Source: Planctomycetota bacterium
Lineage (GTDB): Bacteria > Planctomycetota > UBA1135 > UBA2386
DNA length: 64,000 nt
Direction: 5' to 3'
Assembly: GCA_965228735.1 (NCBI GenBank)
Contig: OZ245838.1
Location: forward strand, 2,304,001-2,368,000
Shown here: positions 1 through 64,000 of the stretch, one piece after another
How the letters are laid out: every line of letters begins with the position of its first letter
Numbering within the stretch: position 1 is the first letter of the stretch
The notes under the pieces: model-generated
Told to the model about the DNA's origin: nothing
Database searches by the model: none
Seen by the model: only the letters and a program-made list of their open reading frames with translations
Position numbers and translations under genes: made by a program

Positions 1-799
1 AGTCGTAGCACCCCGGTCCGATCGGCAGCGCCGCAGTCGCACCGCCACCACCGGGGCGATAGTCGATGGCGAGGTTGATGTCGTAGGTGTTCGAGACGCC
101 GACCTGGACCGGATTCGGAACGAGGTTGCCGGCCGGATCGGTGACCCACCAGCCATACTGCATGACCCCGCCGTTCGACAGCGTCACGAACGGGTCGCTC
201 CAACTCGTGGCCGGGTTCTGAAAGCCGACGACGGCCTCGATCCGACCCGGGTTCAGCAACGGCACGTTGGTCTGCCCCGGCAACTGGGCGGTGCCGCTCC
301 ACGTGGTCGAGATCACCTCGATGCACAAGCCGTAGCTGCCAACCGGAATCAAGAAGGGCGCCGGCGCGCCCCCGAGATCGCGGAAGTCGGTGATCGGGCT
401 CTCGCCGGGGAACGCAACGACCGTCATCACGCCACGCGCATCCGGCACACCCGCGCCGCTCAGCCCCCACATCGCGCGGTTGGACTCGTTGCCGGTCCGC
501 GAACCCGGAGTCAGGTACACGCGCACCTCGACGCGATTGCCGACCTGGCTCGGGATGACCGGTGAACCGAGGCCCTGGTTGTAGGTCGGGATCGACATCG
601 TCTCGACCTCGATCGGAACCTGCGTATCGATGTCGAAGTAGAAGTTCATGCTCGACGTCGCGTTGGCCCAGGTATGGAACGACGCCGCCCACGGATCGAA
701 GTTGCGGAGCGTCCGGGTCTCGACCGACGCGCACTGAGCCGGTAGGTACGCGGAGAGGGTGGCGAGGAACAGGCCGATGAACGCAGGATTTCGGAGCAT
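1..799 (-). CDS. Secreted hypothetical protein, partial (runs off the left edge)
   Basis: Absent from the ORF track because the stop lies outside the window. Read manually from ATG at 799: MLRNPAFIGLFLATLSAYLPAQCASVETRTLRNFDPWAASF...YRPGGGGATAALPIGPGCYD. Signal-peptide-like N-terminus. Confidence 0.75.
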   Translation of the reverse strand, partial: MLRNPAFIGLFLATLSAYLPAQCASVETRTLRNFDPWAASFHTWANATSSMNFYFDIDTQVPIEVETMSIPTYNQGLGSPVIPSQVGNRVEVRVYLTPGSRTGNESNRAMWGLSGAGVPDARGVMTVVAFPGESPITDFRDLGGAPAPFLIPVGSYGLCIEVISTTWSGTAQLPGQTNVPLLNPGRIEAVVGFQNPATSWSDPFVTLSNGGVMQYGWWVTDPAGNLVPNPVQVGVSNTYDINLAIDYRPGGGGATAALPIGPGCYD

Positions 800-986
800 G
801 AAGGGCGCTACTGAGCGGATTCCGCGAACGGGAGAATCACCCGAGAGTAGCGCGTTCTGCCCCCGGCGGTACCGGGTGACGGCGGGCCGCTGCGAGAACG
901 AGGGAATCGGACATCCCGCCGTTTTTCGCGTGCGGCGTCAGGAACGCTGGGCATCCACCCCGCTACGCACTTCCAGCGCCGAACCC

Positions 987-3401
987 ATGTCCAGTACCCA
1001 CCGTGTCGTAGCGGCGATCGCCGCGCTTCTGCCGTTCACCTGCATCGCAACCGCGCAGGGCATCACCGATCCGCAGGCCCCTCGCGCCGGCCACCCGAGC
1101 GCTGATTACCCAATCGCGCAAGACTCCGAGACCGGCGATCCCCGCGGCATCGCGACGCATGGCACCCGACTCGAGCCCCGAATCACGAGGATCCACACGG
1201 CGCCCGACGACATGGGCGTGCCGTACGGAACATGGGCCGCGGGGGCCGGGTACAAGGCCTCGTTCCACGACGGCATGACGTTCGTGCCGTACCTCGGCCG
1301 CGACTACCCGCACAACCAGCCGTGGTCGTGGACGACGCGATCGGTCGCGATCGGCGAGGTCGAGCTCACCACCGAACCCGCGTCCCACCGTCACACCGAC
1401 ACGCGCTACGAGTACGACCTCGGCGGCGTCACCGAAGCCTACGATGTGCGCCTCGACGGCCTCGAGCAGACCTTCGTGATCCGATCGCGCCCGAACGCCA
1501 CGGGCGATCTGACCGTCGTCGGCGACATCACGAGCGCGCTCGCCGCCGAGCCGACGGCACCCGCGCACGGGCCGCTCGTGTTCCACGATGAACGCGCCGA
1601 ACCGGTCCTGTCCTACGGCGCCGCAACCGCGATCGATGCCGCGGGCCGATCGACGCCGATGTCGACGAGCTACAGCGGCGGCCGCATCACGCTGACCCTC
1701 GACGGCACCTGGCTGCAGAGCGCCACGTTCCCCGTGGTCGTCGATCCGCTGATCGGCAACGTCGCGATGCGATTCGGCACGCCGGCGTTCGACGTCGACG
1801 TGGTGCGCGATGACGTCGGGACCAGCGACAACGTCTGGTACATCTACTCGCGCTCGGCGTCCGCGACCGATACCGACCTCTGGCTCTGGCGGCGCGACGA
1901 CGACCTCCAGTCGACCGACGTCGGCGCGTTCATGGACACGACGACGAGCTGGTCCACGGACGGCGGCAAGCTGGCAGTGAGTGCCGCGACGGGCAAGGTC
2001 GTCGCGGTGTTCAGCCGCCATTGGCCGAGCCTCGTGCCGGAAGCGCGGCGACTGCGCTGGCACGCCCACGACATGTCGGATCTCACGAGCGACACGACCT
2101 ACGGCGCGCTCGTGGTGCAGTCCTCGAGCGGCGTCAACGACTGGCGCCCGGCGATCGGCGGCACGCGCTCGTTCTCGTCGGGCCGCGAGGTCTGCATCGT
2201 CTGGCAGCGCGAGGAGAACGGCGCCGGCAACGGCTTCAGCAACTCCGGGAGCAGCGCGATCTACGGCATGATCCTCGACATGTCGGCGAGCCAGCACGGG
2301 GCTGCGGGCACGCCGTTCCCGATCCGCGAGTATCCCACGCACGATGCCGAACGCCCGTCGATCAACCGGGCTTCCCGTGGCGCCGGCACCTACCGCTGGG
2401 CCGTCGCATACATGCTGTGGGACGGCAATCCGCTCGATCGCGACTGGGACATCTACCTCAAGCACGTCGACAACACGGGCGCCACGTTCGGCAGCGCCAA
2501 CCTCGAACCCAGCGCGCAGAACCACAAGCTCGGCCCGACGATCGACGGTCAGGACGGGCGCTACCTCGTCGTCTACGCGACCGTGCCCACGGCGACCGTC
2601 AACAACAAGACCGACACGATCCAGGGCCACGAGGTCAAGTCGGCGCGAGTGGACACGGTGAACTCGACGTTCACGGTGCTCGGGACCAGGTTCCTGATCT
2701 CCAACTCCGATCGGCGCTGGACGCCGGGCGGCTGCGCCTACGACACCGATTCGGCGAGCCATTGGGCGGTCACGTACCACAGCAACATCACGAACAACTC
2801 GTACATCACGCGGCTCGGCTACACCGGCGCGCTCCTGCGCCAGCACACGCTCTACGACGGCACGGCCACCGACGACCCGTTCGTCGGCGCACTGAGCTTC
2901 GACGACGACAACGACCGGTTCGTCAGCGTCTTCCCGGTCGCCAACCTCAACGCGTTCAGCCCGGTCTACGGTGACCTGCTGACCTACCCGACGGCGCCGC
3001 CGTGGACGCAGACCGGCACGACGTGCTGGACCGCGAACATCAACTGGCGTTCGGCCGGCAGCCTCGATCTGCAGGACCAGCAGATCGGCAACGAGTTCAC
3101 CGAGATCTTCGTCGGCGGCGCGCCGCAAAACGCGGTCCACTTCCTCATGATGTCGCTGGCCCCGAAGAACACGCCGGTCACCATCCCCGTCGTGGCGTCC
3201 GGCTGCCGCCTGCTCGTCGAGGACACCGGTCCCGCCTACCTCGGCGTCTTCCCGATCCGGATCGGCAACCTCGTGAGCTGGCAGCTGCCGCTGCCCGAGT
3301 TCTTGCCGGCGATGACGCTCTACTTCCAGGACTGGCACACGGACAGCTCGGCGTCGACGATGTACTCGACGCGACGGCTCACGGTGCCGCTCGTGCGGTG
3401 A
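987..3401 (+). CDS. Large secreted/surface protein (N-terminal domain ending FPVVVDP, beta-rich repeats, shared C-terminal domain)
   Basis: ORF 759..3401 with likely ATG at 987 (MSSTHRVVAAIAALLPFTCIATAQ, a signal peptide). High-GC3 codon usage. Confidence 0.8.
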   Translation: MSSTHRVVAAIAALLPFTCIATAQGITDPQAPRAGHPSADYPIAQDSETGDPRGIATHGTRLEPRITRIHTAPDDMGVPYGTWAAGAGYKASFHDGMTFVPYLGRDYPHNQPWSWTTRSVAIGEVELTTEPASHRHTDTRYEYDLGGVTEAYDVRLDGLEQTFVIRSRPNATGDLTVVGDITSALAAEPTAPAHGPLVFHDERAEPVLSYGAATAIDAAGRSTPMSTSYSGGRITLTLDGTWLQSATFPVVVDPLIGNVAMRFGTPAFDVDVVRDDVGTSDNVWYIYSRSASATDTDLWLWRRDDDLQSTDVGAFMDTTTSWSTDGGKLAVSAATGKVVAVFSRHWPSLVPEARRLRWHAHDMSDLTSDTTYGALVVQSSSGVNDWRPAIGGTRSFSSGREVCIVWQREENGAGNGFSNSGSSAIYGMILDMSASQHGAAGTPFPIREYPTHDAERPSINRASRGAGTYRWAVAYMLWDGNPLDRDWDIYLKHVDNTGATFGSANLEPSAQNHKLGPTIDGQDGRYLVVYATVPTATVNNKTDTIQGHEVKSARVDTVNSTFTVLGTRFLISNSDRRWTPGGCAYDTDSASHWAVTYHSNITNNSYITRLGYTGALLRQHTLYDGTATDDPFVGALSFDDDNDRFVSVFPVANLNAFSPVYGDLLTYPTAPPWTQTGTTCWTANINWRSAGSLDLQDQQIGNEFTEIFVGGAPQNAVHFLMMSLAPKNTPVTIPVVASGCRLLVEDTGPAYLGVFPIRIGNLVSWQLPLPEFLPAMTLYFQDWHTDSSASTMYSTRRLTVPLVR

Positions 3402-3409
3402 TCGGCGCG

Positions 3410-5620
3410 TCAGCGCGGCGACTTGGCGAGCCGGGTCAGCCGTGCGGCCAGATCGGCCGGCGCCTCGAGCTGCACACCGCCCGCCGGTCCTTCGGGCGGC
3501 ACGACGATCCGTTCTTCGAACGCGTGCACGCGAGTCGACCCGGCCCACGGGGCCGGGTTGGGCAGGCCGCGTGCGTCGTACTGCATCGCGTGCAGCTCGA
3601 GCTGCAGCGGCGCACCGCGAGGCACGAACATCCGGCCTCGCCCACCAACCAGCCGTTCGACCGGCACGCGATCGACCAGGCCCAGCCCGCGCACCGCGAG
3701 CCCGAAGATCCAGGAACCATCGCCGGGCAGGCCGTTGACCACGACGTCGACGATGACCGGGTCGATCTCGACCTCACGATCACCACGGACGTGCACGCGC
3801 CGCAGGATCGGTCCGAACTCCACGTCGGCGCCATCCTCCGCGGGAACGAGCACCTGGACGCACGCCGTGGCGTCCGACGTGATGCCGGGCACCGGGCACG
3901 GTCGACCATCCGCATCGACGAGCCGGACCCTGTACGGACGCAGGGTGTCGGGCAGCGAGAGCTCGACCGTCGCGGGTTCGCGACGGTGACGATCGGCGAG
4001 GACGAGGCCCGTCACGTTCGCGAGAACGTCCAACTCACCCGCGCCGTCGCCATGGCCGATGACGACGTCGTACGTGCCCGGCTGCAATGAGAACCCGAAC
4101 CTGCCGTGGCGCCGGAGGCCACTCCACGCGCACCGCTTCGAGCCGCGATGCTCGCGCGCTTCGACGGCGAGGTGCGGCCAGACCGGCAGGTCGAGCAGCC
4201 CGCGCAAGCGACCACGGAACGCCGGCTCGCGCGTGGCCTTCTCACCGACGGTGACCACCACGTCTTCGCGCCCGCGCGCCACCGGCGGCGTGAGCATGCG
4301 ACCGTACTCCGGCACGTACAGCCCCATCGGTCCCTGGAACCACGGCCCGATGTGGATCCGGAACCGGCCCTCGTCGTCGCTCGACCCTCCCGCCCAGGCA
4401 CCATTGCCGTCGCTGAGTGAGAGCTGGGTGGCGACCGGTCGCCCGTCGCGATCGACGACCCGACCGGCGCAGTACAACGAGCGCGAGGACGCGGTCAGGA
4501 CCAGGTCGCTGACCTCCTGCGCACGCGGCCACGGCAGGTCCGGCAACTCGAACGGCGCGCACGACCACTCTTCGTGGTCCTCGTCCCGGAGCCGCACGAT
4601 CGCCCGCTGCCGGCCGCGTCGCCATCGCACGACGACCATCCCGCCTTCGATCCGAACGCCGCCGTCGTAGACCTGGTGCAGGCGCAGCACGTTGCCGTTC
4701 TCGTCGACGGGCCGGTAGCGCAGCTCCGGCGGCGGGGCCTCTACCTGCAGCTCCATGCGCACCGTCTCGGTCGTGCGCAGGACGATCGGGCCGTGGGTAT
4801 GCCCGGCAGCGACGAACCGAACGGGCACGCCGAGCGGCAGCCCGGTGACCCGGAGTTCGGCGCCCGCAGCGGCGAACGAGCGATGGTTGACGTTGCCGTC
4901 GAACGGCACCGCAGCGATCACCGAAACGGATCCGATCGATTCGGGCGCGCCATCGTGCAGGCCGACGAGGTGCAGCGTCCCCGTCTCGGGCAAACGGACC
5001 TCGCGCGGCTCGCGGCCCACGGCCGACGCGCGCAGGTCGACGACCTGACCGCCCGGCGGCAGCGCGCCGAACGGCGTTCGACGGTGCGCCAGACCACCGA
5101 CGACGTGATAGCGGGTACTCGCAACGGCGGGCGGCTCGAGCCGCCAACGAACCTCGCCGCGCCGGTCGCTCACTCCGCCCCCGAGCCGATACCCCACGAC
5201 CGGCGAGCCATCCGCGGCGACGATGCGCAACGACAACTCCGCGGTCGGCGCCGGCGCGAGAACGGGCGAGGCCTCGACCGAGACACCTGCCATCCAGCGA
5301 TCACCGTCCAGGACGACGACGGCGCACCCGGTCGGAACGGTGCCGCGCGCGTCGTCATCCAACGGCACCCGCCGGCCGGACCGCGCCGCGGCCGCGACGT
5401 AGTCGCGCCTCTCGAACCGCGTCGGCCACACCTCCCGCGGCAGCGCGATCACCAACGCCCGCGGCAGTGCCTCGCCGGTGCGCCAATCCACGACCCGGAT
5501 CGGACTGCCCTCGACGTTCTCGACGAGCGGCAGATCGAGCAGCGCCTGCACGGACTCCTGCGCCCGCCCCGCGCTCACGGTGGCCATCCACAACCCGAAA
5601 GCCAGTGCTCGCCCCACCAT
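3410..5620 (-). CDS. Secreted hypothetical protein with carboxypeptidase-regulatory-like (prealbumin-fold) repeats
   Basis: Signal peptide ending AGRAQ. Motifs GRVVDRDGRPV...SDDEGRFRI, LQPGTYDV and VRLVDADGRP. Confidence 0.65.
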   Translation of the reverse strand: MVGRALAFGLWMATVSAGRAQESVQALLDLPLVENVEGSPIRVVDWRTGEALPRALVIALPREVWPTRFERRDYVAAAARSGRRVPLDDDARGTVPTGCAVVVLDGDRWMAGVSVEASPVLAPAPTAELSLRIVAADGSPVVGYRLGGGVSDRRGEVRWRLEPPAVASTRYHVVGGLAHRRTPFGALPPGGQVVDLRASAVGREPREVRLPETGTLHLVGLHDGAPESIGSVSVIAAVPFDGNVNHRSFAAAGAELRVTGLPLGVPVRFVAAGHTHGPIVLRTTETVRMELQVEAPPPELRYRPVDENGNVLRLHQVYDGGVRIEGGMVVVRWRRGRQRAIVRLRDEDHEEWSCAPFELPDLPWPRAQEVSDLVLTASSRSLYCAGRVVDRDGRPVATQLSLSDGNGAWAGGSSDDEGRFRIHIGPWFQGPMGLYVPEYGRMLTPPVARGREDVVVTVGEKATREPAFRGRLRGLLDLPVWPHLAVEAREHRGSKRCAWSGLRRHGRFGFSLQPGTYDVVIGHGDGAGELDVLANVTGLVLADRHRREPATVELSLPDTLRPYRVRLVDADGRPCPVPGITSDATACVQVLVPAEDGADVEFGPILRRVHVRGDREVEIDPVIVDVVVNGLPGDGSWIFGLAVRGLGLVDRVPVERLVGGRGRMFVPRGAPLQLELHAMQYDARGLPNPAPWAGSTRVHAFEERIVVPPEGPAGGVQLEAPADLAARLTRLAKSPR

Positions 5621-5773
5621 GGCGGCATTGTCGCCGGTGGGCAGCGCCGATGCCAGGCGGCGCGTCGGCGATCGGGCTACTGCGGTGGGAACACTCGTCG
5701 AGCCCGTTCGTCCTCATCCATGCGTGGCATCGCCGCCGGAATGACGCGACACCAACGGCAGGGCCGACCGTGG

Positions 5774-6037
5774 TCAGTAGTCGAGTCGTACCCGAGCGAA
5801 GCGGTTGTCGTCGTCGAAGTAGATGTAGACGAGCGGCCACGACAACGTCTGCTCGTAGGTCCACGAGCTGCCGGAGTCATACTTCGGGCGGCCGACGATC
5901 GCGCGCACCTCGTCCTTGGACATGCCCACTTCGAGCCGGTCGAGATCATCGAGGTCGACCGGCCACTGATTGATGCGCCACATCAACGCTGCGAACCCGA
6001 GCACAACGATCGAAACGACGATGACGACCGCCCGCAT
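5774..6037 (-). CDS. Small membrane-anchored SmpA/OmlA (BamE-like) domain protein
   Basis: N-terminal hydrophobic helix followed by RLEVGMSKDEVRAIVGRP...WTY...VYIYFDDDNR. ATG at 6037. Confidence 0.6.
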   Translation of the reverse strand: MRAVVIVVSIVVLGFAALMWRINQWPVDLDDLDRLEVGMSKDEVRAIVGRPKYDSGSSWTYEQTLSWPLVYIYFDDDNRFARVRLDY

Positions 6038-6176
6038 CACCGCAACCAGAAAGCGACGGAGGCGCTGCACGGCGCCAACCGTATCGGCGCCTGCACCCAC
6101 CCCCAACCCGGGGCAGCCGGCGGCTCGGACGAACGCCTGGCAACGAGCCCAGAGCGACCCGTGTAGAGTGATCATC

Positions 6177-6497
6177 ATGCCGAGCGACAAGCGCATGTCG
6201 GCGATGGCCACCGGAACCTGCCTGCTGATCAGCCTCGGTCTGGTCGCCGGCTACGTCGGCCTCTGGCTTCGACTCGTCTGCGATGTTCAGCACTACCCGC
6301 CAGCGGCGATCGGCGGGAGCTACTTGCTGATCTTCGCGCTCCCAGTTGCGGGGGTGGCGCTCTTGATCACCCTGGCGCTCTGGATCGGCCGGCGACGCGG
6401 CGCAGCCACGACCGTCGTCGTGACAACGGCTGGGGCAGCGGCCTTCATCTGGACGGGAGCCGCAGCAGCCGTCGGAATCTGGCTCGCCAGACAGTGA
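6177..6497 (+). CDS. Small hypothetical membrane protein (about 3 TM helices)
   Basis: Three hydrophobic segments in ORF 5970..6497, counted from ATG 6177. Confidence 0.45.
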   Translation: MPSDKRMSAMATGTCLLISLGLVAGYVGLWLRLVCDVQHYPPAAIGGSYLLIFALPVAGVALLITLALWIGRRRGAATTVVVTTAGAAAFIWTGAAAAVGIWLARQ

Positions 6498-6634
6498 GCC
6501 CAGGCCCGAGCTGGCTCGACGCGCGTGCGACTTCGATCCCGACCTCGCGCGACGTATGGCAGTAGACGTCGGTCGTCGTCGATTCCTCGTGGTCGGCAGC
6601 CGCATGGGCACCGTCCGATCGACAGCGGGAGAAA

Positions 6635-6711
<77 letters not shown>

Positions 6712-6845
6712 ACAACGCTCCGCCAGCATCCTGGTCGAGACCAGGTCCGGCGAGCGAGCGGAGAAACCTAGCGAGCGCCGACACCGCGGTCAAGGCTTCC
6801 GCGGCAAGTCGTCTCGGACTGGGGCTGCGGGCCGCTTGCCGGCCC

Positions 6846-8108
6846 CTACAGCCGGATCTCGACCGCGTTGCTCAGCGTGATGTCCGCGAGCTGGAGCCCG
6901 TCGATCGCGACGTGCTGCAGATACACAGACGCGCCGAAGAACGACACGTTCGTCGGCAGGCTGTGCCGCATGACGCCCGCCGCATCGGCCTGGACCGCGA
7001 TGCGGGTCACGGGGTCGAGATACTGCAGGCAGCCGGTCGTGCCGAGCAGCGGATCGAGGTTGAGCGGCGGGGTCAGCGGCTGGAACGCGATCGCGACGTT
7101 GCCGACCGCGTTCGGCCGATGCGAAGCGGTGACGGATACCACCGGGTTGCCGACGCCATGGATGGTCTCGGTGCGCAGCCACGGGGTGCCGTACGACGAC
7201 GAACACGGGTATCCGAACGTGCACGCCTGGCCATCGCCGGGCAGTCGCGCCACGGTGACGCCGGTCACGGCACCAGAACCGCCGGCGGTGCCGACGAGCG
7301 TCGGCCGCCCGGACGATCGATCGACGGCGAACACGCGCCCTTGCGACGTGCCCGTCAGAAACCGACCGCGGCTGTCGACGGCAATTCCGTTGGGGTCGGG
7401 GATCGCGGAGTTGGGCGCGATCAGGTCGGTGACGGATCCGTTCCCGTCCACGCGGACGAGTCGGTTGGCCGGCGCGCCGACCGCGGCGAGGACGTCGCCC
7501 GTGCACGGATCGAATCCGACGCCCGTCACCGAGCCGCCGAGCCCGTTCACCCACGCGACCGCGGTGCTCGCCCCGGCCGGCAGACGGAAGAGCGCACCGT
7601 TGCCGCCCGCGATGAAGTCGCCGGTCGCCGGATCGACGGCGCCCGCGTTGAGCCCGCCACCCCAGGGCTGCACGCCGATCGACACGGGCGTCACGGCGCC
7701 AGCCGCGTCGATCCGACGCACCTGACCGGCCCAGGCATCGGCGACCCAAACGTTGCCGAACGCGTCGAAGCTCATCTGCGTCGCGATCCCGATCGCGTTC
7801 GTGATCAACGTGTAGCTGACCGTCATCGGTGCCGTGACGCGCGCTTCGCCGACGAAGCCATAGCCGCCGATCAGGAACACGTCCGGATCGCTCGGTCGAT
7901 GCAGGATCGACTCGGCCGTGCCGGGACTGATCGTGCCGCCGAAGTTGGGCGTCACGGTGAGCGTCACCCGCGCACCGCTGCTGTCGAGGTAGGCCAGGTC
8001 CGACGTCGACGGCACGCACACCCCCACCCAATCGGACCGCATCGTCTGCGCGAACGCGCCGACGGAGCACAGTCCGACCGACGCCAGCAGGCAGACGAGT
8101 CGGGGCAT
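6846..8108 (-). CDS. Secreted beta-propeller (NHL/SMP-30-like) protein with shared C-terminal domain
   Basis: ATG 8108 with a signal peptide ending GAFAQ. Blade-like repeats FDAFGNVWVAD, VDPATGDFIAG, FDPCTGDVLAA and PNGIAVDSRGRFL. Confidence 0.75.
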   Translation of the reverse strand: MPRLVCLLASVGLCSVGAFAQTMRSDWVGVCVPSTSDLAYLDSSGARVTLTVTPNFGGTISPGTAESILHRPSDPDVFLIGGYGFVGEARVTAPMTVSYTLITNAIGIATQMSFDAFGNVWVADAWAGQVRRIDAAGAVTPVSIGVQPWGGGLNAGAVDPATGDFIAGGNGALFRLPAGASTAVAWVNGLGGSVTGVGFDPCTGDVLAAVGAPANRLVRVDGNGSVTDLIAPNSAIPDPNGIAVDSRGRFLTGTSQGRVFAVDRSSGRPTLVGTAGGSGAVTGVTVARLPGDGQACTFGYPCSSSYGTPWLRTETIHGVGNPVVSVTASHRPNAVGNVAIAFQPLTPPLNLDPLLGTTGCLQYLDPVTRIAVQADAAGVMRHSLPTNVSFFGASVYLQHVAIDGLQLADITLSNAVEIRL

Positions 8109-8266
8109 GACGGGGTGGTGGAACGGTGGGTGGCGAGAGGCAGGAGCGGGGCAACGCCACCGCTCCCCGGGAAGCGCATTATTCAACAGGCAGGAGCGTC
8201 GTGCGACCCCACCCTTCCCGTGAATCTCGCAAGAAGGTCGGGTATGCACGGTCGCCCGAACGACCG

Positions 8267-9652
8267 ATGCGCATCCACCTGCTCCTCCCCGAAGTCCGCG
8301 AACTGCTGCAAGAGCAGCGAATGGAGGATCTGCAGGCCGTTCTGGCGGAGATGCACCCGACGGACGCCGCGGCGATCCTAAGCGGCCTCGAGGTCGACGA
8401 GCTCGCCGCGGTCCTGGCCGCCGTGCCGGCCGACCTCGAGCGTGACATCTTCCACTACCTCGATCCCGACGTTCAGGAACAATACGTGACAGGGGCCGGC
8501 CGCGAACGCGTGCGCGCCGTGCTCGTCGGGATGCTCAGCGACGACCGCGCCGAGTTCCTCGAACGCCTCGACGAACGCGTTCGCGACAGCCTCATTCCGC
8601 TGCTGCCGAGCGCGGCGCGCGAAGACCTCGTGCGGCGCGCGCCGTTCGAGGAGGACCAGGTCGGCTCGTTCCTCACGACCGACTACGCGATCCTCAACCC
8701 GGCGCTGTCCGTCGGCAAGGCGATCGCGGAGCTGCGGAAGCAGGCGCCGAAGAAGGAGACGATCTACTACAGCTACGTCGTCGATCGCGCCGGGCAGCTC
8801 ATCGGGTTCGTGTCGCTACGCGACCTCATCCTCGCCGACGACGAGACGCCGTTGCGCGAGGTGATGAAAACGGAGCTCGTGTCGATCAAGGCCGAGGCCG
8901 ACCAGGAGGAAGCGGCGCACATCATCCGCGACTACGACCTCCTCGCGCTGCCCGTCGTCGACGACCTCGGCCGCCTCGTCGGCATCGTGACGCACGACGA
9001 CGCGGTCGACATCGTCGAAGAGGAAGCCAAGGAGGACCTCGAGAAGATGGCCGGCCTGACCGGTCACGCCGAAGAAGGCGACTACGGCTACCTCGACGAA
9101 CCTGTTTGGCGACAGGTGCGACGGCGCGCGCCGGTGCTGTGTCTGCTCGCGCTGTTCGGGGTCGTGACGTCGGGCGTGATCGAGGGGTTTGCGGGCCAGC
9201 TGACCGAGATCTCGGCGATGCTCGTCGGGCTCATGCCCGTCGTCATGGCGACCGGGGGCATGGTCGGCACGCAGGCCAGCGCGCTGATCATCCGCACGCT
9301 GTCCGCCGGCGAGACCGAGTCCGGACCGTGGTTGCAGTTCATCTGGAAGGAGCTGCGAGTCGGCGGCCTGATGGCGCTCATCCTCGCCATCATCGCGCTG
9401 ATCGACTCGTTGATCGTCGGCTCCCTCACGAGCTCGGACGCGCTGTCCCGCATCGCCATCGTCGGCCTCGTCGTCGGCCTCGCGATGCTCGCGCACGTCA
9501 TCTCGGCCGCGCTGCTCGGCGCCTTCACGCCGATCATCGTCAAGAAGCTGCGCGGCGACCCGGCGATGATCAGCACGCCCGCCGTTACCGGCATCGCCGA
9601 CTTCACGGGCGCGGCGATCTACGTCGTGCTGATCACGGCCCTATTGTCCTGA
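8267..9652 (+). CDS. mgtE: Magnesium transporter MgtE
   Basis: N-terminal MHPTDAA helical domain, CBS pair (ETIYYSYVVD, YDLLALPVVD, GIVTHDD), TM domain with TGGMVGTQ and DPAMISTPAVTGIADFTG. Confidence 0.93.
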   Translation: MRIHLLLPEVRELLQEQRMEDLQAVLAEMHPTDAAAILSGLEVDELAAVLAAVPADLERDIFHYLDPDVQEQYVTGAGRERVRAVLVGMLSDDRAEFLERLDERVRDSLIPLLPSAAREDLVRRAPFEEDQVGSFLTTDYAILNPALSVGKAIAELRKQAPKKETIYYSYVVDRAGQLIGFVSLRDLILADDETPLREVMKTELVSIKAEADQEEAAHIIRDYDLLALPVVDDLGRLVGIVTHDDAVDIVEEEAKEDLEKMAGLTGHAEEGDYGYLDEPVWRQVRRRAPVLCLLALFGVVTSGVIEGFAGQLTEISAMLVGLMPVVMATGGMVGTQASALIIRTLSAGETESGPWLQFIWKELRVGGLMALILAIIALIDSLIVGSLTSSDALSRIAIVGLVVGLAMLAHVISAALLGAFTPIIVKKLRGDPAMISTPAVTGIADFTGAAIYVVLITALLS

Positions 9653-9693
9653 TCTGCGGCTGTCCTGATCTGCTGGCCGCCGCCGAACGGCCG

Positions 9694-11163
9694 TCAGCGA
9701 CCGTTCCCGGCGCCCGTGCCGAACGCGTAGAGCGCGGCATCCGTCCGCACGAACACGTCGCCGGCGACGACCGCGGGCGTCGCAAACAGCTTCTCGCCGA
9801 ACTCGACCTCGCGCACGACCTGCAACTCGTCCGCGGCTTCGAGCACGTAGATCGTCCCGGCGCTCGAACAGACGACCACATGGCCGTCGACGGCGACCGG
9901 CGTCGCGTAGTACTCGCTGGTGTCGCCGAGGCGCTCGCGGCGGAACACCGGCTCCCCGGACTTCGCCTGAAAGCAGCTCACCACGCCGCCGGCCTTGACG
10001 AGCCAGACGCGGCCGTCGTGCAGCAGCGGTGACGACACGTACGGAACGCCACGGCGCTGCTGCCACGTCACGTGGGTCTGGGTCACGTCCCCCGCGCCAC
10101 CGGCGCGGATCGCGACCGCGAGGTTCTTGCCCATGCGCGGGAACTTCAGCACGCTCATCCACTCGTCGATCGACAGCGCTCCGTCGCCGTCGGCGTCGAG
10201 CGCGCCGAACGCGGCCCGCACCCGACCCGCCGGCGCTTCGGCGAGCGAGATCGCCTCGTCGCCGTCCTTGTCGAACCGCCGCAACAACGCCGCGGGATCG
10301 CGCTTCTCCTCTTCGGTCAGCTCGACGGTCTCCTCCATGCCGTCCGTGAAGCGATCGACGCCCGCCGCAGCCGGCGTCGACCAGGCCGCGAAGTAGAGCT
10401 GCTCGGCATCGCCTACCGGCGTCGTGCAGACGAGCGGCGAGAGGCCTTCGACCCGCCACAGCTCCCTGCCCGTCTTCGGGTCGTGCCCCGCGACCGTGCC
10501 GGTGCTCGCGATCACGAGTTCGGTCCGTTCTTGATTGCGCCACACGTACGGCGTCGCGTGCGAATCGAACTGCCGAACGCGCGGCAGTTCCCAGGCGAGT
10601 TCGCCGGTCGCCTCGTGCAGCGCGTAGAGCCGCGCGTCGGGGCAGCCGTCGCGCAGCAGCACGACGAGATCGCCACACAACGTCGGCGACGAGCCGTAGC
10701 CGAAGTCCCCGTTCGTCTCGGGCAGGGTCTTCTCCCACGCCGGCTCGCCGTCGACCGTGCGGGCGATCAGACCGTGGGTCGGGAAGTAGCAGAACACGCG
10801 TTCGCCGTTCGTGCAGGGCGTCGGCATCGCGAAACCCGCGTCGACGTGGTCGAACTTGCGCGGTTTCGGGGCGGGCACCGCGTGCCGCCACAGCTCCTTG
10901 CCGGTCCGGCGACCGAGCGCGACCAGCACGAGCTCCTCGCCATCGAGACCCGTCAGGAAGATGCGGTCTCCGTGGATGCACGGCGACGACTTGCCCGGCG
11001 GCACCGGCACGCGGTAGCGCAGGTCGCGGTCGCGGTCGAACGTCAACGTCGTCGCACCGGCCGCGCGCGCCGAATCGCTGCCGAGGAACTGCGGCCAGGA
11101 ATCGGTCGGGTCCTGGGGTGACGCAAGGACGGCGGAGCCGACGAGGAGGCAAGACGCGAGCAT
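9694..11163 (-). CDS. PQQ-binding-like (BamB-like) beta-propeller protein with an EF-hand pair insertion
   Basis: Signal peptide and WPQFLG. Repeated SSP/TP...TGKELW blades. EF-hand loops DKDGDEAISLAE and DADGDGALSIDE. Confidence 0.85.
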   Translation of the reverse strand: MLASCLLVGSAVLASPQDPTDSWPQFLGSDSARAAGATTLTFDRDRDLRYRVPVPPGKSSPCIHGDRIFLTGLDGEELVLVALGRRTGKELWRHAVPAPKPRKFDHVDAGFAMPTPCTNGERVFCYFPTHGLIARTVDGEPAWEKTLPETNGDFGYGSSPTLCGDLVVLLRDGCPDARLYALHEATGELAWELPRVRQFDSHATPYVWRNQERTELVIASTGTVAGHDPKTGRELWRVEGLSPLVCTTPVGDAEQLYFAAWSTPAAAGVDRFTDGMEETVELTEEEKRDPAALLRRFDKDGDEAISLAEAPAGRVRAAFGALDADGDGALSIDEWMSVLKFPRMGKNLAVAIRAGGAGDVTQTHVTWQQRRGVPYVSSPLLHDGRVWLVKAGGVVSCFQAKSGEPVFRRERLGDTSEYYATPVAVDGHVVVCSSAGTIYVLEAADELQVVREVEFGEKLFATPAVVAGDVFVRTDAALYAFGTGAGNGR

Positions 11164-11295
11164 CGCGGGATTGCAGGGCCCGACGCTACGAGATGCAACT
11201 CCCGGACAAGCAACCGTCGCGGACCGGTATCGCCGGGTCGGTTTGCGACTTCCTCGGGAACGAAACGGCTAGACTGACGTCTACGGAGAGTGCTC

Positions 11296-12582
11296 ATGCA
11301 GACCCCAGCCAGGACGTTCGCGACGCCCCTCGTCGCCTTCCTCGTGACCGCGCTCGCCGCGACGGTGCCGGCCCAGGACCGGCCGCCATCGGGGCGCAAG
11401 CTCGACGATCTCGTGAAGCAGTTCCTCGCCGCGGACGCGCGGACGGCCGCCGGCTTCCGCGAGCAGCAGGAGATCCTCGCGACGATCGCACGCGTGCCAA
11501 AGCTGAAGGCGCGCGACGTGACGGCGTGGAAGAAGAAGCTCGACAAGTTCCACGGCAAGGGCCAGAAGATCGAGAAGAGCGGCGACAACCAGTTCTTCGA
11601 GGACGGGACGGGCCGCTACATCGTCGGCGGCTACCGCGGCAGAAAACCCAAGGGCCTCGCGATCGCGATGCACGGCGGCGGGGTCGGCTCGGGCGACGCG
11701 GGCCCGGCCGCGGCGTCCTACGGCCCGGCGCTGAACTCGATCGGCTACGTGATGATCGCGCCCGAGGTGCTGCAGCGGACCGAGTGCGGCTGGACCGACT
11801 CGGGCACGGAGGAGTTCGTGCTGTCGCTCGTCGACTGCGCGCTGCGCACGTGGAAGATCGACCCCGATCACGTGATCTTCGTCGGGCACTCCATGGGCGG
11901 CTACGGCAGCTGGACGCTCGGCGCGCACCACGCCGACCGCGTCGCGGCCGTCGCGCCGAGCGCGGGCGCGCCGACGCCGATCCGCCGCGCGCCGGGCAGC
12001 CCGATCATCGACGTGATCGAGGGCGTGATCCCGTCGCTGCGCAACGTCTACGTGTCGTGCTTCCAGAGCACGGACGACCCGCAGGTCCCGCCGGGACCCA
12101 ACCAGTTCGCGACCAAGGCGCTCGCGGCGGCGAAGGAACGCTGGGGCGGGTTCGAGTTCGAATACTGGGAAGTGAACGACCGCGGCCACGGCGCGCCACC
12201 CGGCGGCCACAAGGCGCACGTCGAGAAGATCGCGGACAAGGTGCGCAACCCGGTGCCCGAGCGCATCGTCTGGCAGCCCGTGCTCGAGTGGAAGCGGCAG
12301 TTCTACTGGCTCTACTGGGAGAAGCCGGTCAAGAACGCCGTGCTCACGGCCGACCTCGATCGCGAGACCAACAGCGTGGCGATCACGTGCGAGCAGAGTA
12401 CGGACGGACTGCACGTGCTGCTCGACGACCGCGTGCTCGATCTCGGCAAGGAGATCGTCGTGACGGTGAACGAGCAGGAGACGTTCCGCGGCAAGGTCGA
12501 GCCTGACCTGCGGACGCTCGTGCTGACGAGCTGGCATCCCGATCCGGGGCTGCAGTTCGTCGCGATGGCGAAGGCGCACTGA
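11296..12582 (+). CDS. Secreted alpha/beta-hydrolase (esterase/peptidase-like)
   Basis: Signal peptide, MHGGG oxyanion motif, GHSMGG nucleophile elbow, candidate Asp (DDPQV) and His (RGHG). Confidence 0.8.
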   Translation: MQTPARTFATPLVAFLVTALAATVPAQDRPPSGRKLDDLVKQFLAADARTAAGFREQQEILATIARVPKLKARDVTAWKKKLDKFHGKGQKIEKSGDNQFFEDGTGRYIVGGYRGRKPKGLAIAMHGGGVGSGDAGPAAASYGPALNSIGYVMIAPEVLQRTECGWTDSGTEEFVLSLVDCALRTWKIDPDHVIFVGHSMGGYGSWTLGAHHADRVAAVAPSAGAPTPIRRAPGSPIIDVIEGVIPSLRNVYVSCFQSTDDPQVPPGPNQFATKALAAAKERWGGFEFEYWEVNDRGHGAPPGGHKAHVEKIADKVRNPVPERIVWQPVLEWKRQFYWLYWEKPVKNAVLTADLDRETNSVAITCEQSTDGLHVLLDDRVLDLGKEIVVTVNEQETFRGKVEPDLRTLVLTSWHPDPGLQFVAMAKAH

Positions 12583-12663
12583 GGGGCGCCGGCGGGCGTC
12601 AGCGGGGGCGGAGCGACGCGCACGCGCGAGCGTCGCCCTCGGGCAACCGCAGCCGTACGGCTG

Positions 12664-13425
12664 TCACGATCGGATCTTCGCGCGGTTGAACTCGCGGTTC
12701 AGGTCGGCGATCACGCGCACCGGGATCTCCTTCGGGCACGCGGCTTCGCACTCGTACTGGTTGGTGCAGTTGCCGAATCCTTCCTTGTCCATCGTCTCGA
12801 CGAGGTTGATCGCGCGGCGTTCGCGCTCGGCCTGACCTTGCGGGAGGTGCAGGAAGTGCGAGACCTTGGCGCCCGTGAAGAGCATGGCGCTCGCGTTCTT
12901 GCACGCCGCGACGCACGCGCCGCAGCCGATGCAGGTCGCCGCGTCGAACGCCCTGTCGGCGTCGGCCTTCGGCACCGGCATCGCGTTGGCGTCGACGGCC
13001 GCACCGGTGTTCACCGACACGAACGCGCCGGCCTGGACGATCCGGTCGAACGCGCTGCGATCGGTGACGAGGTCGCGCACGACGGGGAACGCCTTGGCAC
13101 GGAACGGCTCGACGTAGATCTCCGCGCCGTCCTGGAAACTGCGCATGTGCAGCTGGCACGCGGTCGTGCCGCTCTCGGGGCCGTGCGGCCGACCGTTGAT
13201 CGCGAGGCTGCACGTGCCGCAGATGCCTTCGCGGCAGTCGTGATCGAACGCGATCGGCTCCTCACCCTTCTGCGTCAGCTGCTCGTTGAGCACGTCGAGC
13301 ATCTCGAGGAACGACATGTCGGGTGACACGTCGTTCAACTCGTAGCGGACCATGCGACCGTCCTGGCCGAAGTCCGACTCGGTGCTCGGGCGGGACTGCC
13401 GCCAGACATGTAGAACGACTCTCAT
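12664..13425 (-). CDS. sdhB: Succinate dehydrogenase/fumarate reductase iron-sulfur subunit
   Basis: Cysteine clusters [20 protein letters not shown] and [13 protein letters not shown]. Confidence 0.95.
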
Positions 13426-13434
13426 GATTGCTCC

Positions 13435-15350
<1,916 letters not shown>

Positions 15351-15354
<4 letters not shown>

Positions 15355-16043
15355 GCCTGCCCCCCGACGAGCCCCGTGAGAACGGCCAGAACGAGGAAGA
15401 TGTTGCCGCCCGTGATGAGCACGGCAACGGCGGTGGAAGCGGTCTTGATCATCGGGGTATAGCGGTCGTGATTGAGCCCGAGCGTCTGCGCCAGGCTCTG
15501 CACGCCGTGCGTGAGGTGGAAGAACAGCACCACCTGGAACGCGATGTAGGCGAGGGCGATGCCCGGCACGGAGAAGCCCGCGACGACCATGCCGTAGACG
15601 TCGTGCCCGCCGCTGCTCGTCTCCAGCGAGAAGTGGCCGGGGTTGGTCACGCCGAGCGTGAAGTGCAGCAAATGGTAGATGACGAACACGAGCGTCGAGA
15701 GGCCCGTGAAGACCATCGAGCGCGACGCCAGCGAGGCCTGGATCGTCGTCTCGCGCGCATACGGCACCGGGCGCGCCGCGCGATTCTGGCGCGCGAGGCG
15801 GATGCCCGTCACCACGTGCAGCACGAACACCGCGAGCAGGCCGAGGCGGGCGGCCCAGAGCAGGGCGCCCTTGCTCTTCAGGAACGCCGCGTAGTCGTTC
15901 ATCGCGTCCGCGCCCTGCAGCAGCAGCAGGTTGCCGAGCAGGTGCGCGACGAGGAAGCCGAACAGCAGCAGACCGGTGATCGCCATCGTCACCTTGCCGC
16001 CGATCGAGCTCCGCCAGCCGTCCAAGAGCCACGTCATCTTCAT
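15351..16043 (-). CDS. sdhC: Succinate dehydrogenase cytochrome b subunit (single dihaem membrane anchor type)
   Basis: [21 protein letters not shown], conserved His residues in TM helices, [15 protein letters not shown]. First gene of the sdhCAB operon. Confidence 0.9.
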
Positions 16044-16135
16044 CGCTGAAGGAGAATCGGGCGGGACGCGGCAGAAAGCAACTGTGGGAATCGAGCGCCG
16101 CGGCGATCGCGCGGCAGCCGACGAGCGAATTTCGC

Positions 16136-16169
16136 CGAAGTCGACGGTAAGGCGAAGTCGACGGTAAGG
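16136..16169. repeat. Perfect 17-bp tandem duplication (CGAAGTCGACGGTAAGG)x2 upstream of sdhC
   Basis: Copies at 16136-16152 and 16153-16169. Confidence 0.85.
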
Positions 16170-16184
16170 CCGCACGGCCGACTG

Positions 16185-17249
16185 CTACGGCAACCGCAGC
16201 AGCGTCACGTTCCCCGAGAACCCGACCACGACGATCTCACGCGTCGTCGGATCGCCGTCGAGCTCACCGCTCGTGGCGTGGTGCAGCGCGTCGGTGTCCA
16301 GCTCGGTGTGCACGGGCAGCCACCTCGACTCGTCGCCGTTGCTCGCGAGCACCGTCAGCCGTTTGGCGTAGCCGACCGTGACGGCCTCGCGCCCCGGCAG
16401 CTCGGGATCGAGGTCGGCGAGCACCGCGCCGCGCAGCTTGAGCTCTTCCCGATGGATCGTGTCCTGCCGGCCGTCGCGAAAGAAGTGCAGCGTGCCGTCG
16501 TCGCAGCAGAACAGCAGCGCGTCGCCGTCCGCACCGATCCGCGCGACGCCGGTGTCACCCTCGAGCAGCAGCTTGGCCGCGAGCTCGCCGCCGACCGGAC
16601 GACACAGGTGGATCGCGCCGTCGGAGCCGCCGACGGCGACGCCGCCCTGGAACGGCGTCGCGCACTTGCCCGGTCCGGAGATCCTCGCACTGCCGAGCTC
16701 GCGCCACGCGCCGCCCGAATACACCACCTCGCGCACCCGGTTCGAGAAGCCGGCGACCCACACCTCGTTCCCGGCCGCGTTCGGATCGGCATCGGCGACA
16801 CACACGCCGTGCAGCAGGCGCGCGTCGTCGGCGATCTTCTGATGCCGCCACGCGCCGGCCTCGTTCCACACCGCGTACGCGGCCCCGGGCGCGGTCTCGT
16901 CCTCGGCGCCGCGCAGCATGCCGACCGCGATGATCTCGTCGCCCGGGATGTCGGGCCGGACGTCGCCCGTCGTCACCTGGATCATCTCACCGGGCAGCGT
17001 CACGGCGACGACCGCGTCCCAGTAGACGCCGTCGGTCGAACCCATGACCCAGACCTTGCCGTCCGTCGCGGTCGCGACGATCTCGTTCCCGGGCCACTTC
17101 TGCGACACGTCGCCGATCGCGCAGCCACCGAGGCCCGCATCCGCGCGCAGGATGACCGAGCTCTGCCAGTCCGCGGTGAGCGGCGCCGTGCCGCACGCGG
17201 CCAGAAGCAGGAGAAGAACGAGAGCGAGCGGAGTTCGCGCCTGAGTCAT
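16185..17249 (-). CDS. Lipoprotein with FG-GAP-like propeller repeats
   Basis: ATG 17249 and lipobox LAAC. Repeats [38 protein letters not shown] and [13 protein letters not shown]. Confidence 0.75.
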
Positions 17250-17268
17250 TGGGAGAGAGTTGCAGCCG

Positions 17269-20200
17269 TCAGTTGCCCAGCACGACCTGCAACGCGCCCG
17301 TCGTCGAGAACGCGCCGAGGATGCCACCGCCCGCGTCGACGATGGCCCACTGGTAGAAGAGATTGAGCCCGAGATAACTCGGATCGCTCGGAATCGCCAT
17401 GCCGGCGCCGCCGTACCCGCTGGCGTCGGTCACGAGCGAGAGCCCGGGCAGGGTCGGGTTGGCGACGTATTGCCGGCACCCGGGCGCCCAGTAGATGCTC
17501 GCGGGCGCGAACGAGATGACCTGCAGCGCGAAGCTGAGCGGCGCCGCGTCGTCGACCGTGATCTGAAAGCCCGCGTTGCCGAGCTGCGGCAGCCCGACCG
17601 TACCGATGATCGGCGCGCCGTTGGTGCCGTCGCAGGGCTCACCATAGGGCAGCACGAACGCGACGCCCGCGGTCGTCGGGTCGTAGATCCACGGCTCGCT
17701 GCCGACGACGCCGTCGTTGCACGCGAAGTAGACGACCGCGCCCGCGTCGTAGAAGTCGGAGAGCTCGGCCGCGCCGCGCCCCGGCGGACCGAAGTTCGTC
17801 ACCTTCGTCGTGCCGGCAGCCGTGCCGTTGCTGATCCACAGTTCGAGCCCGTCCTGCGGCGAACCCGCGCCGAACAGCAGCTGCGAGCCGCCGAGCACCG
17901 CCGTCAACGTGCCCGACACGACGCCGTCCGCCTCGCCGGGGCCGATGTCGAGCACCATCTGGGTGCCCGCCGTCGTGCCGTCGCTGAACCACAGCTCCGC
18001 GCCGCTGCCCGTGCCGTCGTCGGAAACGAAGAACAGTCCGAGGTTGGTCCAGGTGAGCTCGGTGTAGGCGTGGAAGAGCCCAGCGCCCCACGTCGTGATC
18101 TGGTGCGTGCCGGCCGCCGTGCCGTCGGAGAACCAGATCTCGCGCGAGCCCCCGACCGTCGCGGTGAAGTAGACGCCGTTGGCAGCCGCCGTCACCTCGA
18201 GCGGCGTGCCCCCGCCGACGCCGGGCACGAGGTCGGCGACGAGCACCGTGCCGGCCGCCGTGCCATCGCTGACCCAGAGTTCGTTGCCGGTGCTGCCGTC
18301 GAACGCGCGGAAGAACACTCGGTCACCGACCGCCGTGAACTGGCTGACGTTGGACGATGCCGCGCCGGGTCGGATGTCGACGAGCAGCATCGTGCCGGCC
18401 GCCGTGCCGTCCGTCACCCACGGCTCGCGCCCGTGCGTGCCGTCGTCGGCCGAGAAGAACACGAGGTCAGAGACCGGCGTGAAGTCCTCCGCCAGCAGGC
18501 CGATGCTGTTGCCCAAACCCGGCTTGATGTCGAGCAGCTCGAACGTGCCGGCCACGGTGCCGTCGCTGACCCACGGCTCGCGACCACTCCCGCCGCTGCC
18601 GCCCGCGTTCCCCGAGAAGACGACGAGATCGCCGAACGCGGTCATGCCCCGCGGATCGTAGTTGTTCGCGAGCGTGGTCAGCTGCAGCGTGCCCGCGGTC
18701 GTGCCGTCCGTCGCGAACAGCTGGCGGCCACCGCTCGTGTTGCCGGAGAAGAACGCGGTCGCGCCCGTCGACGCGAAGTAGTCGGGGTTGGAACCGAACG
18801 AGCCGGCATAGACGTCCGCCACGATCCCCGTTCCCGCCGGCGTGCCGTCGGTGATCCACGGTTCGCGCCCCGACGAGTTGGAGCCAGCCGCGAACAGCGT
18901 CAGCCCGTTCACCGTCACGAACTCGTCCGGGAACGAGCCATCGAAGGGCGGCGAGCAGTCGGCCAAGAGCGCCGTGCCGGGCAACGTCCCGTCCGTGATC
19001 GCCGGTTCGTCACCGGCGTTGCCGACGAGGCCCGCGAACAGCACGTTGCCGGCCAGCTCCGTGATGGCGTCGGGATGGGTGCCGAAGACACCGGGCGCGA
19101 GGTCCGCGACGAGCACCGTGCCGGCGGCCGTGCCGTCCGTGCGATGGAACTCCGTGCCGAGGCTGCCGGCGTTGGCCTGGAACCAGAGCTCGTTCCCGAT
19201 CTGCCCGAACCCCTGCGGGCTCGAGTGCGCGCTGCCCGGGTTGATGTCGATCAGCAGCTGCGTGCCCGCGACGGTCCCGTCGGTGTGCCACAGCTCACGG
19301 CCGTGCACGCTGTCGTCGACGGAGAACAGCACCTCGCCCTGCCACGCGACGAAGTGGCCGACGAAGCTGTTGCCGACCGGGTTGATGTCGACGAGCTGCG
19401 TGCCCGCCGCGGTCCCGTCCGTGAGCCACAGTTCGCGGCCGTTCGTGCCGTCGTCCGCGGCAAACACCGCGAACGCACCGGCGTCGAGGAAGTCGCTGGC
19501 CGTCGAGCCGAGCGTGCCCGGCTTGAGGTCGCCGAGCAGCACCGTACCGCTCGCCGTCCCGTCGCTGAAGTACGGTTCCCGACCGATCCCGCTGCCGTCG
19601 TCCGCGACGAACAGCACGCCGTTGCCGAACGGCGCGATCGTGTTGATGATCGTGCCGCCGGTGGGATCGAGGTCCGCGACCATCGTCGTGCCGGCGACCG
19701 TACCGTCACTCCGCCATAGCTCCGTGCCGTGCGTGCCGTCGTTCGCCGCGAACCAGATGTGACCTGGCGTCACGACGAGCTGATCGACGTTGCCGCTCGC
19801 GAGGCCGGGGTTGACGTCGACGAAGAGCGTCGTTCCCGCCGTCGTTCCGTCGGTCCGCCACAGCTCGATGCCGTTGCTGCCGTCGTTGGCGCTGAAGTAG
19901 ACGTAGTTGCCGAGCCGCACGAGGCCCGAGATCGCCGCCGAGGCCCCGGGCCGCACGTTCTTCACGAGCACCGTCCCCGCCGTCGTGCCGTCGGTCTTCC
20001 ACAGCTCGACGCCGAGACCCGGCACGTTCGCCGCGAACAGCAACTCGGCGTTGAGCTCGACGAAGTCCGTGGGATTGCTGGAACCGGCCGGGTTGAGATC
20101 GGACAGGATGTGCGTGCCCGCCACGGTGCCGTCGGTGACCCACGGTTCGCGCCCGAACGGCCCGTTGGGTGAGAACACCGCGACTCCGCCGAGGACGTGG

Positions 20201-20352
20201 AACGCGCTGATCCCGCTGCCGGGGTTCGCCGAGCTGCTGCTGACCAGGTTGTCGACGAGGTTCTGGGCGGTGGCCGCACCGGCCAAATTGATGGCGGCCA
20301 GACCGGTGGCGGCCACGACCGCGAGAGATGGACGGACGGGGAGGCGAAGCAT
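17269..20352 (-). CDS. ELWxxDGT-repeat surface protein with shared C-terminal domain
   Basis: About 17-18 repeats of G.E(L/P)W.(T/S)DGT.AGT. Signal peptide from ATG 20352 ending AATAQ. Confidence 0.9.
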   Translation of the reverse strand: MLRLPVRPSLAVVAATGLAAINLAGAATAQNLVDNLVSSSSANPGSGISAFHVLGGVAVFSPNGPFGREPWVTDGTVAGTHILSDLNPAGSSNPTDFVELNAELLFAANVPGLGVELWKTDGTTAGTVLVKNVRPGASAAISGLVRLGNYVYFSANDGSNGIELWRTDGTTAGTTLFVDVNPGLASGNVDQLVVTPGHIWFAANDGTHGTELWRSDGTVAGTTMVADLDPTGGTIINTIAPFGNGVLFVADDGSGIGREPYFSDGTASGTVLLGDLKPGTLGSTASDFLDAGAFAVFAADDGTNGRELWLTDGTAAGTQLVDINPVGNSFVGHFVAWQGEVLFSVDDSVHGRELWHTDGTVAGTQLLIDINPGSAHSSPQGFGQIGNELWFQANAGSLGTEFHRTDGTAAGTVLVADLAPGVFGTHPDAITELAGNVLFAGLVGNAGDEPAITDGTLPGTALLADCSPPFDGSFPDEFVTVNGLTLFAAGSNSSGREPWITDGTPAGTGIVADVYAGSFGSNPDYFASTGATAFFSGNTSGGRQLFATDGTTAGTLQLTTLANNYDPRGMTAFGDLVVFSGNAGGSGGSGREPWVSDGTVAGTFELLDIKPGLGNSIGLLAEDFTPVSDLVFFSADDGTHGREPWVTDGTAAGTMLLVDIRPGAASSNVSQFTAVGDRVFFRAFDGSTGNELWVSDGTAAGTVLVADLVPGVGGGTPLEVTAAANGVYFTATVGGSREIWFSDGTAAGTHQITTWGAGLFHAYTELTWTNLGLFFVSDDGTGSGAELWFSDGTTAGTQMVLDIGPGEADGVVSGTLTAVLGGSQLLFGAGSPQDGLELWISNGTAAGTTKVTNFGPPGRGAAELSDFYDAGAVVYFACNDGVVGSEPWIYDPTTAGVAFVLPYGEPCDGTNGAPIIGTVGLPQLGNAGFQITVDDAAPLSFALQVISFAPASIYWAPGCRQYVANPTLPGLSLVTDASGYGGAGMAIPSDPSYLGLNLFYQWAIVDAGGGILGAFSTTGALQVVLGN

Positions 20353-20470
20353 GGTCAATCGAGAAGGGCGCGCCGACGGGCAACGCACGCGGAAACGCGC
20401 GACCATCCTACCCGCCACGACGATTTCGGCGAAGCCGACCGGCGGGGCCGACCGCACCCGATGCCGCCCA

Positions 20471-21856
20471 TTACTGCACGACGTCTCGGATCGCGTTGCC
20501 GAGCACCGGCGGCCGCAGCGGGTCCAGCGTCAACGCCTGGTAGTGCAGTTCGAGCCCGACGAGGCCGGCCTGGTTCGGGATCGGGAACGTGACGTTCACG
20601 CCACCGTTCGTCGCCATCAGCAGCGGCAGGGGCACCGCGGCGGCAGGCAGCAGACGCAGCGTGCCGAGGCCCGGGATCGGCTGGCTCGCGCCCGCGGTGC
20701 TCACCGCCGCGAGCACCGGCGTCGACGCCGAATCGCGCGGCACGACGAACTCGACGGTGTAGGGCTGGCCGAGCTGCGGTGCTGCCGGCGAATCGACCTG
20801 ACGTTGCGCGTTCGTCGCGATCATCCACGGCCCGACGAGGTCGAGATCGCGATCGCCGTCCACGTCGATCAGGACCATGTCGGAGCCCAGCCCATTCAGC
20901 CCGGGGGTCGGGCGCGTCGTGAAGTTGCCGAGGCCGTCGTGCTCGTGCACCCGACCCGCGCTGATGAGGTCGAGGTCGCCGTCCTCGTCGTAGTCGAGCG
21001 CGAATCCGACGCTCTGGACCTGGAGGTTCGACGGGTTGGCGAACGCCATGCCGCCGAGGTTGCGGCGGAACCGGCCGTCCGCCCAGATCAAATCGATCCG
21101 GCCGTCGCCGTCGAGGTCGCCCGGGACGAACCGCCCCGCCAGGTTGAGGCCCAGCAAGGTGAACACGGCGTTGCCCTGGTTGACGAAGATCGCCCCGGGC
21201 CCCCACCGGCTCGGCAGCACGATGTCGAGGTCGCCGTCCTGATCGAGGTCCGCGGCGAAACAGCCCGACTGTTGACCCGACGCACCGGCCGTCGTTCCCG
21301 GCAGGTTCGTCGCGGACACATCCGTGAACACCCCGGTGCCGTCGTTGAGGTAGAGCCGCGTCGACGACGCCGCCTGCACGAGCCAGTCGACGTCGCCGTC
21401 GCCGTCGAAGTCGCCGACGACCTGGTCGACGCTCCAGTCCGCGTTCGCCGGCAGCGCGGTCGCCGAGACGTCGACGAACGTGCCGTTGCCGGTGTTGAGG
21501 TGGACCCGGTCCGGCACGTTGTGGTCGTTCACCACGAGCAGATCGAGGTCGCCGTCGCCGTCGAGGTCAGCGAGGTCGACGGCATAGGACGCGTTCGAGG
21601 CCGGGGTCGTGAGGCGGCCGGCGGTGGCATCGACGAAGGTGCCGCGACCGTCGTTGAGCCACAGCTCGTTCGGGCCGTAGTCGTTGGCGATCACGAGATC
21701 GGGGTCGCCGTCGCCGTCGACGTCACCCGCCGCCACGTTGTAGCCGTAGACGATCGGGGGCAGCGAGTGGTGCCGGGTCGTGCGGAACGGATCCTGCGCC
21801 GCGACGCAGGTCGCGAGCAGCAGGCCCGGGAACAGCAGCTTGTCCGAGGGGATCAT
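20471..21856 (-). CDS. FG-GAP/VCBS-repeat secreted protein with shared C-terminal domain
   Basis: Repeated (G/A)DxDGDGDxDL motifs plus LxLNxGxGxFxD. Signal peptide ending VAAQ. Confidence 0.88.
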   Translation of the reverse strand: MIPSDKLLFPGLLLATCVAAQDPFRTTRHHSLPPIVYGYNVAAGDVDGDGDPDLVIANDYGPNELWLNDGRGTFVDATAGRLTTPASNASYAVDLADLDGDGDLDLLVVNDHNVPDRVHLNTGNGTFVDVSATALPANADWSVDQVVGDFDGDGDVDWLVQAASSTRLYLNDGTGVFTDVSATNLPGTTAGASGQQSGCFAADLDQDGDLDIVLPSRWGPGAIFVNQGNAVFTLLGLNLAGRFVPGDLDGDGRIDLIWADGRFRRNLGGMAFANPSNLQVQSVGFALDYDEDGDLDLISAGRVHEHDGLGNFTTRPTPGLNGLGSDMVLIDVDGDRDLDLVGPWMIATNAQRQVDSPAAPQLGQPYTVEFVVPRDSASTPVLAAVSTAGASQPIPGLGTLRLLPAAAVPLPLLMATNGGVNVTFPIPNQAGLVGLELHYQALTLDPLRPPVLGNAIRDVVQ

Positions 21857-21949
21857 GGCAGCCGTGGAGCAAAGGCCGTGCCACCCGCAGCCGACGAGCG
21901 CGCTTGTTCGAGGACTGGCGACCGCATTCGACTATCGTCCGCCGGCACG

Positions 21950-22978
21950 ATGCCGACCCGGATTTCGACCGTCGTGCTGCGGTACGTGTTCGCCACCGCG
22001 CTCGCTGCCACGTTCGCGACGACGAGCGTGGCGCAAACGCCCGACGCCCCGCCGCGCCGCCTCGGCGTGTTCTTCTGGCACGACTCCCCCAACGACCGCG
22101 CGACGTTCGAGGGCATCCAGCTCGGGCTGCGCCAGGCGGGCATCCCCGTCGACTGGCTCGAGCGCGAAGCCGACTCCGACGAAGCGCGCGCCGAGGCGAT
22201 GTTGCGCGAGCTGGCCGACTCGGACCGCGAACTCGTGTTCGTCATGGGCACCACCGCGGCGCTGCTCGCGAAGCAGGTGATCCAGGACAAGCCCGTCGTG
22301 TTCGCCGCCGTGAGCGACCCGGTCGCGTCGGGCGTCGTGCCGTCGTGGCTCGGCTCCGACCAGGACAACCTGTGCGGCGCGACCAACTGGATCTCGCCGC
22401 AGAACGTGCTCGACGTGTTCGACCTCGCGGTGCCGCGGCTGCGGAAGCTCGGGATGCTGCGCTCGGAGAGCGGCACCGTCGTGAGCCGCGCCGAGCTCGC
22501 GCGGATGCGCACGTGGCTCAGCGCCCACCCGAAGACCGAGATCGAGCTCGTCGAGTCGATGACCCCGGACACCGCCGGCATCGGCGCCGCGGTCCGCCGG
22601 CTCATCGCGGCCGAGGTCGACGCGATCTGGATCCCGATCGACCTCACGATCTACAGCAACCTGCGGGCGGTGCAGCGCGCGCTCGGCGAACGCAAGATCC
22701 CGCTGCTCACGACGGCCGCGGCCGGGGTGCGGAGCGGCGCCGTCGTCGGCACGATCGCGGACTACCCGCTGCACGGTCGGCGCGCGGCGAACGTCGCCGC
22801 GCAGGTGCTGCTGCACGGCAAGCGCCCGCGCGACCTGCCGATCGACCGCATGGCCGGCAACCTCGTCGTCGTCAACCTCGGCGTCGCGCGCGAGCTCGGC
22901 CTCGAGCTGCCGCTCTCGCTCCTCGTGCTCGCCGACCGGCTCGTCGACGATCGCCCCGCTGCCGGAGCCCCCAAGTGA
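21950..22978 (+). CDS. Periplasmic solute-binding protein (ABC_sub_bind/TrpX-like), probably a co-sensor of the downstream kinase
   Basis: ATG 21950 with signal peptide. Motifs KPVVFAAVSDPVASGVV and VVNLGVARELGLELP are typical of the ABC_sub_bind family. Stop overlaps the kinase GTG. Confidence 0.82.
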   Translation: MPTRISTVVLRYVFATALAATFATTSVAQTPDAPPRRLGVFFWHDSPNDRATFEGIQLGLRQAGIPVDWLEREADSDEARAEAMLRELADSDRELVFVMGTTAALLAKQVIQDKPVVFAAVSDPVASGVVPSWLGSDQDNLCGATNWISPQNVLDVFDLAVPRLRKLGMLRSESGTVVSRAELARMRTWLSAHPKTEIELVESMTPDTAGIGAAVRRLIAAEVDAIWIPIDLTIYSNLRAVQRALGERKIPLLTTAAAGVRSGAVVGTIADYPLHGRRAANVAAQVLLHGKRPRDLPIDRMAGNLVVVNLGVARELGLELPLSLLVLADRLVDDRPAAGAPK

Positions 22979-24456
22979 CGAGCGACTCGCCCCGCACCGA
23001 CGCCCGGCTGCGCCTGTCGCACTGGCTGGCCGCAGCGCTCCTGCTGTTCGCCGCCGCGTTCGCGGCCGTGCTCATCGTCTGGATCGGCCCGCGCACCGAG
23101 GCCGCGATGCGCGAGCACGGCACGCAGCTCATGGAGCAGAGCTCGGCCGCAGCACGGTCGATCGCGGCCGCGCAGACCCAGACGACGGGTGCCTTGCTCG
23201 ATGACCTCATCGAGCACGGTGCGCGCGTTCGCCAGCGCACGCTCAGCGATCTGCCGCTCGAGCTGTTCGGCGGCGACGTCGAAGCGATCCGCCGAGCGAT
23301 CGGCGCCGAGGACGCGCGCCGCAGCGCGCAGCAGCAGCAGAACGTCGCGGTCCTCGCCCGCGAGATGCAGGACCGCGCCGAACGCCGTATCCAGCAGAAG
23401 TTCGACGAGCTCGTCGCGGTGCAGAACGTGCTGCTCCGCAACGTCGCGAGCGACCTGCGCATCACCCACCTGGCGCTCACGGGCAGCGCGCTCGCGCTGT
23501 TGCTCGTCGTGCTCGGCATCGGCCTGTCGCGCCTCGTCGTGCTGCCGACCCGCGCGCTGCGCGCCGCGACCCGCCGCGTCGCGGACGGCCAGCTCGACAC
23601 CGACGTGCCCCGACCGGCCGGCACCGAGCTCGGCGATCTCACCCGCGACTTCGGACGCATGGTCGACGAGCTGCGCCAATCGCGCCAGCAGCTGCAGCAT
23701 CAGAGCGAGAACCTCGAGCACGAGGTCGCGCGCAAGACGGCCGAGCTGCGGCAGTCGCACAAGAAGCTCGCGGAGACCGAACGGCTCGCGGCGCTCGGCA
23801 CGCTCGCGGGCGGCATCGCGCACGAGTTCCACAACGTGATCGGCGGCATCCGCGGCTGCACGCAGGAACTCAGCAAGGACGAACGTGACGCCGATCGCCA
23901 GGAGACGATGCAGGTCATCCTGCGCGCCGCGGATCGCGCGAGCGGCATCGTGCAGCAGCTCACGCGGTTCGCGCGCCGGACGGTCGAGCAACGCGCCGAG
24001 GTCGAGCCGCTGCAGGTGGTCGAGGACGCGCTGCGACTGTGCGAGCCGGCGGCGCGCCGGCAGAACGTGACCGTCGAGCGCGAACTCGCGGCGATCGAAC
24101 CGTTCGTCGGCGACGCGGACGGCCTGCACCAGATCGTCGTCAACCTGCTGCTCAACGCGGTCCAGGCGATGCCCGACGGCGGCACGCTGCACGTCACGCT
24201 CCGAGACACCGGCGACATGGTCACGATCCGCGTCGCCGACACCGGCGTCGGCATCGCGGAGGCCGACCTCGCGCACGTTTTCGAACCGTTCTTCACGACG
24301 CGCAAGGACCCCGACCAGGCCGGCACGGGTCTCGGCCTGTCGGTGTCGTACGGCCTCGCCACGGCGCACGGCGGCCGCATCACCGTCGAGTCCACGCTCG
24401 GCGAAGGCGCGATTTTCACGGTCGAATTGCCGCGGGTCGCGCCCACCGGCGACTGA
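22975..24456 (+). CDS. Sensor histidine kinase (2 TM, HAMP, HisKA, HATPase; NtrB-like)
   Basis: H-box GIAHEFHN, N-box NLLLNAVQAM, DTGVGI, FEPFFTT and GTGLGL. GTG start at 22975. Confidence 0.92.
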   Translation: MTSDSPRTDARLRLSHWLAAALLLFAAAFAAVLIVWIGPRTEAAMREHGTQLMEQSSAAARSIAAAQTQTTGALLDDLIEHGARVRQRTLSDLPLELFGGDVEAIRRAIGAEDARRSAQQQQNVAVLAREMQDRAERRIQQKFDELVAVQNVLLRNVASDLRITHLALTGSALALLLVVLGIGLSRLVVLPTRALRAATRRVADGQLDTDVPRPAGTELGDLTRDFGRMVDELRQSRQQLQHQSENLEHEVARKTAELRQSHKKLAETERLAALGTLAGGIAHEFHNVIGGIRGCTQELSKDERDADRQETMQVILRAADRASGIVQQLTRFARRTVEQRAEVEPLQVVEDALRLCEPAARRQNVTVERELAAIEPFVGDADGLHQIVVNLLLNAVQAMPDGGTLHVTLRDTGDMVTIRVADTGVGIAEADLAHVFEPFFTTRKDPDQAGTGLGLSVSYGLATAHGGRITVESTLGEGAIFTVELPRVAPTGD

Positions 24457-24581
24457 TCGACCCGCCCAGTGTTACGCCCGCGGACACCGGTGTCACAGAT
24501 CGATGACACTCGGGCGAACCGCGCCAAAGCGCCGCGAACACACCGCTTGCCAAAGCCGCTCGGGCCGGTCAGCATCGCTGC

Positions 24582-26051
24582 GTGCCAGCTGACGACCCAG
24601 CCGACGACCCAGCCGCCGCGAGCCCGCCCAGGGGCAGCGGAGCCGAGCGGCCGCCGGTGCGCCTGCTGCTCGCCGACGACGAGGAGAGCATGCGGCACTT
24701 CCTCAAGGCCGGGCTCGAGCGGCTCGGCTACGCGGTCGACGTCGTCGGTGACGGCGAGGAGGCGGCCTCGCGCTGGCTGCAGCAGCCCTACGACGTCGGC
24801 GTGTTCGACCTCAAGATGCCGAAGGTCGACGGCGTCGCGGCGCTTTCCAGGATCAAGAGCAGCGATGTGGACGCGGTGATCGTGCTCATGACGGCGCACG
24901 GCACGATCGCGACGGCCGTCGAGGCGATGCAGCTCGGCGCGGCGGACTACGTGACCAAGCCGTTCGAGCTCGACGAGCTGCAGATGCGGCTCGAGCGCGC
25001 GCTCTCCCAGCGCGCGACGGTGCGCGAGAACCAGACGCTGCGGCAGATGCTCGGCGACGTCGAGGGCGGCCTCGGGCTCGTGGCGCAGAGCCCCGCGATG
25101 GCCCACATCGCACAGCAGGTCGAGCTCATGGCGGAATCGACCGCCACGGTGCTCATCGGCGGCGAATCGGGCACGGGCAAGGGCCTCGTGGCCAAGGCCA
25201 TCCACCGCGCGTCGGCCCGCCGGGACGGGCCGTTCATCGCGCTCAACTGCGCCGCGGTGCCCGACAACCTCGTCGAGAGCGAGCTGTTCGGGCACGAACC
25301 CGGCGCGTTCACGGGCGCGGTGAAGAGCAAGGCCGGCCTGCTGCAGCGGGCCGACGGCGGCACGGTCTTCCTCGACGAGATCGGCGACATGAGCCTCGCG
25401 GCGCAGGCCAAGATCGAGGGCTTCCTGCAGGACCGGCGCGTGCTGCGGCTCGGCGGCGAGGCCGCGGTCGAGGTCGACGTCCGCGTGCTCGCGGCCAGCA
25501 ACCGCGACCTGCACGCGCTGGCCGAGGACGGCGCGTTCCGGCCCGAGCTGCTGTGGCGGCTCGACGTGCTCAACCTCACGGTGCCGCCGTTGCGCGACCG
25601 GCGCGAGGACATCGCGGTGCTGATCGCGCGCACGCTCGAACGGCTCGCGAGCGCCGATCGGGCCCGCCGCACGATCACGCCGGAGGCGATCGGCGCGCTC
25701 ACGGCCCACGACTGGCCCGGCAACGTGCGCGAGCTCGAGAACACGATCGAACGCATGGTCGCGCTTTCGGGCGAGCGTACGAGCCTCGGTCTGGCCGACC
25801 TGCCGGCCGAACTGGGACAGGAGGGCGACGAGGCGTCACGCCAGGGTAACGACAACTACGAGGCCGCGCGGCGCCGCTTCGACCGGATCTACTTCAAGAA
25901 CCTGCTCGTCGAGTGCGGCGGCAGCATCACGGCGGCCGCGCAGCGCGCCGGGATCTCGCGCGGACACCTGCACCGGCGCCTGAAAGAGCTCGGCACCGAC
26001 ATCGACGCGGCCCGCGCGGCGGCCAAGAGCGACGAGAAGCGACCCGGCTGA
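24582..26051 (+). CDS. Sigma-54-dependent response regulator (NtrC/AtoC family); true start may be slightly downstream
   Basis: Receiver domain (LADDE, FDLKMP, TKPF), AAA+ domain (GESGTGK, ESELFGHEPGAFTGA, FLDEIG, WPGNVRELEN) and Fis-type HTH. Confidence 0.94.
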   Translation: MPADDPADDPAAASPPRGSGAERPPVRLLLADDEESMRHFLKAGLERLGYAVDVVGDGEEAASRWLQQPYDVGVFDLKMPKVDGVAALSRIKSSDVDAVIVLMTAHGTIATAVEAMQLGAADYVTKPFELDELQMRLERALSQRATVRENQTLRQMLGDVEGGLGLVAQSPAMAHIAQQVELMAESTATVLIGGESGTGKGLVAKAIHRASARRDGPFIALNCAAVPDNLVESELFGHEPGAFTGAVKSKAGLLQRADGGTVFLDEIGDMSLAAQAKIEGFLQDRRVLRLGGEAAVEVDVRVLAASNRDLHALAEDGAFRPELLWRLDVLNLTVPPLRDRREDIAVLIARTLERLASADRARRTITPEAIGALTAHDWPGNVRELENTIERMVALSGERTSLGLADLPAELGQEGDEASRQGNDNYEAARRRFDRIYFKNLLVECGGSITAAAQRAGISRGHLHRRLKELGTDIDAARAAAKSDEKRPG

Positions 26052-26060
26052 GCCCGCCGT

Positions 26061-26076
26061 TGGCACACCTGTTGCA
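26061..26076 (+). promoter_or_regulatory. Sigma-54 (-24/-12) promoter
   Basis: TGGCAC-ACCTG-TTGCA matches the TGGCAC-N5-TTGCW consensus exactly. It lies directly downstream of a sigma-54 activator gene and upstream of an operon. Confidence 0.85.
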
Positions 26077-26088
26077 CTACGGCGAGCG

Positions 26089-27105
26089 ATGACCCCCTCC
26101 TCGCACTGCACCGCAAAGCTTCGCGCTCGCTCGCTGCCGGCCGGCCTCGCCACCATCGCGACCTTGATCGTCGCGGTCCCCGGCTGCGTCGAGCTGTCTA
26201 CGCGCACGTCGTCGGACACGCCAGTCACCATCGCCGAGCCGCGGGTCGAGCAGCCGGCCGTGACCGCGGATCGGCCGGCCGAACTGCCGGGCCTGCACAA
26301 CGTCGTGACCTACAGCCCGGGCATGTTCAGCGGCGGCGCGCCGGTCGGCCGCGCCGGCCTCGAAACGCTCCGGACCCTCGGCGTGAAGACGGTCGTGTCC
26401 GTCGACGGCGCGACGCCCGACGTCGCGACGGCGGAGGAGCTCGGGCTGCGCTACATCCACCTGCCGATCTCGTACGACCGCGTGCCGGCCGAGCGCCGCC
26501 TCGAGCTCGCGCAGGTCGTCGCAAACGCCGAAGCGCCGATCTACATGCACTGCCACCACGGCAAGCACCGCAGCGCGTCGGCGCTCGCGACCGCGCTCGT
26601 GACGGCGGGCGTGCTGTCACAGCAGGAGGCCGGCGAACGGATGCAGACGTCGGGCACGTCGGCCGGCTACCGCGGACTCTGGGGATCGCTCTCGGAGTGC
26701 ACCGCGGTGAGCCGGAGCGAGCTCGCGGCCGACATCACGGACACGAGCCGTTTCCCCGCCGTCGCGAACGTGACGGGTCTCGTCGCGACGATGGCCGAGC
26801 TCGACGTGCTGTTCGACGACATCGAGTACAGCAAGGACGAGAACTGGAACACGCCGGCGGACCACCCGGACTTCGTGCCGGCCAACGCGACGCAGCGCGT
26901 GCACGAGCTGTTCGCGGCGCTGCTCGAGGACCCCGAGAGTCAGGCGCTGCCGGCGAGCTACCAGACGCAGCTGCGCGCCGCGATCGATCAGAGCAAGCAG
27001 CTCGACGCCGCGGTGCGGAGAAAGGACCTGCCGCGCGCGAACGAGCTGTACGAGCAGATGGCGCAGGGTTGCAAGGCCTGTCACAAGACCTACCGCAACC
27101 AGTAG
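26089..27105 (+). CDS. Exported protein-tyrosine-phosphatase-fold (CX5R) domain fused to a C-terminal cytochrome c'-like domain
   Basis: Probable lipobox VPGC. PTP/DSP-fold motifs LGVKTVVSV, GLRYIHLPI and MHCHHGKHRS. Helical C-terminus ending CKACHKTYRN. Confidence 0.8.
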   Translation: MTPSSHCTAKLRARSLPAGLATIATLIVAVPGCVELSTRTSSDTPVTIAEPRVEQPAVTADRPAELPGLHNVVTYSPGMFSGGAPVGRAGLETLRTLGVKTVVSVDGATPDVATAEELGLRYIHLPISYDRVPAERRLELAQVVANAEAPIYMHCHHGKHRSASALATALVTAGVLSQQEAGERMQTSGTSAGYRGLWGSLSECTAVSRSELAADITDTSRFPAVANVTGLVATMAELDVLFDDIEYSKDENWNTPADHPDFVPANATQRVHELFAALLEDPESQALPASYQTQLRAAIDQSKQLDAAVRRKDLPRANELYEQMAQGCKACHKTYRNQ

Positions 27106-27157
27106 CCTCGGCGCTTCGGCCCTGACGTCCAACCCATCCCGAAGTCGCCCGATCCCC

Positions 27158-28189
27158 ATGAAGCACCTGCCTCTCACCATCACCATCACGGCGGCGTTCC
27201 TGCTGCCCTCGTGCAGCACTGAAGCCACGACGGGCGCCGGCCCGACGATCCGCGTCGCGCTCGACCAGCAGTTCTCGCAGCCGCTGCTCAACGGTTTCGC
27301 CGACGAGCTCGGCATCGCGATCCACCAGATGCACGACACCGAGGGCGCCAAGACCGTCGGTCACACGAGCGCGATCAAGACCGAGGCGTCGGCGCCGCGC
27401 TGCTCGATCTTCTGGAACAACGAGCTCGCGAACACGATCCACCTCGCCCACCTCGGCCTCGTCGAGCCCTACGTCTCGCCCGCGGCGAAGGACATCCCCG
27501 CGCGCTGGAAGGACGCGGGCGGCATGTGGACGGGTTTTGGCGCCCGCGCCCGCATCCTGATCGTCAACACCGACCTCGTGCCCGACAAGTCCGAGTGGCC
27601 GTCGAGCTACCAGGACCTCGTCGATCCGAAGTGGAAGGGCCGTTGCGCGATCGCCAAGCCGCTCACGGGCACGACGCTGACGCACTTCGCCGCCCTGCGC
27701 AAGGAGCTCGGCACTGAGCAGCTCGACGAGCTGTTCGATCAGATGGAACAGAACGACGTCAAGTTCCTCGCGAGCAACGGCGCGACGATGAACCAGGTGC
27801 GCGAAGGCAAGCTCGCGTGGGCGTTCACCGACACGGACGACTACAACGTCTGCAAGTCCAAGGGCTTCCCCGTCGCGTGCGTCTACCCCGACCAGGGCGA
27901 AGGGCAGATCGGCACGATGCTGATCCCCAACTCGGTGTGCCTCGTCAAGGGCGGCCCGGATCTCGAAGCGGCGAAGAAGCTCGTCGACAAGATCCTCGCG
28001 CGCTCGACGGAAGAGGCGCTCGCCGCGTCGCGCAGCGCGCAGATCCCGGTGCGCGAGGGCATCCAGGGCCCGAGCAACGCCGAGGTGCTGACGATCGGCA
28101 AGTTCCGCGAGATGGACTGGGACCCGCAGTGGGTCGGCGAGAACCTCGCGGAGTGCACGGCGGCGTTCGCCAAGCGGTTCCAGCTGTAG
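27158..28189 (+). CDS. Fbp/Afu-like ABC transporter substrate-binding lipoprotein
   Basis: Lipobox LPSC. Motifs WTGFGARARILIVNT, DLVDPKWKG, YPDQ...GTMLIPNSV and QIPVR. Confidence 0.85.
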   Translation: MKHLPLTITITAAFLLPSCSTEATTGAGPTIRVALDQQFSQPLLNGFADELGIAIHQMHDTEGAKTVGHTSAIKTEASAPRCSIFWNNELANTIHLAHLGLVEPYVSPAAKDIPARWKDAGGMWTGFGARARILIVNTDLVPDKSEWPSSYQDLVDPKWKGRCAIAKPLTGTTLTHFAALRKELGTEQLDELFDQMEQNDVKFLASNGATMNQVREGKLAWAFTDTDDYNVCKSKGFPVACVYPDQGEGQIGTMLIPNSVCLVKGGPDLEAAKKLVDKILARSTEEALAASRSAQIPVREGIQGPSNAEVLTIGKFREMDWDPQWVGENLAECTAAFAKRFQL

Positions 28190-28220
28190 GTCCGCCACAG
28201 GACCCAGCCGAAGGCCCGCC

Positions 28221-29828
28221 GTGAACCGCACCGCGACGAACATCCTGGCCCGCGCGCCGCTCTGGCTCGCGCTGCTGTTCGTCGCGCTCTTCGTGCTGCT
28301 GCCGCTCGCCGAACTGTTCGTCGGCACGTTCTGGTCGACGGACGGCCTCACGCTGTCGGCGTGGGCGGCGCTCGGCGACGACGAGAACCTGTGGAAGCAG
28401 CTCGTCGCGTCGCTCCGGCTCGGCGTCGCCGCGACCGCGATCTCGCTGCTCCTAGGCGGCGGGCACGCGCTCCTGACGATCGGCCGTGACCTGCCCGGCG
28501 CCCGGGTGCTCGGGCCGCTCGGCATCGCGCCCCTCGTGGTGCCGCCGATCTTCGTCGCGATGGGCTTCGCCGACCTCGGCGCGACCGACGGCTTCTGGCC
28601 GTGCGCTTGGCTGCTCGGCGTCTGCCACGCGCCGTTCGTCGCGGTGCTCGCGGCGCGCGGGCTGCGCGCGGCCGACGGTCGCGCCTATGAGTCGGCGCTG
28701 CTGCTGCGCGGTCGCGCGCGCGCCGAACTGCAGCTGCTGCGCACGATCGCGCCCGAGCTCGTCGCCGGCTGCCTGCTCGCGTTCCTGTTCACGCTCGCCG
28801 ATCACGGCGTGCCGGAGTTCCTGACCGTCAAGGGCAAGACCTGGCACACGTATGCCGAGGGGCTGTTCAGCCGCTGGACGCGGCGCGCGGTCGGCACGAG
28901 CTTCGCGGACCTGCAGAGCCCGATCGTCGCGGCGATCCCGTTCGTGATCGGTCTCGCTGGCTGCCTGTGGCTCGCGCTGCGGCTGCGCGCGCACGCGCCA
29001 GACCGCGGGACGGTGACGCCGCTGCCCCTGCGCCCGCTCGGCCGCTGGCGCTGGCCCGCGCTGCTCGTGCCGGTGACGTATCTCGCGGCCGGCATCGGGG
29101 TGCCCGTGCTCGTGCTCACGCGCTGGGCCATGGGCTCCGCGCAGCGCAACGAGCCGATGTCGCTCGCGTTCATGCAGCAGAGCTTCGGCAAGGCGATGGA
29201 CCAGGGTCTGCCGGAGCTGCTGAACTCGCTGTGGCTCGCCGGCATGGTCACGCTCGTCGTCGTGCTCTGCGCGATCCCGCTGGCGCGCACCGTCGCGCGC
29301 AAGCGCCCCGGCCTCGAGCTCGTCATCGCGATCCCGGTCGCGCTGCCGGCCGTGCTGCTCGGCATCGCGCTCGTCGATTCGTGGCACGACAGCGGCGTGA
29401 TGCGCCGGATGGGCGACTTCTACTCCGGCTGGGGCTTCGCCGTCTGCGGCTACGCGGCGCGCTTCCTGCCGTTCGCGGCGCTGCCGCTCGCCGGTCTCGT
29501 GCGACGCCAGGCCCTCGCGACCGAGGAGGCCGCGGCGCTCGCCCCGCGCTCTCTGATCGCGCGGGCGTTCTACATCCACCTGCCGCCGCTGCTGCCGGGC
29601 ATCTGGACGGCCGCGGTGCTCACGTTCGTGCTCGCGCTGCGGGAGCTCGACCTCGCCGTCGTTCTGCCGGCCGCGAACGCAACCGCGGTGCGCCGGCTCG
29701 CCAACGCGGTGCACTTCCAGCACGAGGATTGGAGCGGTGTCATCGCGCTGCTGCTGCTGTCGCTGGCCGTGCTCCTCCCCCTCCTTCCCTCCCTCCTCGC
29801 CGGCCGTAGGCTGTCTTCCCTGTCGTGA
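28221..29828 (+). CDS. FbpB-like ABC transporter permease (duplicated TM domain)
   Basis: Many TM helices, two EAA-like loops (YESALL, TEEAAAL) and FVLALRELD. Confidence 0.82.
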   Translation: MNRTATNILARAPLWLALLFVALFVLLPLAELFVGTFWSTDGLTLSAWAALGDDENLWKQLVASLRLGVAATAISLLLGGGHALLTIGRDLPGARVLGPLGIAPLVVPPIFVAMGFADLGATDGFWPCAWLLGVCHAPFVAVLAARGLRAADGRAYESALLLRGRARAELQLLRTIAPELVAGCLLAFLFTLADHGVPEFLTVKGKTWHTYAEGLFSRWTRRAVGTSFADLQSPIVAAIPFVIGLAGCLWLALRLRAHAPDRGTVTPLPLRPLGRWRWPALLVPVTYLAAGIGVPVLVLTRWAMGSAQRNEPMSLAFMQQSFGKAMDQGLPELLNSLWLAGMVTLVVVLCAIPLARTVARKRPGLELVIAIPVALPAVLLGIALVDSWHDSGVMRRMGDFYSGWGFAVCGYAARFLPFAALPLAGLVRRQALATEEAAALAPRSLIARAFYIHLPPLLPGIWTAAVLTFVLALRELDLAVVLPAANATAVRRLANAVHFQHEDWSGVIALLLLSLAVLLPLLPSLLAGRRLSSLS

Positions 29829-30910
29829 CCGTTTCCGTCGCTGTTTCCGATCTCGTGTGCCGCCGCGGCGGCGGGCGCGACGCGTTCACCCTCGGCCCCG
29901 TGTCGTTCACGGCCGCGGCCGGGCAACGCGTCGCGATCGTCGGCCCGTCGGGCTCCGGCAAGACGACGCTGCTGCGTTGCCTCGCCGGCCTCGAACGCGC
30001 GACGAGCGGCACGATCGAGCTCGACGGCAAAGTCGTCGCGGACGGCGGTCGGGTGCACGCGGCCCCGGACGCGCGCGGCCTCGGCCTCGTGTTCCAGGAA
30101 GGCGCGCTCTGGCCGCACCTGAACGCGCTGCAGCACCTGCGCTTCGCCGCCCCGGGGATCACGGACGACCGCTGCCAGGCGTTGCTCGAACGCGCGGACA
30201 TCGCGCACCTCGCAGCTCGCAAGCCGGCGCAGATGTCGGGCGGCGAAGCCCAACGCCTCGGCCTGCTGCGCGCGATCGCGCCCGAGCCGGGGCTGCTCTT
30301 GCTCGACGAACCGCTGCGCAGCGTCGACGTGCACCTGCGCGACGGCCTCGTGCTGCTCGTGCGCGAGCTCGCGGACGAACTCGGGCTGACGACGATCCTC
30401 GTGACCCACGATCGCGACGAGGCGCTCGCGCTCGCGACCGATCTCGTCGTGATGCACGAGGGGCACGTCGTCGAACGCGGCAGCGCCGGCGAGCTGCTGC
30501 GGGCGCCGCGCTGCGCGTTCACGGCGGCGTTCCTCGCGGGCGCGGCCTGCCTGCCGACCACCGCCGGCACGGCGGATTCGGTCGAAACGACGTTCGGCAC
30601 GTTCGCGCGCCCGGGCGGCGCGGGTGCCGGCGGCGATGCGGGAGCCGAGCTGCGGCTCGTCCTCATGCCCGGCGACCTCGCGGCGACCGCCGCCAACGGT
30701 CAACCGACTTCCTGTCCGCGCGGCAACGTGCTGCAGAGTCAGCCGAGCGCGGACGGCTTTTCCAATCGCATTGCTCTCGGCGATCACATCGTGTTCGCGC
30801 GCAGCGACGAGCTGCTCGCGGCAGGATCATCCGCAGAACTGCAACTCAGGAGCACGCCACGGCTCCTGCCCTGGCAGACTGCCGACACTCAGACGGAGGC
30901 AGACTCGTGA
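29825..30910 (+). CDS. FbpC/PotA-like ABC transporter ATP-binding protein
   Basis: Walker A GPSGSGKTT, VFQEGALWPHL, signature MSGGE, Walker B LLLLDEP and VTHDRDEA. GTGA overlaps at both ends. Confidence 0.9.
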   Translation: MTVSVAVSDLVCRRGGGRDAFTLGPVSFTAAAGQRVAIVGPSGSGKTTLLRCLAGLERATSGTIELDGKVVADGGRVHAAPDARGLGLVFQEGALWPHLNALQHLRFAAPGITDDRCQALLERADIAHLAARKPAQMSGGEAQRLGLLRAIAPEPGLLLLDEPLRSVDVHLRDGLVLLVRELADELGLTTILVTHDRDEALALATDLVVMHEGHVVERGSAGELLRAPRCAFTAAFLAGAACLPTTAGTADSVETTFGTFARPGGAGAGGDAGAELRLVLMPGDLAATAANGQPTSCPRGNVLQSQPSADGFSNRIALGDHIVFARSDELLAAGSSAELQLRSTPRLLPWQTADTQTEADS

Positions 30911-31950
30911 ACTTCTCGGCCCGACTCGGCATCGCAGTCGGCGTGCTCGTCGCGTTCGGCGGCGCGATCGCGTTCTTGTCCGCGACGGACACCGGCAGCG
31001 CGCGCGCCGCGCAGACCGTCCGGTGGGAATCCTCGGCGCAGTGCCAGGAATGCCACCAGGACGTCTACGACGAGTGGCACGGCTCGCACCACCAGATCGC
31101 GTTCACCAATCCCGAGGTGCGCAAGCTCAGCGACGACTTCCGCAAGGAGGAGTGCATGGACTGCCACCTGCCGCGCCCGCTCGCGCTGACGGGCTTCGGG
31201 AATCGCACCCTGCCGCGCCGAACGCACTTCGACGAGGGTGTGAGCTGCATCAGCTGCCACCTCGCTCCGGACGGCGGCATCGTCGCGCGCAACGACCGGC
31301 CCGAGGTGCCGTGTGCGCCGCAGAAGAACGCCGACTTCATCGCCGTGAAGGCCTGCGCATCGTGCCACAACCAGCACTGGACGACCGATCAGTGGCGCGA
31401 CAGCTCGTACGCCGCGCAGGGCGTCGACTGCAGTTCGTGCCACATGCCCGAGGTCACGCGCGTGCGCAAGGACGGCAGCAAGCGCATGGGCCGCAGCCAC
31501 GTGTTCCCGGGCGGTCACGACAAGGCGATGCTGCAGTCGGCCGGCAAGTTCGAGGTCGCGCGCGAGGGCGACCAGGTCGCGTTCACGCTGACCAACGTCG
31601 GCGCGGGCCACAACTACCCGACCGAGGAGCGGCACCGCGCGGTCGACATGAGCTATCGGTTCCTCACCGCGGCCGACGTGGCCGCGGAACAGGCCGCCGA
31701 GTCCAACGGCGAGTGGACGCTGGCCTACCGCTTCCGCATGCCCTACCGCGACGAGGCGACGCCCGTCGGCCCGCTCGCGGAGTCGCAGGAGAACACGCAA
31801 CTCCCCGCCAACGCGAGCAAGACGATCCGGATCGACATCCCGGCCGATGCGGTCGCGATCGAGGCCCGGTTGTGGTACCGACTGACGCCGTTCGTCGGCG
31901 ACGACAGTCCGATGAGCACCCTCCTCGAAGAACGGCGGCTCGACCTATGA
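30907..31950 (+). CDS. Pentahaem c-type cytochrome (cytochrome c554-like), exported or membrane-anchored
   Basis: GTG 30907 and a hydrophobic N-terminus. Five CxxCH motifs (CQECH, CMDCH, CISCH, CASCH, CSSCH). C-terminal beta domain containing GAGHNYPT. Confidence 0.88.
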   Translation: MNFSARLGIAVGVLVAFGGAIAFLSATDTGSARAAQTVRWESSAQCQECHQDVYDEWHGSHHQIAFTNPEVRKLSDDFRKEECMDCHLPRPLALTGFGNRTLPRRTHFDEGVSCISCHLAPDGGIVARNDRPEVPCAPQKNADFIAVKACASCHNQHWTTDQWRDSSYAAQGVDCSSCHMPEVTRVRKDGSKRMGRSHVFPGGHDKAMLQSAGKFEVAREGDQVAFTLTNVGAGHNYPTEERHRAVDMSYRFLTAADVAAEQAAESNGEWTLAYRFRMPYRDEATPVGPLAESQENTQLPANASKTIRIDIPADAVAIEARLWYRLTPFVGDDSPMSTLLEERRLDL

Positions 31951-33218
31951 TGCGTTCGACCCATTGCCGTGCCGGCGCGCTCATCCTGCTCACGGGTTGG
32001 ATCGGATTCGCCAGCTGCGCGAACGAGGCCGCGGCCAAGCCGCAGGGCCCCGACTTGCCCGCGCCGAAGCTCACCCCGTTCATCGACGAGCTCAAGGCGA
32101 TGCGGGCCGCGCAGCCGCAGCCCGACGAAGCCGCCCAGCGCGAACTGAAGCAGTACGCGGACGTCGCGCTCGGCATCGTCGAGGGCGACGCCCGCATCAC
32201 GGCCCGCGCCGAACGCGCGCTGCTCGAGCACCCGTTCGCGTGGCACCCGCTCGAGCAGGCGCTCGAACACGAGGACGTCGCTGTCCGCCGGCGCGCGGCG
32301 TGGCTCTGCGGCAAGTCGGGCCACGGCGAGCTGCAGCTGCCGCTCGTGATCCGCTTCAAGTACGAGAAGGACCCCGAGGCCGTCGTCTGGATCGCGGACG
32401 CGCTGCAGAAGCTCGGCAACGACTCGGGCGCGGCGTGGCTCGACGCCGCGATGAGCAACGAGGCGACCGCGGAGGTCGCGGGCCAGCGCGCGATCGAAAT
32501 CTGCAACGCGCGCGGGATCGAGCTCAGCGAGAGCCCGACCTACGTCGAGCTGCGCGGCGCGATGCAGGACATCCACGCAGCCTGGCTGAGTCAGGGCAAG
32601 GGCGGCAACCCCGACGTCGAGCCGCCGAGCGGCATCCACCTCGACGCCAGGCTCGCCAAACGCCTCGCGACGACCGAGCTGACGTACCTGCGGCCGATCG
32701 ACGACGCGAAGTACATCCTCACGCGCTGCGGCCGGCTCGCCGTGCCGCTGCTCGAACGCGCGCTCGGAGCTTCCGAGCACTATCTGCGAACCGTGTCACT
32801 GCACGTTCTGCAGGCCCTCGGCCCGTGCGCGAGCTCGACGGGCCCGGCCGTTCGCAAGCTGCTCGGCGACCCGATGACGCGCACCTACGCGGTCCGCACG
32901 CTCGGCGAGATCGGCGACACCGACGCGCTGCCCGTGCTGCGCCAACTGCTCGACGCGATCGAGATCGAGTCGCGCGCCGAAGCCGCCTACGCGCTCGGCC
33001 TGCTGCGCGACGAGCAGAGCCGCGACATCCTCGGCAAGAAGCTCGCGGACGAGACCGAGGCCATGGACGTGCGCGTCAACGCCGCGTTCGCGCTGCTCTG
33101 CTTCGGCGAGCACCCGGAGGCGACCGCCTTCCTGCAGCAGCGCGAGGAGAAGGGCGACTACCACGCCCCGACGCTGCGCCGTCTGCGCGACCGCCTCGCC
33201 ACGCTCGCGAAAGGGTAG
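31947..33218 (+). CDS. HEAT-repeat lipoprotein
   Basis: ATG 31947 overlaps the cytochrome stop. Lipobox FASC. HEAT-like repeats VRRRAAWLCG, RTYAVRTLGEIG, RAEAAYALG and VRVNAAFAL. Confidence 0.8.
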   Translation: MMRSTHCRAGALILLTGWIGFASCANEAAAKPQGPDLPAPKLTPFIDELKAMRAAQPQPDEAAQRELKQYADVALGIVEGDARITARAERALLEHPFAWHPLEQALEHEDVAVRRRAAWLCGKSGHGELQLPLVIRFKYEKDPEAVVWIADALQKLGNDSGAAWLDAAMSNEATAEVAGQRAIEICNARGIELSESPTYVELRGAMQDIHAAWLSQGKGGNPDVEPPSGIHLDARLAKRLATTELTYLRPIDDAKYILTRCGRLAVPLLERALGASEHYLRTVSLHVLQALGPCASSTGPAVRKLLGDPMTRTYAVRTLGEIGDTDALPVLRQLLDAIEIESRAEAAYALGLLRDEQSRDILGKKLADETEAMDVRVNAAFALLCFGEHPEATAFLQQREEKGDYHAPTLRRLRDRLATLAKG

Positions 33219-33236
33219 TTGCCTGCCAGCCTGCGG

Positions 33237-33353
33237 GTGGCGGTACCGAACCCGCTTCGAATCCGCCACACCCCGCCGACAGCAATCCTGCGTCGATGTG
33301 CCGGTTGCGCCGTCGACACGGTGGCGGATTCGAAACGGGTTCGGTATCGCCAC
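33237..33353. repeat. REPIN-like element, copy 1 (inverted 33-bp palindromic units with 51-bp spacer)
   Basis: 33237-33269 GTGGCGGTACCGAACCCGCTTCGAATCCGCCAC versus the reverse complement of 33321-33353, 31/33 identical. Confidence 0.85.
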
Positions 33354-33364
33354 GTCGCGCGGGG

Positions 33365-33943
33365 TCAGTCGCTCTCGGCCTTCGTCTGCAGCGGCGCTTT
33401 GCCGATCGCTACGAGAGTGCGCATCGCGTCCGCGGCGCGCACGTCGAGCCGATGGAGCGTTGCCGGGTCGGCGAACACGAGGCGGCCCGAGGTCGGCGTC
33501 GGCGCGCTCGGCACGAACACCAACGTGCGGCGCACGCCGTCCGGACCGTCCGCTTCGCCCGTGACGAGCCCCATCTCGTGTCCGCTCTCGGTCGGCACGA
33601 GCACGACGCCGTGGAAGAACTTGTCGCGGCCGGAGTCGTAGCCGAGCAGTTCCTTCAGCGACTGATACATCGGGCCGAGCAGCGGCAGGCTCTCGAGCAC
33701 GCGGTCGAACACCTTCCACAGCACCTTGCCGAGGTAGGTCGTGACGAACAGACCGCACAGGTAGACGAGCAGCACCGCGGCCAGGAGCCCGACGCCGGGG
33801 AAGTACCACGGCTGATCGACGAGCCACGACGCTGCGATACTCGCCTCGAGCTGCACGACCAGGAAGATCGTGCCGCCGATCGGCAGGAGCGCGACGACGC
33901 CCGCAACGAGGCAACGACTGATGTGACGCAGGGGCTTCTTCAT
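33365..33943 (-). CDS. DUF502 family membrane protein
   Basis: AGVVALLPIGGT, LPLLGPMYQSLKEL, VFVPSAPTPTSGRL and DAMRTLVAIG. Confidence 0.85.
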   Translation of the reverse strand: MKKPLRHISRCLVAGVVALLPIGGTIFLVVQLEASIAASWLVDQPWYFPGVGLLAAVLLVYLCGLFVTTYLGKVLWKVFDRVLESLPLLGPMYQSLKELLGYDSGRDKFFHGVVLVPTESGHEMGLVTGEADGPDGVRRTLVFVPSAPTPTSGRLVFADPATLHRLDVRAADAMRTLVAIGKAPLQTKAESD

Positions 33944-33989
33944 GGCGACTCCGATCGCGGCGTACCGCACGCCGGCATCGGGCGCCTGG

Positions 33990-34706
33990 CTACTGTCGTG
34001 CCGAAGCCGTGACCACGCCGGGCACGATCTCTTCCTGCGTCGGGACGAAGCTGCGGCCGACGTTGCTCGTGTCGAGGCCGGCCAGCGACTTCTGCACCGT
34101 GGCCTGCAGCGCGCGCCCGACGAGCAGGTACGGGCTCACGGGCTTCAGCGACACGGGCGTCATCTGGCGTTCGGCGAAGTTCTCGTCGTAGAGCTCGACG
34201 CGCTTGCCCGTCGACGGATCGACCGGACCGAAGACCCGCACGCGCAGTTCGACGTCGGCGAACGAACGCGCCCCCCCGACGTTCTCGACCGCGCCGGTCG
34301 TGAACTTGACGAGGCTCGGCGCGAGCACGAGCGCGCGATCGTCCGCGCGATCGACGACGTTCTCGAACAGGCCGCTCGCATCGAGCTGGCGCGCGAGGAT
34401 CTCGTCGACCATGGCGCGCACCGGCCGGTCCCACACCTGGTCGCTGCCGTAGCTGATCGGGAAGCCGCGATCGTGCAGCGGCAGGTCCTTGCCCGAGCGC
34501 GCGTCGGTGAGCGGCGCCACGAAGACCGGGCGGTCGCCCGGCACCCGCGTCGCATACGGCACGTCGACGTAGAGTCGTTCGTTGCTCGCGATGTCGAGGC
34601 TCTGCGACGTCGAGGCGCAGCCAGCCGCGATTGCGGCGAGGGCCAGGACCAGGAACGAGATCCCGCGGCACGTGACACTGACCGCAACACTGTGGAGAGG
34701 CTTCAT
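33990..34706 (-). CDS. Hypothetical lipoprotein
   Basis: C-terminal part of shadow ORF 33990..37103. Lipobox AAGC after a hydrophobic stretch. ATG at 34706 or 34715. Confidence 0.7.
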   Translation of the reverse strand: MKPLHSVAVSVTCRGISFLVLALAAIAAGCASTSQSLDIASNERLYVDVPYATRVPGDRPVFVAPLTDARSGKDLPLHDRGFPISYGSDQVWDRPVRAMVDEILARQLDASGLFENVVDRADDRALVLAPSLVKFTTGAVENVGGARSFADVELRVRVFGPVDPSTGKRVELYDENFAERQMTPVSLKPVSPYLLVGRALQATVQKSLAGLDTSNVGRSFVPTQEEIVPGVVTASARQ

Positions 34707-34889
34707 CGTTCCCATGGCATCGTCCGTTGGGGCCGCGCGACTTGATCGATCCGTGAGCCCGGCCGCCGGCAGCGCGCAGGCACCCCGCAATTCGGCGTCC
34801 GGGCGGAATCGCACTGCCAACGCGAGACCGCTCCGGATAACCTGTTCGGCCGAAAACGGCTCGCCAGCCGCCGCCGTTCGAACAGCCAT

Positions 34890-37589
<2,700 letters not shown>

Positions 37590-37845
37590 GGCCGCCCCGG
37601 CCAGCTCGACATCCGGCCCAATGGATTGGCCCGTTCGATCTGGCCCGTTCGATTCGGGCGGCGAAGCGCCCATGCCACGGCCGATCGCCGGCGCCCGCCG
37701 CGCGCGGGCGATCCGGCCGATCCCGAGCCGGGACGGAATCCCGGCTCGCGGAGCCCGTTGGCCCGTTGCCTCGCCCGTTCGGGTTACTATTCGGTAGGCA
37801 GCACAGACGGCGCCCCCGCGCCGAGCCGTAGCCCCCACCCCCAGC

Positions 37846-38967
37846 ATGCAGACCCGCGACCTCGTGATCCTGATCGTCATCGCCGGCGTCGCCGCCGGCG
37901 TCGGCCTCGTGATCGGCGCCGATGACTCCCTTGCCAACGAGGCCCTGGCTCCTCCTGGCATCACGGATCCAGCGGCAAACGAGATCACCGACGAACCGGA
38001 CGAGGACGGTCCTGCGACTCCCGAGCTGGCCCAGTCGCAGGCCAACCCGCGCGCCATGCAGCAGCCGGAACCGCCCCGCGTGGACACGACGGGCTGGACG
38101 AAGGGCATCGTCCGCGGCGACATCCTGCTCGCCGCGTCCGTGCTCGACAAGCTCGACACGGTCAACATCATCGTCAAGGAACAGCGCGCGGCGATCGATC
38201 GGGCCGGCAACTTCCACGAGGTCCGCCAGTACATCGTGCCCGTCGAACGCAGCATCGGCACGCCGACGTTCGAGGTCCGGGACATCGAGTTCTCGAAGTA
38301 TCCCTACAAGGTCTCGGTCTACGCCGCGGGGCTGAACGGCAGCGCGCGCACGGTCATCATCAACGAGAAGACGCCGCTGCACGACGACATCCAGCTGCGC
38401 ATCACGCCCGGCCGGCCGTACTCGATCCTGCTGCGCGACCAGGACTACAACCCGTATCCCGACACGACGGTGCGCCTGATCCCGGTCGGCGACCCCCAGG
38501 GGCGCAAGGACTACACGGGCACGACGGACGGCTACGGCAGCATCGCGTTCGAGCAGGTGCTCGCGGGCGACTACCGCATCTGGGCGGGCCAGCAAGGCAT
38601 GGCGCTCGCCGAGCCCGAACTCGTCACCGTGCAATCGGAAGCCCGGGTCTACGGCAACAAGATCCAGGGTCAGGGCCATACCTACGTGATCCAGCGCGGC
38701 ATGCCGCTCGACGTTCGGATCACCGACCGCGGCGGCTACGCGATCGCGAACGCCTCGGTGCGACTGCAGGCGAGCGACCGCACGCGCGCGAAGCCGATCG
38801 ACCGCGCGACCGACGGCAGCGGCCTGCTGCACTACCCCCACCTGCTGCCCGGCAAGTGGATGATCACGGTGACCAAGCAGAACTACCAGCCGTGGACGCG
38901 GCAGGTCACGATCGAGGACGGGCAGTTGCACGAGCCCGTGAACGCGCAGCTGACTCGGCTGCGCTAG
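37846..38967 (+). CDS. Membrane-anchored protein with carboxypeptidase-regulatory-like/PEGA domains
   Basis: N-terminal TM helix. Repeats GTTDGYGSIAFEQVLAGDYRI and ATDGSGLLHYPHLLPGKWMITV. Confidence 0.75.
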   Translation: MQTRDLVILIVIAGVAAGVGLVIGADDSLANEALAPPGITDPAANEITDEPDEDGPATPELAQSQANPRAMQQPEPPRVDTTGWTKGIVRGDILLAASVLDKLDTVNIIVKEQRAAIDRAGNFHEVRQYIVPVERSIGTPTFEVRDIEFSKYPYKVSVYAAGLNGSARTVIINEKTPLHDDIQLRITPGRPYSILLRDQDYNPYPDTTVRLIPVGDPQGRKDYTGTTDGYGSIAFEQVLAGDYRIWAGQQGMALAEPELVTVQSEARVYGNKIQGQGHTYVIQRGMPLDVRITDRGGYAIANASVRLQASDRTRAKPIDRATDGSGLLHYPHLLPGKWMITVTKQNYQPWTRQVTIEDGQLHEPVNAQLTRLR

Positions 38968-38987
38968 AGGGCGGCGGTCCTGCGCCA

Positions 38988-39127
38988 GGCGCGCAGCCGG
39001 ACATCTTGCGCTGGGCGCGCAGCCGGACATCTTGCGCTGGGCGCGCAGCCGGACCTCTTGCGCAGGCGCGTAGCCGGACCTCTTGTGCAGGCGCGCAGCC
39101 GGACCTCTTGCGCAGGCGCGCAGCCGG
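38988..39127. repeat. Intergenic tandem repeat, about 5.5 copies of a 25-26-bp unit (GGCGCGCAGCCGGACCTCTTGCGCA)
   Basis: Units start at 38988, 39014, 39040, 39065, 39090 and 39115 (partial). No spacers between units. Confidence 0.9.
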
Positions 39128-39193
39128 GCGCGGGGTAAGGAAAAAGGTCTGCCACCGAGTGGGCCCCAGGACTAGATTGGCCGCGCTTTCACG

Positions 39194-39673
39194 ATGGGCC
39201 AGCCTCTAGTCGACCTCGCGAGCCTCGATCTCACTCAGGACGTCATTCCCGAGGAAGAGCTGCGCTCGATCCTGCCGCACCGGGAGGAGTTCCAGCTCCT
39301 GGACGGCATCTGCCACTACGACGGCGAGGCCGGCCTGGCCGTCGGCTACAAGAAGTGGGACGACTCGCCGTGGTGGGGTCGCGGCCACATCCCCGGCCGC
39401 CCGATCATGCCGGGCGTGCTCATGATCGAGGGCGCAGCCCAGGTCGCATCGTTCTTGCTGAAGAAGGGCAACGCCTGGGCACTCGACGACTTCATCGGAC
39501 TCGCCGGTCTCGACAACGTGCGCTTCCGCGGCGCGATCGAACCGCCCGCGACGATCTACTTCGTCAGCGGCAACGTCCGCGTCTCGGGCCGCCGCCTCGC
39601 CCGCATGCCGGCCCAGGCCTTCTGCAATGGCGAGATGAAGTTGGAGACCGAGCTGCTCGGCGTGCTGCTGTGA
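39194..39673 (+). CDS. fabZ: 3-hydroxyacyl-ACP dehydratase, FabZ/FabA family (FabZ-type catalytic Glu)
   Basis: ILPHREEFQLLD, GHIPGRPIMPGVLMIEGAAQ and NVRFRGAIEP. Confidence 0.75.
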   Translation: MGQPLVDLASLDLTQDVIPEEELRSILPHREEFQLLDGICHYDGEAGLAVGYKKWDDSPWWGRGHIPGRPIMPGVLMIEGAAQVASFLLKKGNAWALDDFIGLAGLDNVRFRGAIEPPATIYFVSGNVRVSGRRLARMPAQAFCNGEMKLETELLGVLL

Positions 39674-39677
39674 CGCC

Positions 39678-41705
39678 GTGAGCGACGCTCCGCCACCGCG
39701 CTGGTTCGCGCTGCTGCCGGTGCTCGCGATCGCTGCCTGGTGGCCGATCGCACCCTACTGGCAGAGCGACGACTTCCTCGCGCTGCACTACAGCCAGTCG
39801 CTCACCCGCGCTCTCAGCGACTTCGTCGGCCCGCAGTACGGCGCGACCGACATCTGGCTGTTCTATCGGCCGCTCATCACGCTGAGCTTCTGGTTCGACC
39901 AGCTGATCGCCGGCAGCGACCCGTTCTTCTCCCATCTGTCGAACGTGCTCGCACACGGCGTGAGCGCGCTGCTCGTCGCGCTGATCTGGCGGCGATTTCT
40001 GCCAGCAGGGCGCGCGTTCGGCGCGGGGCTGGTGTGGGCCGTGATGCCGGGCCACGTCGGCTCGATCGCCTGGGGCGTCGGTCGCGTCGACAGCCACACC
40101 GTGGTCTGGTGCCTGCTCGCGGGCTGGCTGCTGCTGCGCCAGTGCGAACGCGCCCAGGGTTCCGCGGATGGCCGAACGACCCGCTGGCCGGCGCTACTTG
40201 CGCTCGCGGCCGCGCTCGCGAGCAAGGAGCTCGCGTTCATCGTGCCGCCGGCGTGCACGCTGCTCGCGTTCTGCGTGGCCCGCGGCTCGTTCGGGTCACG
40301 TGCCCGGTTCGCCGCGCGCGAGTCGCTCTCCACCTGGCTCGTGTTCGCCGGCTACCTCGGGGTGCGCTTCGCCGTGCTCGGGCGCTTCGGCGGCTATCTC
40401 GGCGCGACCTACGAACCGGTGGCGATGGCGTCGGGCCTGCTGACCTACTGCGGCAACCTGCTGGTCCCGCTGCGCTGGGTCGCGGGCGGCGCGGCGCTCG
40501 GCGAGGGTTCGGGCTCGATCGCCGTCGTCATCGCGGCAGCGTGCCTGCTGCCGGCCGCGCTGACGGCGCTGCTGCGCCCGCATCGCACGACGGCCGCGAT
40601 CCTGATGTTCCTCGGCACGGCGGCGCCCGTCTCCGCGTTCTTCGTGTCCGCCGAGAACGTGCACAACCTGCGCTACTTCTACCTGCCGACGGTGGCGCTC
40701 GCGGGTCTGCTCGCCGGCCCGGGGCTGTGGTCCGCGGTGCTCGTCGCGTTGACGTTCGTCGTGCCGCTGGTCGCGATGCGCGGCGAACAAGTCGACGCCG
40801 ACCGCGAGTCCGCGGCGATGCACGCGGCGCTGCTGCAGACGGCCGGTGGACTGCCGGCCGCACCGCCCGAGGAACCTCACCGCCTGTTCGTCGCGGGCCT
40901 GCCGCACAGCAACCCGCGCGGCAGCGTCGTGCAGCTGCACTTCGCGGTCGATCGCATGCTGCAGCCGCCGTTCCACGGCTCCGGCGGACCGGAGCTCTAC
41001 GCGCTGCGATCGCTCGACGCGTCGGGCGATCCGACCGCGTTCCGGCCGTGGCCGAAGCGGGCGCCCCGCGCGCTGCCCGGGGCGTTGAACCTGACCTACG
41101 CGTTCGCGCCCGGCGACCCGACCCGACTCGAACCGATCCCGGCCGCGCCGAGCGACCTCCCCGATCTCCCCCTCGCCGGTGACCTCGAGGCGGGCGATCT
41201 CGATGACGGCGTGCTCGACGTCTCGACCGCGCGCCTGCACGCGGCGACCGCGCGCTACCCCGGCATCTTCGAGAACCGCGAGCCGAGCTTCGGGCTCACG
41301 ACGCCGGGCGTCCGACCGACGTGCTACCGCGTCACGCTGTTCACGGCGAACGGCTGGATCTGTGGCCTCGTCTTCGATCATGGTCTCGGCGGCGACGATT
41401 CCGGCAGCATCGACATGCTGCGCTTCCTCGTGAACGACGAGCACTTCCGCCCGACCGGAGCGCCGGCGTTCGCGGGCAGGTCGGCAGCGCTGACCGGCCC
41501 CGACGAGGCGCGACTCGTCGCCCTCGACCTCCTGATCCCGACCACGATCGACCTCGAACCCGCGTTCCCGACGCTGATCGAGGCCGGCAACCTCGACCCC
41601 GCGACGTTCCGCTTCACCCCGACCCACCGCGCCCGCCGGCTCGTGCTGCTCCGGTTCGATCGTAATTATCCGAGCTGGGTGCGATTGCTGCAGGGCGGCA
41701 GCTGA
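39678..41705 (+). CDS. Polytopic membrane protein, probable GT-C-fold glycosyltransferase, with a soluble C-terminal domain
   Basis: WQSDDF, FYRPL, HLSNVLAH, ALASKE and LRYFYLP motifs, about 11 TM helices. Confidence 0.65.
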   Translation: MSDAPPPRWFALLPVLAIAAWWPIAPYWQSDDFLALHYSQSLTRALSDFVGPQYGATDIWLFYRPLITLSFWFDQLIAGSDPFFSHLSNVLAHGVSALLVALIWRRFLPAGRAFGAGLVWAVMPGHVGSIAWGVGRVDSHTVVWCLLAGWLLLRQCERAQGSADGRTTRWPALLALAAALASKELAFIVPPACTLLAFCVARGSFGSRARFAARESLSTWLVFAGYLGVRFAVLGRFGGYLGATYEPVAMASGLLTYCGNLLVPLRWVAGGAALGEGSGSIAVVIAAACLLPAALTALLRPHRTTAAILMFLGTAAPVSAFFVSAENVHNLRYFYLPTVALAGLLAGPGLWSAVLVALTFVVPLVAMRGEQVDADRESAAMHAALLQTAGGLPAAPPEEPHRLFVAGLPHSNPRGSVVQLHFAVDRMLQPPFHGSGGPELYALRSLDASGDPTAFRPWPKRAPRALPGALNLTYAFAPGDPTRLEPIPAAPSDLPDLPLAGDLEAGDLDDGVLDVSTARLHAATARYPGIFENREPSFGLTTPGVRPTCYRVTLFTANGWICGLVFDHGLGGDDSGSIDMLRFLVNDEHFRPTGAPAFAGRSAALTGPDEARLVALDLLIPTTIDLEPAFPTLIEAGNLDPATFRFTPTHRARRLVLLRFDRNYPSWVRLLQGGS

Positions 41706-41768
41706 TACGACTCAGCGGCGACCGGCCCGAATGCCGATCAGGAGACCGCTACCCCCGCCCGCAGGACG

Positions 41769-43448
41769 ATGACCGAGACCGCCGAGGAACCCATGAGCGC
41801 CGAGATCGTCGACGACGATCCGTCCGGCCCCGTCGCGGGAATCGCGCGGCCGGGTCGCTGGGTGCTCGCGCTCATCGCGGCCGCGGCATTGATCCGCTTG
41901 CCGTTCCTGTTCGACAGCGTGTGGTTCGACGAAGCGTGCGTATCCGGCCAGCGCCTCGGCACGCTGGAGCAGCTCGTCGCGACCGTCTACGCCGACACCC
42001 ACCCACCGCTCTGGTCGCTGCTCATGCACGGCTGGTTCCGGCTGTTCGGCGACAGCGAGTGGGTGTTGCGCCTGCCCTCGCTGCTGTTCGGCCTGCTGAC
42101 CCTGCCGCTCCTGTTCTATCGCGGCCGGTATCTCGTCGGCGACCGCGGCGCGCTCTGGGGCACCGCGTTGCTCGCGCTGTCGCCGCCCCACGTCTGGTGC
42201 TCGACCGACGCGAGCCCGCACGCGGCGATGGCGTTCTTCGGCGTCGCGATGTGCATGACGTTCGCGCAGCTGATGACCGAACGTCGCACGGCGTGGCGAT
42301 GGCTGCTGCACGTCACCGTGGTGTTCCTGGCGCTGGCGCTGCACTACTACCTTGCGTTCCTCGCGATCGTCCTCGCGGCTGCGGCCCCGCTGATCGCGCG
42401 CGGATTCACGCGCACGGTGCTCAACATCCTGTGCTGGCACGGCCTCGCGGTGATGCTGCTCGGCACCTGGCTGTGGCTCAAGGAACGGCTCGGCGCGCCG
42501 ATGGTCACGGAGGTCGAGCTGCGATCGCTCACGCCGGACGCCATGCACGATCTGTTCTACGGCTGGGGTTGGACCGGCAACGCGCTCCGGCCGCTCGGAC
42601 TGCCGGGATGGCTCGCCGTCGACCTCGTGCAATGGCTGGCGATCGCGCTCACCGGCTTCGGCATCGTTCAGGTCCTGAGCCGGCAACGCGAACGCGCGCT
42701 CGGCGTGCTCGTCCCCGCGCTCGCGCTGACGATCCCCGCGAGCCTCGTGCTCATGGCGTGGGGCGGCCTCGGCAACGGCTACGCCCCGCGCACCTGCCTG
42801 CCGGCGATCCCGCTGCTGCTGCTGCTGATCGGCGCCGGCATCCGACTGCTGCCGGGCTGGATCCGGCTGCCGGCGGGCGCGCTCGCGCTGCTCGTCGCGC
42901 TCACGAGCACGGCCTCGATGTGGTGGCATCGCCACGAGCACTACGCGATCCAACGGCCCAAGGCCGACTGGCGCGCCGCGGCCGCCTGGCTCGGCAGCGA
43001 GATCGACGCCCGCGCGGCCGCTCTGGAACCGGGCTTCGTGTTCTCGTCGATGCCCAATCCGCGGCCGCTGTCCTACTACGAGCCGCGCATCCAGGACGAA
43101 CGCGCACTCACTCCTCCCACGACGACGACGGCGATCCGCAGCGCCGCCGAACGCGCCCTGGGGAGCTGGGCCGGCGACCTCACGGCCGACTTCTTCGAGC
43201 GCTTCGCGGCGGGCAACGCCGCGCGCCTCGCGAATGCCCGGCTGCGGATCCGGCGCTGCGAGCGCGATCCGACGGCGCTCGCGCTCCCGCCCGGCGATCA
43301 CGTGTGCTACCTCGTGCAGTACCATTGGCACCCGCCGGTGGCGGAGGAGACCGCGATCGCCGCGCTGCTCGCCCACGACCGCGTCGAGGTCCTCGGGCAC
43401 GAGAGCTTCCCGGGGCTCGACGTCTACAAGGTCCGAATCACGCAGTGA
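41769..43448 (+). CDS. GT-C glycosyltransferase (PMT_2/ArnT-like)
   Basis: SVWFDEA, HPPLWSLLMHGW, SEWVLRLPSLLFG and multiple TM helices. Confidence 0.8.
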   Translation: MTETAEEPMSAEIVDDDPSGPVAGIARPGRWVLALIAAAALIRLPFLFDSVWFDEACVSGQRLGTLEQLVATVYADTHPPLWSLLMHGWFRLFGDSEWVLRLPSLLFGLLTLPLLFYRGRYLVGDRGALWGTALLALSPPHVWCSTDASPHAAMAFFGVAMCMTFAQLMTERRTAWRWLLHVTVVFLALALHYYLAFLAIVLAAAAPLIARGFTRTVLNILCWHGLAVMLLGTWLWLKERLGAPMVTEVELRSLTPDAMHDLFYGWGWTGNALRPLGLPGWLAVDLVQWLAIALTGFGIVQVLSRQRERALGVLVPALALTIPASLVLMAWGGLGNGYAPRTCLPAIPLLLLLIGAGIRLLPGWIRLPAGALALLVALTSTASMWWHRHEHYAIQRPKADWRAAAAWLGSEIDARAAALEPGFVFSSMPNPRPLSYYEPRIQDERALTPPTTTTAIRSAAERALGSWAGDLTADFFERFAAGNAARLANARLRIRRCERDPTALALPPGDHVCYLVQYHWHPPVAEETAIAALLAHDRVEVLGHESFPGLDVYKVRITQ

Positions 43449-44215
43449 GCGCGGCCCTGGGCAGCCAGGCGAACGCCGAGGCCGCGTTCGACCTCAGCGT
43501 CGTGATCGCGTGCTACCAGGAGGAGTCGCACCTGCGACAATCGGTGCGGGAACTGACCGGCGTGCTCGACGAGACCGGCCGCTCGTACGAGCTGATCTTC
43601 ATCGACGACAAGAGCACCGACGACACGGCCGCGATCATCGCGGAGCTCGTCGCGGACCGACCGACCTGGCGCGCGTTCTATCACGAACGGAACGTCGGTC
43701 GCGGCGGCACGGTCACCGAGGGCTTCGCGCTCGCGAACGGCCGCATCGTCGGTTTCCTCGACATCGATCTCGAGGTCCACGCCCGGTTCATCCCCGCGGT
43801 GCTCGCCGCGATCGACGACGGCATGGACGGCGCGACCGCGTACCGCAACTACACCGTGGGCCTGCGCCCGACGAGCATCCTGCGTCACGTCCTGAGCCAG
43901 GGTTACCGCTGGCTCTTCCGCATGCTGTTCGACGTGCCGTTCCGCGACCCCGAGACCGGCTTCAAGTTCTTCCGCCGCGAACGCATCCAGCCGGTCGCCG
44001 CAGAGACCCGCGATCCGCACTGGTTCTGGGACAGCGAGATCATGGTGCTCGCGCATCGCGCCGGCCTGCGCATCGTCGAGGTCCCGGCGCGCTTCGAGCG
44101 CCGCGCCGACAAGCAGTCGACCGTGCGGATCGTCAGCGACGTCTGGAAGTACCTCGTCGCGATCCGCGCGTTCCGGCGCCGCCTCCGGGCCGCCGACCGC
44201 GCAGCCAGGACCTGA
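43445..44215 (+). CDS. GT2 polyprenol-phosphate glycosyltransferase (DPM1/Alg5-like)
   Basis: GTG 43445 overlaps the upstream stop. Motifs LSVVIACYQE, IDDKSTDDT, NVGRGGTV, FLDIDLE, DPETGFKFFRRE and WFWDSEI. Confidence 0.85.
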   Translation: MSAALGSQANAEAAFDLSVVIACYQEESHLRQSVRELTGVLDETGRSYELIFIDDKSTDDTAAIIAELVADRPTWRAFYHERNVGRGGTVTEGFALANGRIVGFLDIDLEVHARFIPAVLAAIDDGMDGATAYRNYTVGLRPTSILRHVLSQGYRWLFRMLFDVPFRDPETGFKFFRRERIQPVAAETRDPHWFWDSEIMVLAHRAGLRIVEVPARFERRADKQSTVRIVSDVWKYLVAIRAFRRRLRAADRAART

Positions 44216-44232
44216 ATCGACCCGGGAACGAC

Positions 44233-45039
44233 TCAGTCCCGCGTCACGAGATCGCCGGTGAGGATCTCGGCGACATCGAGCTGCTTGCAGCGACACGGCA
44301 CGTCCAGCAACGACGACAAGGACGGCGACGTGCGGCCGTCGTCGCTCGAGATCCACTCCTTGACGTAGGTGCCGTGCTGGCACTTGACGCGCAGCTCGAG
44401 CATGCCGGGTTCGCCGCGTTCGAGCTCGAGGATCTCGACATCGCGCTCGCGATCGAGGTCCGCCCGGCGATGCGCCACGCGCTGCGGCGTGCGCTGCACG
44501 ATCGTGCCGGCGAACGTCCGGACCCGCGCGAGCGCGTCGTCGCTGCACTCACCGTCGACGCTGACCCCGACGCGGTAGATCTTGTCGAAGTGCGTGTTCT
44601 TCCAGTAGACGACGCGCTCCCGCGCCACCCGCACGAACGGGTCGAGCTCGATCGCGCCGTCCGCGCGCTCCTCGATCTCGCGCCGCAGCTCCTCGAGATC
44701 GACCTCGGGGTTGCGCGCGCCGACGACCTCGTAGACGAACGGTCGACCGCGGCCGAGCATCAGCACGTCGATGTCCTCGCGCCCGGCGCCATGGAACTTG
44801 CCCGTCTTGGCCTGCATGCGCGGCAGCAGCCGCCGGCCGATGAGCTCCTGCACGGACTCCTTCGTCAGCTTGCCGAAGCCTTCGCAGTGTTCGCAATTCC
44901 GCCGCCGGCGACGATCGCCCTTGCACTTCGGGCAGTAGAAGATCGTCTGCGGCAGACCGCGCTTGAGCTTGCGATAGCGCGACTCCAGCCAGAGGTTGGT
45001 GCGCGGCGCGCTGCTTTGCTGCCGGGGGGCCTGATCCAT
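44233..45039 (-). CDS. pus10: tRNA pseudouridine(54/55) synthase Pus10, catalytic domain only
   Basis: RYRKLKRGLPQT, CPKC...CEHC, ESVQELI, FHGAGREDIDVLMLGRGRPFV, QRTPQRVAHRRAD, GTYVKE, GRTSPSL and LDV. This is the ordered motif set of archaeal Pus10. Confidence 0.9.
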   Translation of the reverse strand: MDQAPRQQSSAPRTNLWLESRYRKLKRGLPQTIFYCPKCKGDRRRRRNCEHCEGFGKLTKESVQELIGRRLLPRMQAKTGKFHGAGREDIDVLMLGRGRPFVYEVVGARNPEVDLEELRREIEERADGAIELDPFVRVARERVVYWKNTHFDKIYRVGVSVDGECSDDALARVRTFAGTIVQRTPQRVAHRRADLDRERDVEILELERGEPGMLELRVKCQHGTYVKEWISSDDGRTSPSLSSLLDVPCRCKQLDVAEILTGDLVTRD

Positions 45040-45113
45040 GGTTGCCCCGCACTATTGAAAGGCCGGCGGCCGAGCGCAAGCCCGGAAGGCCCGTTTGCGG
45101 CCCGCGGGCTCGG

Positions 45114-45527
45114 CTACGCGTGCGTGCGCTGGCCGCGCTGCGCCGACGCCTTCTTCTCGCGGTCGGCGGCGCGCTCGAGGAAGCGGCCCACGAGACCGAA
45201 GAACTCCTTGAGGTCGAGCGGCGTCTGCAGGAACGAGTGGATGTTGAACTTGCTCTTGTCCGCCTGCATGTCCTTCACGCTGCGGGACGGCGTCATGACG
45301 AACAGCTCGGTGTGCGGATCGATGCCGCGCAGGTTGTGCAGCAGCTTGACCGTGTCCTTCTGCCGCGGATCGACGCCGAGGAACACGCAGCCGAAGCGCC
45401 GGCCGCGCATCATGTTGACCCCGGCCTGGCCGTGTCCGACCGTGACCTCGAAGTTCGGGAACTGCTCGAGGCCGACCTTGATCTGGTCACGAACGAGCGG
45501 GTTCTTCTCCACGAGCAGCACTTCCAT
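45114..45527 (-). CDS. Stand-alone receiver-fold protein lacking the phospho-acceptor Asp (pseudo-receiver)
   Basis: ATG 45527. CheY-like pattern MEVLLVEKNPLVR...GCVFLG...LFVMT...FLQTPLDLKEF. Confidence 0.7.
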   Translation of the reverse strand: MEVLLVEKNPLVRDQIKVGLEQFPNFEVTVGHGQAGVNMMRGRRFGCVFLGVDPRQKDTVKLLHNLRGIDPHTELFVMTPSRSVKDMQADKSKFNIHSFLQTPLDLKEFFGLVGRFLERAADREKKASAQRGQRTHA

Positions 45528-45647
45528 GCCCCCGTTATCGGCAGCGCGGGCCGCGCACCTGACCCGTGCCGCTGCCCGCGGCGATCCGCCCATGGCATCG
45601 GCTGCAGCACTCTTGACTGCGGTCGCGTCGGACGGTTGTGTCTGGCC

Positions 45648-46646
45648 GTGAACTTCCTCGCGGGCGTCGACGAAGCCGGTCTCGGTCCGATCCTCGGGCC
45701 GCTCGTGGTCGCCGGCGTCGCGATGGCCGGGCCCGAGGGCGCCGACCCGTGGCAGGCCCTGCGCGGTCAGGTGTCACGCCGGAAACACGTGAAGGGCAAG
45801 GTCCGCGTCGCCGACAGCAAGAAGGTCAACCAGGGCCCGCACGGCTTCCTCCGGCTCGAGGAGACGGCGCTCGTGTTCTGGGCCGCGCACCACGGCGCCG
45901 TGCCCGCGACGCTGCGTGAGTTGCTCGCCTTGCTCGACGTGGACCTCGAAGCGCTGGCCCGGTGTCCGTGGTACGAGGACCTCGATCTCGAGCTGCCGTC
46001 GGCCGCCGACCCCGGCGTCGTCGAGCTGCGTGGCGACGTCGTCAAGCGGGCGCTCAAGCGCCGCGAGATCGAGCTGCTGGACCTCGCGGTTCGGCCGGTC
46101 GACGTCGAGGAGTGGAACGGGCTCATCCAGGACACCGACAACAAGAGCCGCGCCCACTTCCACGCCTACGCCGAGGTGCTCGGTCGCCTGCTCGCACGCG
46201 TGCCGGAACAGGAACAGGAGGCCGCGGCCTCGGCGGCCGGCGAGGCGACGGACCGTCCCCGACGACAGCTCATCGCCGACCGCTGCGGCGGCCGCATGCA
46301 TTACCGCGAGGACCTGCGCCGGCTGCGCCCGAAAGCGCGGGTCGACATCGTCACCGAACAGCCCGGCACGTCGACCTACCGCCTGCACGAGAACGGCGGC
46401 GAGACCCTCGTCACGTTCGCCGAACGCGGCGAGGACCGCGCGTTCCCGACCGCGCTCGCGAGCTGCCTCGCGAAGTATGTGCGCGAGCTCATGGTGCAGG
46501 TGCTCAACCGCTGGTTCTGTGCCCGCGTTCCCGGGCTCAAGCCGACGGCCGGCTACTACGTCGACGGCCACCGGTTCCTCGCCGACGTCGATCCGACCGT
46601 GCAGTCGGCCCAGCTGCCACGGCATCGTCTCGTCCGCGTCCGCTGA
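45648..46646 (+). CDS. Divergent ribonuclease HII-like protein
   Basis: GTG 45648. Motifs AGVDEAGLGPILGPLVV, VADSKK, IADRCGGR, ALASCLAKYVRE and AGY. Confidence 0.75.
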   Translation: MNFLAGVDEAGLGPILGPLVVAGVAMAGPEGADPWQALRGQVSRRKHVKGKVRVADSKKVNQGPHGFLRLEETALVFWAAHHGAVPATLRELLALLDVDLEALARCPWYEDLDLELPSAADPGVVELRGDVVKRALKRREIELLDLAVRPVDVEEWNGLIQDTDNKSRAHFHAYAEVLGRLLARVPEQEQEAAASAAGEATDRPRRQLIADRCGGRMHYREDLRRLRPKARVDIVTEQPGTSTYRLHENGGETLVTFAERGEDRAFPTALASCLAKYVRELMVQVLNRWFCARVPGLKPTAGYYVDGHRFLADVDPTVQSAQLPRHRLVRVR

Positions 46647-46650
46647 GGGG

Positions 46651-47244
46651 TCAGCTGTCGTCGCGCGGGTCGTCCTGCCCGAGCTCCATCTCGCGCTGCA
46701 GGAACGCGCGCGCCGTGCGCCAGCCGCGTTCGACCGAGCGCAGCGACATGCCGAGCGCCTCGGCCGTCGCGGGGTTGTCGAGCCCGCCGAAGAACCGCAG
46801 TTCGACGAGCTGCGCGAGCTGCGGATCGACGTCCGCGAGCCGCTGCAGCGTCTCGTCGACCGCCAGCAGGCCCTCCACGTTCTCGTGCACGGCCAGGCCC
46901 TCGGCGTCGAGGTCGACCCGCTTGCCCTCGCCGCGCTTCTTCGCGCGCCGGGCGCGGGCGTGGTCGACGAGCACGTTGCGCATCGCGCGGGCGGCAACGC
47001 GCAGGAAGTGCGAGCGGTCGTTGAAGCTCGCGCCGGGCTCGACGAGCCGGACGTAGGCCTCGTTGAGCAACGCCGTGGCCTGCAGCGTGTGATCGGCGCG
47101 TTCGCGGCCGATCAAATTGCCGGCGATGCGGCGCAGTTCGTCGTAGACCAGCGGCAACAGCTCTTCGGCGGCCAGCTCGTCGCCATCGCTCGCGCGCTGC
47201 AGCAGGCGCGTCGTCTTGGCGCGGTCCTCGGTCGGACGGTCCAT
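46651..47244 (-). CDS. ECF-type RNA polymerase sigma factor (Sigma70_ECF / TIGR02999-like)
   Basis: LLPLVYDELRRIA, HTLQATALLNEAYVRL, AARAMRNVLVDHAR, KRG, VELRFFGGL and WRTARAFL. Confidence 0.92.
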   Translation of the reverse strand: MDRPTEDRAKTTRLLQRASDGDELAAEELLPLVYDELRRIAGNLIGRERADHTLQATALLNEAYVRLVEPGASFNDRSHFLRVAARAMRNVLVDHARARRAKKRGEGKRVDLDAEGLAVHENVEGLLAVDETLQRLADVDPQLAQLVELRFFGGLDNPATAEALGMSLRSVERGWRTARAFLQREMELGQDDPRDDS

Positions 47245-47345
47245 CGGCCATGATTGTCACAAAGACGCGGCGAGCCGTCCAGATGCGACTCGCCGCGTCA
47301 GCGGGCAGTGTTCCTGCCGTATCCCCGTTCCCGAGAGTCCCGGTC

Positions 47346-48194
47346 CTACAGCGGCTTGAACGACCACTTGAGGCCGTTGATCGTCGCGGTGCCGCTGTTG
47401 AAGAAGTGCACCGAGCGGCCCGCCGGGACCGTGATCGGCACGGCCGTGCCGGTTTCGTGACCGGCGATCGTCGCGAGCACCGTGCCGTCATCGAGCCGGA
47501 TCTCGAGCACGCCGTTGCTGGCCTGCTTCTGGATGCAGACCAGCAGATTGAGCGGCGGGCGACCGGCCGGGTTGCTGACGATGGTCTTCTTGCGATTGTT
47601 CTTCTCCCAGTAGGAGTTCCGGCTGATCGAGATGCCGCTGTTGCCGCCGAACATGAACGCGACGTTCGCCGCGCCGCCGAAGTGCAGGCCGATGTTCGCG
47701 ACCGCGAGGTTGGTCGCGGCGACGTTGCCGACCGGATCCATGACGAGCCCCTGGAAACCGAGCTCGAGCCCGCTGAGCGCCGGGTCGGGCGGCAGCGGCA
47801 GCGGCAGCTGGGCCTGGCCGCCGGGCATCGGCAGCGCGTAGGAGCCGAGCGACAATCCCGGATCGAGGAAGATGTCGATCGGGTTGGGGCCGATCGGGAT
47901 CTCGAAGCCGGAGCCGGCCCAGCCGGAGATCGCGATGAAGCCGAAGTCGAAGCCCGGCGCGACGAGCTGCACGCTCGTCGTGGTGCCGAGCACCGGCGGC
48001 TGCCCGCCGACGAGCTCGACGACGCTGCTCGGCGACACCGCGCCCGAGCTATCGAACATGTGCAGCCAGTGCGAGCCGTCGTCGCCGCCCGTCGTCTGGG
48101 CGGCGGCGGTCGAGGCGAAGGTGCCGGCGAGCGCGCAGGTGATGGCGAAGAAGGTCGAGGAGGCGGAGAAGCCGCGGTTCGGGGAGATGGTCAT
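47346..48194 (-). CDS. Secreted hypothetical protein carrying the shared domain internally plus an extra C-terminal domain
   Basis: ATG 48194 with signal peptide ending AAAQ. Contains PPVLG...LPLPPDPALSGLELGFQGLVMDP...ATN. Confidence 0.7.
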   Translation of the reverse strand: MTISPNRGFSASSTFFAITCALAGTFASTAAAQTTGGDDGSHWLHMFDSSGAVSPSSVVELVGGQPPVLGTTTSVQLVAPGFDFGFIAISGWAGSGFEIPIGPNPIDIFLDPGLSLGSYALPMPGGQAQLPLPLPPDPALSGLELGFQGLVMDPVGNVAATNLAVANIGLHFGGAANVAFMFGGNSGISISRNSYWEKNNRKKTIVSNPAGRPPLNLLVCIQKQASNGVLEIRLDDGTVLATIAGHETGTAVPITVPAGRSVHFFNSGTATINGLKWSFKPL

Positions 48195-48312
48195 CGTTTC
48201 GGTCCTGTGAGGTTGTCTGGTGTTCGCCGCGACCCGATCGGCCGCGGTCACACCAGGAACCGGGCGGACCTGCCGCCACCGGAACGAAAGCCCCAAAAAA
48301 GACCCGCCCGAG

Positions 48313-48429
48313 CTGGCGGTACCGAACCCGTTTCGAATCCGCCACCGCCCCAACGCCGCAATCGCCGCTCGAGTCTCCGCGTGGGGCGGTCACGGGGTGG
48401 CGGATTCGAAACGGGTTCGGTACAGCCAC
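48313..48429. repeat. REPIN-like element, copy 2
   Basis: 48313-48345 CTGGCGGTACCGAACCCGTTTCGAATCCGCCAC and inverted 48397-48429 GTGGCGGATTCGAAACGGGTTCGGTACAGCCAC, with a 51-bp spacer. Confidence 0.85.
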
Positions 48430-48442
48430 GCCCGGGCGCGGG

Positions 48443-48925
48443 CTAGCCGTCGAAGCCCTCGTCCTCGGGCAGGTTCGGGGCGCTCGAGGCGGCGACCGCG
48501 AGTTCGTCGCAGCGGTCGTTCTCCTTGTCGCCCGAGTGGCCCTTGACCCAGCGCCACTCGATCTCGTGGTCCCCCATCGCGCGCAGCAGGCGGCGCCAGA
48601 GGTCCTGGTTCTTCACGGGCTGCTTGCTCGCGTTCTTCCAGCCCTTCTTCTGCCAGCCGTCGATCCAACGCTTGTTGATCGCGTCGATCACGTACTTGCT
48701 GTCGGAGAAGAGCACGATGTCACACGGCTCGCGCAGCGCCTCGAGGCCGACGATCGCGCCCAGCAATTCCATGCGGTTGTTGGTCGTCCGGCGGAAGCCC
48801 GCGGACAGCTCCTTCCGGTGCTCGCCGAAGAGCAGAACGGTGCCGTAACCGCCGGGCCCCGGGTTGCCGGAGCAGGCTCCGTCGCTGTAGATCGTGACGC
48901 GTTTCGGATTCTGCTTCTCTGGCAT
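48443..48925 (-). CDS. rnhA: Ribonuclease HI
   Basis: IYSDGACSGNPGPGGYG, TTNNRMEL, SDSKYV, KNQDLW, WVKGHSG and NDRCDELA. ATG at 48925 or 48934. Confidence 0.96.
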   Translation of the reverse strand: MPEKQNPKRVTIYSDGACSGNPGPGGYGTVLLFGEHRKELSAGFRRTTNNRMELLGAIVGLEALREPCDIVLFSDSKYVIDAINKRWIDGWQKKGWKNASKQPVKNQDLWRRLLRAMGDHEIEWRWVKGHSGDKENDRCDELAVAASSAPNLPEDEGFDG

Positions 48926-49037
48926 CGGTGTCATCGAATACTCGGCGCGGGTTCTCGCGACAACTTCTGGCCGACCGAAGGTGGTGAGATAGGCTTCTGC
49001 GCCGTTCGCGCCCGCTCCTGCTTCCACGTCCCACGCG

Positions 49038-50024
49038 ATGCCGCTGATCTCCGTTGTCATTCCGGTCCTGAATGGCCGGCGCACGATCGGAGACTGCCTC
49101 GAGGCCGCGTTCGCATCGGACTTCGACGACTTCGAGGTCGTGGTCTGCGACGACGGTTCGACCGACGACACCGTCGAGATCATCAAGCGCTTCGACCGGG
49201 TCAAGCTGCTCGAACGCGAACACGGCGGCGCCGCGGCCGCGCGCAACGCGGGCGCCAGCGCGGCCAGCGGCGAGATCCTGTTCTTCATCGACGCCGACTG
49301 CCTGCTGCAGCCCGACGCCGTCCGGAACGCGGCCAAGGCGATGGCCGGCGTCGATCCGCTGACGGTCGTCGGCGGCACCTACACGCTGAGCGCGCCGGAG
49401 GAGAACTTCTTCGGCCAGTTCCAGACCGCGTTCATCCACCACAGCGAGACCAAGTACGTCGGCGCGCCCGACTACATCGCGTCACACGCGCTCGTGATCA
49501 AGAAGGCCACGTTCGACGCGACCGGCGGCTTCCCCGAGCAGTTCATGCCGATCATCGAGGACGTCGAGTACGCGCACCGGCTGCGGAAGACGGGGCACAA
49601 CCTCGTCATGGAGCCGTCGATCCTCGTCCGCCACGTGTTCTTCTTCTCGCTCTGGCGGTCGCTCAGGAACGCCTGGCGGAAGTCGCGGTTCTGGACGCGC
49701 TACTCGCTCCATAACAAGGACGTGTTCACCGATTCCGGCACGGCGTCCTTCGAGCTCAAGACCGCCACGGCCGTGCTTGGCGTATCCTTCACTTTGCTGG
49801 GGGTTTGGGCCGTCCTAGGGTACTCCTGGCTGCTCTGGCCGCTGCCCGTCCTGTGGGCCGCAAACCTGCTGGTCTCGTTCGGACTGCTGCGAGCGTTCTA
49901 TCGCGGCGGTGGGATCGGCCTGTTGGTCCCGGCCATGCTATATCTGTTCTTGCTCTATCCGGTGCCCGTCGGTCTCGGCGCGATCGTCGGAACGCTCGAA
50001 TATCCCCGCAAGGGAGTGCTCTAA
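49038..50024 (+). CDS. GT2 family glycosyltransferase with C-terminal TM helices
   Basis: ISVVIPVLNG, CDDGSTDDT, AAARNAG, FIDADC, GGF...EDVEY, and three hydrophobic C-terminal segments. Confidence 0.9.
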   Translation: MPLISVVIPVLNGRRTIGDCLEAAFASDFDDFEVVVCDDGSTDDTVEIIKRFDRVKLLEREHGGAAAARNAGASAASGEILFFIDADCLLQPDAVRNAAKAMAGVDPLTVVGGTYTLSAPEENFFGQFQTAFIHHSETKYVGAPDYIASHALVIKKATFDATGGFPEQFMPIIEDVEYAHRLRKTGHNLVMEPSILVRHVFFFSLWRSLRNAWRKSRFWTRYSLHNKDVFTDSGTASFELKTATAVLGVSFTLLGVWAVLGYSWLLWPLPVLWAANLLVSFGLLRAFYRGGGIGLLVPAMLYLFLLYPVPVGLGAIVGTLEYPRKGVL

Positions 50025-50026
50025 AC

Positions 50027-51139
50027 TTGCCGTACTCGCCGCTACGCCACGTCGACTCGATCTTCCTCAAGCGGAAGCCGATCCACGTGACGTTCTTCGT
50101 CACCAAGATCTGCAACGCGGCGTGCCCGTTCTGCTTCTACATCTGGCGTGAGGACGGACCGGCGCCCGGTGAGCTGACGCTCCCGGAGATCGACCGGATG
50201 AGCAAGTCGCTGCCGAACCTCCTGTGGCTCTCGTTCTCCGGCGGCGAGATCTTCGTCCGCAAGGACTTCCCCGAGATCGTCGAGACGTTCTACAAGAACA
50301 ACAAGCCCGTCGTGATGCTGTTCCCGACCAACGGGATCATGACGAGCAAGATCGTCGACACGATGCGGCGGCTCTGCAAGTCGTGCCCGGACAGCCGGCT
50401 CGTCGCCAAGATCTCGCTCGACGGCCCGCCCGAGTATCACGACAAGATGCGCGTCGTGAAGGGTTGCTACGACAAGGCGATGGCGACCTACGAGGGCCTC
50501 GCCGACCTGCTCGAGGAGTTTCCCAACTTCGACCTCGGCGTCAACACCGTGCTCTGCGCGGACAACCAGGACCTCGTCGACGGCTTCATCGACACCGTCG
50601 CGGAGACGATGCCGCGCATCACGACGCACACCGTGTCGCTCGCGCGGGGCGACATGCCGAGCCCCGAGCTCAAGAACGTGCAGCTCGAGAAGTACAAGGC
50701 CGCCGTGCTCAAGCTCGAAGAGCGCGTCAAGAACCACGAGCTGCCGGTCTACCGCTTCCCCGGCGGCAAGTGGAAGGCCGCGCAGGACATCGTGCAGCGG
50801 CAGCTCATCTTCGACACCGCGCAGGCCGAGAAGCGTCTGTCCAACTGCTACGCGGGCACGCTCAACGTGGTCATCGGCGCCGACGGTGCGGTGCACCCGT
50901 GCGAGGAGTTCGAGATGCAGATGGGCAACGTCAAAGACCACGACTTCGACGTCATGAAGGTCCTCGACTCGCCGGAGGCCAAGCAGATCAAGGCCGACAT
51001 CAAGGCCTGGAAATGCCACTGCACGCACGAGTGTTTCATGATGACGAACACTCTGTTCAACCCGCGGATGATCCCGAAGATCGCCAAGGAATACGTCAAG
51101 CTCAAGCCGAAGCCGACGACGCCGGCGACGTCGAGCTGA
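50027..51139 (+). CDS. Radical SAM protein with SPASM/twitch domain
   Basis: Probable TTG start at 50027 with AGGGAG about 10 nt upstream. CNAACPFC, SGGE, SLDG...HD, CYAG...DGAVHPCE and CHCTHEC. Confidence 0.88.
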   Translation: MPYSPLRHVDSIFLKRKPIHVTFFVTKICNAACPFCFYIWREDGPAPGELTLPEIDRMSKSLPNLLWLSFSGGEIFVRKDFPEIVETFYKNNKPVVMLFPTNGIMTSKIVDTMRRLCKSCPDSRLVAKISLDGPPEYHDKMRVVKGCYDKAMATYEGLADLLEEFPNFDLGVNTVLCADNQDLVDGFIDTVAETMPRITTHTVSLARGDMPSPELKNVQLEKYKAAVLKLEERVKNHELPVYRFPGGKWKAAQDIVQRQLIFDTAQAEKRLSNCYAGTLNVVIGADGAVHPCEEFEMQMGNVKDHDFDVMKVLDSPEAKQIKADIKAWKCHCTHECFMMTNTLFNPRMIPKIAKEYVKLKPKPTTPATSS

Positions 51140-51173
51140 GCCGCAGAGCCTGACTCGGCGAGATCGGCCGCGG

Positions 51174-52109
51174 ATGACAGTCCCCCACGTCGACGCGCGC
51201 GTCATCGTCCGCCCGAGCGCCCAACACGGCTACCTGCCCGAGGGTCCGCGCGTATTGCCCGACGGCCGGCTGCTCTGGATCACGATCCAGTGCGGCAGGA
51301 CCGGTGAGCTGGCGCAGAGCGGCGTCGTGCACGTGCTCGACCTCGCGACCGGCCACGGCTCGGCGATGCCGGTTCCGGGCCGCCCCGGCTTCGCGCTGCC
51401 GAGCGACAGCCCGACCGTCGTGCTGCTCGGCATGGAACGCGCGGTCGGCTGGCTCGACCTCGAGTCCGGCGCGTTCGACCCGATCGTGGAGGGCATCGAC
51501 GACCACTGCGAGGGCACGATCATCAACGACGCCGAACCGTGCTCGCACGGCATCGTGTTCGGCACGAAGGACACGGCATTCCGCGATCACAAGGCCGGGC
51601 TCTACTTCCTGCGCCAGCGCGACAGCCGGCTCTTCCGCCTGCGCGACGACCAGCTCTGCAGCAACGGCAAGGTCGTGCGGGAGCTCCTCGACGGCCGCGT
51701 CGTGCTCTTCGACATCGACTCGCCGACCCGGCTCGTGCGCCGCTACGAGCTCGACGTCGAACGCGGCGTCCTGAGCGAGCCAAAGGTCGCGATCGATCTG
51801 ACTGCGGAACGCGCCGTGCCCGACGGGATGACCGAGGTCCCGCGCACGGACGACGTCGTGATCGCGATGTTCGATCCGGAGTTCGCCGCGTTCGGTCGGG
51901 CGCTGCGCTGTTCGCTGACGACGGGCGAGATCCGCGCCGAGTACCGCACACCGGGCGCGGCCCAGGTGACCTGCCCGGCATGGCTGCAGAGCCAGGAGGG
52001 CAGCTTCGTGCTGCTCACGACGGCGGCCGAGAACCTCACGCCCGAGCAGGCGCTGCGGCAGCCGAACGCCGGCTGCTTGTTCGTCGCAGCCGCGGACGAC
52101 TCGCCCTGA
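51174..52109 (+). CDS. SMP-30/gluconolactonase/LRE family protein
   Basis: LPEGP, IINDA, CSNG, IDSP, VPDGM and QVTCPAW. Confidence 0.85.
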   Translation: MTVPHVDARVIVRPSAQHGYLPEGPRVLPDGRLLWITIQCGRTGELAQSGVVHVLDLATGHGSAMPVPGRPGFALPSDSPTVVLLGMERAVGWLDLESGAFDPIVEGIDDHCEGTIINDAEPCSHGIVFGTKDTAFRDHKAGLYFLRQRDSRLFRLRDDQLCSNGKVVRELLDGRVVLFDIDSPTRLVRRYELDVERGVLSEPKVAIDLTAERAVPDGMTEVPRTDDVVIAMFDPEFAAFGRALRCSLTTGEIRAEYRTPGAAQVTCPAWLQSQEGSFVLLTTAAENLTPEQALRQPNAGCLFVAAADDSP

Positions 52110-52130
52110 CGCCACGCGAACCGGGCCGGC

Positions 52131-53315
52131 CTACTCGACGGCCGGCAGCAGCTCGATCCACCGCCCGCCGCGCCAGGTGAAGAGCCCGAACCCGCCCGCG
52201 AACAGCCGGCCGTCGGGCATCTCCGCGAGACACTCGACCACCGTGTCGAGCTCGCCGATCGGCCGCCACACCGTGCCGTCGAAGCGATGCACGCCGGCGT
52301 TGGCCGTGCCGACCACCACGTTGCCGTCCGGCTGCCGGATCACGCACGTGAGGATCTCGTCGAGCCCGGCGTGCAGCGGCGCCCAGGCCTTCCCCGTCCA
52401 GCGCGCGACGTTGGTGCAGGCGAGCCCACCCGCGTGGTCGAACGTGCCGATGACGACGAACGCGCCGCCGCCGACCGGCACCGCGGCCCGCACCTCGCCG
52501 TCGACACCGAGGCCGAGCGGGTGCCAGTTCTCACCATCCCAGCGCGCGACGTTGTTCGCCCGCACCTGACCCGCGAGCTCGAACTCGCCCATCGCGACCA
52601 CGGCCCCGTCACCGAGCGCGATGCACCCGAGGACCCGACCCTCGATGCCGCGACCGAGCGGCCGCCAGCGACCCGGAGTTCCCGTCACGGCGGTCGCGAT
52701 CACGGCGTTGCCGGTTGCGGCAGGGTCGGCGCCCACATCCACGCCAGGGTCCACGACTCGCGGCTCGAATCGCGCGAGGTTGACCGCGCGCTCGACACCC
52801 GCGTACTCGAACGAGCCGCCGATATGGAGCACGCCGCGCTGCGCGCCGCGACCAACGGCGAGCGTAGAGACGAAGCGAAACGCCTCGTCGTCGATCCCCG
52901 CGCCGAACGCGTGCCACCGCGTCCCGTCCCAGCGCGCGACTCGCCAGGCCGGCACCCCGCCCGCCTGCGCGAACGCCCCCGCCACCACGAGATCACCGGT
53001 CGGCAGCACGTCGACGGCGCGCACCGAGCCGTCGAGTCCGCGGCCGAGCTCCCGCCAGGTCCCGGTCTCGGGATCGAACAGCCCGATGTAGTTCTGCAGC
53101 GGATTGCCCGGCCACGGCGACCGACCGGCGACCGCGAGCACCGGGTTCTTCGGCCCCGCACCATCGGGATCCCACGGCGTCATCGCGGTGACCTCGGTGA
53201 TCCGGAACTCCTCTTCCTCCTGCGCCACGACCCGCTCGGCCGAAGCGCCGAGTGCGGCGAGGAGAGCGGTTGCCCGGACGAGCAGCCGAGCCTGCAAGAG
53301 AGGACCGTCGAACAT
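52131..53315 (-). CDS. Secreted beta-propeller repeat protein
   Basis: Signal peptide. Repeats of (V)ARWDGxxWxxLGxGxDGxV...GxFxxAG. Confidence 0.75.
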   Translation of the reverse strand: MFDGPLLQARLLVRATALLAALGASAERVVAQEEEEFRITEVTAMTPWDPDGAGPKNPVLAVAGRSPWPGNPLQNYIGLFDPETGTWRELGRGLDGSVRAVDVLPTGDLVVAGAFAQAGGVPAWRVARWDGTRWHAFGAGIDDEAFRFVSTLAVGRGAQRGVLHIGGSFEYAGVERAVNLARFEPRVVDPGVDVGADPAATGNAVIATAVTGTPGRWRPLGRGIEGRVLGCIALGDGAVVAMGEFELAGQVRANNVARWDGENWHPLGLGVDGEVRAAVPVGGGAFVVIGTFDHAGGLACTNVARWTGKAWAPLHAGLDEILTCVIRQPDGNVVVGTANAGVHRFDGTVWRPIGELDTVVECLAEMPDGRLFAGGFGLFTWRGGRWIELLPAVE

Positions 53316-53468
53316 CGGCGATCGAGCAACCTAGAGCACGACCGCGCCGCACACAATCCGCGCGCGGCGATCGGCGCATCGGCAACGGTCGACACCGTCC
53401 GCGCGATCGTCGACGATGCGCCCGTGGCAAGCATCTCAGCGAGCGAGACACCGGTGCCCGGAGCCACG

Positions 53469-53903
53469 ATGCCGACCGCCAAGGGCAAACCCGCGGCCAG
53501 GACGGCCGCCGTCGCGTTCCTCTGGCTGCAGGCCGGGCTCATCGGCGGCTGGTGGGTCTGGCTGTGGCTGTCGCCCGATGCCCGCGCGTGGTTCGCGTTC
53601 CCGGACTGGCCGGGGGGCGTCGCGCTCGCGTTCTTCGTGCCCGACCTCGCGGTGCTCGGGCTCGGCGCCGCCGTCGTCGCGTTCGGCGTGCAGCGCGAGA
53701 CGCGCTGGGCGATGTACGCGTTCGGCGCTGTTCTCGGCAGCGCGATCTACGCCACGCTGTTCTGCGTCGGCGCCGCCGTGCTCGGTCACGGCAACACGCT
53801 CAGCCTCGCGCTCATGCTGCTGCTCTGCGTCGCCGACTGCGCCGCGTTCGCACTCGCGCGCCACCACCGCGTCGCGCGCAAACGAGCCACGGGAGCCGCG
53901 TAA
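53469..53903 (+). CDS. Hypothetical membrane protein (about 4 TM helices)
   Basis: ATG 53469 with hydrophobic helices. Its stop overlaps the next ATG (TAATG). Confidence 0.7.
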   Translation: MPTAKGKPAARTAAVAFLWLQAGLIGGWWVWLWLSPDARAWFAFPDWPGGVALAFFVPDLAVLGLGAAVVAFGVQRETRWAMYAFGAVLGSAIYATLFCVGAAVLGHGNTLSLALMLLLCVADCAAFALARHHRVARKRATGAA

Positions 53904-54514
53904 TGCGGGCGTTTCGCGTCGCGCGCGCGGGCTCGACCACGCGTCATGTGGGCCTCACGCTGCTGCAGACCGCGGTGATGTGGACCGTGTTCCTCCTTCT
54001 GCTGCCGCTGCTCATCCATGCCGGCGTAACCCGCGCGGCACTCGCGCCGACGCCGTTCCCGGGGCATCGCGAGCTGGGACTCGGCCTGCTCATCCTCATG
54101 AGCGCGCTCGGCCTCGGCACGGGCCTGCTCATGGCCGTGCGCGGCCGCGGCACGCCGCTGCCGCTCGCCACGGCGCGTGACCTCGTGATCGCCGGCGCGT
54201 ATCGATTCGTGCGCAACCCGATGGCGCTCGCCGGCATCGGCCAGGGCATCGCGGTCGGCCTGCTGCTCGCGGACTGGTGCGTCGTCGGCTACGCGCTCGG
54301 CGGCGCCGTCCTGTGGCACTGCGTCGCGCGCCCGCCCGAAGAACGCGACCTGGCAGCGCGGTTCGGCACCGCGTACGAACGCTATCGCGCGGCCGTGCCG
54401 CTGTGGCGTCCGCGGCTCACGCCCTACTCGCCGTCCGTCGACGATCCGATCGCCAACGCGGCTGCGGCGAGCTCGGGCCAGAGCGCACGGAAGTCACCGT
54501 CGAGTTCGGCGTAG
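53903..54514 (+). CDS. Isoprenylcysteine carboxyl methyltransferase / PEMT (Ste14) family protein
   Basis: GRGTPLP, LVIAGAYRFVRNPM and EERDLAARFGTAYERYRAAVPLW. Confidence 0.85.
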   Translation: MRAFRVARAGSTTRHVGLTLLQTAVMWTVFLLLLPLLIHAGVTRAALAPTPFPGHRELGLGLLILMSALGLGTGLLMAVRGRGTPLPLATARDLVIAGAYRFVRNPMALAGIGQGIAVGLLLADWCVVGYALGGAVLWHCVARPPEERDLAARFGTAYERYRAAVPLWRPRLTPYSPSVDDPIANAAAASSGQSARKSPSSSA

Positions 54515-55014
54515 TGCTCGCGCAACAGCGCGCTGCCGTCGAGCAGCACGACCCGGCGCCGGCCGCGCCCGGCCATGCGGCGCAGGATCGCGTCGATGCC
54601 CGCGAGCTCGCCGTAGCTCGACAGCCAACCTTCAGTGCGCATGACCGGCAGGATCTGGCGCAGCCGCGGCGGCAGCAGCTCCGCGTGCTCGGCCAGTTGA
54701 TCGTGCACCTCGTCCACGAACGTGGTGAGCTCCCGACCGTCGCCGAGCACGTCCCAGTCGCGGGCCAGGAAGTGGTCGTAGAACACGTCGACGAGCACGC
54801 CCGCGAACCGATTGGGCCGCAACCGCCCGGCGCTGCGCTTCGTCACCGCGTGATCGTCCACGAAGCGATCGACGGCACGGTGCTGCTCGATGCCGAGGCG
54901 GATCTCGGGCCGCAGATCGGCGAGCTCGATGCCGCGCACGAAATCGCCGCAGAGGTTGCCGAGCCGCACCAGCGGAGCGGCCGGCGCGAGCCGCAGGTGC
55001 GCGAGCCAGTTCAT
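54424..55014 (-). CDS. acpH: Acyl carrier protein phosphodiesterase
   Basis: MNWLAHL, GNLCGDFVRG, GIEQHRAVDRFVDDH, FAGVLVDVFYDHFLARDW and WLSSY. Confidence 0.9.
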   Translation of the reverse strand: MNWLAHLRLAPAAPLVRLGNLCGDFVRGIELADLRPEIRLGIEQHRAVDRFVDDHAVTKRSAGRLRPNRFAGVLVDVFYDHFLARDWDVLGDGRELTTFVDEVHDQLAEHAELLPPRLRQILPVMRTEGWLSSYGELAGIDAILRRMAGRGRRRVVLLDGSALLREHYAELDGDFRALWPELAAAALAIGSSTDGE

Positions 55015-55114
55015 CCAGCCGTCGATCGGACCGCGCGAACCGCCGCTTGGCAACGCGCGATCCGGGCACGGCGGTGTTCCTCGCCCTTGCCGCGGATAGA
55101 CTCCCCGCCCCGAA

Positions 55115-58100
55115 ATGAGCACCGAACTGCCCGATAAGTACGATCCCGGCACGCTCGAGCCCGCCGTGACCAAGGCCTGGCTCGACAAGAAGTCGTTCGC
55201 CGCGCACCCGGATGCGCGGAGCCAGCGCTACGTCGTCATGATGCCGCTGCCCAACGTCACGGGTGCGCTGCACATGGGTCACGCGATGGACAACGTCATG
55301 CAGGATCTGCTCGTGCGCTGGCACCGCATGCGCGGCGACAACACGCTGTGGCAGGCCGGCACCGACCACGCGGGCATCGCGACGCAGGCCGTGGTCGAGA
55401 AGCGCCTCAAGGAGATCGACGGCAAGACGCGGCACGACATCGGGCGCGAGGCGCTCGTCGAACGGATCCACGACTGGGCGGGCCAGAGCCAAGAGCGCAT
55501 CGTGCGCCAGCAGCAGGCCATGGGCACCTCGTGCGACTGGGACCGCGCGCGGTTCACGATGGACGACGTGTGCGCGCGCGCCGTGCGGCACACGTTCTTC
55601 CGGATGTTCAAGGACGGGCTGATCTTCCGCGGCAACCGGCTCGTGAACTGGGACTGCGCGCTGCAGACCGCCGTCGCCGACGACGAGCTCTACAAGGCCA
55701 CGGTCCACGGCAAGTTCTACTACCTGCGCTACCCCGTCGAGAATCGGCAGGGCGACGAGCCCGAGCACGTGATCGTGGCCACGACGCGGCCCGAGACCAT
55801 GCTCGGCGACACGGCCGTGGCGGTGCACAGCGACCCCGCCGCGGCGATGGCGGCGGCGATCCAGTCACAGCGTGAGAAGATCGCGGCCGCCTCGGACAAG
55901 GAACGACCCGCGGCCGAGAAGGAGCTCGAACGTCTCGAGGCCCGCCAGCGCGACGTGCTCCCCACCCTCGTCACGATCTGCGCGATGGCGAAGGCCGGCC
56001 GCACGATCCGCCTGCCGCTGATGGACCGGTCCATCCCGATCATCCTCGACGACTGGGCCGATCCGACGCTCGGCACGGGCTGCGTCAAGATCACGCCGGC
56101 CCACGACCCCAACGACTACGATGTGTGGCAACGCCACGAGGCGATCGGCGCGATCAACGTGCTCGCGACCGACGGCACGATCAGTGAGAAGGGCGGCAAG
56201 TACCGCGGCCAGGATCGCTTCGATGCGCGCAAGAACGTGATCGCCGACCTCGACGCGCAGGGTCTGCTCGAGAAGATCGAGGACCGCGAGATCGAGATCG
56301 ACCACAGCGACCGCAGCAAGACCATCGTCGAGCCGTACCTCTCCAAGCAGTGGTTCGTGCACATGGCCGACGTCGATGGCGGCATCGTGATGGGCCGCGG
56401 CACCGACAAGGAGTTCCGCGCCGCGGGCCTCGCGCAGGCGGCGCTCGACGCGACCGCGGGCACGCTGCCGCCGTTCGCCAACGGCACGCCGCGCGCCACC
56501 GTGCGCTTCCACCCCGACCAGGAGCGCTACCGCAAGATGTACGACGTGTGGCTCGGCGAGAAGCGCGACTGGTGCATCAGCCGGCAGCTCTGGTGGGGTC
56601 ACCGCATTCCCGTGTTCCGCGGCGAGATGGCGGCCGACAAGCTGCTGATGCTCAAGCCGATGCTCGGGCAGCACCTCGACCGCGACGACGTCGCCGCGTG
56701 GGTGCTGTTGCCGGACGGCAGCAAGCTGACGCCCAGTGAGGCGTTCGAGCACCTCGAAGGCCCGAACGCGCCGACCAGCGTGGAGGTGCAGGTCTGCTTC
56801 CTCGACGGCAAGCAGGACGAGGCCCTCGGCCCCGTGCTCGCGGGCGCCGGCCTCGAGCTCGACCCCGACGTGCTCGACACGTGGTTCAGTTCGGCGATCT
56901 GGCCGCACAGCACGCTCGGCTGGCCCGACCCGGAGACGGCCAGGGTCAACGAGGGGCAGACGCCGCTCGGCAAGAACGGCGAGCACCCCGACTCGCTGAG
57001 CTACTACTACCCGGGCTCCTGCCTCGTGACCGGCCGCGACATCATCACGCTGTGGGTCGTGCGCATGGTGATGTCGGGGCTCTACAACCTCGGCGACGTG
57101 CCGTTCACCGACGTCTTCCTGCACGCGACGATCCTCGACGGCAAGGGCGAGCGGATGTCGAAGAGCAAGGGCAACGGCATCGACCCGCTCGACATCATCG
57201 AGCGCTACGGCGCCGACGCGCTGCGCTACGTGATCTGCGAGCTGCAGACCGGCACGCAGGACATCCGCCTGCCGGTGCAGGCGATCTCGCCGTTCACCAA
57301 GGACGGCGAGGACGAACGCCTCGTCGACCTCGCCACCGCCAAGGCCGGCCCGTTCCTCGGCACGTTCCTCGATCCCGAGACCAACGAGCCGATGGATCTG
57401 ATCGGTCAGTACGGCACCGAAGGCATCACGCCCGCGCGCGCGACGAGCGAACGCTTCCAGGTCGGCTCGGCGTTCTGCAACAAGCTGTTCAACGCGGCCC
57501 GTTTCGCATTCCTCAATCTCGACGGCACGGGCTTCCGGCCCCTGCAGGCAAAGGACCTCGCGCTCGAGGACCGCTGGATCCTCGCGCGCCTGGCCCGCGC
57601 GATCCGCACCGTCGACGAGCAGCTCGAGGCCTACACGCCGTCCGCCGCGATCAGCGCCGTGCGCGACTTCTTCTGGAACGAGCTCTGCGACTGGTACCTC
57701 GAGATGATCAAGCCGCGCTTCCGGGACGGCGCCGATGCGAGCTCGACGGCGCCAGACTCCAAAGCAACGGCGCAGCAGGTCCTCGCGGCCGTGCTCGATC
57801 AGACGCTGCGGCTGCTGCACCCGTTCGTGCCGTTCCTCACCGAAACGCTGTGGACGCGCCTGCGGGAGCTCGCACCCGAGCGCGGCATCGCGAGTGCGTT
57901 CGCCGACAACCAGATGCTCGTGGATGCCCAGTGGCCGAGCGCAGACCCGACGTGGGATGACCCGGCGACCGAACAACGCATCGCAGCGATGCAGCAGTGG
58001 TGCGTCGCGATTCGCGAGGCCCGCGCCCGTTACCAGGTCGCCCCGCGCGAACGCATCGCCGCGCGCTTCCGCGCCGAGGGCGCCGTGGCCGAGACGCTGA

Positions 58101-58432
58101 CCGCAACGCAGGACCTGCTTGCGAACATGGCCGGCCTCAGCGAGACCACCATCGCCGCGGACGCCGAACGCACACCGGACGCCGCGACCGTCGTGCAGGG
58201 TGCCGCCAAGGCGTTCCTCCTCGGCGTGGTCGACCTCGAGGCCGAGCGCCAGAAGCTCGGCAAGGAGGCCGACAAGCTCCGCGGCCGCATCACGGGCATC
58301 GAGAAGAAGCTCGGCAACGAGAGCTTCACGGCCAAGGCCCCGGCGGCCGTGGTCGACCGCGAGCGCGCGAACCTGGCGAAGCTGCAGGAGCAGCTCGCGG
58401 GCGTGGAACAAAGCCTGAGCGAGCTCGACTGA
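55115..58432 (+). CDS. valS: Valine--tRNA ligase with insertions
   Basis: PNVTGALHMGH, GTDHAGIATQ, ATTRPETMLGD, VKITPAHDPND, DWCISRQLWWGH, DVLDTWFSS, RMSKSKGN and a C-terminal coiled coil. Confidence 0.97.
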   Translation: MSTELPDKYDPGTLEPAVTKAWLDKKSFAAHPDARSQRYVVMMPLPNVTGALHMGHAMDNVMQDLLVRWHRMRGDNTLWQAGTDHAGIATQAVVEKRLKEIDGKTRHDIGREALVERIHDWAGQSQERIVRQQQAMGTSCDWDRARFTMDDVCARAVRHTFFRMFKDGLIFRGNRLVNWDCALQTAVADDELYKATVHGKFYYLRYPVENRQGDEPEHVIVATTRPETMLGDTAVAVHSDPAAAMAAAIQSQREKIAAASDKERPAAEKELERLEARQRDVLPTLVTICAMAKAGRTIRLPLMDRSIPIILDDWADPTLGTGCVKITPAHDPNDYDVWQRHEAIGAINVLATDGTISEKGGKYRGQDRFDARKNVIADLDAQGLLEKIEDREIEIDHSDRSKTIVEPYLSKQWFVHMADVDGGIVMGRGTDKEFRAAGLAQAALDATAGTLPPFANGTPRATVRFHPDQERYRKMYDVWLGEKRDWCISRQLWWGHRIPVFRGEMAADKLLMLKPMLGQHLDRDDVAAWVLLPDGSKLTPSEAFEHLEGPNAPTSVEVQVCFLDGKQDEALGPVLAGAGLELDPDVLDTWFSSAIWPHSTLGWPDPETARVNEGQTPLGKNGEHPDSLSYYYPGSCLVTGRDIITLWVVRMVMSGLYNLGDVPFTDVFLHATILDGKGERMSKSKGNGIDPLDIIERYGADALRYVICELQTGTQDIRLPVQAISPFTKDGEDERLVDLATAKAGPFLGTFLDPETNEPMDLIGQYGTEGITPARATSERFQVGSAFCNKLFNAARFAFLNLDGTGFRPLQAKDLALEDRWILARLARAIRTVDEQLEAYTPSAAISAVRDFFWNELCDWYLEMIKPRFRDGADASSTAPDSKATAQQVLAAVLDQTLRLLHPFVPFLTETLWTRLRELAPERGIASAFADNQMLVDAQWPSADPTWDDPATEQRIAAMQQWCVAIREARARYQVAPRERIAARFRAEGAVAETLTATQDLLANMAGLSETTIAADAERTPDAATVVQGAAKAFLLGVVDLEAERQKLGKEADKLRGRITGIEKKLGNESFTAKAPAAVVDRERANLAKLQEQLAGVEQSLSELD

Positions 58433-58516
58433 ACGGCACCGGGTCGCAGGTGGGCGCGACCCATTCCGTCCGAAGTTCCGGCGGGAGCACGAACGGCGCG
58501 GTTACGATCGCGGACG

Positions 58517-60178
58517 ATGTCGACGCGCACTCGCTCGCTCCTTCTCCTCACCGGTATCGCCGCCGTCGCAGCGCTTCCCGCCGCGCGCGCGCAGAGCGCG
58601 GAGCCTTCGACTCCGCACGCGACCCCCGCGGCAACGGCAAGCCCCGAACCGGCGCCCCAAGACCCGGAACCGGCAACGGTCCCGGAATCGAGCAACTATC
58701 AGCGCACGAGTTCCCTGGCGGATGTGCAGTTGTTCCTCGAACGTTGCCAGCAGCTGCCGCACGGCGACCGCCTCACGATCGTCACGGCCGGCCGCAGTCA
58801 CGAAGACCGTCCCCTGCTGCTCTGCAAGGTCGCGCTCGCCGAGCCGCGCACGCCGACGGGTCAACGACTGCGCGCGCTCGTGATCGGCAACATCCACGCC
58901 GGCGAAGTCGAGGGCAAGGAAGCCCTGCAGCAGCTCATCCGCGAGTTCGGCAGCGGCGACCACGAAGAACTGCTGCATCAGTGCGACGTCTGGCTGCTGC
59001 CGATCTACAACGTGGACGGCAACGAGAAGACGAACCCGCGCAACCGCCGACGCCAGAACGGCCCGAGCAACGTCGGCCAACGGCCCAACGCCCAGGGCCT
59101 CGATCTGAATCGCGATTTCGTCAAGGCCGAGGCACTCGAGACCCGGGCCCTGCTGAAGCTCTTCCGCGAGTTCGATCCGCACCTGTTCGTGGACCTACAC
59201 ACGACGAACGGCTCCTACCACGGCTACCACCTGACCTTCGCGCCCTGCCTCTCCCCGAACCAGGACGCCGGCCTGCAGCGACTCTCGCGCCGATTGCTCG
59301 ACGATGCAACAGCGACGCTGAAGCGCGATCACGACCTCGACATCTTCGACTACGGCAACTTCCAGACGACGGACTGGGACGGCGGCGGCGCCCCCGAATC
59401 CGAACGCAGCAAGCGCGGCTGGTACACCTACGACAGCCGTCCGCGCTACGGCGTCAACTACTACGGCCTGCGCAACCGCATCGCGATTCTCAGCGAGGCC
59501 TACAGCTACTGCGACTTCGAGACCCGTGTGCGCACGACGCGCGCGTTCGTCCTCGGTCTGCTCACCTCGCTCACCGAACGCCGCGTCGAGGTCCTCGGCG
59601 CGTGCCGCGGCGCCGACTTCGGCGCCCGCGCCGCGGCGCCGCAACGCTGGTTCGGCTACGACGCCCACTTCGCCGCCCCCGAGCCGCTCGACGTTCTCGT
59701 CGGCAACGTCGAACAACTCGACGACGGCCGCCGCGCCCGCACCGACGAAGTAAAGGCCGAGCGCATGCCCGTCTTCCGCTCGTTCCGAGCCCGCCAGCAA
59801 AGGAAGCTCCCCGACGCGTGGGTGATTCCGAACCCGACTCCCGAGACCATCGCCCTCCTCGAACGCCACGGCCTCGAATTCAAACGCCTCGACACCGCCC
59901 GCGAGATCCGCGCCGAACGCTTCGCCGTCACCAAGAAGCGCAAGCCGAAGCGCCCGTTCCAGGGTCACCAGGAGCTGGTACTCGAGGGCAAATGGGAACC
60001 ATCACGCCTGCACGACACGCCGGCAGGCAGCCTGCTCGTTCCCGCCCGGCAACGCCTCGCAATGCTCGCCGCGCAGTTGCTCGAGCCGACGAGTGATGAC
60101 GGGATGTCGAACTGGAACTACTTCGAGGCCGCCACCGACGACCACTACCCCGTCCTCCGGCTCTTCGCGAGGGACTGA
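58517..60178 (+). CDS. Secreted M14-family zinc carboxypeptidase
   Basis: Signal peptide, NIHAGE (HxxE), PIYNVDG, DLNRD, VDLHTTNG and ILSE. Confidence 0.88.
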   Translation: MSTRTRSLLLLTGIAAVAALPAARAQSAEPSTPHATPAATASPEPAPQDPEPATVPESSNYQRTSSLADVQLFLERCQQLPHGDRLTIVTAGRSHEDRPLLLCKVALAEPRTPTGQRLRALVIGNIHAGEVEGKEALQQLIREFGSGDHEELLHQCDVWLLPIYNVDGNEKTNPRNRRRQNGPSNVGQRPNAQGLDLNRDFVKAEALETRALLKLFREFDPHLFVDLHTTNGSYHGYHLTFAPCLSPNQDAGLQRLSRRLLDDATATLKRDHDLDIFDYGNFQTTDWDGGGAPESERSKRGWYTYDSRPRYGVNYYGLRNRIAILSEAYSYCDFETRVRTTRAFVLGLLTSLTERRVEVLGACRGADFGARAAAPQRWFGYDAHFAAPEPLDVLVGNVEQLDDGRRARTDEVKAERMPVFRSFRARQQRKLPDAWVIPNPTPETIALLERHGLEFKRLDTAREIRAERFAVTKKRKPKRPFQGHQELVLEGKWEPSRLHDTPAGSLLVPARQRLAMLAAQLLEPTSDDGMSNWNYFEAATDDHYPVLRLFARD

Positions 60179-60410
60179 TGGCCAGAGTGTGGATCAGGCC
60201 AAATGCGCGAGACTGCCCAAGACTACCCGCGTAACTCTCTCGCGTAGAAGACCTTCGAAGTTCCCGTCAACCGCATCCCGCGAAACCACACCCAACCCAT
60301 CGGTCTGCCGCGGGCTCCTGCTGGCTCGAGTTTGGACATCGGCCACCGGCCCAGCACGGCGAAGATGCTGGCCGTTCGACTCGCCCGCACCCATTGCCCG
60401 CAGCTCCAGG

Positions 60411-61442
60411 TCAGTGCCAGCGGAACAGCCGGAGCGCCAGAACGAAGCAGACCACGCCGAACGCAATGAGCCCCGCGAGCGGCCAAACCACATCCGTGAT
60501 TCCCCCAGGCTCCAGGACGACATCGCGCAGCGCGTTCGTGAGATGAGTCAGCGGCATCAGGTCCGCCAACCAACGCATGATTCCGGAAAACCCCGCGTTG
60601 CTGAACAGCGCGCCGCCGAGCAGCCACATCGGCAGCTGGCACATCTGCATCAGTCCGGCGATGCCCTCGTAGGTCCGCGCGCGACTCGCACACAGCATGC
60701 CGAGCCCCGTGAACGCCAGTCCACCCGCCACGACAATCAACAGCGTTGCCAGCACGCTGCCTCGGAACGGCACGTCCCAAATCAGCCAGCCGAGACCGAG
60801 AATGACGAAACTCTCCGGAACGACCAGGACGCCGCGGCCGATCATGTAGCCGATGAGGAAGTCGCCGCGCCGCAGCGGCGTCACGAAGAGTCGCCGCAGC
60901 AGGTTTTGGGTGCGCATCATCACGAGGTTGAAGCCGATGCCCCACATGCACGCGCCCATCAGGTTGAGGCCGATCAACCCGGGCACGAGGAAGTCGATGT
61001 AGCGGGCCCCGGCTCGATCCTCCACGGCTGCCTCGATCACGATGCCAGGGCCGTCCCGGTGCCGGCGTAGCGCCCGTTCGAGAAGCAGTTGCGCCAGCCG
61101 CGATTCCTCGCGCGCAGGATCGGTCCGCACCGCGGGGGCATCGAGCGTGCCGCGCAAGAGCAGCGCCACCCGGCCGCGCACGAACGCACGATCGGCCGCG
61201 GCAGGTTCGAGCTCGAGAACGTCGAGCTGCTCACTCACACGCAGCGCTTCGACGAACGGCTCGCCGATCTCGCCGACGACCGCTGCGACCGGGACCGGCG
61301 CCGGCTCCCGCGGCTGGAACGCCAGACCGAGCCCGATCATCATCGCGATCGGAAACCCGTAGGTCCAAAAGATGGCCTCGGGAGAACGCCAGAACTCGCG
61401 GAACATCGCGATCGCGACAGCTCGAACGACGCGCAGGTTCAC
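60411..61442 (-). CDS. ABC-2 type exporter permease
   Basis: FWRSPEAIFWTYGFP, RYIDFLVPGLIG, LRRLFVTPL and MPLTHLTNALR. Confidence 0.9.
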   Translation of the reverse strand: MNLRVVRAVAIAMFREFWRSPEAIFWTYGFPIAMMIGLGLAFQPREPAPVPVAAVVGEIGEPFVEALRVSEQLDVLELEPAAADRAFVRGRVALLLRGTLDAPAVRTDPAREESRLAQLLLERALRRHRDGPGIVIEAAVEDRAGARYIDFLVPGLIGLNLMGACMWGIGFNLVMMRTQNLLRRLFVTPLRRGDFLIGYMIGRGVLVVPESFVILGLGWLIWDVPFRGSVLATLLIVVAGGLAFTGLGMLCASRARTYEGIAGLMQMCQLPMWLLGGALFSNAGFSGIMRWLADLMPLTHLTNALRDVVLEPGGITDVVWPLAGLIAFGVVCFVLALRLFRWH

Positions 61443-62482
61443 GAGTCACCGCCTTCGCGCAACTGGCGCCCGGTGAGGTGAACGAACACGTCTTCGAGAG
61501 TGGCGTGCCGCGTCGCGAGGCCGACGAGTGCTACACCCCGATCGTGGAGCAGACGTTCCATCGCGATCACTGCGGTATGCACGGAGTCGACGGTCAGAAC
61601 GCAGCGCGAAGGCTCGAACTCACAGCTCTGGACCCCTGGCAGCGCCAAGAGATCCGCCGCCGCGACCTGGTCGCCGAAGGCGTCGACCTGAGCCTCGACG
61701 AAGTGCTCCGCGCCAAGCGACCGAATGAGCTCCGCGGGTGAGCCGAGAGCGATGACCCGCCCCGCGTCGACGATCGCGACCCGATCGCACAGCTGCTCGG
61801 CTTCGTCCATGTAGTGCGTCGTCAGCACGGCCGTGCCGCCGCCGCGACGATACTCGCGGATCACCTCCCACAGCTGCCGACGAGACTGCGGGTCCAGGCC
61901 CGTGGTCGGCTCGTCGAGAAAGAGCAGGTCAGGCCGCCCGAGCAACGCGGTCGCCACCGCCAGCCGCTGACGCTGCCCGCCGGAGAGCCCCTTCGTCCGG
62001 GCGTCTGCCTTCTCCTCGAGCGACACGAGCGCAATCGCCTCGTCGACCGACCGACCGCCGGGAAAGATGGCGGAGAAGAGCTCGAGCACCTCGCGCACGG
62101 TCGCCTTCTCCTGGAACTTGCTCTCCTGCAGACAGACCCCGATCCGGCCACGAATCTCCTGATCACACCCACTTCGCCATTCCCGTCCGAGCACGCGAAC
62201 GGTCCCGGAATCGGGCACGGTCAAGCCTTCGCAGATCTCGACAGTCGTGGTCTTGCCCGCACCATTCGGTCCCAGAAGCCCGAACACCTCGCCGCGCTCG
62301 ACCAGAAGATCGAGGCCGTCGACGGCCACCGTCTCGTCGCGGCCCTTCTTGTAGGTCTTACGCAGCCGACCGAGCTCGATGGCCGGCTCCCGCGCCCCGG
62401 CTGGGCGCCCCGCACCGCCACCGTCAGCCGCACCAGCGACCTCCCCGACATCCACACGCAACCCATCAGCGCCGGAGTTCAT
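61439..62482 (-). CDS. ABC-2 type exporter ATP-binding protein
   Basis: ATG 62482 overlaps the upstream stop. GPNGAGKTT, LSGGQRQR, FLDEPTTGLDP and TTHYMDEAE. Confidence 0.92.
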   Translation of the reverse strand: MNSGADGLRVDVGEVAGAADGGGAGRPAGAREPAIELGRLRKTYKKGRDETVAVDGLDLLVERGEVFGLLGPNGAGKTTTVEICEGLTVPDSGTVRVLGREWRSGCDQEIRGRIGVCLQESKFQEKATVREVLELFSAIFPGGRSVDEAIALVSLEEKADARTKGLSGGQRQRLAVATALLGRPDLLFLDEPTTGLDPQSRRQLWEVIREYRRGGGTAVLTTHYMDEAEQLCDRVAIVDAGRVIALGSPAELIRSLGAEHFVEAQVDAFGDQVAAADLLALPGVQSCEFEPSRCVLTVDSVHTAVIAMERLLHDRGVALVGLATRHATLEDVFVHLTGRQLREGGDS

Positions 62483-64000
62483 CGCGGGAACGCCTCGGGA
62501 AGGCCCCCGTCGACGGGCAAGACCGCACCGGTCGTCGGCGTTCGCCGGGCCGCGAAGAAAGCGACGGCTTCGCCGACGTGCCGCGGCACGACCGCAGTGC
62601 CAAGCAGCGACCGATCGCGATAGAATTGCCGCAACCCGGCTGCATCGAGCCCGCGGGCGCGCATCCGATCCGGCCCGACCTCCTCCCAAAGCCGGCTCGG
62701 CACCTCGTCGTCCCCGAACACGGCGTCCGCATTGATCGCGTTGCAGCGCACACCGAACTCCGCGAACTCGAGCGCGGCGACGCGCAACAGTTGCAGTGCC
62801 GCCGCCTTGCTCGCGGAATAGGCACCGAACGACTTGCCGGGCGCGAAGACGTTCTTGCTGGCCTGCAGCACGACGCTGCCACCAGTTCCCTGGGCTCGCA
62901 TCACGCGCGCGGCCTGCTGCAGGACGAACATCGTGCTCGTCGCATTGACGTCCAGGACATGCTGAAAGCGCTCCGGATCCATGTCCGCCAGGGACTGCAC
63001 GTGCGCGACGCCGGCGTTGGGCACGACGCAATCGACACCACCGAACTCGCGCACGCATACGCCGAACAGCCGCTCTACCTGCGACCGGTCCGTCAGGTCG
63101 CCGACCGCGGTCACACAACGGTCGCCGTGTACCGCGAATCGTTCGACGGCCTTCGCGAGACGAACTCCATCCACATCCGTAGCGCATACGCAGGCGCCCT
63201 GTTCGAGCAGGACCTCGACGATGCCTCGCCCGATTGCACCCGCGGCACCGGTGACGAACGCGACCTGGCCACGGAGCGGTGGTGACGCGGTCCGCCCGAG
63301 CTTCTTGCGTTCGAGCGGCCAGTATTCCATCTCCGCAAGCTCGGCCTCGGTCAACGGCTCGTACTCCCCGAGCGCCGCCGCGGCCGCTTTCACGCGCACC
63401 GTGTGCTCGGCAACGTCCGCGGCGATGCGCGCGGCCTTTCGATCGGCACCGAACGCCACGAGTCCGACACCTTCGAGCACCACGACGACCGGCTGCGGCG
63501 CGATCATCGCGAATCCCCTGTCGGCCGCGCACTCCTCGAAGTAGCGCTCGTAGTCCTGCTCGAAGCCCCGAACCGCAGCCTCGCAGGCCCGCCGATCGGT
63601 CGCTTCATCGGCACCGAGCACGAGGTAGCGACCCTTGGTGCGAATCACGTGATCTGGCGTGATCGGCCCGAGCGCGCACAGGCGCCGCGCCTCCGGATGC
63701 GCACTGAACGAAGCGACCTCGTCGCCGATCCGGGCCTCCGCCACCACGCGCCGCCAATCCGCGCTACCGTCGACCTCGATCTCGGCGGCGACAGCTCCGC
63801 GCAAGATCGGCAGAATCTGCCGGAGTCGCGCAGCCCGGTCGTCGACCGCCAGCGGAGCAGGCTGGCCACGCAACATCGGCGGCACGCCACCGAGTTCGGC
63901 CTCGAGAAAGCGCTCGGCCCGATCGACCAGCTCGATCATCCGCTCGTAGCTCGTGCGCGCATCGTCGCCGAACGTGAACAACCCGTGCTTCTCGAGCACG
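62479..64000 (-). CDS. Bifunctional class II aldolase / short-chain dehydrogenase (RhaEW-like), partial (starts beyond the right edge)
   Basis: HGLFTFGD, GPITPDHVIRTK, EYWPLERKKL, VTGAAGAIG, ASKNV, AYSASKAA and NAINADAV. Confidence 0.88.
   Translation of the reverse strand, partial: VLEKHGLFTFGDDARTSYERMIELVDRAERFLEAELGGVPPMLRGQPAPLAVDDRAARLRQILPILRGAVAAEIEVDGSADWRRVVAEARIGDEVASFSAHPEARRLCALGPITPDHVIRTKGRYLVLGADEATDRRACEAAVRGFEQDYERYFEECAADRGFAMIAPQPVVVVLEGVGLVAFGADRKAARIAADVAEHTVRVKAAAAALGEYEPLTEAELAEMEYWPLERKKLGRTASPPLRGQVAFVTGAAGAIGRGIVEVLLEQGACVCATDVDGVRLAKAVERFAVHGDRCVTAVGDLTDRSQVERLFGVCVREFGGVDCVVPNAGVAHVQSLADMDPERFQHVLDVNATSTMFVLQQAARVMRAQGTGGSVVLQASKNVFAPGKSFGAYSASKAAALQLLRVAALEFAEFGVRCNAINADAVFGDDEVPSRLWEEVGPDRMRARGLDAAGLRQFYRDRSLLGTAVVPRHVGEAVAFFAARRTPTTGAVLPVDGGLPEAFPR

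Follow-up and report, generated by a model that had tools for sequence, protein, structure and literature searches.

A terminal Ig-like domain on exported proteins of a Planctomycetota bacterium, a candidate surface-docking module

Results

The window, the whole 64,000-nucleotide stretch of a Planctomycetota genome that was analysed, was originally predicted to encode five unrelated secreted proteins ending in one recurrent domain, and the five open reading frames and the motifs quoted from them were all found. On the minus strand at 17269..20352 lies an ELWxxDGT-repeat protein of 1027 amino acids (translation; TIGR04534, 18 stretches, E 1.8e-222), whose C-terminal domain (17272..17661, 130 amino acids, iE 2.6e-22) carries two Cys and was the copy used for structure prediction. 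An FG-GAP repeat protein of 461 amino acids (20471..21856, minus strand; PF13517, E 3.7e-51) ends in a 110-amino acid short form that lacks the Cys pair in the alignment (20474..20803, iE 1.3e-10). The 420-amino acid product of 6846..8108 (minus strand) is a probable β-propeller protein, judged from its translation and from sub-threshold SGL/NHL matches only, with a two-Cys C-terminal domain of 127 amino acids (6849..7229, iE 8.1e-14). On the plus strand, 987..3401 encodes an exported protein of 804 amino acids with no Pfam or NCBIfam family, the passenger of which is one of a 29-member cluster of paralogous carriers; its C-terminal domain is diverged, 133 amino acids long, and also has two Cys (3000..3398, iE 6.1e-13). 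The fifth gene (47346..48194, minus strand) encodes a translated product of 282 amino acids, again exported and without a Pfam or NCBIfam family. By its coordinates, the domain of this protein (47679..48023, iE 1.4e-12) lies near the mature N-terminus and is followed by 110 more residues, so that the predicted C-terminal placement holds for four of the five proteins and fails for this one. Signal peptides ending in A|Q were recognised by eye on all five, and by a heuristic score on four.

Pairwise likeness among the five copies is weak, with the tail of the 804-amino acid protein matching the others at E 0.013–0.045 (Z=1). A profile built from 322 other copies in the source genome (G000), with the five window copies left out, matched each of them at iE 1.3e-10 to 2.6e-22 (Z=61,526; membership was originally seeded from the five) and matched none of their reversed sequences. 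One domain is therefore common to the five proteins.

As anticipated, the domain belongs to no named family in the libraries searched. Pfam and NCBIfam gave no match on it for the five proteins and 45 copies (the lowest E values, 0.055 and 0.075, each came from a single member), the PDB sequence search reached a best E of 0.21, and no paper describing the domain was found in the open-access literature. AlphaFold predicted a confident all-β Ig-like sandwich for the 17272..17661 copy (pLDDT 92.5), ending in a predicted β-strand. Foldseek returned nothing at E≤0.001; its weak rows include ML-type lipid-binding domains (NPC2, Der f 2 and GM2 activator; E ~0.01–0.02), mixed with antibodies. A wide structure comparison (VIA) gave Ig-like matches at Z 7–8.8, the best with an rmsd of 2.7 over 90 aligned residues; Ig, macroglobulin and CBM folds scored equally well, and no T9SS tail was among the matches listed. 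The ESM Atlas yielded 30 unnamed clusters without Pfam. A homodimer prediction scored 0.00 and gave no verdict. On the predicted structure, the domain is a generic Ig-like β-sandwich, unnamed in the libraries searched.

Profile search of the source genome, placed in Planctomycetota by its nearest SdhA matches, identified 325 confident copies, or about 380 when diverged ones are included; reversed-ORF decoys gave no match at iE<1e-3 in any of the four profile iterations. Every one of the 325 carriers holds a single copy. The expected C-terminal bias was borne out, with 307 of the 325 copies (94%) at the C-terminus, 13 at the N-terminus after the signal peptide, four followed by an extension of 18–25 residues, and one internal; four MAM proteins also hold a diverged internal copy, recognised by eye. 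Eight genes encode only a signal peptide and the domain, without cargo; G000:864546–865034 is an example of the domain standing alone. The 351 passengers compared fell into 127 single-linkage clusters, and dockerin/cohesin systems likewise place one module at the end of exported proteins that are otherwise unrelated. The domain spans about 125 residues, with both Cys present in 187 copies, both absent in 33 and a single one in 13. Mean column identity is 31% in the source genome and 18% across two classes, and the family comprises 22,314 clusters at 50% identity. The domain is hydrophobic in composition and has almost no Lys (median GRAVY +0.38, K+R+E 4.6%), and its hydrophobic hairpin is short or missing in many aligned copies.

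The predicted co-occurrence with signal peptides was also seen genome-wide: by the heuristic score, 255 of 318 carriers have an A|Q signal peptide, whereas 712 of 4573 other proteins do. Among signal-peptide proteins, the domain occurs in 274 of 305 with low charge and in none of 512 with high charge. The passengers alone, with the domain excluded, have a median K+R+E of 7.6% vs. 17.8%, and carriers were the less charged members of homologous families in 60 of 66 pairs, with 17 of 21 distinct partners agreeing. The available portion of one study describes cheaper residues in extracellular proteins and gives no K/R/E threshold (PMC2932507); low charge may mark an extracellular location. Lipoproteins had been expected to lack the tail, which is the case in the window and not throughout the genome, where three of 318 carriers have an SPII-only signal and two more look lipoprotein-like by eye. 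The 13 N-terminal copies and the 3–5 lipoprotein carriers therefore indicate that the domain is not strictly a C-terminal signal. The lipoprotein G000:2655148 aligns with a carrier over 550 amino acids at 57% identity and has a lipid anchor in place of the domain; one ELWxxDGT lipoprotein also lacks it. Judged from such alignments, a lipid anchor replaces the domain on homologous proteins.

We compared the domain with other terminal modules on homologous passengers. For one PF28492 passenger, 120 relatives were classified by what follows it. The domain closes 77 of them and a dockerin-like module another 19, and no relative has both; a further 19 have fewer than 45 residues there (some of these being partial sequences), and the remaining five end in something else. 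Among 120 ELWxxDGT relatives, the domain is terminal in 22 and absent from all ten proteins with a T9SS tail, nine with SLH, three with dockerin and six with RTX. The domain thus sits where relatives in other bacteria have dockerins or other surface tags, and therefore likely tethers proteins outside the cell.

The type I dockerin of Phycisphaerae (PF00404) is likewise found as a lone terminal module on numerous unrelated exported proteins; behind an orthologous passenger (~50% identity) it takes the position of the domain and never appears alongside it. The two modules nevertheless differ, the dockerin being a Ca-binding module of 65 amino acids and the domain an all-β one of 125, and their profiles are not similar (hhalign probability 0.14%). 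The duplicated Ca-binding motif was absent from the domain copies and from the source genome, as was any match to cohesin (PF00963) from the latter, with controls positive in two genomes for each. SLH (PF00395), which is helical and usually repeated, is a terminal non-covalent envelope anchor that takes the place of the domain on the ELWxxDGT relatives above, and gave no match on the domain copies or in the source genome. PEP-CTERM/exosortase and GlyGly-CTERM/rhombosortase are lineage-wide tags on many diderm surface proteins. They consist of a short motif, a TM helix and a basic tail, whereas the domain alignment has no terminal TM helix or basic tail; the only two PEP-CTERM matches in the source genome lie elsewhere. 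In PMC6461901, the ‘planctosome’ hypothesis is tied to dockerin-bearing Phycisphaerae proteins.

The type A T9SS C-terminal domain (TIGR04183/PF18962) shares with our domain the Ig-like sandwich, a C-terminal position on hundreds of Sec-exported proteins and ELWxxDGT cargo. The A|Q ends of the carriers' signal peptides recall the Bacteroidetes Q-rule, as set out in PMC5837995, by which signal peptides are followed by Q. Our domain differs in being longer, in its Cys pair and in accepting N-terminal and internal positions. None of 45 members matched TIGR04183/PF18962, and an hhalign comparison with ten T9SS tails gave 0.09%. TIGR04183 had no match in the source genome, in a search whose controls also gave none. 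SprA (TIGR04189) had no candidate in the source genome (93% complete), nor in 14 control genomes, and a crude composition screen of large or barrel-like exported proteins revealed no SprA-sized carrier-specific barrel.

Across the phylum, the domain was found in 59 of 301 Planctomycetota genomes, with a subtype in the cultured strain Poly30 (Poly30_07210). A family either lacks it altogether or has it in tens to hundreds of copies, and a broader two-class profile detected hidden copies in none of 40 domain-negative genomes. These results support a lineage-restricted module on exported proteins. The source genome has T2SS-type machinery, with seven secretin matches, a secretin with Secretin_N, pseudopilins and a PilM-like protein; the adjacent genes are labelled GspE and GspF on our own reading and not from a family match. 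A single-copy giant GspK-like gene (ORFs of ~1270–2290 amino acids; 1735 in the source genome) lies in a pseudopilin/PilM/TPR operon and was found in 38 of the 40 domain-positive genomes compared and in 17 of the 40 domain-negative ones; related genomes among them are not independent. Its presence in the 17 negative genomes, and the failure to find it in a genome with 96 domain copies (G105, 89% complete), rule it out as an exclusive partner and leave it a partial candidate. A TPR-secretin pair with ExbB/ExbD is not a specific machine, being present in 77 of 80 genomes. The genome comparisons that were run yielded no carrier-exclusive translocon or protease of the kind predicted. No carrier-exclusive exported family emerged from the 123 signal-peptide proteins common to the source genome and a distant carrier (G177), with 66 of them scanned against Pfam and two candidates profiled; this comparison (BLAST E<1e-8 against 2.32 Mb) may miss diverged partners. 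In one family (f57), a single domain copy lies inside a peroxidase (46–49% identical to carriers of the source genome) and the protein is capped by another module, which recurs ten times in one genome (G187). As a general alternative tag, this basic module was rejected, since a four-row profile found it in only four of 50 genomes.

Discussion

Of the proposed role in surface sorting or anchoring, the docking half fits best. We put at about even the chance that the domain is an uncleaved module that docks exported proteins non-covalently at the outer cell surface, where it would likely do the job of the dockerin, SLH or lipid anchor in other lineages. After a carrier had crossed the inner membrane by Sec, its domain would fold in the periplasm and form a disulfide. 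Already folded, the protein would then pass the outer membrane, most likely via a type II secretion-like machine of the source genome, and the domain would stay attached; the region that contains the near-invariant Pro and Gln would bind one common surface partner, either a protein or LPS/lipid. That the domain works at either protein end favours docking. This placement, with at least one internal copy, the eight cargo-free genes, the failure to find any T9SS marker and the lack of profile similarity to T9SS tails, weakens the idea of a T9SS-like cleaved C-terminal signal. Against docking, the source genome revealed no partner, neither a cohesin nor, among the proteins compared, a carrier-exclusive exported family; 3–5 lipoproteins carry a lipid anchor as well as the domain, and the 19 short-ended PF28492 relatives, some of them partial, have no terminal module. 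Moreover, the strong C-terminal preference and the near-obligate presence on low-charge proteins suit an export signal equally well.

Such a signal is a possible, if doubtful, explanation: the domain would be a folded targeting signal for a lineage-adapted type II secretion machine, read for example by the giant GspK-like pseudopilin, and any anchoring would be separate. Its near-obligate presence on soluble low-charge exported proteins, its substitution, where passengers are homologous, for export tails of the T9SS and RTX types, the enrichment and operon context of the GspK-like gene, and the peroxidase-embedded copy capped by a different, recurring module all point this way. However, the distribution of that gene is imperfect, eight genes encode the domain without cargo, and the modules that the domain replaces include dockerin and SLH, whose role is binding and not export signalling. 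The ordinary Ig-like fold, with its ties among Ig, macroglobulin and CBM, and the low sequence conservation would suit a generic accessory (for glycan or lipid binding, stability or spacing) spread by shuffling and having no common cellular partner. We regard this as improbable, given the strict single copy per protein, where spacers and CBMs commonly repeat, the all-or-none distribution at high copy number, and the failure of the domain ever to join a dockerin on one passenger. The hydrophobic, nearly Lys-free composition and the weak resemblance to ML-type domains could also reflect insertion in a membrane, or sorting to vesicles or a periplasmic compartment, by the hydrophobic hairpin without a protein partner. 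That resemblance, however, is not significant and is mixed with antibodies, and many copies have a short hairpin or none, making this very improbable.

More broadly, and tentatively, the domain may belong to an undescribed sorting system in several Planctomycetota classes that are uncultured and a few that have been cultured. An Ig-like tag would send essentially the whole extracellular proteome (~7% of genes in the source genome) first to a machine derived from type II secretion, tipped by a giant GspK-like protein, and from there to a shared receptor on the surface. Such a system would parallel the Bacteroidota T9SS in function, and dockerin or the basic module would serve sister lineages as interchangeable tags.

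With the domain as a marker, the likely extracellular proteome can be picked out in one step in several Planctomycetota lineages, most proteins of which are annotated as hypothetical. The domain also points to an uncharacterised surface-display route in bacteria with unusual envelopes, and the subtype in strain Poly30 makes the choice between anchor and export signal testable at the bench.

Domain detection, fold and taxonomic range

Translation of the window recovered the five open reading frames of the original prediction (987-3401, 6846-8108, 17269-20352 with ELWxxDGT, 20471-21856 with FG-GAP, and 47346-48194) together with their quoted motifs. The proposed alignability of the five segments held through a profile, whereas pairwise scores were weak and the 987-3401 copy was not significant. 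We iterated a five-segment HMM over the six-frame translation (61,526 ORFs) of the organism's own genome, G000, a single contig of 7.19 Mb with 69% GC, where it converged at 292 domains with no reversed-ORF decoy at iE<1e-3. A profile built without the five recovered each window copy (iE 1.3e-10 to 2.6e-22). The full search counted 325 proteins, each with exactly one domain, and 307 copies ended ≤15 residues before the stop, confirming the suspected C-terminal bias. The 47346-48194 copy, by contrast with its description as a tail, lies near the N-terminus, with 110 residues after it. The non-terminal copies (n = 18) comprised 13 N-terminal, 4 with a short extension and 1 internal; eight genes encoded a signal peptide plus the domain alone. 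With more sensitive passes the count rose first to 363 and finally to 378 among 5,383 genes, as called by our own simple gene finder, and copies were distributed over the entire chromosome.

As the original prediction held, the domain has no name in Pfam, NCBIfam, PDB sequences or Atlas. AlphaFold predicted an all-beta structure (pLDDT 92.5), for which Foldseek returned no significant match; the VIA matches, with Z reaching 8.8 at best, were tied among generic domains of Ig-like and macroglobulin type. The most conserved residues in G000 copies were Gln (97%), Pro (95%), Gly (88%) and two Cys (79% and 77%). Because the two Cys occur or vanish together (both in 187 of 233 rows, neither in 33, one in 13), the alignment suggests that they form a disulfide. 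No description of the domain was found in open-access literature, and the accessible portion of 10.1101/817700 does not mention secretion, signal peptides or S-layers.

An alignment of 45 G000 copies (A1) matched 59 of 301 Planctomycetota genomes, essentially all-or-none per family, including 15/15 of the same order and families beyond the class. G177, from a different class, carried 33 copies in 2.32 Mb, with further diverged copies by eye. A broader profile found 96 copies in genome G105, 1-2 in four genomes, and none in 40 negative genomes; a public library held 22,314 domain clusters at E≤0.001. A domain subtype occurs on Poly30_07210 (E 9e-5 against the G000 profile when searched as one of 120 sequences), and its profile matched A1 with E 5e-5 and 67% probability; we take Poly30 to be the cultured Saltatorellus ferox. 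Elsewhere in the window, we read a succinate dehydrogenase/fumarate reductase-like operon from translations at 12664-16043 (-), with the closest SdhA relatives (84-87%) titled Planctomycetota MAGs, and one tRNA at 6638-6711 (-).

Carriers are exported and low in charge

By a heuristic that undercounts, many missed carriers having a signal peptide by eye, 255 of 318 carriers had a signal peptide ending A|Q, versus 712 of 4,573 other G000 genes; signal peptides of lipoprotein type only were called for 3 carriers versus 244 other genes. Such A|Q ends are common across G000 (967 genes, scoring +1 Q only), recalling the Bacteroidetes Q-rule, which according to PMC5837995 is not a generic sorting signal. 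The remainders of 351 carriers (passengers) formed 127 clusters, with motifs including FG-GAP, ELWxxDGT, S8, Kelch-like and haem; 42 public carriers added PKD, RCC1, M12B and others.

Median K+R+E was 7.6% in passengers (n = 272) versus 17.8% in other soluble signal-peptide proteins (n = 580). Within soluble signal-peptide proteins, the domain was present in 274/305 below 11%, 9/34 at 11-14% and 0/512 above; many of the 31 low-charge proteins without a detected domain resembled diverged copies or barrels by eye. In homologous families the non-carrier was more charged in 60/66 pairs, which are not independent (17/21 distinct partners), and several exceptions were lipoproteins. Extracellular proteins use cheaper residues, according to the part of PMC2932507 seen, and low charge may mark an extracellular location. 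As a natural in-window control, an exported beta-propeller without the domain at 52131-53315 (-), ~34% related to domain-bearing propellers, was more charged (13% vs 5% in the aligned part).

Exchange with other terminal modules

Where some passengers carry the domain, relatives of theirs carry dockerin, SLH, a T9SS tail or a lipid anchor instead. For the ELWxxDGT passenger of the window, the domain was terminal in 22 of the 120 best relatives, while PF18962 occurred on 10, SLH on 9, RTX repeats on 6 and dockerin on 3, none of which carried the domain. For the PF28492 passenger, 77 of the best 120 relatives (query included, ~50% identity) ended in the domain, 72 detected by G000/G177 profiles and 5 by the subtype profile only; the remainder comprised 19 with a dockerin-like module (pattern match), 19 with <45 residues and 5 others, and the domain and dockerin-like module never co-occurred in the 120. 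A G000 lipoprotein without the domain was 57% identical to a carrier over 550 residues. G000 had no match to dockerin, cohesin or SLH and two to PEP-CTERM; a cohesin-dockerin 'planctosome' has been hypothesised for freshwater Planctomycetes (PMC6461901, in the part consulted).

In family f57, the lone domain copy sits inside a di-haem peroxidase, ahead of another module, which recurs 10 times in genome G187. Profile comparison of the domain with T9SS tails, dockerin-like tails and this f57 module gave probabilities <0.2% throughout. Families f57, f25 and f37 include exported proteins with a second unnamed, basic C-terminal module (~145 aa, sometimes up to 310; loci L258, L259, L271, L272, L275, L276), for which NCBIfam gave no match.

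Candidate secretion machinery and function

SprA and T9SS-tail searches found nothing in G000, with controls silent too; secretin matches numbered seven. Of 1,032 genes common to G000 and G177, 123 had a signal peptide and lacked the domain, and the 66 scanned with Pfam were mostly known envelope families. Two clusters were profiled across 40 domain-positive and 40 negative genomes. The TPR-secretin pair by ExbB/ExbD was phylum-wide (77/80 genomes) and was rejected as a dedicated machine; at L244 (G000:6769699-6784599) and L127, two TPR-bearing secretins flank two TPR proteins, ExbB and two ExbD, possibly a proton-driven secretin system. A 1,735-residue GspK-like protein, whose T2SSK match was sub-threshold, occurred in 38/40 positive versus 17/40 negative genomes, a distribution that may only follow phylogeny, and was not found in the 96-copy G105. 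This giant GspK/PilX-like pseudopilin (L243:5305-10509 (-), G000:1400802-1406009; L137:10858-15918) has no Pfam family above threshold; its operon encodes FHA, PilM-like and TPR proteins, four further pseudopilins and a PPIase lipoprotein, and the gene is single-copy in 55/80 Planctomycetota genomes searched (ORFs ~1270-2290 aa).

A PF28492 carrier heads an operon conserved in G000 and G177 (L245, G000:4008517-4019012; L141), with an unknown protein, a TonB-dependent receptor, DUF3450, ExbB, ExbD and TonB-like genes. Seven large low-charge lipoproteins (870-1310 aa; G000:2418873, 2569111, 2572632, 2655148, 2657890, 2691436, 5165994), two with weak Big_5 matches, are possible surface scaffolds.

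The domain combines single copy, an export signal, flexible position and low-charge cargo. We give roughly even probability to a docking module, favoured because an orthologous passenger bears a dockerin in its place, the closest of the swaps, and because its position is unrestricted. That the domain instead targets proteins to type II secretion is less likely but plausible, since this would fit its near-obligate presence on low-charge exported proteins, and the two roles could both hold. A generic accessory domain is unlikely and direct insertion into the membrane more improbable still, both fitting less well than docking or type II targeting. With docking, carriers would cross by Sec export, the domain would fold in the periplasm, and outer-membrane passage would probably use a type II machine; the domain would stay uncleaved and bind one surface partner.

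This analysis adds the split by charge, the exceptions to terminal placement, counts of the module swaps, the occurrence in a cultured strain and profiles of two machines. The domain stands outside every family tested, yet in the way it works it resembles modules of a familiar kind.

Follow-up and report, generated by a model that had tools for sequence, protein, structure and literature searches.

A five-gene core of ABC importer, pentahaem cytochrome and HEAT lipoprotein, conserved across an order of Planctomycetota and likely under a shared sigma-54 enhancer

Nine co-oriented genes that code for a sensor kinase, a sigma-54 activator, two binding proteins and two cytochromes raise the question of what they do together, and of whether they control themselves. 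The original prediction described a self-contained sigma-54 regulon in which a periplasmic ligand would be sensed, processed by Cys/haem chemistry and imported. We analyzed the locus within a window of 64,000 nucleotides of a Planctomycetota genome (contig OZ245838.1). As predicted, positions 21950-33218 hold nine co-oriented reading frames (g1 to g9, Table 1) without internal stops. Stop and start codons overlap by 4 bp at g1/g2, g6/g7, g7/g8 (all GTGA) and g8/g9 (ATGA), the last three being the overlaps reported for the last four genes; the remaining gaps measure 125, 37, 52 and 31 nt. Pfam agreed with the earlier labels of g1 (ABC_sub_bind), g2 (HAMP-HisKA-HATPase), g3 (REC-Sigma54_activat-HTH_8), g4 (PTP-like and Cytochrom_C_2), g5 (SBP_bac_6), g7 (ABC_tran), g8 (c554-like) and g9 (HEAT), while the permease g6 had no Pfam match. 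The REPIN hairpin said to close the unit is real, with 33-nt arms that are 94% complementary, but it is not specific to the unit: such arms have 117 matches of at least 22 nt in the genome and form 44 inverted pairs. An Rfam search upstream of eight loci returned no riboswitch or other RNA-family match, and ESM Atlas matches carried generic names only.

Table 1. Positions of genes and sites in the window.
Feature	Position	Strand	Remark
g1, ABC_sub_bind-family binding protein, accessory	21950..22978	+	PF04392 E 2e-39
g2, membrane histidine kinase (HAMP-HisKA-HATPase), accessory	22975..24456	+	Pfam
Box 1, degenerate copy (GTTHC-N6-GDAAC)	24471..24486		PWM score 1.8; right half decayed
Box 2, palindrome	24490..24509		21 nt after box 1, equal spacing in relatives
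g3, NtrC-type activator	24582..26051	+	REC, AAA+, Fis HTH; start codon uncertain
GAFTGA of g3	25302-25319		
Box-1-like site within g3	25835..25850		score 13.0; 226 nt upstream of promoter
Sigma-54 -24/-12 site	26061..26076	+	strict TGGCAC-N5-TTGCW
g4, predicted lipoprotein, Cys-phosphatase (CX5R) fold and class II four-helix cytochrome c	26089..27105	+	
g5, lipoprotein binding protein, FbpA/AfuA cluster, core	27158..28189	+	acidic pocket
g6, double-domain type I permease, core	28221..29828	+	
g7, ABC ATPase, core	29825..30910	+	PF00005 E 7.8e-32
g8, membrane-anchored pentahaem cytochrome, Ig-like C-terminal domain, core	30907..31950	+	
Cys136 codon of g8	31312-31314		
g9, HEAT-repeat lipoprotein, core	31947..33218	+	Pfam HEAT
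REP/REPIN-like inverted repeat between convergent genes	33237..33353		genome-wide

Conservation was followed in 151 genomes of one Planctomycetota order, with 55 loci selected to span it. What is conserved is a core of five genes, g5 to g9, which code for binding protein, permease, ATPase, pentahaem cytochrome and HEAT lipoprotein. Its gene order, the conservation of which the original prediction had proposed as a check, is intact in 53 of the 55 loci, and both exceptions are contig ends. The cytochrome family is present in 150 of the 151 genomes. The core is retained even in genomes of 1.5-2.5 Mb and therefore probably does something basic in this large, mostly uncultured order. Outside the order, 57 of 62 cytochrome-bearing genomes also carry the g5 family, and the two lie within about 5 kb of each other in 23 of the 62. 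All nine genes were found together in four of 18 same-family genomes fetched around the best g4 matches (a fifth is cut by a contig end); g1 was absent from five, six had g4 to g9 without a nearby regulator, and two had the regulators and g4 but no core.

The binding protein g5 had been called Fbp/Afu-like. Residues D36, D60, E62, K65, N88, E89, R130, G171, T172, N207, D225, D227 and D228 are invariant in 55 of 55 sequences. In the alignment, D36, N88/E89 and T226/D227/D228 occupy the metal positions of FbpA, so that an invariant acidic set takes the place of the iron ligands. The iron site of FbpA, which we take to be His9/Glu57/Tyr195/Tyr196, is not found in g5, and the ferric Tyr pair is absent. 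Neither is g5 a true AfuA, P5PA or PhnS, as Asp occupies the place of the ring-binding His205/His203 and the score of 76 bits compares with a cut-off of 310; membership of either group was thus not upheld. The synergistic-anion site (helix cap, Asn, Arg) is kept, with G171, T172, N207 and R130 present in 55/55 and 40/40 sequences and R130/R132 as anion-site arginines. We regard g5 as a new ligand class in a cluster known for misannotation: two of its proteins, once labelled as iron binders, bind sugar phosphate and pyridoxal phosphate (PMC8427247, in part). In the permease, E475 and H498 are invariant, and NCBIfam models of the PhnU2/ModB type match below cut-off (PhnU2 E 5.5e-19); in the ATPase g7, Walker A/B, signature and H-loop are invariant. 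The FbpABC, AfuABC, P5PAB and PhnSTU type I importers share with the core the binding-protein fold, double-domain permease, ATPase and anion-binding helix cap; however, their ligands are His/Glu/Tyr/Tyr or His/Asp/Glu, whereas g5 to g9 combine the acidic set with a fixed pentahaem cytochrome, a HEAT lipoprotein and sigma-54 control.

The pentahaem nature of g8 was confirmed by its five CXXCH motifs, which together with the Ig-like C-terminal domain place it in the PHC family (T. tepidum c552, 5ZE8; Geobacter MccSep/ExtKL, 9WT8; cable-bacteria sPHC). Structure 5ze8 was its best match by sequence, by Foldseek (E 1.8e-10) and by VIA (Z 12.1, rmsd 3.3, 130 aligned). H62, C136, H157, H198 and H235 are invariant or nearly so and are the distal-ligand candidates; C136 occurs in 63 of 63 homologues, and relatives without it mostly have His in that segment. 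Four bis-His haems and one His/Cys haem are predicted, a ligation read from sequence only because the haem domain is modelled with low confidence (pLDDT about 31-56 for residues 31-200) and the model contains no haems. g8 shares with the PHC family a single Cys in the predicted set of distal ligands, but here this Cys lies between motifs 3 and 4, and g8 differs further in its N-terminal membrane anchor, HEAT partner and transporter operon. It is not an MccSep polysulfide reductase: MccSep C239 aligns to H157 (62/63), the Q-C-C-T segment corresponding in our reading of the profile alignment to Q156-H157-x-T159, and the U325 loop lacks Cys, the GHxxP motif being followed by P-T-E/D-E-R with Cys in 0/63 among the common residues at the Sec/Cys325 place. 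MccSep was also absent among the listed structural matches, an absence of little weight with a haem domain modelled so poorly. We regard g8 as a non-selenium, transporter-linked branch of the family. Its fusion with the HEAT protein is common, also in paralogues, and the g8-g9 fusions have no internal signal peptide; g9 likely holds the cytochrome through a putative contact. We discounted the apparent ATPase-cytochrome fusions (P0127, P0187, P0241, P0244), which may be frameshift artefacts.

As to what the core imports, we favour, tentatively and at somewhat less than an even chance, the redox-assisted import by g5 to g9 of a metal-oxyanion complex, probably of iron, and the cytochrome likely changes the redox state of the cargo before uptake. 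Metal import is opposed by the missing Tyr pair, by the two relabelled proteins of the g5 cluster noted above and by the presence of FeoB and a FecCD permease in all five genomes tested, and the redox link by the 26 of 40 phylum loci in which a g5-family transporter had no cytochrome match in the fetched stretch. In its favour, different redox genes are repeatedly found directly upstream of members of the g5 family: g4, a UshA-like PCGC plus c554 gene (3/40 loci) and an EB_dh haem-domain gene (two of three loci of hydrazine-synthase-bearing genomes).

The fusion predicted for g4, of a CX5R protein to a cytochrome, was found as described. It has the loop HCHHGKHR (C155), kept in 64 of 65 homologues, on a Cys-based PTP/DSP fold, followed by a four-helix bundle with a single C-terminal CXXCH, as in class II cytochromes; helix 1 of this domain failed to align in the class II comparison. 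The predicted model (pLDDT 90) matched TpbA, DUF442 and PFA-DSP folds in Foldseek, and VIA gave Z 15.8-14.6 to PTP folds and 13.3 to Kusta0087/88. D106, invariant, and D130, less than 90% conserved, are candidates for the general acid, and Met235, invariant in 52 of 52 homologues, could be the sixth haem ligand. The PTP/DSP proteins (P. aeruginosa TpbA, Siw14/PFA-DSP, DUF442) share the loop and fold, and TpbA is likewise exported, but in g4 the fold is joined to a class II cytochrome c with near-invariant Met235. The Cys loop of DUF442/Blh proteins is shorter than CX5R. Assignment of g4 as a DUF442/Blh sulfurtransferase was rejected on this loop and on a score of 22.8 against a cut-off of 625 bits, with a fold match that only ties with the PTPs.

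These features bear on two other cargoes. The importer may carry a metal-free phosphorylated or phosphonate solute, as AfuA, P5PA and PhnS do, with g4 as the releasing phosphatase and electrons from g8-g9 keeping periplasmic Cys reduced or oxidising the solute. This is possible but rather unlikely. The P5PA S-G-T phosphate cap does align to T170-G171-T172 of g5 (position 170 varies outside the order), and the best NCBIfam matches of the importer are 2-aminoethylphosphonate transporter parts, but all of them far below cut-off; Asp replaces AfuA His205, and the seven invariant acidic residues of g5 better suit a cation. No Pit transporter was found in the five genomes tested, the second phosphoesterase-cytochrome fusion noted above precedes g5-family genes, and g4 is as close to Siw14/PFA-DSP, Siw14 being able to hydrolyse polyphosphate (PMC10653929, in part), as to other PTP folds; yet only 3 of the 55 loci have g4 within 8 kb of the core, and the regulon described below contains no recognised pho or pst gene. 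Chemistry of sulfur or toxic oxyanions, with g8 as a His/Cys-haem enzyme (for polysulfide, thiosulfate, selenite or a chromate-like anion), g4 as persulfide carrier or reductase and the importer moving the anion, seems improbable. It would suit the grouping of g8 with MccSep and T. tepidum c552 (PMC11976967, in part), the catalytic role of His/Cys haems in sulfur enzymes (10.1101/2025.11.18.688581, in part), the tie between PTP and DUF442 folds, the latter acting as rhodaneses (PMC9163753, in part), and a ChrB gene upstream in one of three anammox-type loci. The replaced C239, the Cys-free U325 loop and the seven-residue CX5R loop of g4 argue against it, as does the lack of a sulfate- or molybdate-binder match of g5 in NCBIfam.

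In the metal-oxyanion reading that we prefer, g4 shares the regulation of the core without being tied to it; it would release phosphate from phosphoesters or polyphosphate, and its haem would either donate electrons to the metal or maintain the catalytic Cys in its reduced form. Electrons from g8 would reach the substrate and set the redox state of the cargo in the periplasm; g5 would bind the product, metal plus oxyanion and probably iron with a phosphate-type anion, for import by g6-g7. The original outline of sensing, Cys/haem chemistry and import was a fair one. EfeUOB, a redox-coupled iron importer, likewise encodes a periplasmic haem protein together with an acidic binding protein and a permease, but has no families in common with the core, which is an ABC importer with a c-type multihaem cytochrome. 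A bolder version holds that this is an undescribed lineage-defining machine, in which the His/Cys pentahaem-HEAT pair and interchangeable phosphoesterase-cytochromes free Fe(III)-bound phosphates by reduction and pass metal-phosphate to a new acidic ABC binder, under a new sigma-54 envelope regulon marked by GTTHC-N6-GDAAC; we consider it a long shot. No description of operon or box was found in the literature searched, which left aside supplements and most subscription papers; 10.1101/817700 mentions no cytochrome, ABC transporter, iron, phosphatase or HEAT. The supplementary datasets on MccSep could list these proteins.

The promoter described as a perfect -24/-12 element is a strict match to TGGCAC-N5-TTGCW, of which the 7.19-Mb genome has ten in all; the genome carries rpoN, and the spacing of the site predicts a nearly leaderless g4 mRNA. 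A sigma-54 site precedes g4 in 29 of 29 loci and, across the order, g5 in 26 of 53 (controls: 2/55, 0/55 and 123/5500). It accompanies the core and g4 even where these are unlinked, with the palindromic box GTTHC-N6-GDAAC alongside. Box and promoter together gave 170 matches in 79 of the 151 genomes, against 2 in the control. They occur in 40 of 42 genomes of one family (f9) in which neither g1 nor the kinase sensor domain was found (0/42 for both; 25/151 and 28/151 in the whole order). The regulon is therefore not self-contained: g4 and g5 to g9 are separable members of a wider one, and the operon is likely switched on through a sigma-54 enhancer shared with many exported-protein genes, not only by g1 to g3. 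An activator encoded elsewhere would bind the box and turn on the operon and these genes, the first candidate among about 22 full-length sigma-54 activators of the genome being the one that adjoins rpoN.

The local genes g1 to g3 would then provide a second input in one clade. The closest solved chains to g1 are 3lft, 6hni and 3lkv, and it is likely the sensor input for the kinase. With its REC, AAA+ and Fis HTH domains and the intact GAFTGA reported earlier, g3 is an NtrC-type activator; in a quick tree it falls in its own clade without f9 members, and no orthologue was found among the activators of four f9 genomes (84-89% complete). We judge it quite unlikely that the 26061 promoter answers only to g1 to g3 as its cognate controllers, as first proposed, since promoter and box 1 persist where these genes were not found, including a genome of the same genus (G093). 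Still, g3 directly precedes the promoter in most of its clade, and g1-g2-regulator-g5 or g2-regulator-g5 orders occur in 9 of 40 loci of other orders, with a regulator that lacks AAA+. The gap between g2 and g3 also holds enhancer-like boxes that the original prediction had missed. Of 13 kinase-positive loci, 5 have box 2 close to the core promoter, as does 1 of 40 kinase-negative loci, which makes this box a candidate site of g3. At the place of box 1, 15 of 21 related loci score at least 12, a score reached by 2.2% of random 500-nt windows, but the box has decayed in the window's genome, so g3 may dominate there. The strict box and promoter pattern had no match in that genome, and a looser scan found the box at 8 of 114 promoter-like sites, compared with 1.5% of random positions. 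The box-1-like site within g3 is a possible substitute enhancer, although only one scanned relative scored similarly there. Near candidate activators, no autoregulatory box scored above 12 in 28 loci, nor did we consistently find a sigma-54 site immediately upstream of g3.

The motif lists a whole exported-protein regulon. Among 73 targets read, 69 have a hydrophobic N-terminus and most are exported; HEAT-repeat secreted proteins (25) and FG-GAP proteins (11) are the largest classes, and 23 were unclassified. Five TonB receptors (best models haem-type and FecA-type, below cut-off) and a CobN/BchH-like gene are included and would suit the metal reading. Against it, no feo, pst or pho gene was recognised among the 73, so the regulon resembles an envelope programme more than a response to starvation. 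Its layout, an enhancer and a sigma-54 site before many exported-protein genes, is that of the PEP-CTERM PrsK/PrsR regulon (PMC1569441, in part), but the motif given there ends in TTTACA and the regulon here includes a transporter and cytochromes; g3 itself is not PrsR (354 against 502.6 bits). One could then suppose that the regulon builds a surface layer, with g4 a haem-gated TpbA-like protein phosphatase and the transporter supplying or sensing a cation (Ca, Mg or Mn) for FG-GAP proteins. The hydrophobic N-termini and the acidic pocket of g5 would agree with this, and TpbA is the best sequence and Foldseek match of g4; that match is weak (E 3e-7, 27% identity), however, and a pentahaem cytochrome locked to the transporter is left unexplained, which makes this reading very doubtful. 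A second strict sigma-54 site, absent from the original prediction, lies on the minus strand at 21883-21868, before an FG-GAP gene.

All nine open reading frames of the original prediction and their four 4-bp overlaps were present in the window sequence (G000:C1:2304001-2368000, on a single 7.19-Mb contig), as were the GAFTGA motif, the CX5R loop, six CXXCH motifs and the -24/-12 site. The hairpin said to close the unit exists, but it is one copy of a genome-wide repeat. We then counted the genes in the 151 genomes of the order, which is possibly OM190/Saltatorellota-like. At E 1e-20, 150 of them contained the pentahaem cytochrome (g8) family, a minority of these through a fused paralogue alone. 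In 55 loci, hand-picked across families as a subset of the orthologue-level g8 matches listed, the binding protein, permease, ATPase, g8 and HEAT lipoprotein genes (g5 to g9, the core) followed each other in the same order and strand in 53; the gene order was thus conserved for this part of the unit. In the two remaining loci g5 was missing at a contig end. The phosphatase-cytochrome fusion gene (g4) had matches in 123/151 genomes (E 0.001), some covering the phosphatase domain alone, and was found in 3 of the 55 loci. We also retrieved 18 genomes of the window's family, centred on the strongest g4 matches: g5-g9 came immediately after g4 in 16, and all nine genes occurred together in only four, plus one interrupted by a contig end. 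At the phylum level (201 genomes), the g5 family was detected in 124 genomes and g8 in 73. Outside the order, 57 of the 62 g8-positive genomes contained g5, and 23 contained both within about 5 kb (tallied from two tables). As all these genomes are kindred, none of the counts represents independent trials. Fusion of g8 to g9 was observed in paralogues of 870-890 residues, one of which adjoins a different sigma-54 activator, and in five representatives resembling orthologues (HEAT profile 230-358 bits); the junctions of these five showed no signal peptide.

Positions of features in the window, in its genome (G000, contig C1) and in fetched loci (L)
Feature	Position	Strand	Remark
Second strict sigma-54 site	window 21883-21868	-	divergent from g1; 11 nt ahead of FG-GAP repeat gene
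FG-GAP repeat gene	window 20471-21856	-	downstream of this site
Propeller-like exported protein	window 16185-17327	-	no Pfam match
Long repeat protein	window 17269-20457	-	
DUF502 gene	window 33365-33970	-	
Aconitase gene	window 34890-37589	+	presumed, from sequence features
Succinate dehydrogenase gene	window 13435-16175	-	presumed, likewise
Fused pentahaem-HEAT paralogues	L149:7827-10448; L152:6476-9133; L143:13948-16581; L150		extra Cys retained
HEAT-repeat secreted proteins	L254:1200-3227; L259; L260; L292; G000:C1 near 1228419 and 2388438		
UshA-like PCGC + tetrahaem c554 gene	L180:9123-10478; L173; L193		directly upstream of same core
Anammox-type loci	L176-L178		importer after MFS transporter, EB_dh haem-domain gene or ChrB, unannotated exported protein
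Orthologue of rpoN-adjacent activator	G000:C1:6823082-6824455		
rpoN genes	G000:C1:258549-260030; G000:C1:6643601-6644983		
Kinase + REC-Fis regulator (no AAA+)	L157; L159-L162; L164; L185-L187		directly 5' of g5-family gene

The -24/-12 site of the window is one of ten strict sites in its genome; a site of this type preceded g4 in 29/29 loci and g5 in 26/53 order-wide loci (controls: 2/55, 0/55 and 123/5500). The promoter thus belongs to the core, and in one clade g4 is interposed between promoter and core. For 34 promoters without an adjacent NtrC-type activator gene (g3), an unbiased dyad count revealed GTT-N10-AAC in 23, versus 0.5 in shuffles. The palindrome GTTHC-N6-GDAAC (box 1, a putative enhancer), with a sigma-54 site 25-55 nt on, gave 170 matches in 79/151 genomes (summed from a table), and the reversed pattern gave 2. 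By family, 8/41 f10 and 0/11 f7 genomes had matches, and the strict pattern had none genome-wide in the window's own genome. Where g3 lies beside the promoter, box 1 was instead located upstream of g3, about 1.6 kb off (15/21 loci), and a second palindrome (box 2, a candidate g3 site) followed 21 nt later. The window has an intact box 2, whereas its box 1 has decayed. No box 1 was found near the second strict sigma-54 site. Box and promoter also lay just 5' of a stand-alone g4 in about 14 f9 genomes by coordinates, confirmed by translation in L227 and L251, so that g4 and the core are co-regulated even where they are unlinked.

Seventy-three targets were read from 70 fetched loci and sorted into crude motif classes: 25 HEAT-repeat secreted proteins, 11 FG-GAP proteins, 5 TonB receptors, 5 g5, 2 g4, 2 cytochromes and 23 others. 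The N-terminus was hydrophobic in 69 of the 73. Many, like g4, begin 12-13 nt past the sigma-54 site, and leaderless mRNAs are therefore predicted for them. The HEAT-repeat proteins, the most conserved targets, carry HGG-x-Y after the signal peptide and GILDIL at the end, are often in tandem, every copy with its own box, and had no match in an NCBIfam search. Relatives of the propeller-like and long repeat proteins of the window are box and promoter targets elsewhere (L226, L265, L275), and those of the former flank the nine-gene operon in several genomes. The DUF502, aconitase and succinate dehydrogenase genes recur close to the operon or g4 in relatives. We hold the five-gene core, the shared box and the wider regulon with high confidence, these architectural claims being much firmer than any mechanism.

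The regulon had been predicted to be self-contained. This did not hold: box and promoter occur in 40/42 f9 genomes, and neither the ABC_sub_bind protein (g1, 25/151 order genomes) nor the sensor domain of the histidine kinase (g2, 28/151) was present in any f9 genome searched. Since, moreover, no activator from four f9 genomes clustered with g3 in a quick tree, the reader of box 1 is likely an activator other than g3. A conserved activator adjoins rpoN in 4/4 f9 genomes (by coordinates), and we infer it to be a candidate for this reader. rpoN was found in 5/5 genomes tested; G000 encodes about 22 full-length sigma-54 activators. Two results speak against a purely accidental kinase/regulator neighbourhood: g2 and a regulator that lacks the AAA+ domain, in many cases joined by a g1-like gene, recur 5' of g5-family genes in 9/40 loci fetched from other orders, and box 2 lies near the core promoter in 5/13 kinase-positive versus 1/40 kinase-negative loci. 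The PEP-CTERM PrsK/PrsR regulon (PMC1569441) has a similar working layout; the present regulon is not a member of it.

Known families account for every component. In the literature searched, which covered few subscription papers, we found no description of their combination, of its nearly universal occurrence across the order or of the enhancer. Our verdict is a real and well-conserved variant of ABC import assisted by redox chemistry, without prior description found, that forms part of a new sigma-54 regulon.

The fixed link between a transporter and a multihaem protein points to a cargo for which the redox state is important. This cargo may be a metal-oxyanion complex; we favour iron, given the FbpA-derived site in g5 and the presence of haem-type and FecA-type receptors among the regulon targets. 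The g5 protein is roughly equidistant from ferric binders, AfuA, P5PA and HptA-like chains. Its D36, N88/E89 and D227/D228 occupy the FbpA iron positions and the FbpA anion site is retained, these residues being invariant in 55/55 order and 34-40/40 phylum sequences. Such an acidic pocket with an anion site would fit a metal-oxyanion ligand. Compared with P5PA (PMC8427247), g5 keeps the phosphate cap and lacks the ring-binding His; a metal-free phosphorylated solute as cargo appears doubtful. FeoB and FecCD also exist in the genomes tested, which counts against iron, as does the resemblance of most regulon targets to surface proteins. Redox-linked import of a metal-oxyanion complex, preferably iron, is our tentative reading. 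An envelope role for the system seems quite improbable.

The closest solved relative of g8 by sequence, Foldseek and VIA was T. tepidum c552, the VIA match spanning the Ig-like domain only, followed by MccSep. Both types are placed in the PHC family (PMC11976967). MccSep requires C239 and U325 (10.1101/2025.11.18.688581), and g8 retains neither; sulfur or toxic-oxyanion chemistry is unlikely. Five candidate residues for the five distal haem positions were found in g8, including C136, invariant in 63/63 sequences. A Cys was present in this segment in 96 of the 125 five-motif representatives; many of the other 29 had a His there, and several of the 29 were mis-windowed by the script. As Cys136 is a distal-ligand candidate and relatives lacking it often show His, a His/Cys haem is predicted.

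The g4 model was confident (pLDDT 90), and fold comparison of the predicted structure resolved a PTP domain, with tied matches to VHZ, archaeal PTPs, Siw14, PTPMT1, DUF442 and TpbA, joined to a class II cytochrome bundle. The cytochrome c' label of this fusion is uncertain because Met235 is invariant. Redox genes from unrelated families are repeatedly encountered upstream of g5-family genes. They are g4, the UshA-like PCGC + tetrahaem gene, which would be a second phosphoesterase-cytochrome fusion beside the core, and an EB_dh haem-domain gene, the last in genomes that encode hydrazine synthase. In these genomes the importer was present and no g8 was shown beside it. No permease lay near the g5-family gene in the kinase + REC-Fis loci of the table; three of these also contain a larger pentahaem gene. 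In L165 (9584-14395), an RHS-repeat protein whose C-terminus matches an ADP-ribosyltransferase-type domain is encoded upstream of a g5-family gene.
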